DNA of 32,000 nucleotides from Mucisphaera calidilacus (GCF_007748075.1 NZ_CP036280.1:1950001-1982000); one strand, 5' to 3'; counted from the stretch's first letter, positions 1-32,000 are shown. A program made the numbers and translations. The notes: a model not told the origin generated them from the letters alone.

Positions 1-1
1 C

Positions 2-1579
2 CCGCTGATCGGCTCGCGGAGTTACGCGAGCGAGTACGACACGCTGCGTCTGCATGAAGTGTTGCGCGGGCGGAACGTGGTGCTGCTGCTGGACGGTCAC
101 TGGCATTCGGCGCAGGTGCGCAGGTGGCATCAGTATGACTCGGTGTGCGGCGGGAGCACGTTCGGGAAGAACACGGGCTACAACATCATCTCGATTCAGG
201 ACGGGATGCTGCGGGTGGCGTATCGGTACAAGGAGGACCCGCTGGGGATGGACGGCCTTGTGGAGAAGCGGATTGACGCGGAGCCGGCGTATCTCAAGAG
301 TGAGTTGGTGATTCCGGCGTCGACGCGTCATGGCGAGGCGGTGCGTGTGTCGCTTCGTGTGACGGGTGGTGATCGGGTCACGTCGGCGCGGCTTCGTGTG
401 GACGGTGATGTCGAGGGCATGCTTGCGCTGGAGCAGGAGGGCGCGTCGTGGTCGGGTGTGATCGAGACGTCGTCGATGGTGCCGGGTCGTCACTTTCTGG
501 CGATCGAGGCGGAGCGTGCGGACGGCGCGGTGTTCACGCGGGCGGGTGAGTTCTTCGTGGAGCCTGATCCGGGTGTGATGCGTGTTGAGCGTCGTCAGTT
601 GGTGTCGGGGGTCAAGGCGGGGATGATCCCGCTGGATGACGGTGTGATGCTGGCGAGTGTGGATGGCGCGATCTACCAACTCGGCGAGGACCTTCGCGTT
701 CGTGTGGTGATGGGTCAGGGTGGGCAGATCGTGCATGGTTTTGCGGGGACTGAGGATCGGCTTTTCTATGGCCGGGACTCGGGGTACATGCAGAGTTCGC
801 GTTACCCGACCGTGAAAGAACGCATGGGCTGGATGAAGAATCTGAATGAGCCTTTGTACGCGCCGGCGGTCGTTGCGGACGGGGTGGTGTATGTGGGTGA
901 TGCGTCGGGTCGTGTGCACGCGCTGGACGCGACGAACGGCGAGCCGATCTGGAAGACCAAGGTTGCGGCGTACGGGATCGAGGCGGCTTGTGCGGTGACG
1001 GATGAGCTGGTGATCGTGGGTGCGTGGGACGGTTTTATTCACGCGTTGGACCGTGAGACCGGCGAACAGCGGTGGAGCGTTTGGAACGCGAAGGGCCAGA
1101 CGGACCGCAAGAGCCGCTACTACGGGCCGGCGGACAGTGCCCCGGTGGTGATGGGCGAGAGGCTGTTCGTGACCGATCGCGGTTACGTGCTGGGCGCGTA
1201 CACGCTGGAGGGCGAGTTCGAGGGCGTGGTGATGGAGGGGATCACGGCGATCAGCCGGAGTGAGGATGGCGAGCACTTCTACGGCCGTGGCTTGTCGGAC
1301 CGGGTGATGAAGTTTGATGCCGAGGGCGAGGTGGTGTGGGAGGTTGAGGTGCCTGCGGGTCGTCTGCCGGTGCCGGCTACTGAGCGTGGCGGGCGTGTGG
1401 CGGTGACGTCGAACGATGGTCTGCTGAGTGTGCTGGACGCTGAGGACGGCTCGCTTGTGGCGCAGGTGCGTGTTAGTCCCGGGCTGTACGTTCAAGCACC
1501 GGCGGCGATTGATGCCGCGGGCAGGGTTTATGTGGCGGACCTGGACGGCGTGGTCACCCGGGTGACGCTGGCCGAGTGA
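2..1579 (+). CDS. Metallophosphoesterase C-terminal part, then an Ig-like spacer and a PQQ-like (BamB-type) beta-propeller; 5' partial
   Basis: The frame of ORF 59..1579 stays open back to nt 2 (PLIGSRSYASEYDTLRLHEVLRGRNVVLLLDGHWH), so the GTG at 59 is not the start. VVLLLDGHWH resembles the GHxH motif of calcineurin-like phosphoesterases. Repeats such as VVADGVVYVGDASGRVHALDATNGEPIWK, LVIVGAWDGFIHALDRETGEQRW and RVAVTSNDGLLSVLDAEDGSLV are typical PQQ-like propeller blades. Confidence 0.75.
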   Translation, partial: PLIGSRSYASEYDTLRLHEVLRGRNVVLLLDGHWHSAQVRRWHQYDSVCGGSTFGKNTGYNIISIQDGMLRVAYRYKEDPLGMDGLVEKRIDAEPAYLKSELVIPASTRHGEAVRVSLRVTGGDRVTSARLRVDGDVEGMLALEQEGASWSGVIETSSMVPGRHFLAIEAERADGAVFTRAGEFFVEPDPGVMRVERRQLVSGVKAGMIPLDDGVMLASVDGAIYQLGEDLRVRVVMGQGGQIVHGFAGTEDRLFYGRDSGYMQSSRYPTVKERMGWMKNLNEPLYAPAVVADGVVYVGDASGRVHALDATNGEPIWKTKVAAYGIEAACAVTDELVIVGAWDGFIHALDRETGEQRWSVWNAKGQTDRKSRYYGPADSAPVVMGERLFVTDRGYVLGAYTLEGEFEGVVMEGITAISRSEDGEHFYGRGLSDRVMKFDAEGEVVWEVEVPAGRLPVPATERGGRVAVTSNDGLLSVLDAEDGSLVAQVRVSPGLYVQAPAAIDAAGRVYVADLDGVVTRVTLAE

Positions 1580-1604
1580 GGCTGGAGTCGGGCTCAAAGA
1601 AATA

Positions 1605-1632
1605 CCCCCAGGCCCCTTGACGGGCCCGGGGG
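1605..1632. terminator. GC-rich hairpin between convergent genes; candidate bidirectional terminator
   Basis: CCCCCAGGCCC (1605-1615), loop CTTGAC, GGGCCCGGGGG (1622-1632). This is an 11-bp stem with one A/C mismatch. It lies between the stop at 1579 (+) and the stop at 1665 (-). No clear U-tract. Confidence 0.45.
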
Positions 1633-1664
1633 CGGAACACGGTCGGTGTCAGCGAACGTCGTGA

Positions 1665-3038
1665 TTAGCGACGACGCAGCATGGCGAGACAGCCCAGACC
1701 GGTGAGGGCGAGTGATGCCGGCTCGGGGACGACGTCCCAGGTGGCCGGGCGGCTGGCGAAGCCGTCGATGAACTCGTTGTGGCCGGCGTAGAAGGGGCCG
1801 AGGAGTTCGGGCTGCGCGTCGAAGTTGACGACGTTGTCGTTGTACATGGCGACGCCGTTCTCGGCATCGATGGAGAGGCGGGCCCAGTCGGCGTCGACGC
1901 CGGTGAGGTCGAACTCGGCGAGGATGTCCCAGGTGCTGTTCTGGCCGCCGTTCTTGGCGTCGACGAGGTAGAGGAAGACGTCGACTTCGCTGCGGGAGAT
2001 GAGCCAGGCCAGGCCGGTCGAGCCGTTGATGCCCGAGCCGACGCTGAGGCGGCTGGCGGGGTCGGGGACGTTGAAGAAGATGCCGGAGTTACCGATGCCG
2101 AACATGGTGGACTCGGCGGAGGGGTTCGCGCCGCCACGGAGCGGGGTGGGGTTGGTGTCGATGTAGGCGTAGATGTCGAAGCCATCGACGAGTTCGTTGG
2201 AGGTGGCGAAGGTGCCGCCGAAGTCGGCCATGGCGATGGCGTTGCCGCCCTGCGGTGAAGCGGGGATGGCGGTGGGGTTCATCGCGGAGACAACGGTGGG
2301 GTCGATGACCTCGGGGTTGATGTAGGAGGCGGTGTAGTCGCCGGTGAGGGTGGTGCCGGTGGCGAGGCCGTCGACGTCGGGGACGTTGTGGCTGACGACC
2401 TGGGGGAGGTTGTTGGAGGCACCGGGTGTCTGGGGGAGCTGGCCGAAGTCGTAGCCGTTGACATCGGTATCGACGCCGTCGAGGTAGCGGCTCATCGACT
2501 GGCCGACGCCGACGCCGGGGACGAGGCTCTGGCTGGCGTAGATGCCGCCGCCGAGCTGTGCACCGATGACGGGATCTGTGGTGGCGATGCCCTTGGAGGT
2601 CTCGAAGGCCACGGCGTCGATCAGGGCGCCGGCCGCGTCGTAGAGCTCAACGGTCTCGTTGCGGTCTTCCATGTAGCCCTGGTCCTGCGACGCGAGGCCG
2701 GAGGCGGGACGGGGAAGCGGGGTGTAGTCGACGTTGGGGACGTTGGCCGAACCGACGACGAAGTAGCCGCCCGCGGGGATGATCGAGCCGGCGGGGAGGG
2801 GGTAGTTGGGGCCGGCGCCGAAGGGGTCGCGGGTGTCGAGGACCCAGCCGGAGAGGTCGACGTCGGCGGTGCCGGCGTTGTAGAGCTCGATGAACTCGCC
2901 GTCGGGTTCGGACGAACCGCTGTTGTCGTTGACGTCGAGGTCGTAGAGGACCTCGTTGACGTAGACCTGGGCGTCGGCGTTGGCGCCGAAGCCCATGAGT
3001 GCTGCGATGAGCAGGGTTGAAGTGGTGACGCGTTCCAT
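1665..3038 (-). CDS. Secreted lamin-tail-domain (LTD) protein with C-terminal PEP-CTERM sorting signal
   Basis: Has an N-terminal signal peptide (TLLIAALMGFGANADA). LTD signature: VYVNEVLYD...EFIELYNAGTADVDLSGWVL ... SMSRYLDGVDTDVNGYDFG..TPGASN. C-terminus VPEPASLALTGLGCLAMLRRR is PEP motif, TM helix and basic tail. A strong SD (AGGAGGA) sits about 8 nt upstream of the ATG at 3038. Confidence 0.85.
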   Translation of the reverse strand: MERVTTSTLLIAALMGFGANADAQVYVNEVLYDLDVNDNSGSSEPDGEFIELYNAGTADVDLSGWVLDTRDPFGAGPNYPLPAGSIIPAGGYFVVGSANVPNVDYTPLPRPASGLASQDQGYMEDRNETVELYDAAGALIDAVAFETSKGIATTDPVIGAQLGGGIYASQSLVPGVGVGQSMSRYLDGVDTDVNGYDFGQLPQTPGASNNLPQVVSHNVPDVDGLATGTTLTGDYTASYINPEVIDPTVVSAMNPTAIPASPQGGNAIAMADFGGTFATSNELVDGFDIYAYIDTNPTPLRGGANPSAESTMFGIGNSGIFFNVPDPASRLSVGSGINGSTGLAWLISRSEVDVFLYLVDAKNGGQNSTWDILAEFDLTGVDADWARLSIDAENGVAMYNDNVVNFDAQPELLGPFYAGHNEFIDGFASRPATWDVVPEPASLALTGLGCLAMLRRR

Positions 3039-3097
3039 TTCTCGAATCCTCCTGTGGGGTTACGGATGCGGGCGACATTGCCCTGGGGTGAACAAGA

Positions 3098-3125
3098 CCC
3101 GGGTGACGCGTTGGCATCACCCGGG
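3098..3125 (-). terminator. Perfect 9-bp hairpin just after the stop of the upstream LTD paralog
   Basis: CCCGGGTGA (3098-3106), 10-nt loop, TCACCCGGG (3117-3125). On the minus strand it starts 8 nt after the stop codon at 3134-3136 and is followed by TCTTGTTCAC, a weak U-tract. Confidence 0.45.
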
Positions 3126-3133
3126 CGTGTGGG

Positions 3134-4783
3134 TCAGCGGCGGCGGATCAGTGCGAGGGCACCGAGGCCGATGAGCGCAGCCCCGGCGGGCTCGGGTGTC
3201 TGTGTGGTTTCGAAGTTGGTGGCGAGGATGGAGAGGTCGAGGAGGTTGACCAGTCCGTCTCCGTTGAAGTCGCCGTCGGCGTTGGTGTAGGGGGTGTCGG
3301 TTCCGTCGAAGTTGGAGGCGAGGACGGAGAGGTCGAGGAGGTTGACGAGGCCGTCGCCGTTGGCGTCGCCGGGGAGGCTGACGACGGAGCTGACCATGTC
3401 CCAGGTGGCGGGCCGGGTGGCGCGGCCGTCGACGAACTCGTTGAAGCCGACGTAGAAGGTGCCGAGGAGATCGGGCTGTGCGTCGAAGTTGATGATTTCG
3501 TCGTTGTAGGTGGCGACGCCGTTCTCGGCATCGATGGAGAGACGTGCCCAGTCGGCGGCTTCGTCGGTGAGGTCGTACTGAGCGAGGATGTCCCAGGTGT
3601 CGTAGTCGCGTCCGCCCTGCTTGGCGTCGACGAGGTAGAGGGTGGCGTCGACGTCGGTGCGGAGGAAGAGCCAGGCGAGGCCGGTGGAGCCGTTGACGTT
3701 GGATCCGGTGGCGCCGAGCTTGTCTTCGGGGTCGGGGATGTTGAAGTTGGCGTCGGTCGTGCCGATGCCGAACATCGTGGATTCCTGCGGCGTGTTGCCG
3801 TCGGCGCGGGTCACGACGGAGGTTTCGAGGTAGGCGTAGATATCGATCTTGTCGACGAGTTCCTGGCCGGCGACCATGGTGCCGCCGGAGGAGTCGGAGA
3901 CTGCGATGGCGTTGCCGCCCTGGGGTGAGGGGACGATGACGGTGGGGTTGAGGGTGGAGACCACGGTGGGGTCGATGACGGTGGCTGCGACCCAGGACTC
4001 GGTGTATTCGGTGAGGGTCGCGCCCTCGGCGAGGCCGTCGACGTCGGGGACGACGTGTTGTGGGACGGAGGGGAGTGCGTTGGGTGCGCCGGGGGTGGCC
4101 TTGAAGGCGCCGAAGTCGTAGCCGTTGACGTTGGTGTCGTGGCCGTCGATGTAGCGGCTGACGGAGATGTTGCCGTCGGCGCGGATGGACTGGAAGTTGC
4201 TCCAGAGGCCGCCGGGGACGGTGGAGGCGGAGGGGTTGGTCTCGTCGATGTCGGGGCCGGCACCGATTTCGGCGAAGACCTCGGCGGGGATGAAGATCTG
4301 GTTGGCGTCGGCGCCGCTCACCCACTTGTTGACTTCGTAGCGGACGGCATCCTGGAGCACGCCGGTGTTGCTGTAGAGTTCGATGGTTTCGCTGCGGTCC
4401 TCGAAGAGCCCCTGCTTGGCCTGGCTGCCGTTGCCGTTGGGGGTGTTGTAGTAGGGGGTGAGGACCTGATCGACGTTGGGGACCGAGCCCCAGCCCATGA
4501 CGTAGAAGTCGCCGGCGGCGAGGGTGGTGCCTGCGGGGATCTCGAAGGAGGCGTTGAGGCCGCTGAGTCCGTCGGAGTCGACGGTGTCCCAGGCGTCGAG
4601 GGTCCAGCCGCTGATGTCGACGGGGCCGTTGCCGGCGTTGTAGAGCTCGACGAACTCGCGGTTGGTGTCCTCGGCGTCGTAGTTGTTGGTGTCGTAGATA
4701 AACTCGTTGATGACGACCTGGCCGCTGGCGGCGGAGGTCGAGAGGGCGAGTGCGAGCGCGAGCAAGGAACGTGTCTTGAGCAT
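3134..4783 (-). CDS. Secreted LTD protein with two dockerin-like Ca-binding repeats and PEP-CTERM; paralog of 1665..3038
   Basis: Signal peptide SLLALALALSTSAASG. LTD motif VVINEFIYD...EFVELYNAGNGPVDISGWTL ... VSRYIDGHDTNVNGYDFG..TPGAPN. Dockerin-like repeats DANGDGLVNLLDLSVLASNFDG and DFNGDGLVNLLDLSILATNFE. C-terminus TPEPAGAALIGLGALALIRRR. SD GAGGAG upstream of the ATG at 4783. Collinear with 1665..3038 along the whole length. Confidence 0.85.
   Translation of the reverse strand: MLKTRSLLALALALSTSAASGQVVINEFIYDTNNYDAEDTNREFVELYNAGNGPVDISGWTLDAWDTVDSDGLSGLNASFEIPAGTTLAAGDFYVMGWGSVPNVDQVLTPYYNTPNGNGSQAKQGLFEDRSETIELYSNTGVLQDAVRYEVNKWVSGADANQIFIPAEVFAEIGAGPDIDETNPSASTVPGGLWSNFQSIRADGNISVSRYIDGHDTNVNGYDFGAFKATPGAPNALPSVPQHVVPDVDGLAEGATLTEYTESWVAATVIDPTVVSTLNPTVIVPSPQGGNAIAVSDSSGGTMVAGQELVDKIDIYAYLETSVVTRADGNTPQESTMFGIGTTDANFNIPDPEDKLGATGSNVNGSTGLAWLFLRTDVDATLYLVDAKQGGRDYDTWDILAQYDLTDEAADWARLSIDAENGVATYNDEIINFDAQPDLLGTFYVGFNEFVDGRATRPATWDMVSSVVSLPGDANGDGLVNLLDLSVLASNFDGTDTPYTNADGDFNGDGLVNLLDLSILATNFETTQTPEPAGAALIGLGALALIRRR
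3211..3370 (-). repeat. Two imperfect 64-nt direct repeat copies starting 96 nt apart, encoding the two dockerin-like repeats
   Basis: cgaagttggtggcgaggatggagaggtcgaggaggttgac... at 3211 and cgaagttggaggcgaggacggagaggtcgaggaggttgac... at 3307. The shared exact 21-mer ggagaggtcgaggaggttgac is at 3230-3250 and 3326-3346. Confidence 0.8.
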
Positions 4784-4969
4784 CCTGATATCTCCTCAGT
4801 GAGTGCTTGCGGGCGGAGTGGACAACGGCAGAACATCGCCGGGTCCCGGGGGTGTTATGAAAATTATGCAGAGGATGTTCAGATATAACCACGAGTGAAT
4901 TCGCGATTTTTGATACGGAATTGACCCTTTAACTGATCTCTAACGTTAATATTGTGATATTCTCAACTC
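4784..4969. promoter_or_regulatory. AT-enriched divergent control region between the LTD gene (-) and the AraC regulator (+)
   Basis: A 186-bp non-coding gap whose 3' part is much more A+T-rich than the flanks (aaaattatgca, agatataacc, cgatttttgatacgg, taacgttaatattgtgatattctc). It holds TTGACC (4921-4926) and TAATAT (4947-4952) hexamers, though 20 nt apart, and TGATAT-type repeats at 4786 and 4955. Confidence 0.4.
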
Positions 4970-5830
4970 ATGGAACCGTTACTCGAGCATCTGACGCCGA
5001 CGCCCCAGTCTTCGTTTCGCCTGTACACGCGCGTGGATGATCACTTTTCATTCGAGTGGCATCACCATCCGGAGTACGAGTTGACGCTGATTCTGGAGGG
5101 TTATGGTCGCCGTTTCGTGGGCGATTCGATTCACGGGTACGAGGCGGGTGACTTGGTGCTGATCGGCCCGTATCTGCCGCACACGTGGCAGTCGGACGAA
5201 TCGTCTTCGGACAACACGGCGGTGGTGATCCACTTCACGGAGGCGTGGGTGAAGCAGGGTGTGGGGAGTTGGCCGGAGTTGCAGTATCTGGCGCGGATGC
5301 TGGATCGCTCGACACACGGGCTGCTGTTCGATGAGCGGACGCGTGCGCGTGCGGCGGAGGGTCTCAAGGCGTTGTCGTCGATGTCGGGGCTTGGGCGTCT
5401 GGCCCGTCTGCTGGAGGTTCTGTACGGGTTGGCGAGTGACCCGAAGGCACGGACGATCGCGTCGCCGGGGTATCGCCGTTCGTCGCGACCGATTGACCCT
5501 CGGATTGATCGGGTGTGTCGTTTCGTGAATGACCGGATCAACGAGGAGCTGACCCAGCGTGAGGTTGCGGCGATGATCCGGATGAAGCCGACGAGCTTCT
5601 CGCGTCTGTTCAAGCGTGCGATGGGCAAGACGTTTATTGAGTACGTGCATGAGCTGCGGATCGCGAACGCGTGCCGCGGCCTGGTTGAGTCGGATGACCC
5701 GATCACGGACGTCTGTTTCCGTTCGGGCTTCAACAATGTTTCGAATTTTAATCGTGTGTTCCGGAGGCTGGTGGGCGTGAGTCCGCGAGCGTATCGACGA
5801 CAGTTCCACGAGCCTGCGGCGCGTGCGTGA
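4970..5830 (+). CDS. AraC/XylS-family transcriptional regulator with N-terminal cupin sensor domain
   Basis: Cupin-like N-terminus (FEWHHHPEYELTLILEGYGRRFVGD...GDLVLIGPYLPHTW). C-terminal AraC double HTH (LTQREVAAMIRMKPTSFSRLFKRAMGKTFIEYVHELRIANACRGL...ITDVCFRSGFNNVSNFNRVFRRLVGVSPRAYRR). Confidence 0.9.
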   Translation: MEPLLEHLTPTPQSSFRLYTRVDDHFSFEWHHHPEYELTLILEGYGRRFVGDSIHGYEAGDLVLIGPYLPHTWQSDESSSDNTAVVIHFTEAWVKQGVGSWPELQYLARMLDRSTHGLLFDERTRARAAEGLKALSSMSGLGRLARLLEVLYGLASDPKARTIASPGYRRSSRPIDPRIDRVCRFVNDRINEELTQREVAAMIRMKPTSFSRLFKRAMGKTFIEYVHELRIANACRGLVESDDPITDVCFRSGFNNVSNFNRVFRRLVGVSPRAYRRQFHEPAARA

Positions 5831-5848
5831 AGCACGGAGAGGAAGAGC

Positions 5849-6685
5849 ATGAATCTGACCATGGAATCAGCGGCACTGACGGAGGCGTTGGATCAGCCCT
5901 TTGCGCTGAGCGCGACGCATCTCGAGCGCTTCGCGAAGTTCGGTTACGTCAAGATCCCGGGTGTGTTGTCGCCTGAGTTGCTGGAGGCGGTCCGCGAGCC
6001 GATCGGGCGGGTCGTGCAGGCGAACAACAAGCATGCGGGTGTTCCGATCGAGGAGCGTGACACGTACGGCAAGGCGTTCATTCAGGTGACGAACATCTGG
6101 GAGCAGAGCGAGGAGGCCAGGCGTTTTGTGATGGGCAAGCGTCTGGGGCGCATCGCGGCGGAGCTGCTGGGTGTTGCCGGTGTGCGTCTGTACCACGATC
6201 AGGCGTTGTACAAGGAGCCATCGGGCGGGATCACGCCCTGGCATCTGGATCAGTACTACTGGCCCCTGGCGACCGACCGGACGGTGACGGTGTGGATTCC
6301 GCTGGTGGAGATCCCGATCGAGATGGGTCCGCTGAGTTTTGCGGCCGGCAGTCAGGAACTGGATTTTGGTCGCGACATGGCGATCTCGGATGACAGCGAG
6401 ACGGCGTTGCGTGACGCGTTGGAGCGTGAGGCTTATCCGGTGGAGGCGTCGGCCTACGCGCTGGGTGAGGTGTCGTTCCACCTTGGCTGGACGGCGCACC
6501 GCGCGGGTCCGAACCGTGGCGAGCGTGCGCGTGAGGTCATGACGATGATCTACATGGACCGCGACATGACGCTCATGGAGCCGAAGCACGAGAACCAGCG
6601 GCATGACCGCGAGGTATTCTGCCCGGGTATTGAGGTGGGTGCGGTGTGCGACAGCCCGAAGAATCCGATTGTCTATGAGGCGTGA
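5849..6685 (+). CDS. Phytanoyl-CoA dioxygenase (PhyH)-family Fe(II)/2-oxoglutarate oxygenase; substrate unknown
   Basis: FAKFGYVKIPGVL start typical of the PhyH family. HxD facial-triad motif in ITPWHLDQYYWP, distal His in FHLGWTAHRAGPN. SD GGAGAGGAAG upstream. Starts only 18 nt after the AraC stop. Confidence 0.8.
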   Translation: MNLTMESAALTEALDQPFALSATHLERFAKFGYVKIPGVLSPELLEAVREPIGRVVQANNKHAGVPIEERDTYGKAFIQVTNIWEQSEEARRFVMGKRLGRIAAELLGVAGVRLYHDQALYKEPSGGITPWHLDQYYWPLATDRTVTVWIPLVEIPIEMGPLSFAAGSQELDFGRDMAISDDSETALRDALEREAYPVEASAYALGEVSFHLGWTAHRAGPNRGERAREVMTMIYMDRDMTLMEPKHENQRHDREVFCPGIEVGAVCDSPKNPIVYEA

Positions 6686-6691
6686 GTCTGG

Positions 6692-8035
6692 TCAGCGCTG
6701 GAAGTCGTAGAGATTCGACAGATTGAGGATGCGAGTCAGCTCGTCGAGGGCGTCGCGTGCGATCGTGATGAGTTTCGGATCGGCGAGGTCGTCGGGGGTC
6801 AGGGTTTCGGGGTAGGTCCGGTGCGCCCAGTCGCGGAGTTGTGCGGCGCGCCGCTCGGTGAGCAGCAGTGACTGGGGGATGGCGGCCTGCTGGTGATCGG
6901 TCAGGACGACGCGTAGGCGGAGGCAGGCGGGCCCGCCGCCGTTGCTCATGGACTGCTGGAGGTCGAAGAAGAGGGCTTCGTGGATGAGGCCCTGCGTCTG
7001 CCAGTCTTCGAGCAGCCGGCTGACGGCGGGCGACTGGCGGCAGTTCTCGGGGCAGACGATGAGCCGCTGTCCGTCGGGCGTGCGGAGCAGTTGGCTGTTA
7101 AACAGGTAGGAACTGACGGCGTCCTCGAGTGAGACCTCGTCGGGGTGTACGCGGAGGATGATGAGAGGCTGGGCGTGGTGTCGGTTCCACGTCTCGGTGA
7201 TCTGGCTGATGGCGTCGTCGGTGTCGATGTAGGCGTGTTCGTGGAGCAGGAGGAGGTCGGTGTCGCCGACGGCGATGACGTCGTTGTGGAAGACGCCCGC
7301 GTCGATGGCGTCGGGGTGCTGCTGGAGGAAGAGGGTGCGCTGGGGATCGAGTTGGTGTCGGCGTGCGACGGCCTGCGAGGCGGCGAGGCGTTGGCGGGCG
7401 TTGAAGCGACGGGGCTCGGGGCCGGGACTGGTGCCGCGGGGAGCGGCGGTGCCGTATGTGAAGATCTCGATGCCGGGGTTGTCGTGGGTGGGTGCGAGTC
7501 GTGTGTGATTGGCGGCGCCCTCGTCGGTGAGCGCGGCGGGGAGCGGGTCGTGGACGGCGAATCGGGTGTCGTCGGCGAAGATGCGGCGGAGCAGACGCGT
7601 GGTGAAGGGGGCTTCGAGCGAGCGGTGGAGGGCGCTGGTGAGGTTGGCGGGTGAGAGATGGAGTCGCTGGTCGGCGGTGTCGGGTGCGGGGCTGACGGTG
7701 GCGGCGTTGGCGGTCCACATCGCCGAGGCGCTCCACGCGGCGGCGAGGAGTTCGGGCGCGTGTCGTTGTGCGGCGTGGAGGAGGTCGGCGTCGGTGCCGG
7801 TGAAACCGGCGGCGCGGAGCAGGTCGAGGTGGGGGCGTTCGTGGGGCGGGAGGACGGCCTGGGGTATGCCGAGTCGTGCGAGGGTCGCTGCCTTGTCGAT
7901 GCCCTGGAGGACGGCGGCGCGGGGCGAGGCGGTGTCGCCGCGGTGGGTCTGCGAGGCGAGGTTGCCGGGCGCGAGGCCGGCGTAGTTGTGGGTGGGGCCG
8001 ACGAGGCCGTCGAACTGGAACTCGGTGGTGGTCAT
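6692..8035 (-). CDS. astB: N-succinylarginine dihydrolase
   Basis: Near-diagnostic motifs: FDGLVGPTHNYAGLAPGNLAS, PQAVLPPHERP, DEGAANHTRL, GVFHNDVIAV, YLFNSQLL, SNGGGPACLRLRVVLT. Its start overlaps the astD stop by ATGA (8032-8035). Confidence 0.95.
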   Translation of the reverse strand: MTTTEFQFDGLVGPTHNYAGLAPGNLASQTHRGDTASPRAAVLQGIDKAATLARLGIPQAVLPPHERPHLDLLRAAGFTGTDADLLHAAQRHAPELLAAAWSASAMWTANAATVSPAPDTADQRLHLSPANLTSALHRSLEAPFTTRLLRRIFADDTRFAVHDPLPAALTDEGAANHTRLAPTHDNPGIEIFTYGTAAPRGTSPGPEPRRFNARQRLAASQAVARRHQLDPQRTLFLQQHPDAIDAGVFHNDVIAVGDTDLLLLHEHAYIDTDDAISQITETWNRHHAQPLIILRVHPDEVSLEDAVSSYLFNSQLLRTPDGQRLIVCPENCRQSPAVSRLLEDWQTQGLIHEALFFDLQQSMSNGGGPACLRLRVVLTDHQQAAIPQSLLLTERRAAQLRDWAHRTYPETLTPDDLADPKLITIARDALDELTRILNLSNLYDFQR

Positions 8036-9504
8036 GAGGAGGGTGTGATGCCGGGGAGGGGTTTGTCGACGGGCGCGAGGGGCCCGGCCTCCATGGAGGC
8101 GACGGGGAAGGCGCAGTAGGCGGCGGCGGCGCTGGCGCTGGGTCGGTGGTTGCCGCTGCGTCCGATGCCGCCGAAGGGCATCTTGCCGGAGGCGCCGACG
8201 GTGGGCCCGTTGAGGTTGATGATGCCGGCGCGGACGGTGTGCACAAAGCGGTCGAAGTGTTCGGCGTTGTCGGTGAGGAGCGAGGCGGCGAGGCCGTAGC
8301 GTGTCTGGTTGGCGAGGGCGATGGCGTCGTCGAGGGTACGGGTGGTGAGGACGGAAAGGAGGGGTCCGAAGTATTCTTCGTCGGGACGCTTGTCGGGTTC
8401 GATGGCGAGGATGCCGGGCGTGAGGATGCCGGTGTGAGGTCCGGCGACTTCGAGGGGGAGGACGGGCGCTGCGCCAAAGTCGAGGAGTTGCTGTTGGGCG
8501 TCGAGAATGGCCTGCCCGGCCTGCGGGGTTATGAGGGGACCGCAGAAGGGCGCGGGCTCGGCGTCGAAGGGTCCGACGGTGATGGATCGTGCGATACCGG
8601 TGAGGCGGTCGAGGAAGGCGTCGCGATCGATGCTGTCGGTGAGGATGACGCGTCGGGCGCAGTTGCAGCGTTGTCCGGCGGTGGAGAAAGCCGAGACGGC
8701 GGTGATGTAGGCGGCGGTATCGAGGTGGTTGGTGTCGTGGACGACGATGGGGTTGTTGCCGCCGAGTTCGAGCGCGACGATCTTGCCGGGCTCATCGACG
8801 AGGCTGGCTGCGATGGATCGGCCGGCGGGGTAGCTGCCGGTGAAGAGGACGCCATCGGTCTGCGGGTGCTGGACGAGTGCCTGTCCGGTGTCGCGTGCGC
8901 CGACAACGGCGGAGAGAACGCCTTGCGGGAGCCCGGCCTTCTGCCAGAGCTCGGCCATGATCATGCCGGCGGTGGGCGTGCGTTCGCTGGGCTTGAAGAC
9001 GATGGTATTGCCAGCGAGGAGCGCGGGGGTGATGTGGCCGTTGGGCAGGTGGATGGGGAAGTTGAAGGGTCCGATGACGGCGAGCAGGCCGTGGGGCCGG
9101 TATCGGGTCACCCCCCTGCCGTTGGGCAGGTCGATGGTTCGATCGGCGAGTTGACGGCGGTGTTCCTCGATGGAGGTGGCGACCTTGGGGGCGAGCAGCG
9201 CGGCTTCGCCACGCGCCTCCCAGAGGGGTTTGCCGGCTTCGCGTGCGATGGCGAGGGCGATTTCTTCGGTGTGCTGTTTGGCGAGTTCGGCGTAGCGTTG
9301 GGCGATCTCGATGCGCTGGTCGAGCGGGGTGGCGGCCCAGGCGGGGTGAGCGTCACGGGCGGCCTGGACGGCCTCGTCGACCTGATCGCCGGAGGCGGCG
9401 TTGCCCTGCCAGGTGGGTTCGAGCGACCAGGGGTTGTGGGCTTGGAGCGGGGCGCCTGTGCCGGCGGCCCAGTTGCCGTTGATGAGGTGCTGTCCGGGGG
9501 TCAT
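8032..9504 (-). CDS. astD: Succinylglutamate-semialdehyde dehydrogenase (aldehyde dehydrogenase family)
   Basis: ALDH-family layout (HLINGNW..., FKPSERTP, LELGGNNP, catalytic Cys context AGQRCNCARR, FGGIGRSGN) and its position between astA and astB. The assignment within the ALDH family rests mainly on context. Confidence 0.85.
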   Translation of the reverse strand: MTPGQHLINGNWAAGTGAPLQAHNPWSLEPTWQGNAASGDQVDEAVQAARDAHPAWAATPLDQRIEIAQRYAELAKQHTEEIALAIAREAGKPLWEARGEAALLAPKVATSIEEHRRQLADRTIDLPNGRGVTRYRPHGLLAVIGPFNFPIHLPNGHITPALLAGNTIVFKPSERTPTAGMIMAELWQKAGLPQGVLSAVVGARDTGQALVQHPQTDGVLFTGSYPAGRSIAASLVDEPGKIVALELGGNNPIVVHDTNHLDTAAYITAVSAFSTAGQRCNCARRVILTDSIDRDAFLDRLTGIARSITVGPFDAEPAPFCGPLITPQAGQAILDAQQQLLDFGAAPVLPLEVAGPHTGILTPGILAIEPDKRPDEEYFGPLLSVLTTRTLDDAIALANQTRYGLAASLLTDNAEHFDRFVHTVRAGIINLNGPTVGASGKMPFGGIGRSGNHRPSASAAAAYCAFPVASMEAGPLAPVDKPLPGITPSS

Positions 9505-9510
9505 CGCTGC

Positions 9511-10527
9511 TCAGCTTTCGTTGTTGTAGTCGGGTCGGAGTCGGACGGCGCGGATGGGTTCGCCTGATTCGAGGTCAAGGGTGGCGGCCACGTCGTGTGG
9601 GATCTGGAGGGTGTCGCCCTCGGGCCGAGCGGGGGCGAAGGTGGCGAGGAAGGTGTCGCGGGTATTGCCGATCATCCAGAGTTCGTTGGCGTCGGCGGGG
9701 ACGTCGGTGGTCCAACGCCAGATGCGGCTGTCGCGGACGGTTCGGATCTGCTGGGTGGGGCAGGTGACGATGGGGCCTGCGTCGAAGATATCGACGAGGT
9801 CGCCGTGCTGGAATCCTTCCTGCATGAGCAGGTGGAGCGCGGGCTGGGTGTCGGGGTGCGCCTTGCCGACGACGGAGGTGGCGGCATCGGGGAGCAGGGT
9901 GAGGTAGATGGGGTGTCGGGGCATGAGCTCGGCGATGAACTGCTTGTCGTGTGCGGAGCGGAAGTCGGCGTCGGAGTAGTCGAGGGTGTAGAAGTGTCTT
10001 CCGACCGCGTCCCAGAAGGGGCTTCGTCCGGCGGCGTCGGAGACGCCACGCATCTCGGCGAAGACCTCGGGCTGGAACTGGTCGGGGAACTGTGCGACGT
10101 AGAGGAAGCGTGCGAGGGAGAGGAATCGCCCGGTGCCGCCGCCTCGGGCGCTGGGGCTGAGGAAGAGCGTGCCAACCTCGGTGGGGCCGTTGTAGAAGAG
10201 CTTGCGGTGGAGGACCTCGACGTTGTGGGTGATGCCGAGGCCCTGGGAGTGATGGGTGAGTGTCTCCTTGCGGTAGGAGTACCAGGGCTCGCCGATGCCG
10301 ACCTGACAGGTGATGCCCGAGCTGCCGACGACGCGTTGGTTCTCGGGTTCTTCGAGGACGAAGAGCCGTGACTTGCCGGAGCGCGATTTCTCGATGCGTT
10401 CGGCGAGGGAGTCGCGGTCGGCGGCGAGTGAGGTGAGCCCGTGGCCTGACTGGTGGGCGAGGTTGAGCAGCGCGTCGAGGTCACCGTTGTTGACGAGTCG
10501 GAGCCGGGGGCGGAGCTGTGGGGTCAT
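9511..10527 (-). CDS. astA: Arginine N-succinyltransferase
   Basis: AstA-type motifs: GLTSLAADRDSLAERIEKS, EPWYSYRKETLTHHS, PTEVGTLFLSP, FAEMRGVSDAAGRSPFWDAVGRHFY, FIAELMPRHPIY, DIFDAGPIV. Its stop is 6 nt from the astD start. Its start overlaps the channel gene stop by ATGA (10524-10527). Confidence 0.92.
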   Translation of the reverse strand: MTPQLRPRLRLVNNGDLDALLNLAHQSGHGLTSLAADRDSLAERIEKSRSGKSRLFVLEEPENQRVVGSSGITCQVGIGEPWYSYRKETLTHHSQGLGITHNVEVLHRKLFYNGPTEVGTLFLSPSARGGGTGRFLSLARFLYVAQFPDQFQPEVFAEMRGVSDAAGRSPFWDAVGRHFYTLDYSDADFRSAHDKQFIAELMPRHPIYLTLLPDAATSVVGKAHPDTQPALHLLMQEGFQHGDLVDIFDAGPIVTCPTQQIRTVRDSRIWRWTTDVPADANELWMIGNTRDTFLATFAPARPEGDTLQIPHDVAATLDLESGEPIRAVRLRPDYNNES

Positions 10528-11396
10528 GGCTGTTTCTCGCTGACGTGTCGGCGGATGGCCTGGAGTCGGAGCTTGATGTTGTCGACGTCGCGGGCGAGTT
10601 CGACGAACTCGTCATCGACGGTGGGGTGTTCCTTGCGTGCCTCGGCCTCGGCCTGCGCCTCTTCCATCGAGGTGATGATGACGCCGATGAAGAGGTTGAG
10701 CATGATCATGGTGCCGAAGAGCACGAAGGAGACGAAGTAGACGACGGCGAGCATCGGCTGCGCGGAGGGCTGTTCCGGCTGGGCGGCGGGGTTGTCGATG
10801 GCGAAGACGTCGGAGCCGTACATCTGGATGTACATGATGTCGGTCCAGTCCTCGAGGGTCACGATGCGGAAGAGCGAGAGGAGGGCGAGTTGGAGGTTGC
10901 CGAAGTGGACGGGGTCGTTCTCACGGAAGGCGAAGACGCCCATGACGGCGTAGATGTAGAAGAGGATCACCAGGAGCACGCCGACGTAGACCATGGAGGG
11001 GACGCTGCGGAGCAGCGCTTCGACGAGCAGCTGGAGTTTGGGCAGAGTGGAGATGAGGCGCAGGGCACGGAGGACGCGGACGAGTCGCGTGATGGCGGCG
11101 GCGTGCCCGCCGACAGGCAGGAGACAGACGACGACGATGGAGAAGTCGAAGACGTTCCAGGGGTCGTAGAAGTAGCGGTACCAGTGTCGTCCGTGCTGGG
11201 CCATCTTGAGGATGGCTTCGAGCGCGAAGAGGGTGATGATGACCCAGTCGATGGTGTGGATCAGGTCGCCGTAGCGAGCCATGACTTCGGGATACGTCTC
11301 GAGGCCGACGATGACGGCGGCGACGAGGATCAGGCCGAGGATGGCCTGCCCGAACAACTTGCTGTTCACGAGTTCACGGATCTTCAGAATCAGCAT
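10524..11396 (-). CDS. Single-domain voltage-gated cation channel of the bacterial NaV/CaV (BacNav, Ion_trans) type
   Basis: Has six TM segments. S4 carries four Arg at every third position (RLVRVLRALR, nt 11058-11087). The pore is FRIVTLEDWTDIMY, S6 is MIMLNLFIGVIITSM, and there is a C-terminal neck/coiled coil (DDEFVELARDVDNIKLRLQAIRRHV). Length of 290 aa is typical. Confidence 0.9.
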   Translation of the reverse strand: MLILKIRELVNSKLFGQAILGLILVAAVIVGLETYPEVMARYGDLIHTIDWVIITLFALEAILKMAQHGRHWYRYFYDPWNVFDFSIVVVCLLPVGGHAAAITRLVRVLRALRLISTLPKLQLLVEALLRSVPSMVYVGVLLVILFYIYAVMGVFAFRENDPVHFGNLQLALLSLFRIVTLEDWTDIMYIQMYGSDVFAIDNPAAQPEQPSAQPMLAVVYFVSFVLFGTMIMLNLFIGVIITSMEEAQAEAEARKEHPTVDDEFVELARDVDNIKLRLQAIRRHVSEKQP

Positions 11397-11434
11397 GCGG
11401 ACAGGTTAGCGTCGCGGCGGCCGTTCGTGGCGGC

Positions 11435-14400
11435 CTAGGTATGGCTCATCCGCAAACCGGCGATGGCTCCCTGCACACCCCCGGGTCCGCTCATGGTGAC
11501 GTGCAGCTGCTGACCGCCACCCCAGTCGAAGTAGAGCAGCTCAAAGGGGTAGAAGCCGGCGTCGAGGTTGATGGTTCCGGTGACGGTCTTCACGCCGTGG
11601 ACGCCGTCGTTATCGACGACCAGGTTGTCACCGATGCGGAGCTGGCTGCCGTCGTCGGAGGTGCTGGTGAAGGCGTAGAGCCCGGGGGTATCGATCCAGA
11701 GGTATCCGTGCCAGCGTATGCCGACCTGGCCGGCGACGCCCGGGGGAAACAGGCCTGTCGAGAGTTCGGTCGTCGTCCCGCTGAGCAGGAGCTCGCTTTC
11801 GGTCAGGCCCTGGACGGTGTGCTGCGTGTGGTTGACGTAGACCTCGTAGGCGAGTCCGGCTTCGCTGCCGACTGGCGGCTCGATGATCCGGAAGGGTATC
11901 TGAACGCTGCTGAACTGTCGGTCGTCGTCGCGTACGTTGGCGTAGAGGGTGAAGCTGCCGGCCTCGGTCGCGGTGCCGGTGAGTCGGCCATCGGATGTGA
12001 GTGTGAGGCCCTCGGGCAGCAGGTTTGTCGCTGCGGCCCAGACCCGATCGCCGTTGCCGCCGTGCGCTTCGAGCTGGATATCGATGGGCGTGCCCATCGC
12101 GATGGCCGGCAGCTCTCTCGACGTGATGAAGGGGGCGCTGGGGACCGGAGCGCTGTCCTCGATGCGGATGTTGTCGAGCCAGAGCTGGTCACCCTGTGCG
12201 GTGGAGACGTGCAGCGATTCGAAGACGACCACGATGAACTCGTAGCCCTGCCCGAAGTCGATCTCGAGTTCGAAGGCGGTCGTGGGCGTTGTGCCGTTGA
12301 GGAGGTCGCCGCTGTCGAGGAGGCGATCGACCTCACCCTCGAGGCCGAAGATCGGCACGGGGGGGCCGTCGCTGTAATGGGGCAGCACGAACTCGGGGGC
12401 GTTGACGCCATAGACCACGGCGCGGAGTTGGGCGTCCTCGCCGGCCTGCTCGATCATGCCGGCCTCGAAACTGAGTGTCTTGACGCCCCGGGTGATGTTC
12501 TGGTCGCGGACGACCTGGTTGAGCGCGTGGTTGATCTCATTGCTGCCCGGGAGTCGTGTTGCAACGCCGTCGTCGACGGTCCATCCGTAGTTGACCCAAC
12601 CCAGGCCCTCGTCAGCCGAGGTGGGCCGTCGCCAGTCATAGCCGGTGAAGATATCTTCGGCGTCATCGAACGTGCCGTCGCCCAGGGGATTGACGAGTGC
12701 AGCGGGTCGTGCGTCGAGTGTGCGTGTGACCGAGGTGCTGCGGCCGGCGGTGTCGACAATCGTCAGCGTGACGGGCTTGGGTCCCGCGCTGTCGAAGGTG
12801 TGCCTGACCTTGCGGCCGAAGGCGTCGTTCACGCCGTCGGCGTCGAAATCCCACCCGTAGCTGGCGATGCCGATGCTGTCGATGGCCCGCGTGTCAACGT
12901 GATATGAATCCGACGCGTCCAGTTCGAAGGCGTTGGTGGCGAGGAGGGTCGATTCGAAGTGTGCGTAGGCGGGAACGCTGTGCGGGCTGCGTGCTTCGAA
13001 GGCCGTGTTGTCGATCACGAAGTAGTGGGGGTCGATGCTGGTTGTGTTGTGAAAAGCACCGAAGATCTGCAGGGGGACGTCGACGTTGCGGATCGTGCTG
13101 TTGAGCAGCCTGGACGCGGCGTTGCGTGCGGGCGAGGGGTCGTGCTGTTCGTCGGCGGAGGCCATGCCCTCGGCGAGCAAGCGGAGGCCGATCTCGAAGC
13201 CCTCGATGTGCAGGTTGTCGTAGGTCAGGTTCTTGGACGCGGTGTTGGAGCCGACGCCTCGGCCGCGTCCCTCGCCGTTGATGCCGGTGCGGTAGGCGAC
13301 GGGGTCGTCGAGGTCGCCGAGGATCAGGCCGTTGCGGAAGTCCGTCTGGCTGGTGTACTGCGTGAAGATCCCGTCGCCTCGGATGGCCCAGAAGGCGAAG
13401 TCTTCGATCGTGGTGCGGAGACGGTGGGCGGGTGTCTCGAGCCCGAAGGTAAAGCCGAGTTCGCCATCTTGGTTGCGCATATGTCCCCAGGTGATGAGTC
13501 CGAACTCGGCGTTGAGGACGGTTGAGTCGAAGATGCCCCGGGCGGGGACGTTGAAGGCATCAACCGCGGCGTCGCCCTGGGTGATCTCGGGGTGTTCGAG
13601 CACGGCGGCGGGGATCTTGACGCTGCGCATGGCATCAACGTTGCTGAAGAGCATGATGCCCGCGCTGGCCGAGCTGGCGGCGATGTTGCCGTCCATGAGG
13701 ATCTGGCCTGCGCCCTGGAGCCAGAAGCCCTCGCCGTTGAACCCGAAATCGAACAGGGGTACGCGGGGCGAGAGGTCGAAGTCGAGTTCCGGGCGGTCGT
13801 CACCCGTGGTCTTGATGGTGAGGTTGTTGGACCAGGTGCCGATCTCGTTGCCGTCCTCCGCGACGATGGCGGACCCGACGACGTCGAAGACGACGTTGTC
13901 GGAGAGATTCGCGTGACTGTCGTGGTGGACGATGCCCCAGCCCGGGCTGCCCCAGACGGCGTTTCCGGCGACTACGGCGGGTGTCGTGGCGAGATCGCCC
14001 GCGCCGAGGCGGTGGAGGTGGAGTGCGTAGCGTCCGCGCTGGTTGGTGCCGTTTCCGGGCGTGCCGTCGACGTTGACGACCGGTTCGTCGACCAGGCGGT
14101 TCTTGTCGCTGCGGCCGAGGTCGTAGAAGGAGGCGTTGCGGATCACGACCTGTGCGGAGTGCATGAACATCGTGTGCCCGCGCTGCTGGGTCAGTGTCTG
14201 ATCGGCGTCGAGGGTTTGGATCAGCACGTTGCGCGTCATGTTGGCGGCGTAGACGGTGAGATCCCAGTCATCAAACCCCTCCGGTGGATGATGATCCCAG
14301 AGCAGGCTGTCGAGTTTCCCGTCGGCTTCCTGCGTCAGGTTATGAAAGGTGACGAGTGTCTGGTTGGCGCGTTCCGTGATTGAGGTAACACGCAGGACTT

Positions 14401-15166
14401 CGTCGTGAAAACGGCTGTTGTCATCGTTGGAGCCGTCGGGATCTGTGGTGGTGCCGGTCAGGACAAGGATGTCGCCGACGCGCCAGCCGTCGGGCCGGCC
14501 GTCGAGGACCAGTGTCTGGTCGCCGGCCGAGGGGTGAAGGGCGAGGGGGAGGAAGTCAATCTTGTCGCTGCCGACGATCGTCGTGTTGCCGTGCGTGAGC
14601 AGGCCGCGGCCGATGAGTTGCGGGTCGGTGATCGCGCCGCGTGAGGGGTCGATGAGCAACTCGGCCCGGACGTCGGGCTGGATCGGGCGGTCCTCGCTTC
14701 CCATGGAGAACGCTGAGCCGGGCATCGCGACGAACGTGTCAACGACCAGTCGTGTGTTGATCTCGGTGTGAAATTCAAAGCGAGCGCCGTGGTCGACGCG
14801 GACACCACGGTAGGAGGTGTCACTGACCATGTCGTAGACGATGTCGATGCCGCCGGGGATGACGACGACGTCGTCGGACTGGGGCAAGGCACCGCCCCAG
14901 GTGTCGGGGTCGGACCAGAGTCCGGACCGGACTGCGACGGTGTTCGTCGCGGCGTCGGGCAGGAGTGCCATGAGCGTGTGGCCCATGCCGTCATGTGCTG
15001 CGTGCACCTGCGTTGAGGCGTTGTGCTGCACGCCTGCCTCGAACGCCACCTCGTAAACCGGCTCGGGCACGTGGAAGTCCGGGATCGGCGCGTCCGCCGC
15101 GAGCATGAGCCGGGGTTCGAGCGGTTCGAGACCGCGAACGGTTTGATGGTGATGTCGGTTTGCCAT
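11435..15166 (-). CDS. Giant secreted G8-domain / right-handed beta-helix / PKD / cadherin-like Ig / PA14 protein; probable glycan-binding or glycan-degrading
   Basis: N-terminal LEPLEPRLMLAA motif. G8-like segment (SGLWSDPDTWGGALPQSDDVVVIPGGIDIVYD). Long beta-helix-like middle region. PKD-like segment (DFDADGVNDAFGRKVRHTFDSAGPKPVTLTIVDTAGRSTSVTRTLD). Dystroglycan/cadherin-like Ig (LLPEGLTLTSDGRLTGTATEAGSFTLYANVRDD). C-terminal PA14 (GIRWHGYLWIDTPGLYAFTSTSDDGSQLRIGDNLVVDND...FYPFELLYFDWGGGQQL). Confidence 0.8.
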   Translation of the reverse strand: MANRHHHQTVRGLEPLEPRLMLAADAPIPDFHVPEPVYEVAFEAGVQHNASTQVHAAHDGMGHTLMALLPDAATNTVAVRSGLWSDPDTWGGALPQSDDVVVIPGGIDIVYDMVSDTSYRGVRVDHGARFEFHTEINTRLVVDTFVAMPGSAFSMGSEDRPIQPDVRAELLIDPSRGAITDPQLIGRGLLTHGNTTIVGSDKIDFLPLALHPSAGDQTLVLDGRPDGWRVGDILVLTGTTTDPDGSNDDNSRFHDEVLRVTSITERANQTLVTFHNLTQEADGKLDSLLWDHHPPEGFDDWDLTVYAANMTRNVLIQTLDADQTLTQQRGHTMFMHSAQVVIRNASFYDLGRSDKNRLVDEPVVNVDGTPGNGTNQRGRYALHLHRLGAGDLATTPAVVAGNAVWGSPGWGIVHHDSHANLSDNVVFDVVGSAIVAEDGNEIGTWSNNLTIKTTGDDRPELDFDLSPRVPLFDFGFNGEGFWLQGAGQILMDGNIAASSASAGIMLFSNVDAMRSVKIPAAVLEHPEITQGDAAVDAFNVPARGIFDSTVLNAEFGLITWGHMRNQDGELGFTFGLETPAHRLRTTIEDFAFWAIRGDGIFTQYTSQTDFRNGLILGDLDDPVAYRTGINGEGRGRGVGSNTASKNLTYDNLHIEGFEIGLRLLAEGMASADEQHDPSPARNAASRLLNSTIRNVDVPLQIFGAFHNTTSIDPHYFVIDNTAFEARSPHSVPAYAHFESTLLATNAFELDASDSYHVDTRAIDSIGIASYGWDFDADGVNDAFGRKVRHTFDSAGPKPVTLTIVDTAGRSTSVTRTLDARPAALVNPLGDGTFDDAEDIFTGYDWRRPTSADEGLGWVNYGWTVDDGVATRLPGSNEINHALNQVVRDQNITRGVKTLSFEAGMIEQAGEDAQLRAVVYGVNAPEFVLPHYSDGPPVPIFGLEGEVDRLLDSGDLLNGTTPTTAFELEIDFGQGYEFIVVVFESLHVSTAQGDQLWLDNIRIEDSAPVPSAPFITSRELPAIAMGTPIDIQLEAHGGNGDRVWAAATNLLPEGLTLTSDGRLTGTATEAGSFTLYANVRDDDRQFSSVQIPFRIIEPPVGSEAGLAYEVYVNHTQHTVQGLTESELLLSGTTTELSTGLFPPGVAGQVGIRWHGYLWIDTPGLYAFTSTSDDGSQLRIGDNLVVDNDGVHGVKTVTGTINLDAGFYPFELLYFDWGGGQQLHVTMSGPGGVQGAIAGLRMSHT

Positions 15167-15397
15167 GGCGTCGACTCCAATTCATCGCCAGGGCATCGAA
15201 AGCAGGGGTACAGACGGTCGCCACCGCCTCGTGCGGTGGTGACAGCGAATCTCGCTGTGATTGACCCTTTCTTCCCGAGCCTCCGATGACCATGCCTCTC
15301 ACGCCCCGCGTGGTCAAGCGGTGCATCGTACCCGGGGTTTCTCCCAACGCCACCCGGGGAGCGTTAAATATGGTTGAGCCTCGCGTGACCGTGGCGT

Positions 15398-16228
15398 TCA
15401 GCCCATGAAGGCGGTCGGTCCGCCGTGGCCGAAGAGGATGACATAGATGTCCTTGAAGAACTTGGCGAGAAAGAAGTTAAGGACAATGATGGCGATGAAG
15501 GATGTGACGAAGGCGTCGGTGGCGGCGCGTCCGACGCCCTGGGCACCGGAACCACAGTGGAAGCCCTTGTAGCAGGCGATGAGACCGATGGCGAGGCCGA
15601 AGATGAGGGCCTTGCCGAGACCGGTGAAGACGTCCCAGTTGCCGATGAACCGGGCGGAGAAGTCCCAGTACTCGCGGCTGTCGACGCCGAGGGCGTTGAC
15701 GCAGACGAGGTGTCCGCCGTAGACGCCCATGAGGTTCGAGAAGACGGTGAGGATGGGGACCATGATCAGGCAGGCGATGACGCGCGGGACGACGAGGTAG
15801 TCGATGGGGTCGGCGCCCATGACGCGGATGGCGTCGATCTGTTCGGTGACTTTCATGGACCCGAGTTCGGCGGAGATGGCGCCGCCGACACGTCCCGCGA
15901 TCATGACAGCGGCGAGGACCGGGCCGATCTGCCGCAGGACGGAGATGCCGATGATGCCGCCGAGGCGGGATTCCTGCCCGATGGCCTCGAACTGGTCGAA
16001 GGCCTCGACGCCTAGGACGGCACCGACGAAGAGCCCCACGAGCATGACAACGGGGATTGATCGTGTTCCGATGGCGTAGAACTGGGGCATGAGGAGGTAG
16101 AGCCTGCTGCGACCGACCATCCATCGAACGGCCCAGTTGGCGGTGGTGAGGCAGAATCGTGTGAAGAGGCCGAAGCGGTCCAGGTTGAATTCAGCCGCAG
16201 CACCGAGGGATGCGACGGTTTTGATCAT
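15398..16228 (-). CDS. mlaE: MlaE-family ABC transporter permease (phospholipid/lipid maintenance type)
   Basis: MlaE-like sequence (QFYAIGTRSIPVVMLVGLFVGAVLGVE, MKVTEQIDAIRVMGADPIDYLVVPRVIA). The ORF-track start at 16315 lies inside tRNA-His, so I place the start at the ATG at 16228 (MIKTVASLG...). That gives 276 aa, in the usual MlaE size range. Confidence 0.8.
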   Translation of the reverse strand: MIKTVASLGAAAEFNLDRFGLFTRFCLTTANWAVRWMVGRSRLYLLMPQFYAIGTRSIPVVMLVGLFVGAVLGVEAFDQFEAIGQESRLGGIIGISVLRQIGPVLAAVMIAGRVGGAISAELGSMKVTEQIDAIRVMGADPIDYLVVPRVIACLIMVPILTVFSNLMGVYGGHLVCVNALGVDSREYWDFSARFIGNWDVFTGLGKALIFGLAIGLIACYKGFHCGSGAQGVGRAATDAFVTSFIAIIVLNFFLAKFFKDIYVILFGHGGPTAFMG

Positions 16229-16273
16229 CTGGAAGGCTCCGAGAGGGCCGGCGAGGATGAAGAGTGAGGAAAG

Positions 16274-16348
16274 GGTGAGCAACGGGATTCGAACCCGCGA
16301 CCTCCGCGACCACAACGCGGCGCTCTAGCCGACTGAGCTATGCTCACC
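16274..16348 (-). tRNA. tRNA-His (anticodon GTG) with encoded G-1; CCA not encoded
   Basis: Minus-strand read: GGTGAGCA-TA-GCTC-AGTCGGCTA-GAGC-G-CCGCG-TTGTGGT-CGCGG-AGGTC-GCGGG-TTCGAAT-CCCGT-TGCTCACC. It folds as a cloverleaf with U8, a TTCGAAT T-loop and GTG centred in the 7-nt anticodon loop. An 8-bp acceptor stem (G-1:C73) is the tRNA-His hallmark. The sequence after C73 is CTT, not CCA. Confidence 0.9.
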
Positions 16349-16383
16349 ATAGAGGGTGCCCGGCGGGCACCGTCGAGCCGCAT

Positions 16384-16413
16384 AGTCTACGACGCAGGGC
16401 GATACGGGGTCAA
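16384..16413 (-). promoter_or_regulatory. Candidate sigma70-type promoter for tRNA-His, possibly reading through into mlaE
   Basis: On the minus strand: TTGACC (16413-16408), an 18-nt spacer, then TAGACT (16389-16384), about 35 nt upstream of the tRNA 5' end. A 7-bp hairpin GGTGCCC-GGC-GGGCACC (16355-16371) lies in the leader. Confidence 0.35.
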
Positions 16414-16439
16414 TTCTCACACGACCTTTACACCAAACT

Positions 16440-16468
16440 AGGGGTAAACCCCTATAGGTAAATTTACC
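16440..16468. promoter_or_regulatory. Two adjacent palindromes in an AT-rich gap; candidate operator upstream of the metalloprotease gene
   Basis: AGGGGT-AA-ACCCCT (16440-16453) and the perfect 12-bp palindrome GGTAAATTTACC (16457-16468). Both contain GGTAAA. They lie about 100 nt upstream of the ATG at 16566. Confidence 0.3.
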
Positions 16469-16565
16469 CATATCGCCATAATGGTCATAGTGGGGTGGCC
16501 CTTTTGAGGGGCACGGTGGGGCTGTCGGTTCTTGAGTCGTTCACAACATTACTGAGGAGTGAGTC

Positions 16566-18545
16566 ATGTTACGCAGAAGCACAGGGATGCTTGGGGCGGT
16601 GATCATCGGCCTAGCCTGCCTGCCGGTTGGAGCGGCACCACTGGACGATATCGCAAAGGAGACGGTGACGGGTCGCCAGACCTCGCCGCCGAATTATGGC
16701 TGGAACTACGGGTATGACATCGAGTTTGAAGATGGCCAGCTCAACGTGAGCATGGACATCAAGCTGGAGTTTGATGAGGGGATCTCGGCGGAGAAACAGA
16801 ACGCGTTAAAGGACTCGTGGGAGTCGGGGATCGAGAGCCTCTGGAACAACAAGTTCGACGTGATCAAGGATGGTCTGTGGCGTTTTCCGATCAACATCGA
16901 GGTGAACTGGGTCGACCCGCACCACACGGTGCGTGTCCGTCAGGGGCCCGCGACGAGCACGTCGAACACGTGGGACACCGAGGACAACGGGAACGTGGCG
17001 GCGCACGAGTTCGGGCACCTGTTCGGGCTGTTCGATGAGTACGAGGGCGGAGCGCTGAATCCGGGCGGCCTGAAGGATGGCACGAGCATCATGGGCGTGA
17101 GTCCGACGGCGAGCGGGGCGCCGCCTAAGGCACGGCATTACCAGGGCTTCCTGGACTGGCTCAAGAGCAAGAGCCCGGAGCAGACGTTTACGACCGAGCC
17201 GCACGCAGCGGGGGGTGTGGAGATCATCGGGTCGTACAGCAACTTCGACGTGGTGAACAACTCGGGCCAGGGCGCGAATGACTTTGAGCTGGAGCTGGGC
17301 AACGTCGAGGCGGACGACATCACGGGGACCTTCCCGGGGTTTGGCGACACGGACCCTGAGATCACGGAGTCGGGCGGCAAGACCAAGATCCGGTGGGAGG
17401 GCGACGAGATCCCGGCGGATCAGCTGATGCACTTCGGCGTGACGCTCAAGGATGGCGTGCAGGCGGAGTCGGCCCGCGCGACGTGGACCAAGGACGGCAC
17501 GGAGATCGCGTTCAATGCCGGGCTTGGGATTGATCAGTACTACGCCGCCGCGGCGGGTCTGCCGGACGGCATGAGCAGCACGATCCGCAACACGGGCGAA
17601 CAGGAACTGCTGGTGAGTTTCCGCCACAGCGAGGTGCTGTTCGAGCCGCTCCCGCTGGACGCTCTGACGGTGGGTCTTGAGGTGCCGTGGCAGAACGGCG
17701 GGCTGTTCACGGACCCGATCCCGCTGCCGCCCGGCGGGTTCATCCCGGAGATCTTTGACCTTGGCCTGGGCGATCCGATCCCGGGTGCCGGTATCGGTCG
17801 GTCGGTGGTGACGCAGATCGAGGTGATCGATCCGTTCTCGGGGCAGTTGCTGGCCTTCTTCACGAATCAGGGGGTCGGCTCGACGGTCCCGCCGACGTTC
17901 GACCTGGTGCTGGGCGACTTCAATCTCGACAACATCTGGGACCAGAACGACACGGGGCTGGCGGAGCTGGCGTTGGAGGACCCGGTCTTCTATCTGCAGC
18001 AGTTCGGGCTTCAGTTTGAGGACCTGCTGCTGATCGGCGATTTCAATGGCGACGGCGTTTACGATCCCGCCGACCTTCCGTTCATCTTCGAGTTCCCGTT
18101 TGATGACACGCTGGGCTTGCCGACGGTCTGGGGCGACCTGGATTCGGACGGCGTGCTGGGGCCGGACGACCTGATCCTGCTGCAGGCGGCGATTGACCTG
18201 GGTCTGATCAACAGCCCGTGGGACTTTGACCTGGACGGAGTGGCGACGCCTCTGGACACGCAGTTCTGGATGGAGGTGATCTTCGGGTCGGTGCTGGGCG
18301 ACGCGAACCTCGACGGCTCGGTCGATCTGCTGGATCTGTCGATCCTCGCGAGCAACTTCGGCGGGCCTGGCATCTATCTGGACGGCGACTTCAATGGCGA
18401 CGGGGTCGTGGACCTGCTGGACCTGTCGATCCTCGCGAGCAACTTCGGGTTCAGCGGGGGCGGCAGCAGCGTGGTGCTGCCCGAGCCTGCCGTCTTCTCG
18501 ATGCTGGGTCTGGGGCTGCTGCTGACCGGACGGCGGGCGGCCTGA
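16566..18545 (+). CDS. Secreted small metzincin-like Zn metalloprotease with a long linker, two dockerin-like repeats and PEP-CTERM
   Basis: Signal peptide (LGAVIIGLACLPVGAAP). Zinc motif HEFGHLFGLFDE (HExxHxxGxxD, 17004-17039), followed by a possible Met-turn GTSIMGV. Dockerin-like repeats DANLDGSVDLLDLSILASNFGG and DFNGDGVVDLLDLSILASNFG. C-terminus LPEPAVFSMLGLGLLLTGRRAA. SD GAGGAG upstream. Confidence 0.85.
   Translation: MLRRSTGMLGAVIIGLACLPVGAAPLDDIAKETVTGRQTSPPNYGWNYGYDIEFEDGQLNVSMDIKLEFDEGISAEKQNALKDSWESGIESLWNNKFDVIKDGLWRFPINIEVNWVDPHHTVRVRQGPATSTSNTWDTEDNGNVAAHEFGHLFGLFDEYEGGALNPGGLKDGTSIMGVSPTASGAPPKARHYQGFLDWLKSKSPEQTFTTEPHAAGGVEIIGSYSNFDVVNNSGQGANDFELELGNVEADDITGTFPGFGDTDPEITESGGKTKIRWEGDEIPADQLMHFGVTLKDGVQAESARATWTKDGTEIAFNAGLGIDQYYAAAAGLPDGMSSTIRNTGEQELLVSFRHSEVLFEPLPLDALTVGLEVPWQNGGLFTDPIPLPPGGFIPEIFDLGLGDPIPGAGIGRSVVTQIEVIDPFSGQLLAFFTNQGVGSTVPPTFDLVLGDFNLDNIWDQNDTGLAELALEDPVFYLQQFGLQFEDLLLIGDFNGDGVYDPADLPFIFEFPFDDTLGLPTVWGDLDSDGVLGPDDLILLQAAIDLGLINSPWDFDLDGVATPLDTQFWMEVIFGSVLGDANLDGSVDLLDLSILASNFGGPGIYLDGDFNGDGVVDLLDLSILASNFGFSGGGSSVVLPEPAVFSMLGLGLLLTGRRAA
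18296..18448 (+). repeat. Direct repeat with 87-nt period encoding the two dockerin-like repeats
   Basis: The exact 26-mer ctgtcgatcctcgcgagcaacttcgg occurs at 18336-18361 and 18423-18448. The flanking ctgctgga[t/c] is also shared. Confidence 0.85.
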
Positions 18546-18583
18546 GGCCGGTATCCGGAGGGGAGGCTGTCTGATTCTCTCGT

Positions 18584-18622
18584 GCGCGTGTATCCTCGGA
18601 AGGGGACGCACGCGCTTTTTTT
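18584..18622 (+). terminator. Rho-independent terminator after the metalloprotease gene
   Basis: Stem GCGCGTG (18584-18590) pairs with CACGCGC (18609-18615), followed directly by TTTTTTT (18616-22). It starts 39 nt after the stop at 18545. Confidence 0.65.
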
Positions 18623-18640
18623 CATTCAGGAGAACGGATC

Positions 18641-19132
18641 GTGATCAAGTACCTTGTGATGCTGAGTCTGGTTTTGTGTGTGGCTGGTTGTGAGGCGATG
18701 GAGTCGATGGGCGTGATCGGTCCGAAGTCTGAGCACCCGGTGGAGAAGTTCGTCTTCGACACCGGCGGCGACAAGCACGCCGAGGGCTTCGGCGGCTGGC
18801 GCATCGAGTACACCCGTGGCGGGAAGATGTCGCTTACGCACACGATCGGCGAGGACGCGACGACCTACGGGCCGCTTTCGCTCAGCAGCGACGTGGCGTC
18901 CACGGTCTGGGAGGCGGTGGATCGGCTGCCGTTCGACCGGCTGAGTTCGGACCAGACCGAGGCGGTGCCGGGTGACCTGCCTTATTACTTCGGCTGGACG
19001 ATGAACGGCAAGGCCCGGTCGGCGTCGCTGCCCTCGAGTGCCGCTTTGAAGGAGCCGATGGTGCTGGCGATGAACGCTTTGCTGGGCGAGGTGATCGAGG
19101 CTCAGACGGGCGTCGAGCCCGTGCTGGAGTGA
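18641..19132 (+). CDS. Small lipoprotein of unknown function
   Basis: GTG start preceded by AGGAG at 8-nt spacing. The signal peptide has a lipobox (LSLVLCVAGC, i.e. VAG-C). I recognise no motif in the mature part. Confidence 0.65.
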   Translation: MIKYLVMLSLVLCVAGCEAMESMGVIGPKSEHPVEKFVFDTGGDKHAEGFGGWRIEYTRGGKMSLTHTIGEDATTYGPLSLSSDVASTVWEAVDRLPFDRLSSDQTEAVPGDLPYYFGWTMNGKARSASLPSSAALKEPMVLAMNALLGEVIEAQTGVEPVLE

Positions 19133-19218
19133 GCCGGATTCGTCATCGTTTGATACCTGCAGACGTGGGCGGTATTGTCGGGGGTTGTCTTGTGCCTTGC
19201 CCGAAAGGACTTCGAGTG

Positions 19219-19701
19219 ATGATGCACCGCTGGTTTGCCTCTCTGATCGCTGTTGCGACGGTCTGCGTGGGTCTGCTGGGTTGTGAAGGCCCGGCGCTGG
19301 TCTACACCGACGATGGCGTGCTGCTGCAGCCGCAGCGTGGTTCGGGGCTGGTCCCGAAGCTCGAGAGCAACTGGCTGATCCCAGACGTGCCGACGCCGAT
19401 CGGCTTCCAGCCGCTGACGTCTCAGTGCATGGCCACGACGGACGGCATGACGCGGACGGTGACGCACGTCTATCAGGGCCGGACGAACATCAGCGACGCG
19501 GTGAAGTTCTACCGCCAGAACCTGCGTGACCCGCGTCTGGGCTGGGTCTTCGAGGGCGTCGGGCGAACGGACGACGGCGTCCAGATCCTGGACTACACCA
19601 AGGGTGCTGAGGCCATGCAGATCCGGATTCTGACGGACGCTGGGCTGACGACGATCCAGGTGGACATCACCCCGCTTGACATGGCCCCGGCTGCTTCGTG
19701 A
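19219..19701 (+). CDS. Small lipoprotein of unknown function
   Basis: The ORF-track start at 19129 adds 30 non-signal residues. The internal ATG at 19219 gives MMHRWFASLIAVATVCVGLLGC, a classic lipoprotein signal (LLG-C), with AAGGA about 9 nt upstream. Confidence 0.6.
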   Translation: MMHRWFASLIAVATVCVGLLGCEGPALVYTDDGVLLQPQRGSGLVPKLESNWLIPDVPTPIGFQPLTSQCMATTDGMTRTVTHVYQGRTNISDAVKFYRQNLRDPRLGWVFEGVGRTDDGVQILDYTKGAEAMQIRILTDAGLTTIQVDITPLDMAPAAS

Positions 19702-19715
19702 GCCGGCTGTTTTTT
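19687..19715 (+). terminator. Rho-independent terminator overlapping the stop codon of the second lipoprotein gene
   Basis: Stem CCGGCT (19687-19692) pairs with AGCCGG (19701-19706) across an 8-nt loop, then CTG and TTTTTT (19710-19715). Confidence 0.6.
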
Positions 19716-19739
19716 CGCCCCCCTGCTGAGTAATGATTG

Positions 19740-20453
19740 ATGGCTAAACGCCCTGTCGAGCCCGAAGCTCCCGAGAGCCTGCACGAGGTCTGGCTGATCA
19801 ACCTGCAGGTGCTCTACACGAAGCACCAGAACAAGATCGCGGTGGCCCTGCTGCTGGCGGCGTTGTTCTTCATCGGGCGCTGGGCCTACACCGACTACCA
19901 GATCCGCCAGCTGGAGGACTCGTGGGGCCGGATGGCGACGGCGACCAGCCCGGTGAGTTTCCGGAACATCGCGGAGGACTACGCGGGCCAGACGGTGGCG
20001 AACCACGCCTCGCTGAGTGCCGCTGATCTGCTGCTGTCGGAAGCGACGCGTGTGCGCACGGCGGAGTCGGACGAGGTGGACGTCGAGAGCAACCTCCAGC
20101 AGGCCGAGGGGCTGTACCAGGAGGTCTTGAGCAGCAGCGAGCACGACCTGATCAAGGCGAACGCGTTGTTCGGTCTGGCGGCGATCGCCGAGTGCCGTCT
20201 GGCCTGGGATGACGCGCAGGGTCATTACGAGACGATCGAGCGCCTGGCCGCGGAGCGTTACCCGTTCCTGGCGTCGATGGCGGCGGAGCGTTCGGCGGTC
20301 ATCCCCGAGTTGCAGAAGGGCGTCGTGATCGAGGAGACGTCGATTCTCGACGAACTCGGTGTCGGTGGTGAAGAGGCCCCCGAGTCGGAGGCTGCCGAGG
20401 CTGCCAAGCCGGTTTCCGAAGAAGCGGAGACTGCCGAGCCCGTGGCCGAGTAA
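19740..20453 (+). CDS. Membrane-anchored TPR-like protein, YfgM-like architecture, with acidic C-terminal tail
   Basis: One N-terminal TM helix (IAVALLLAALFFIGRWAY), then a helical/TPR-like region (ALFGLAAIAECRLAWDDAQGHYETIERL) and a tail rich in E/A/P. The ORF track starts at TTG 19737; the adjacent ATG at 19740 is more likely. The YfgM similarity is by architecture only. Confidence 0.5.
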   Translation: MAKRPVEPEAPESLHEVWLINLQVLYTKHQNKIAVALLLAALFFIGRWAYTDYQIRQLEDSWGRMATATSPVSFRNIAEDYAGQTVANHASLSAADLLLSEATRVRTAESDEVDVESNLQQAEGLYQEVLSSSEHDLIKANALFGLAAIAECRLAWDDAQGHYETIERLAAERYPFLASMAAERSAVIPELQKGVVIEETSILDELGVGGEEAPESEAAEAAKPVSEEAETAEPVAE

Positions 20454-20465
20454 ACTCGGCGGTTC

Positions 20466-21722
20466 ATGAGCGATCCGGAACACGACGGACTGACCGACGG
20501 GGGCGAGGATGAGCTGGATATCGATGCGTGGGAAGCGTCGGGCGGTGATGTGCAGAGCTATCGGCTGTCGAAGAACGCGCGGTTCCGTCTGGACAAGTAT
20601 GTCCAGAACCGGGTGAAGGGGCTGAGCCGCAACCAGATCCAGAAGCTGATCACGCTCGAGGCGATCACGGTCAATCAGAAGAAGGCGAAGGCGAGCCTGA
20701 TGCTCAAGGAGGGGGACGTTGTGGATATCCGGCTGCCACCGAAGCCGGGATCCACGATTGAGCCGGAGGAAATCCCGCTCGACATCCTCTACGAGGACGA
20801 GGACATCATCGTCATCAACAAGCAGGCGGGGATCGTGGTGCACCCGGCGCGGAGTTACCTGAGCGGAACGATGCTCAATGCGTTGGCTCATCACTTCGTG
20901 GCGACGGGTCAGTCTTCGGGCGCGGAGCAGCCTGAGGTGCCTGCGGATGCGGATGACGAGTTGACGCTGGTGCCGGGCTTGTCGGCGGTCGGCGCGGACG
21001 ATGCGCGGCCCGGTGTGGTGCATCGTCTGGACAAGAACACGACGGGTGTGATCGTGTTCGCCAAGCGTGATTTCTCGCACTGGATGGTGGCCAAGCAGTT
21101 CGAGGACCGGACGAATCTCAAGGCGTATCTCGCGGTGGTGCACGGCTGCCCGGAACCGGAGGGCGGCGCGATCGACCAGCCGATCGGCAAGCACCCGACG
21201 ATCAAGGAGGCGTACGCCATCCGGCAGGAGCCCTACGGCAAGCCGAGCCTGACGCTCTACCGCGTGCGTGAGCGGTACAAGGGTTACAGCCTGGTGGAAC
21301 TGGAACTGAAGACGGGCAGGACGCACCAGATCCGTGTGCATTTGTCTTATCTGGGCCACCCGATTGTGGGGGACGTGCTCTATGGTGGCGAACCGGTTGG
21401 AAATACGGAAATCACGGAGCCGGTGATGCCGGCGGGATATCGGCCTTACGTGAACTTCGCACGCGACAAGGAGGAGGGGCGGCGGATCGAGTCGGCGGCG
21501 GCGGAACGCGAAGACCTGATCATCGGGCACCCGGCGCTGCACGCGACGCTGCTTCGTATCCGGCAGCCGATCAGCGACGAGGAGATGACCTTTACCGCGC
21601 CGGTGCACCATGCCATGCGTGTTCTGCTGGCGAAACTGCGAAACCATCTTGACGACGGCCCGGTTGTCATGCAGGGTTATCATGTTGACCTGACCAAGGC
21701 GACGCCTGCGCCGGACGGCTAA
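20466..21722 (+). CDS. rluD: RluA/RluD-family 23S rRNA pseudouridine synthase with S4 domain, extensions and insertions
   Basis: S4 domain (RLDKYVQNRVKGLSRNQIQKLI...VNQKKAKASLMLKEGDVVDI). Catalytic motif HRLDKNTTGVIVFAK. Also KAYLAVVHG and GRTHQIRVHLSYLGHPIVGDVLYG. At 418 aa it is longer than typical RluD proteins, which I recall as considerably shorter. It has an acidic N-extension and two internal insertions. Confidence 0.88.
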   Translation: MSDPEHDGLTDGGEDELDIDAWEASGGDVQSYRLSKNARFRLDKYVQNRVKGLSRNQIQKLITLEAITVNQKKAKASLMLKEGDVVDIRLPPKPGSTIEPEEIPLDILYEDEDIIVINKQAGIVVHPARSYLSGTMLNALAHHFVATGQSSGAEQPEVPADADDELTLVPGLSAVGADDARPGVVHRLDKNTTGVIVFAKRDFSHWMVAKQFEDRTNLKAYLAVVHGCPEPEGGAIDQPIGKHPTIKEAYAIRQEPYGKPSLTLYRVRERYKGYSLVELELKTGRTHQIRVHLSYLGHPIVGDVLYGGEPVGNTEITEPVMPAGYRPYVNFARDKEEGRRIESAAAEREDLIIGHPALHATLLRIRQPISDEEMTFTAPVHHAMRVLLAKLRNHLDDGPVVMQGYHVDLTKATPAPDG

Positions 21723-21758
21723 ATCGAGTCAGCGGTTGTTCTCACAGAGGGAGCGGAA

Positions 21759-22496
21759 GTGCGACCACGAGCCTGGCATTCCGGATTCACGCTGATCGAG
21801 CTGCTGGTGGTGATCTCGATCATCGCGATCCTGATCGGGATCCTGATGCCGTCGCTGTCGAGTGCACGCAACGCGGCGAAGACGGTGAGCTGCCTGAACA
21901 ATGAGAAGCAGCACATCATCGCGACGTCGGTGCACACGACGGACCACGACGGGTTTTTCCCCTGGACGAACTGGGACAACGGGCGTCAGAACGCATCGGC
22001 CAATATCCCGGCGGGGTGGTTGTATGACGTGGACCGTCGCGTAAACCCGGGCGGGGAGTACGTGCCCGAGGACCTGGAGACGGGCACGATGTTCCGGTAC
22101 ATCCGGACGAGTGACATGTGGCGCTGCCCGCTGGACGAGCCCGAGGAGGATGCGCCGGGGTCGCGGAAGATCACGAGCTACGTGATGAACGGGGCGATCA
22201 ACAGCTACACGCAGCGTCAGGACATTCCGCCGGTGCGAGTCAGTCACCTGCGTGGCAACGCGTTGATCTTCTGGGAACTGGACGAGGAAGCGCCGGCGGG
22301 TGCCTGGAACGACGGCTCGAACTCGCCGGATGAGGGCATCAGCCGTCGGCATCAGGGCTCGGGGACGGCGACGTTCGTGGACGGCTCGGTGCGCACGATC
22401 CCGTGGGATCAGTGGATCGAGGACCTGACGGTTGCGCCCGGTCCGCTCTGGTGTGACCCCCGTCTCGAGGACGGCGGCTACAGCCGTTTCTTCTAG
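21759..22496 (+). CDS. Prepilin-type N-terminal cleavage/methylation protein with H-X9-DG motif (DUF1559-like)
   Basis: [29 protein letters not shown] is the class III signal/methylation motif. The C-terminal [13 protein letters not shown] fits H-X9-DG. GTG start with GGAG 5 nt upstream. Confidence 0.85.
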
Positions 22497-22498
22497 GG

Positions 22499-23074
22499 TC
22501 AGCCCTCGGTACGCCGCGGCTGCCAGGTGGTTTCGGGGTGGGACTCGTTGTGGTTGGCGAGCCGGGCCAGGGCAAAGAGCAGGTCGGAGAGCCGGTTGAG
22601 GTAGGTGACGGCGAGGGGGTGTATCGGTTCAGCGTCGGCGAGTTGGACGGCGAGTCGTTCCGCGCGTCGGCAGACGGTGCGTGCGTGGTGGAGTCGTGCG
22701 GCGGTCTCACACCCGCCGGGAAGAATGAAGGCTCTGAGTTCCTCGACGGGCTGCGTCGCCTCATCGATCGCCCGCTCCAGGCCCGTGATCGTGGCTTGCT
22801 CGAAGACGGGCAGGCGTGCGCGGACCTCCTCGCGGGTGTCGTCGGGTGTGGCGAGGTGGGCGCCGAGGTCAAAGAGATCGGACTGGACGCGTGCCAGGGT
22901 CTCGACGAGCCCCTTGTGGGCGGGGTTGGCGGCGGCAGTGATGGCGAGGCCGAGGCCGGCGTTGAGTTCGTCAACAGCGCCGTAGACCTCGACGCGGAGC
23001 GCATCCTTGGCGACGCGTTGCCCGCCAAAGAGTGCGGTCGTGCCGTCATCACCAGTGCGTGTGTAGAGCTTCAA
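22499..23074 (-). CDS. PduO-type ATP:cob(I)alamin adenosyltransferase
   Basis: (M)KLYTRTGDDGTTALFGGQRVAKDALRVEVYGAVDELNAGLG is the family N-terminus. The 249-aa ORF-track version would overlap the lon 3' end. The TTG at 23074 gives 191 aa and the canonical MKxYTxxGDxGxT start. Confidence 0.8.
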   Translation of the reverse strand: MKLYTRTGDDGTTALFGGQRVAKDALRVEVYGAVDELNAGLGLAITAAANPAHKGLVETLARVQSDLFDLGAHLATPDDTREEVRARLPVFEQATITGLERAIDEATQPVEELRAFILPGGCETAARLHHARTVCRRAERLAVQLADAEPIHPLAVTYLNRLSDLLFALARLANHNESHPETTWQPRRTEG

Positions 23075-23099
23075 CGTGTCGTTCCGTGGGGGGTTGGCG

Positions 23100-25682
23100 T
23101 CAGCGTGTCTTGACGCCGAGCGCGTGATCGAGGATCTGATCGATGGTGTCCACAAACCTGAACTTGAGCCGTTTGCGGACGCGCGGGTCGATCTCCTCAA
23201 GGTCACGTTCATTGAGCTTAGGCAGCAGGACGGTGCGGACGCCGGCACGCTCGGCGGCGAGTGTTTTTTCCTTGATGCCGCCGACGGGCAGGACCTTGCC
23301 GCGGAGGGTGATCTCGCCGGTCATGGCGAGTCGTCCGCGGACAGGCTTGTCGAGCAGCAACGAGGCGATGGCGGTGAACATCGAGGTGCCCGCGGAGGGC
23401 CCGTCCTTGGGGATGGCGCCGGCGGGGACGTGGATGTGGATGTCGGTCTCGGCGAGCTTGTCGGGGTCGTACCCGAGGGCCTCGGCGCGTCCGCGGAAGA
23501 GGGAGAGTGCCGCGGCGGCGGACTCTTTCATGACGTCGCCGATCTGCCCGGTGAGTTTGAAGCCGCCCTTCCCGGGGAAGGCGGCGGCCTCGACGTAGAG
23601 CACTTCGCCGCCCACCGGCGTGTAGGCGAGCCCGGTCGCGACGCCCGGAGGCTTGGTGCGGTCGTCGATCTCGCGGACATACTTTTCGGGGCCGAGTGCC
23701 TCGCGGACGAGGTCGGGCGTGACCGAGCGTGAGTCGGGCTTGCCGTTGGCCGTGCGGGCTCTGGAGCCCTTGCGCCTTGGCCTGGATGCCACCTCGGAGG
23801 CGACGTTGCGGCAGACGGCGGCGATCTGGCGGTCGAGTTCGCGGACGCCGGCTTCGCGGGTGTAGTGCTCGATGACGGTGTGTATGGCGGGCGCGGCCCA
23901 GCGGCACTGGCTGCGGCGGAGGCCGTGCTCCTTGAGCTGCCTGGGGATCAGGTACTTGCGTGCGATGGCGGCCTTGTCGTGATCGGTGTAGCCGGGGATC
24001 TCGATCACTTCGAGCCGGTCGTGCAGGGCGGGCGGGACGTGCCCCATGTAGTTGGCGGTGGCGATAAAGAGCACGGCGGAGAGGTCGAAGGGGACGTCGA
24101 GGTAACGATCGACGAAGGCGTTGTTCTGCCTGGGGTCGAGCAGCTCAAGCAATGCGGAGGCGGGGTCGCCTCGGAAGTCGGCGCCGAGCTTGTCGATCTC
24201 GTCGAGCATGAGGACGGGGTTGTTGGTTCCGGCGCGTCGGATGGCCTGGATGATGCGTCCGGGCATGGCGCCGACGTAGGTGCGACGGTGACCGCGGATC
24301 TCGGCCTCGTCCCGGACGCCGCCGAGGGAGAGTCGGGCGAATTTGCGTCCCATGGCGTCGGCGATCGACTGGCCGAGGCTGGTCTTGCCGACGCCGGGCG
24401 GCCCGACGAGGCAGAGAATCGGCCCGCGGCTGTCGGGGTTGAGTTTGCGGACGGCGAGGTACTCGATCAGCCGCCGCTTGACTTTGTCGAGGTCGAAGTG
24501 ATCGCGGTCGAGGATGGCACGGGCCTCGATGAGGTCGAGGTTCTCCTCGCTGGCGGTGTTCCAGGGCAGCTCGGCGATGAGTTCGATGTAGGAGCTGATC
24601 ACCGAGTGCTCGGGGCTGGCGGGCGGGATCGCCTCGAGACGCGTGAGCTCGCGCTGGGCCTCCTCCATGACGGCCTCGGGCGGGGCTGCCTGCTCGAGCT
24701 GCTCGCGGAGCCGGGTGATGAGCTGTTCGCCGTCGCCGGTGTCCTCGCCAAGCTCTTTCTGCATCGCCTTGATCTGCTCGCGGAGGAAGAACTTGCGCTG
24801 GTTGTCGCCGATGGCGATCTCGACGTCTTCCTGGATCTTGGCCTGGAGCTGGGCGAGCTGGAGTCGTGAGGAGACGTGGTGGTGGATGGCGCGGACGCGT
24901 TTGGCGACGTCGGTGAGCTCGAGGATGTCCTGCTTCTGCTCGACCGAGAGGTCGATGTTGGCGGCGAGGAAGTCGGCAAGGTTGCCGGGGTCGTCGATGT
25001 TGAGCAGAACGGTCAGGGCCTGCTCGGGGGCGTTGGGGGAGAGCTCGATGAGCTGCCGGGCCTGCTCGCGTAGCTGAGCGATGGCCGCGTCGAAGGTCTT
25101 GCTCGAGCCGGGGCGTTCGGAGGGTTCCTCGACCTGGGCGCGGAGGTAGGGGTTGGTCTTCGTGGCCTTGAGCGCACGAACGCGCTTGAGGCCGTGAACG
25201 ATGATGGAGAGGTTCTCGTCGGGCTGCCGGACGAGTTTGAGCACCATGGCGGCGGTGCCCATCTCGTATAGATCGTCGATGCCCGGCTCCTCCTCGGTCT
25301 CCTCGCGTTGGGTGAAGAGACCAATGAACTTGCTGGTCGCGAGCGACTCGTCGAGGAGTTGCCGCGAAGAGGCTCGGCCGATGGAGATCGGCGTGATGGT
25401 GCCCGGGAAAACGACGGTGCCTCGGAGCGGGAGGATGGGCAGCTCCGAGGGTATGGGCGGCGTGCCGGTGTTGGCGAGCGCGTCGTTGCCGGGCGAGGGT
25501 GTCTGGGCGGTCTCGGCGGCGGCCCGCTTGCGACGCGTGGGCGGCTTCTTCTTGCCGACGACCCGTGCGACGCGTCGGGGAAGCTTCTTCGCCGGCTTCT
25601 TGGCGCTTTTCTTCGCCTGGCTGCCGGCGGTCTTCCTGCCGGTTTTCGGGGTGCTTTTCGGGGTGCTCTTCTTTTTGGCCAC
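23100..25682 (-). CDS. lon: ATP-dependent Lon protease (LonA) with about 80-aa Lys/Arg/Pro-rich N-terminal extension
   Basis: Lon N-domain (LPILPLRGTVVFPG). Walker A GPPGVGKTSLG and Walker B VLMLDEIDK. Protease domain with catalytic Ser context PKDGPSAGTSMFTAI and GEITLRGKVLPVGGIKEK. GTG start at 25682; the extension is AKKKSTPKSTPKTGRKTAGSQAKKSAKKPAKKLPRR.... Confidence 0.93.
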   Translation of the reverse strand: MAKKKSTPKSTPKTGRKTAGSQAKKSAKKPAKKLPRRVARVVGKKKPPTRRKRAAAETAQTPSPGNDALANTGTPPIPSELPILPLRGTVVFPGTITPISIGRASSRQLLDESLATSKFIGLFTQREETEEEPGIDDLYEMGTAAMVLKLVRQPDENLSIIVHGLKRVRALKATKTNPYLRAQVEEPSERPGSSKTFDAAIAQLREQARQLIELSPNAPEQALTVLLNIDDPGNLADFLAANIDLSVEQKQDILELTDVAKRVRAIHHHVSSRLQLAQLQAKIQEDVEIAIGDNQRKFFLREQIKAMQKELGEDTGDGEQLITRLREQLEQAAPPEAVMEEAQRELTRLEAIPPASPEHSVISSYIELIAELPWNTASEENLDLIEARAILDRDHFDLDKVKRRLIEYLAVRKLNPDSRGPILCLVGPPGVGKTSLGQSIADAMGRKFARLSLGGVRDEAEIRGHRRTYVGAMPGRIIQAIRRAGTNNPVLMLDEIDKLGADFRGDPASALLELLDPRQNNAFVDRYLDVPFDLSAVLFIATANYMGHVPPALHDRLEVIEIPGYTDHDKAAIARKYLIPRQLKEHGLRRSQCRWAAPAIHTVIEHYTREAGVRELDRQIAAVCRNVASEVASRPRRKGSRARTANGKPDSRSVTPDLVREALGPEKYVREIDDRTKPPGVATGLAYTPVGGEVLYVEAAAFPGKGGFKLTGQIGDVMKESAAAALSLFRGRAEALGYDPDKLAETDIHIHVPAGAIPKDGPSAGTSMFTAIASLLLDKPVRGRLAMTGEITLRGKVLPVGGIKEKTLAAERAGVRTVLLPKLNERDLEEIDPRVRKRLKFRFVDTIDQILDHALGVKTR

Positions 25683-25704
25683 GGCTCTATCGGGAAGTCT
25701 GCGG

Positions 25705-26121
25705 TCAACCGACGGACGAGGGTGTCTCGGTCGAGCCTGGGATTTCGGTTTCGGTTCGGCTGACCAGCGGGAGGGTCAGGTGCATGAGCCCGCGATCGTA
25801 GACCTGCCGCACGCTGGTGAGGTCGAGTCGGACGGGCACCTCGATCACGCGGACAAAGGATCCGTAGTCGATCTCCATGACCTCGATGCGTCCCTTGCTG
25901 GGGTCGACGATCTCGGGCTGGGGGCAGACGCGTTCGCCACGGACCACGAGCTGGCCCTCGGCGAATTCGACGGAGATCGAGGTGGGCTCGACGCCTGCGA
26001 GGTCGAGGCAGACGTGCAGCTCGGTGGGCGTCCGGAAGACGTTGATGGCGGGCGACCACGAGGAGTCGAACGAGCAGGCCTCGTCGCCTCGAAACCAACC
26101 TGTTTCCATCAATTCGTCCAT
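25705..26121 (-). CDS. Hsp20/alpha-crystallin-family small heat-shock protein
   Basis: Alpha-crystallin-domain pattern: AINVFRTPTELHVCLDLAGVEPTSISVEFAEGQLVVRGER ... YGSFVRVIEVPVRLDLTSVRQVYDRGLMHLTLP. Its stop is 22 nt upstream of the lon start. Confidence 0.8.
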   Translation of the reverse strand: MDELMETGWFRGDEACSFDSSWSPAINVFRTPTELHVCLDLAGVEPTSISVEFAEGQLVVRGERVCPQPEIVDPSKGRIEVMEIDYGSFVRVIEVPVRLDLTSVRQVYDRGLMHLTLPLVSRTETEIPGSTETPSSVG

Positions 26122-26270
26122 GGGCTGTTCCCTGCGTCTGATGCCCTAGACTACAGGAATCGAGGAGCGAGAAACCCGATTGCTGCCAGAATTTGGCTCC
26201 CCTGGCGTCGGTTGCCTACGATGTTTCGTTCGCTACCTAATCAAGACCTAACCGAATCGGAGCCAGCAGG

Positions 26271-27095
26271 ATGACCATGACTGATACGTACCCGACCAAC
26301 GGATCGCACGCCATGCCCGATGTTCAGGGCAGCCGCGACGAGCGCAACATCGCGATCAACCGCGTCGGCGTCAAGGGCGTGCGTTATCCGATCACGCTGC
26401 TGGACCGCAAGAGCGGCGGCGAGCAGCACACGGTGGCCATGGTGGACATGTACGTGGCCCTGCCCGCCGACCAGAAGGGCACGCACATGAGCCGCTTCCT
26501 CGAGGTGCTCAACGCCCATCACCGCTCGATCCACTCGGACGACGTGATGGCGATGTGCCGCGAGATGAAGCAGCGTCTCGACGCGGAAGAGGCACACCTG
26601 CAGGTGACCTTCCCCTACTTCATCGACAAGCCGGCCCCGGTCTCGGGCCAGGTGGGCAAGATCGACGTCGAGGTGACTTTCACCTGCACAACGACGGGTA
26701 ACACCGACGACTTCATCCTTGGCGTCAAGGTGCCGGCAACCAGCCTGTGCCCCTGCTCCAAGGAGATCTCCGCGTACGGTGCGCACAATCAGCGTTGCGA
26801 GATGATGGTCGAGGTCCGTGTCGCCGAGGATGCCGTAATGTGGGTCGAAGATCTGGTCAAGGTCGCTGAGAACGCGGCGAGCACGCAGGTCTTCTCGGTA
26901 CTTAAGCGACCGGACGAGAAGTACGTGACCGAGGCCGCGTACGACAACCCGAAGTTCGTCGAGGACATCGTGCGTGACCTCGCTCTAGCGCTCGAGTCTG
27001 ACGATCGTGTGACGTGGTACCGGGTCGACAGTGAGAACTACGAATCCATCCACAACCACAACGCGTTCGCCTGCATCGAGCGCGATAAGCAATGA
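26271..27095 (+). CDS. folE2: GTP cyclohydrolase I type 2 (FolE2/MptA family)
   Basis: FolE2-type motifs: IAINRVGVKGVRYPITL, DQKGTHMSRFLEVL, ATSLCPCSKEIS..GAHNQR, NYESIHNHNAFA. SD GGAG upstream. Confidence 0.88.
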   Translation: MTMTDTYPTNGSHAMPDVQGSRDERNIAINRVGVKGVRYPITLLDRKSGGEQHTVAMVDMYVALPADQKGTHMSRFLEVLNAHHRSIHSDDVMAMCREMKQRLDAEEAHLQVTFPYFIDKPAPVSGQVGKIDVEVTFTCTTTGNTDDFILGVKVPATSLCPCSKEISAYGAHNQRCEMMVEVRVAEDAVMWVEDLVKVAENAASTQVFSVLKRPDEKYVTEAAYDNPKFVEDIVRDLALALESDDRVTWYRVDSENYESIHNHNAFACIERDKQ

Positions 27096-27102
27096 TTGAG
27101 CA

Positions 27103-28035
27103 CTAGTCCTCGAGCTTCTCACCTTTCAGATAATGAAAGTAAGGCGCATCAGCAGAGAGCAACAGTGTTGTTCCTCCGCTGAGTGTCTTTGAATAACTCT
27201 CCAGGGTGCGCATGAAGGCGTAGAACTCGGGGTCTTTGCCGTAGGCGCCGGCGTAGATGTTGGTCGCTTCGGCATCGGCCTTGCCGCGGATGATCTCGGC
27301 GTCCCGCTGGGCGCTGGAGGTGATCTGCGCGAGGTCGCGCTGCGTTTCGCCTTGGATTCGTGAGGCCTCGCCCTCGCCCTCGGAGCGGTACTGCTGGGCG
27401 ACGCGTTGGCGTTCGGTGATCATGCGGTCGAAGACGCGAGCCTGGACCGAGGGGACGTAGTTGACGCGTTTGATGCGTACGTCGACAAGTTCGATGCCAA
27501 ACTGATCCATGTTGGCGGAGGCTTTGCGGAGGATCAGCGCTTCGAGCTCTTCGCGGCCGGCGGGCTGATCACCCTCGGAGGCGGGGGGATTCTGGCTGTC
27601 GCTGATGACGCCACCGGCCCAGTCAGAAGACTGGACGAGCTGCGCGAGGTTGGTGCTGGAGACCGAGTCGCGGACAACGGAATCGATCACGTCGTCGAGG
27701 CGTGACTGGGCGCCGGACTCGTCACGGACTCGCTGGAGGAAGAGCAGCGGGTCGATGATCCGCCAGCGTGCGGTGGTGTCGATCTTGATGAACTGTCGTT
27801 CGAGCGTGGGGATCTGGTTCGGGTCGCCATCCCACGCGAGCAGGCGTTTGTCGAAGCGGCGGACATCGTCGATGAAGGGCAGCTTGAAGTGAATCCCTGC
27901 CTCGGTTACCGCGTTGCCAACCGGCTGCTGGAAGCGAAGAATGACGGCCTGCTCGGTCTCGTCGAGCTGGTAGAGCGAGCCGGCGAGGACAATGATGACG
28001 ATGAAAAACAGGATGATGGCGAGTCCTCGGATCAT
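27103..28035 (-). CDS. hflC: FtsH protease modulator HflC (SPFH/band-7 domain)
   Basis: N-terminal TM helix, SPFH domain (VILRFQQPVG...GIHFKLPFIDDVRRFDKRL), and a coiled-coil region with RQRVAQQYRSEGEGEASRIQGE. Its start overlaps the hflK stop by 1 nt (TGATG). Confidence 0.88.
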   Translation of the reverse strand: MIRGLAIILFFIVIIVLAGSLYQLDETEQAVILRFQQPVGNAVTEAGIHFKLPFIDDVRRFDKRLLAWDGDPNQIPTLERQFIKIDTTARWRIIDPLLFLQRVRDESGAQSRLDDVIDSVVRDSVSSTNLAQLVQSSDWAGGVISDSQNPPASEGDQPAGREELEALILRKASANMDQFGIELVDVRIKRVNYVPSVQARVFDRMITERQRVAQQYRSEGEGEASRIQGETQRDLAQITSSAQRDAEIIRGKADAEATNIYAGAYGKDPEFYAFMRTLESYSKTLSGGTTLLLSADAPYFHYLKGEKLED

Positions 28036-29072
28036 CAGCGTGACCCTCCCTTCGTTGCGTTCGCGGGCTGGCCGTTGCCGAGGTTCAGCAGCGGGAGCGG
28101 CCCGGTCTGTCCGGGTTCGATGACATATATCTGCCCGACGGCGGGGAGCACGTCGTCGATCGCTTCGAGGAACATCCGCTGGCGCGTGACCTGCGGAGCG
28201 GCCTCGTAGGCTTCGAGCAGGGCGAGGTAGCGTTCAGCCTGGCCGCGTGCGGTGTTCACGCGTTCGGCGGCGTAGCCCTCGGCCTGGGCGACGAGCTGGA
28301 GGGCCTCACCCTCGGCGCGGGCGAGCACCTGGTTGCGTGACCGCTCCGCCTCGTTGATCAATCGTTCGCGTTCCTGCTGGGCGGCGTTGACGTCGTCGAA
28401 GGCGGGCTTGACGCGCTCGGGCGGCAGGACGTCCTGCAGTTCGATGGAGGTGATGGCGATGCCGATGTCGTAGGCGTCGAGCGAGCGTGTCAGGCCCTCT
28501 TTCATCTCGACGGCGATCTGCGTACGCCCGATTGTGAGCACGTCCGAAGCGACACGGTTGCCGACGATCTGCCGCATGGTCGCCTCGGCGATGTCGCGGA
28601 GGGTCTCGACGGGCGCACGAACCGAGTGGAGGAACTTGACGGGGTCGGCGATCTGGTACTGGACGACCCACTCGACGTCGATGACGTTGAGGTCGCCGGT
28701 CAGCATCAAGGAGACCTCGAGGTCCTGAGCGGTCTTGGTGTAGGTGGTCCGCTGGCCCGGCTCGACGGTACGGAAACCGAACTCTTCCTTGAGGACACGC
28801 TCGGTGGGGACGAACGTGGCGGTCTCGATGAAGAAGGGCAGCTTGAAGTTCAGCCCCGGCTCGGCGACCCGGGCGACGCGCCCAAAGCGTTTGACGACCG
28901 CCTCGCCCTCGGTAGCGACGGTGTAGACCGAGGTCCAGGCACCGACGCCCATCAGGAGGATCACGATGACGATGGGCGTAACGCCGGCGGCGTATCGCTT
29001 CCAGAGCAGCGCGATGATGTCGGCTGGATTCATTTCGGGCGGCTGGCCCGGGCTGGGGGGTGGCGGTGCCAT
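28035..29072 (-). CDS. hflK: FtsH protease modulator HflK (SPFH/band-7 domain)
   Basis: Pro-rich N-terminus, TM helix, SPFH domain (GEAVVKRFGRVARVAEPGLNFKLPFFIE, VQYQIADPVKF), and a C-terminal helical region (INEAERSRNQVLARAEGEA). Paired with hflC. Confidence 0.88.
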   Translation of the reverse strand: MAPPPPSPGQPPEMNPADIIALLWKRYAAGVTPIVIVILLMGVGAWTSVYTVATEGEAVVKRFGRVARVAEPGLNFKLPFFIETATFVPTERVLKEEFGFRTVEPGQRTTYTKTAQDLEVSLMLTGDLNVIDVEWVVQYQIADPVKFLHSVRAPVETLRDIAEATMRQIVGNRVASDVLTIGRTQIAVEMKEGLTRSLDAYDIGIAITSIELQDVLPPERVKPAFDDVNAAQQERERLINEAERSRNQVLARAEGEALQLVAQAEGYAAERVNTARGQAERYLALLEAYEAAPQVTRQRMFLEAIDDVLPAVGQIYVIEPGQTGPLPLLNLGNGQPANATKGGSR

Positions 29073-29165
29073 GGTGTGCGGACTCCTCGGTGTTCTTGTT
29101 ATTCAGAGTGTAGTCGTTCATCCGCCGAAGACCTTGCGGGATGCCTGAGGTTATGGTGTGTCGCG

Positions 29166-31088
29166 ATGAACAAGGCTGTTGCGTCGACAAAACGCCCGCG
29201 TCCGCTCTGGCGGAACCTCAATTTCACCCTGATGTGGACGAGCACCGCGGCCTCGGGCTTCGGCGACCGGATCATCATGAGCAGCGCCTGGGTGCTGCTC
29301 GGGGGGCTGCTGGCGACCGCCGACTCGACGAGCATCCAGGCGGGCGTCAGTTTTTTCTTCTTCGCGCCCTACATCCTCTTCAGCCTGCCGGCGGGCTGGC
29401 TGGCGGACCGGGTCCCGCGGAAGTGGATCATGCTGGGGTGCGACGAGACACGCGGGATTGCCGTACTCGTCGGGCTGGCGTTCCTCTCAGGGATGTTCGG
29501 GGCGACCCCTGACCCCGATGCGGTGTGGTGGCGTGTCATGGCGGTGGTCGCGCTGGCGGGGACGTGTGCGGCGGTGTTCAACCCGGCACGCAACGCGATT
29601 GTCCCCGAGATCATCCCGCGTAATCAGCTGCAACCGGCCAACGCGGTGATCCTCGGCATCAACGTGGTGGCGTCTCTCTGCGCGCTGCAGGTCTTCAACC
29701 TGATGACCGACGGTGAGCAGATCAAGGCGATGGACTTCACCTCGCTCCAGCCGGCGTTGTGGATGTGTGCCTGTTTCTACGTCGTCTCGGGCCTGTTCTT
29801 TGCGTTCCTGCGGCCGATCGAGCACCAGCGAGTGGTCGAGAACAAGGCGAATCGTTCGCTCGGGCCCGCGATCCGGTACACCCTGCGGCACCGCAGGCTG
29901 ATCGTCCTGATCTTCTTCAACATCCTGCTCTGGGCGGCGGGGGCGCTGGTCTTCTCGTCGGTCCCGGGGCTGGGGCGGACGCACCACGACTACGCCGGCG
30001 AAGCGATGGTGGGGTTTGTCGCGAACGTCGGCTCGGCGGTCGGCCTGGGCATGCTCGGCGGCGCACTGATCATCGGCCTGCTCGGGCGTCGACGGGAGTC
30101 GACGTGGACACTGACCGGCGCGACGACGCTGCTGGGCCTGGCGCTGATCGGTATCGCCACGGTTCCGTCGTACCTCGCCGCCGTGATGTTCGGCTTCCTG
30201 GTGGGTTGCCTGGGCAACATCGCGATCGTAACGACGATCACGACGATCCAGTGCCTGTCGCCGAACTACATCCGCGGGCGTGTCATGGGCATCACCGCCC
30301 TGTCGAACACGCTGATCAGCGTGCTGACCTATTTCAGCGTCTGGCGCGTGCCGAACGCCGACGTGATGATCGTGATCGCCGTCGGCTGCATGGGCGTGCT
30401 GATGCTCATCGTCGGCGCGACCGGGTTCTGGCTGCACCTGATCCGGGGCCCGATCCCGGGCAACTACGTGGCGAACGGCTTCTGGCACTTCGTGCGCTGG
30501 TACGTGCTGATCTACCACCGCTGCAGGTGGGTCGGCCGGCACCACATCCCGTCGCGGGGCAAGGCGATCCTCGCCTCGAACCACACGACGGGGCTTGACC
30601 CGCTGGTCATGCAGGCGGGGAGCCTGCGCCCGATCCGCTGGCTGATGCTCACGAGCTACCTCTTCTGGCCGCTCAACCCGCTCTGGCGAGCCATCAGGCC
30701 GATCGCGATGGAGTATGGCAGCAACAACACCTCGAAGATCCGCCGTCTCGTCGAAGTGCTCAACGACGAGGAGGACCTGGTCGGGATCTTCCCCGAGGGT
30801 TCCCTGCAGCGCACGGAGCGCGAGCTGCTGCCGCTCCAGCCGGGGATCGTGACGATCGCGAAACGCACGGGGGCACCGATCGTTCCGGTGCACATCCACG
30901 GGACACCCCTCAAGCACAGCATGCTGCTGCATTTCTTCTGGCCGGGGCGGGTGACCGTGGTCTTCGGCAGGCCCTGGCAGCCGGACCCGAGTCTCACGAA
31001 GCAGGCCTTCCTCGACGAACTGCGACGGCGGATGACCGAGTTGGAAGCACAGATAGCGGTCGCCCACACGCTGCCCTGCAACGGCTGA
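29166..31088 (+). CDS. Fusion protein: MFS transporter (LplT-like lysophospholipid transporter architecture) plus C-terminal PlsC-type acyltransferase domain
   Basis: The ORF-track start at 28626 runs antisense through hflK. The ATG at 29166 gives MNKAVASTKRPRPLWRNLNFTLMWTSTAASGFGDRI, an MFS start, followed by multiple TM helices. The C-terminal domain has the acyltransferase motifs NHTTGLD (HX4D, 30582-30599) and GIFPEGS. Confidence 0.8.
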   Translation: MNKAVASTKRPRPLWRNLNFTLMWTSTAASGFGDRIIMSSAWVLLGGLLATADSTSIQAGVSFFFFAPYILFSLPAGWLADRVPRKWIMLGCDETRGIAVLVGLAFLSGMFGATPDPDAVWWRVMAVVALAGTCAAVFNPARNAIVPEIIPRNQLQPANAVILGINVVASLCALQVFNLMTDGEQIKAMDFTSLQPALWMCACFYVVSGLFFAFLRPIEHQRVVENKANRSLGPAIRYTLRHRRLIVLIFFNILLWAAGALVFSSVPGLGRTHHDYAGEAMVGFVANVGSAVGLGMLGGALIIGLLGRRRESTWTLTGATTLLGLALIGIATVPSYLAAVMFGFLVGCLGNIAIVTTITTIQCLSPNYIRGRVMGITALSNTLISVLTYFSVWRVPNADVMIVIAVGCMGVLMLIVGATGFWLHLIRGPIPGNYVANGFWHFVRWYVLIYHRCRWVGRHHIPSRGKAILASNHTTGLDPLVMQAGSLRPIRWLMLTSYLFWPLNPLWRAIRPIAMEYGSNNTSKIRRLVEVLNDEEDLVGIFPEGSLQRTERELLPLQPGIVTIAKRTGAPIVPVHIHGTPLKHSMLLHFFWPGRVTVVFGRPWQPDPSLTKQAFLDELRRRMTELEAQIAVAHTLPCNG

Positions 31089-31092
31089 CACG

Positions 31093-31138
31093 ACCCCGCC
31101 CGGGGCGGTAAGCTTTAGTTCAGTTTTGTTTTCGTTTT
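31093..31138 (+). terminator. Short GC hairpin followed by an unusually T-rich tract
   Basis: A 6-bp stem ACCGCC (31093-31100 region) pairs with GGCGGT (31104-31109) across a 3-nt loop. It is followed by agctttagttcagttttgttttcgtttt, which is very T-rich for this genome. Confidence 0.45.
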
Positions 31139-31160
31139 GGCGACCTTCCAGGAGCATCGC

Positions 31161-32000
31161 ATGGCACGTCCCGTCACCCTCTTCACCGGCCAGTGGGCCG
31201 ACCTGCCCTTCGAAACCATGTGCGAGAAGGCGTCGGAGTTCGGCTACGACGGCCTGGAACTCGCCTGCTGGGGCGACCACTTCGACGTCGTGCAGGCAGC
31301 GGCGAGCGACGAGTACTGCAAGGGCCGCTGGGAGGTCCTCGGCAGGCACGACCTGACGGCCTTCGCGGTCTCGAACCACCTCGTCGGCCAGGCGGTCTGC
31401 GATCACTGCGACGATCGGCACAAGGCGATCCTCCCCGAGGAGGTCTGGGGCGACGGCGAGGTCGAGGGTGTGCGTCAGCGAGCCGCCGAGCGGATGATCC
31501 TGACGGCGCAGGCCTGCCGGCGTTTCATCGACAACAAGCCGGGCGGCGCGGGGTCGTTCCCGGCGGTGGTGAACGGGTTCACGGGCTCGAGCATCTGGCA
31601 CGCGACCTACGCCTGGCCGCCCACGGATCAGGCCTACTGGGACAAGGGCTTCAAGGACTTTGGCGACCGCTGGACGCCGATCCTCGACGCCTACGAGAAG
31701 GCCGACGTCAACTTCGCGCTGGAGGTGCACCCGACGGAGATCGCGTTCGACATCGCCTCCGCGGAGCGGGCGATCGAGGCGGTCAAGGGTCACAAGCGTT
31801 TCGGGTTCAACTACGACCCTTCGCACCTTGGCTACCAGAGCGTGAACTACGTGCGTTTCATCCGCGACTTCGCCGACCGCATCTACCATGTGCACATGAA
31901 GGACGCGTGGTGGGGCCACGGCGACGGCACGGTCGGTGTCTTCGGCGGGCACACCAGCTTTGCCGACCCGCGCCGCTTCTGGGACTTCCGCTCGCTCGGG
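31161..32000 (+). CDS. Xylose-isomerase-like TIM-barrel protein (sugar phosphate isomerase/epimerase family); 3' partial
   Basis: Not in the ORF track because it has no stop before the window end. The ATG at 31161 is preceded by GGAG. My translation is [43 protein letters not shown]...[13 protein letters not shown]...[12 protein letters not shown]...[11 protein letters not shown], typical of this family. It is in frame for exactly 280 codons to nt 32000. Confidence 0.75.

Follow-up and report, generated by a model that had tools for sequence, protein, structure and literature searches.

In Mucisphaera calidilacus, a gene for a voltage-gated cation channel and the arginine catabolic genes astA, astD, and astB are arranged head-to-tail in what looks like a single operon. 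This channel-astADB arrangement is real and previously undescribed. We give roughly even odds (about 0.5) to the reading that it is a lineage-specific operon of the Mucisphaera clade, produced by one rearrangement in which astADB captured the promoter of the channel, and that the resulting dependence retains the junction. In the window, by which we mean the whole 32-kb stretch of DNA that was analyzed, the four genes are as follows:

10524-11396, minus strand: voltage-gated cation channel, 290 aa, the first cistron (Ion_trans profile match)
9511-10527, minus strand: astA, arginine (or arginine/ornithine) N-succinyltransferase, 338 aa (PF04958, TIGR03243)
8032-9504, minus strand: astD, succinylglutamate-semialdehyde dehydrogenase, 490 aa (TIGR03240, NF006992)
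6692-8035, minus strand: astB, N-succinylarginine dihydrolase, 447 aa, the last cistron (PF04996, TIGR03241)

Gene packing and junctions

Direct reading of the sequence defines three junctions. The TGA of the channel overlaps the ATG of astA (ccATGAcc, 10524-10527), the TGA of astA is separated from the ATG of astD by a 6-nt gap (gcagcg), and the TGA of astD overlaps the ATG of astB (tcATGAcc, 8032-8035). The initial annotation had described the same four minus-strand open reading frames and the same junctions (ATGA, 6 nt, and ATGA), all of which were confirmed when re-read, and the identities that it gave to the genes were upheld by Pfam and NCBIfam profile matches. A search downstream of the overlapping ATG found no alternative start codon for astA. 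Within the channel-astADB block, a sequence scan found no promoter-like or terminator-like sites on the operon strand, and no Rfam element was matched. [quoted passage not shown]

The cistrons are codirectional, joined by overlaps or very short junctions, and uninterrupted by any internal terminator that the scan could find, and co-expression of the channel with the ast genes is very likely on this evidence. ATGA is the commonest overlap type among bacterial operons, and so the packing of the channel against the ast genes is itself ordinary; the unusual feature is the identity of the genes that are packed.

The ast enzymes

AstA, with a PF04958 match at 2.6e-110, scores above the TIGR03243 subfamily cutoff (343 bits versus 284). 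It falls under the cutoff of the strict equivalog TIGR03244 (331 bits versus 391), and its substrate specificity is thus arginine or arginine/ornithine. AstD passes the TIGR03240 equivalog cutoff (596 bits versus 579) and scores 605 bits against NF006992, while AstB matches PF04996 at 5.3e-180 and passes the TIGR03241 equivalog cutoff (553 bits versus 538).

The operon resembles astCADBE of E. coli and aruCFGDBE of Pseudomonas aeruginosa in its AstA, AstD, and AstB orthologs, their A-D-B order, and their tight packing, but it differs from them in having no astC or astE and in carrying a channel gene at the 5' position. A profile search that covered the operon and the 32-kb window, out of a genome of 3.49 Mb, detected no astC (Aminotran_3), astE (AstE_AspA), or M20 genes there. 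ArgD is able to substitute for AstC, and so the AST pathway may function despite the missing local astC.

The channel and its relatives

The first cistron encodes a single-domain, six-transmembrane (6-TM) channel that matches PF00520 (Ion_trans) with an E value of 1.7e-48 over profile positions 2 to 240 of 241. Among characterized channels, it matches NaChBac at 1e-45 and NavMs and NavAb at 1e-33 to 1e-36. Hydropathy peaks fit S1, S2, S3, S5, the P-helix, and S6, and the S4 motif RLVRVLRALR (R104-L-V-R107-V-L-R110-A-L-R113) places an arginine at every third position; all four arginines are invariant across the clade alignment. A C-terminal coiled coil is indicated at the sequence level: in one heptad register of residues 256 to 290, 8 of the 10 a/d positions are hydrophobic.

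The channel is assigned to the "ancestor-like" BacNav group, AnclNav, on the basis of pairwise identities and its selectivity filter, with the group defined as in PMC7041947. It is 50 to 51% identical to NavPp (50%), CavMr (51%), and the AnclNav of Coraliomargarita, and 30 to 37% identical to the canonical BacNavs NaChBac, NavBP, NavSp, NavMs, and NavAb. It is close to NavPp, an AnclNav protein from Plesiocystis pacifica (Shimomura et al. 2020, eLife, PMC7041947), with which it shares an identical seven-residue TLEDWTD filter, 50% identity along the whole protein, the four S4 arginines, the C-terminal coiled coil, and an extracellular P2-S6 loop of about 20 residues that is missing from canonical BacNavs. 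The Mucisphaera channel, known here by sequence, differs in being the first cistron of an arginine catabolic operon; the literature gives neither a physiological role nor a genomic partner for NavPp.

CavMr, the native prokaryotic Ca2+ channel of Meiothermus ruber, belongs to the same subgroup and has the long pore loop, but its filter reads TLEGWVD, in which Gly4 and Val6 determine Ca2+ selectivity (PMC7041947). The Mucisphaera channel has Asp4 and Thr6 at these positions, as does the Na+-selective NavPp. NaChBac and NavBP have in common with it the 6-TM architecture, which is predicted to be homotetrameric here too, the S4 arginines, and the T-L-E-x-W core of the filter, whereas they are just 35 to 37% identical (35% for NavBP), have the filter TLESWAS, and lack the long P2-S6 loop. 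The channel is predicted to work as NavPp does, as a homotetramer that opens on depolarization, conducts Na+, and is blocked with low affinity by extracellular Ca2+. Its job would match that in many related bacteria where the channel gene stands alone.

Recurrence across genomes

Whether the adjacency recurs in other genomes was a question raised by the initial annotation, and the answer has two sides: it is found in three relatives and so is not unique to this genome, but among the sampled loci, it does not extend beyond the Mucisphaera clade. The channel-astA-astD-astB block is present in the window and in three more Mucisphaera-clade genomes (L001, L002, and L004), all of the Phycisphaerae, with identities of 71 to 74% for the channel, 55 to 73% for AstA, and 60 to 71% for AstB. 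In none of the four is the channel separated from the following cistron by untranslated sequence. The junction takes the form ATGA in the window, TTGA in L002, and a 20-nt overlap with astA in L004. In L001, the channel overlaps by ATGA an inserted 100-aa open reading frame, which encodes another small membrane protein and is the only gene inserted at this junction, followed by 9 nt to astA.

Outside the clade, ast genes were found beside the channel in 0 of about 130 other channel loci listed with at least 1.2 kb downstream in a sampled survey, whose genome listing did not include the genome of the window itself, and no neighbor of the channel recurred universally among those loci. Conversely, none of five sampled outgroup AstA loci has a channel beside AstA, and one Planctomycetota metagenome-assembled genome (MAG; JBCCBV01) carries an astADB operon and a channel ortholog that lie on separate contigs (L087 and L031). 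The nearest AstA proteins outside the clade whose contigs were read are 47 to 48% identical, and the nearest overall are at most 50% identical.

These outgroup operons, from uncultured Planctomycetota, Binatia, and others, share the astA-astD-astB core and its overlapping junctions but differ at the 5' end, where an M20-family peptidase, with or without a transaminase, occupies the place that the channel holds in the Mucisphaera clade. Two have the order M20-Aminotran_3-AstA-AstD-AstB (L169 and L171), and two have M20-AstA-AstD-AstB (L087 and L170); the M20-family peptidase is likely a desuccinylase. The proposal that the channel sits in the slot of astC is, accordingly, half right, as astC precedes astA in two outgroup cases and the M20 peptidase directly does so in the other two. 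The confinement of the adjacency to one clade among the sampled loci points to a single evolutionary event; independent occurrences elsewhere may exist.

On its other side, the block adjoins two plus-strand genes:

4970-5830, plus strand: AraC-family regulator (Pfam)
5849-6685, plus strand: PhyH-family dioxygenase (Pfam), convergent on astB, with the stops 6 nt apart

PhyH adjoins astB in all four genomes, and the AraC gene is present in three of the four. The regulator and the dioxygenase are conserved synteny partners of the block.

The 5' end of the operon

Upstream of the channel, three further features bear on where the transcript begins:

11397-11434, minus strand: 38-nt spacer between the TAG of the giant-protein gene and the ATG of the channel, read directly
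11403-11408, minus strand: TAACCT, a candidate -10 hexamer that ends 6 nt before the channel ATG and is conserved in relatives
11435-15166, minus strand: upstream neighbor encoding a secreted-type protein of 1243 aa with G8, beta-helix, PKD, He_PIG, and PA14 domains (Pfam)

Equivalent hexamers precede the homologous channel ATG in L004 (TAACCT), L001 (TATTCT), and L002 (TATGCT), ending 6 to 7 nt upstream. TAnnnT occurs at this distance in all four genomes, whereas it precedes 3 of the 752 ATGs of the window as a whole, a background of 0.4%. Also, a GGAGG-type motif precedes most other genes in the window, but the channel, astA, and astB have no Shine-Dalgarno (SD) sequence. The geometry of the TAACCT hexamer is as expected for a leaderless mRNA, and it may serve as the promoter. 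Taken with the missing SD sequences, the conserved TAnnnT suggests that the mRNA is leaderless, has the channel first, and relies on reinitiation for its ast cistrons. The channel would be the promoter-proximal cistron, with its ATG probably at or very near the 5' end of the mRNA, and translation of astA, astD, and astB, which have no usable SD sequence, would follow by termination-reinitiation at the ATGA, 6-nt, and ATGA junctions. In L002, an SD-like GGAGAAGGAGAG precedes the astA start, so reinitiation is maybe not obligatory everywhere.

The gene upstream of the channel differs in each genome: it encodes the G8 protein in the window, MlaE in L004, and in the remaining two an N_methyl protein and a divergent 138-aa open reading frame with a 176-nt gap. 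Since this neighbor changes and is divergent in one case, the promoter must sit directly 5' of the channel, at least in L001. The last 18 nt of the spacer are nearly identical in L004 despite the presence of MlaE upstream there. A gene for the giant G8 protein lies near the channel in three of the four genomes and is absent in L004. In L001 and L002, intervening genes, divergent or otherwise, set it apart from the channel, and in the window it is probably outside the operon.

Proposed origin and retention of the operon

The ancestral operon would have been M20-(astC)-astADB. A rearrangement would have removed its 5' part, comprising the M20 peptidase, with or without astC, and the promoter, and left astADB immediately downstream of a channel gene that was already resident and normally stands alone, so that astADB captured its promoter. 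The arrangement most likely arose once, and a single rearrangement of this kind would make co-expression obligatory. Thereafter, astADB would depend on the channel promoter and on translation of the channel open reading frame, such that a break at the junction would cost AST expression; this dependence would be enough to explain why the junction is retained. The clade-limited arrangement may be an accident of history and not reflect any partnership in function. The junction has nevertheless stayed tight at 55 to 75% protein identity while neighboring junctions were broken by indels, and because selection for co-expression would produce this pattern too, the lock-in may not be purely neutral.

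Two alternatives would alter the limits of the transcription unit. The initial annotation was right that the 38-nt spacer holds no convincing terminator: no terminator-like site was detected there, and its predicted fold is no better than those of shuffled sequences (z = 0.02). The short gap would allow an operon that begins farther upstream, with tRNA-His, MlaE, and the G8 giant gene, and reads through into an internal channel cistron, and the sole sigma70-like match on the minus strand between 6400 and 16700 (16413-16384) lies upstream of tRNA-His and MlaE. This longer transcript, which had also been proposed, is disfavored by the variable and once-divergent upstream neighbor, the unconserved G8-channel adjacency, and the conserved -10-like hexamer immediately before the channel ATG. 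We consider it unlikely as an account of the operon, yet it would be compatible with promoter capture if read-through only supplements a promoter close to the channel. The opposite possibility is that astADB has an internal promoter of its own, toward the 3' end of the channel gene, and that ATGA reflects compact packing. Planctomycetal promoters are poorly known, which makes the negative promoter scan weak evidence, and the SD-like sequence in L002 would permit independent initiation at astA. Still, the channel open reading frame contains no promoter-like match on the operon strand, none of the four genomes has an untranslated gap after the channel, and astA and astB of the window lack SD sequences in a neighborhood where SD-led genes are the norm. 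We consider an incidental adjacency of this kind unlikely as well.

A different question is whether the coupling is adaptive, with the channel co-expressed with AST enzymes because arginine catabolism disturbs ion, charge, or pH balance. The disturbance would come from the import of a cationic substrate and the release of 2 NH3 and CO2 per arginine. The remedy would be depolarization-gated Na+ entry that feeds Na+/H+ antiport or Na+-coupled uptake, or else the passage of NH4+ or guanidinium-like cations. Besides the very likely co-expression, this idea draws on the channel/astA junction being tight in four genomes while the junction upstream of the channel is remodeled in every one, on the membrane protein that is ATGA-coupled to the channel in L001, and on a marine, Na+-rich habitat. 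There is also a precedent in NavBP, which supports pH homeostasis in the obligate alkaliphile Bacillus pseudofirmus. The analogy with alkaliphilic Bacillus drawn by the initial annotation is weak, however, as the channel belongs to another subgroup (35% identity to NavBP versus 50% to NavPp) and the host is a neutrophile. Seawater Ca2+ is millimolar. Extracellular Ca2+ blocks NavPp-type channels (PMC7041947), and M. calidilacus is a marine organism that grows at pH 5.5 to 8.5, with an optimum of 7 to 8 (PMC8882080). The single origin in one small clade, the absence of the pairing from the other channel and outgroup ast loci surveyed, and the unlinked genes of the MAG also count against adaptation. 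Moreover, the PhyH-astB adjacency is equally conserved even though these genes converge and share no operon logic, and so conservation at this depth cannot separate function from history. In line with the initial annotation, our literature search found no paper that connects a voltage-gated channel with the arginine succinyltransferase pathway. We regard adaptive coupling as possible but doubtful.

Implications

If adaptive coupling were true, a NavPp-like channel would be induced together with the AST enzymes and would handle the electrical, Na+, or pH effects of taking up and degrading a cationic, ammonia-yielding substrate, or would conduct NH4+ or guanidinium-type cations. In that case, an AnclNav channel would for the first time have a physiological role, and bacteria would offer their first known example of a metabolic pathway wired to a voltage-gated channel.

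A channel gene leads an arginine succinyltransferase operon

In Mucisphaera calidilacus, an arginine succinyltransferase (AST) operon has an AnclNav ("ancestor-like" BacNav) channel as its first cistron, and it is this combination that is new here. The channel and AstA each match a protein of this species at 100% identity. The four open reading frames lie where the initial annotation had placed them, and profile searches uphold each identity:

10524-11396, minus strand: channel, 290 aa; Ion_trans PF00520, 1.7e-48, whole profile covered
9511-10527, minus strand: astA, 338 aa; PF04958, 2.6e-110
8032-9504, minus strand: astD, 490 aa; above the NCBIfam equivalog cut-off
6692-8035, minus strand: astB, 447 aa; above the NCBIfam equivalog cut-off

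AstA scores above the cut-off for the arginine/ornithine succinyltransferase subfamily and below that for the strict AstA equivalog. Direct reading of the sequence bears out the tight junctions: the channel stop overlaps the astA start as ccATGAcc, astA and astD are joined as TGA-gcagcg-ATG, and astD and astB overlap as tcATGAcc. Upstream, 38 nt separate the channel ATG from the TAG of a giant gene, and the earlier claim that this gap lacks a terminator also stands, since it holds no terminator-like site and its fold is not better than that of shuffled sequence.

11435-15166, minus strand: giant gene, 1243-aa G8/PKD/PA14 protein; N-terminal LEPR-XLL-like motif, then G8, CEMIP-type beta-helix, PKD, He_PIG, and PA14

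Composition was used to ask whether the channel and ast genes had been acquired horizontally on separate occasions. GC3 is 0.85-0.90 and C3 far exceeds G3 in the channel and ast genes alike, and their codon signatures agree, so there is no sign of recent separate acquisition. The channel has a lower overall GC than the ast genes; second codon positions account for this deficit, in line with a membrane protein.

Strand asymmetry is pronounced across the window. Plus-strand GC skew is +0.1 to +0.36 over 1-32000 and strongest over 1-15000, while (G3-C3)/(G3+C3) is -0.4 to -0.7 in minus-strand genes and +0.1 to +0.4 in most plus-strand genes. A mutational bias of unusual strength, tied to replication or transcription, seems likely, and, judged by skew, the ast operon would be on the lagging strand.

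The channel belongs to the AnclNav subgroup

Among solved structures, the channel matches NaChBac (1e-45), NavMs and NavAb (1e-33 to 1e-36), and individual repeats from eukaryotic Cav and Nav channels. [quoted passage not shown] Identity is 50% with NavPp and 51% with both CavMr and a Coraliomargarita AnclNav, against just 30-37% with NaChBac, NavBP, NavSp, NavMs, and NavAb. It also has the P2-S6 loop of about 20 residues common to the NavPp/CavMr subgroup, and its filter, TLEDWTD, is the same as that of NavPp. From these shared features of sequence, we class the channel as an AnclNav. Its S4 segment has four arginines, and one C-terminal heptad register places hydrophobic residues at 8 of 10 a/d positions.

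Ca2+ selectivity, which the acidic filter might suggest, was rejected. Measurements on NavPp, whose filter is identical, showed Na+ selectivity, with extracellular Ca2+ acting as a low-affinity blocker, and within the NavPp/CavMr group Ca2+ selectivity depends on a Gly at the fourth filter position (PMC7041947).

The arrangement is conserved within one clade

In a collection of 5.8 billion proteins, the three nearest channel orthologs (71-74% identity) all have astA-astD-astB downstream:

L001 (same locus as L055): Mucisphaera sp., channel-astADB present
L002 (same locus as L003): Phycisphaeraceae MAG GCA_040222295, channel-astADB present
L004: Logan contig, channel-astADB present

Among the matches listed, AstA proteins at least 55% identical to the query occur only in the same four genomes, and the next best are at most 50% identical. 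In none of the four is the channel followed by an untranslated gap: the junction is TTGA in L002 and a 20-nt overlap in L004, and in L001 the channel stop overlaps an extra ORF as ATGA, with astA beginning 9 nt after that ORF. Nothing homologous to the extra ORF occurs in the other three genomes, and Pfam gives it no significant family; it may encode an accessory subunit of the channel or be a recent insertion.

L001 8903-9205, plus strand: extra ORF between channel and astA, 100 aa, two predicted TM helices

The 5' side of the channel is a different matter. The gene upstream is the G8 giant gene in the window, MlaE in L004, an N_methyl protein in L002, and a divergent 138-aa ORF, 176 nt off, in L001. 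Because this neighbor differs in all four genomes, the channel marks the 5' edge of the conserved codirectional unit, and the divergent ORF means that, at least in L001, a promoter must sit directly 5' of the channel. G8 orthologs (40-54% identity) are near the channel in three of the four genomes, yet uncoupled from it. The divergent ORF encodes a small protein. In two of the four genomes its gene is placed between G8 and the channel, on the strand opposite the channel, and it directly adjoins the channel only in L001; it was found in neither the window nor L004 and has no significant Pfam family.

L001 7408-7824 and L002 1957-2376, minus strand: small protein with N-terminal membrane anchor, 138-139 aa, 47% identity

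The wider synteny block of the clade reads PQQ-[LTD, LTD]-AraC-PhyH → ← astB-astD-astA-channel-[variable]-G8-[..]-MlaE. All four genomes keep the convergent PhyH-astB adjacency, which has no operon logic, so conservation of adjacency alone cannot tell function from shared ancestry at such depth. The gap-free junction between channel and ast genes is, however, more than synteny, as is the placement of the breakpoints just upstream of the channel and not between it and astA. In the window, only 6 nt lie between the stop codons of PhyH (+) and astB (-) (6685-6692), leaving no room for terminators, so that the transcripts must overlap or end within the opposing gene; the equivalent gap is 230-264 nt in L001 and L002.

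Beyond the clade, 160 further channel loci at 45-66% identity were taken as the best 80 from one-genome-per-species contigs and the best 80 from metagenomes. These surveys of channel and AstA are samples, and the window's own genome is not among the genome-scan matches listed. About 130 of the loci have at least 1.2 kb of sequence downstream of the channel, and among these, in the matches listed, neither AstA, AstB, nor AstD was found in the channel flanks. The Algisphaera agarilytica channel (65% identity) stands alone. Used as a single query in the metagenome scan, AstA returned no confirmed relatives. Five outgroup AstA loci were read:

L169 and L171: M20 peptidase-Aminotran_3-AstA-AstD-AstB (first gene, M20-family peptidase, at 3348-4577 and 3411-4637)
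L087 and L170: M20 peptidase-AstA-AstD-AstB (first gene, M20-family peptidase, at 5709-7004 and 4766-6010)
L088: AstA alone

None has the channel, and so the recurrence that the initial annotation had looked to holds in three clade genomes and fails everywhere else surveyed. The MAG with the L087 operon holds a channel ortholog on a separate contig (L031). An AstE-family gene is absent from all four outgroup astADB operons, whose makeup suggests that the M20 peptidase is a non-orthologous succinylglutamate desuccinylase in these nonproteobacterial AST operons.

All-against-all comparison of flanking ORFs across the roughly 160 loci found no universal channel neighbor; neighbors are lineage specific, such as the sulfatase or RlmH-like genes of marine Verrucomicrobiota. 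The window's flanking genes, sought in the outgroup channel loci to rebuild the ancestral context, were shared with none. The channel-astADB arrangement is thus a real, conserved operon arrangement restricted to one clade.

Expression signals

Most other genes in the window have a GGAGG-type Shine-Dalgarno (SD) sequence; the channel, astA, and astB do not. In each of the four genomes, a TAnnnT hexamer (TAACCT, TAACCT, TATTCT, and TATGCT) ends 6-7 nt 5' of the homologous channel ATG, a geometry seen at 3 of the 752 ATGs in the window and, among 18 gene starts, at the channel and AraC alone. Taken together, the hexamer and missing SD are the pattern expected of an mRNA, leaderless or nearly so, that starts at the channel ATG and whose downstream cistrons are translated by termination-reinitiation. 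Scans for sigma70 promoters and intrinsic terminators gave nothing on the operon strand over 6400-16380, and a search for riboswitches or leader RNAs (e.g., guanidine or arginine related) with Rfam at gathering thresholds gave tRNA-His only. The channel is very probably cotranscribed with the ast genes.

The AraC-family gene has the leaderless-type geometry of the channel: TATTCT, within an AT-rich patch, ends 6 nt 5' of its ATG, and it has no SD (4925-4972, plus strand). This geometry is kept in L004 (around 12457, minus strand), and across the clade AraC and PhyH stay together, facing astB. The sole sigma70-like hit on the operon strand over 6400-16700 (16413-16384) is immediately 5' of tRNA-His.

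16273-16347, minus strand: tRNA-His(GTG)
15398-16315, minus strand: long TTG-start "MlaE" ORF

Since the tRNA lies within the 5' end of this ORF, the true MlaE start must lie further downstream; the Pfam match starts at residue 76.

Origin and retention of the junction

The M20 peptidase and astC genes are missing from the Mucisphaera-clade locus, and the channel occupies their place. In the simplest account, one rearrangement would have brought astADB up against a channel gene already resident there, with its promoter, after which astADB expression would have hung on the channel promoter and channel translation. Such reliance would be enough alone to preserve the junction, and we give about even odds (0.5) that this neutral lock-in is the main reason for its retention.

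Alternatively, the channel may handle the charge, Na+, or pH effects of catabolizing a cationic compound, with release of 2 NH3 and CO2. Coexpression and retention within the clade speak for such adaptive coupling, but we consider it unlikely given the single origin of the junction and the unlinked ast and channel genes of another planctomycete. Seawater contains millimolar Ca2+, moreover, and NavPp-type channels are blocked by Ca2+. The rationale offered in the initial annotation, by analogy with NavBP of alkaliphilic Bacillus, is also somewhat weakened: the channel falls in AnclNav, a subgroup other than that of the alkaliphile precedent, and the host is a neutrophile, a marine member of the Phycisphaerae isolated at a shallow hydrothermal site, with a pH range of 5.5-8.5 and an optimum of 7-8 (PMC8882080).

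The initial annotation knew of no described link between such a channel and AST, and our literature searches likewise found no paper tying the two, none relevant on BacNav operon context or on AST genes in Planctomycetes, and no reported physiological role for AnclNav channels. If neutral promoter capture is correct, the locus is a clean case of an operon recruiting an unrelated gene and then being locked by leaderless initiation and reinitiation coupling. A functional link between the channel and arginine catabolism is the most interesting reading, and a conceivable one. Beyond NavBP of alkaliphilic Bacillus, hardly any bacterial voltage-gated Na+/Ca2+ channel is known to have a defined physiological role. 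M. calidilacus strain Pan265 can be cultured, and its channel is very probably tied by transcription, and probably by translation as well, to a defined catabolic pathway; arginine as carbon or nitrogen source offers a concrete condition for channel expression and phenotype.
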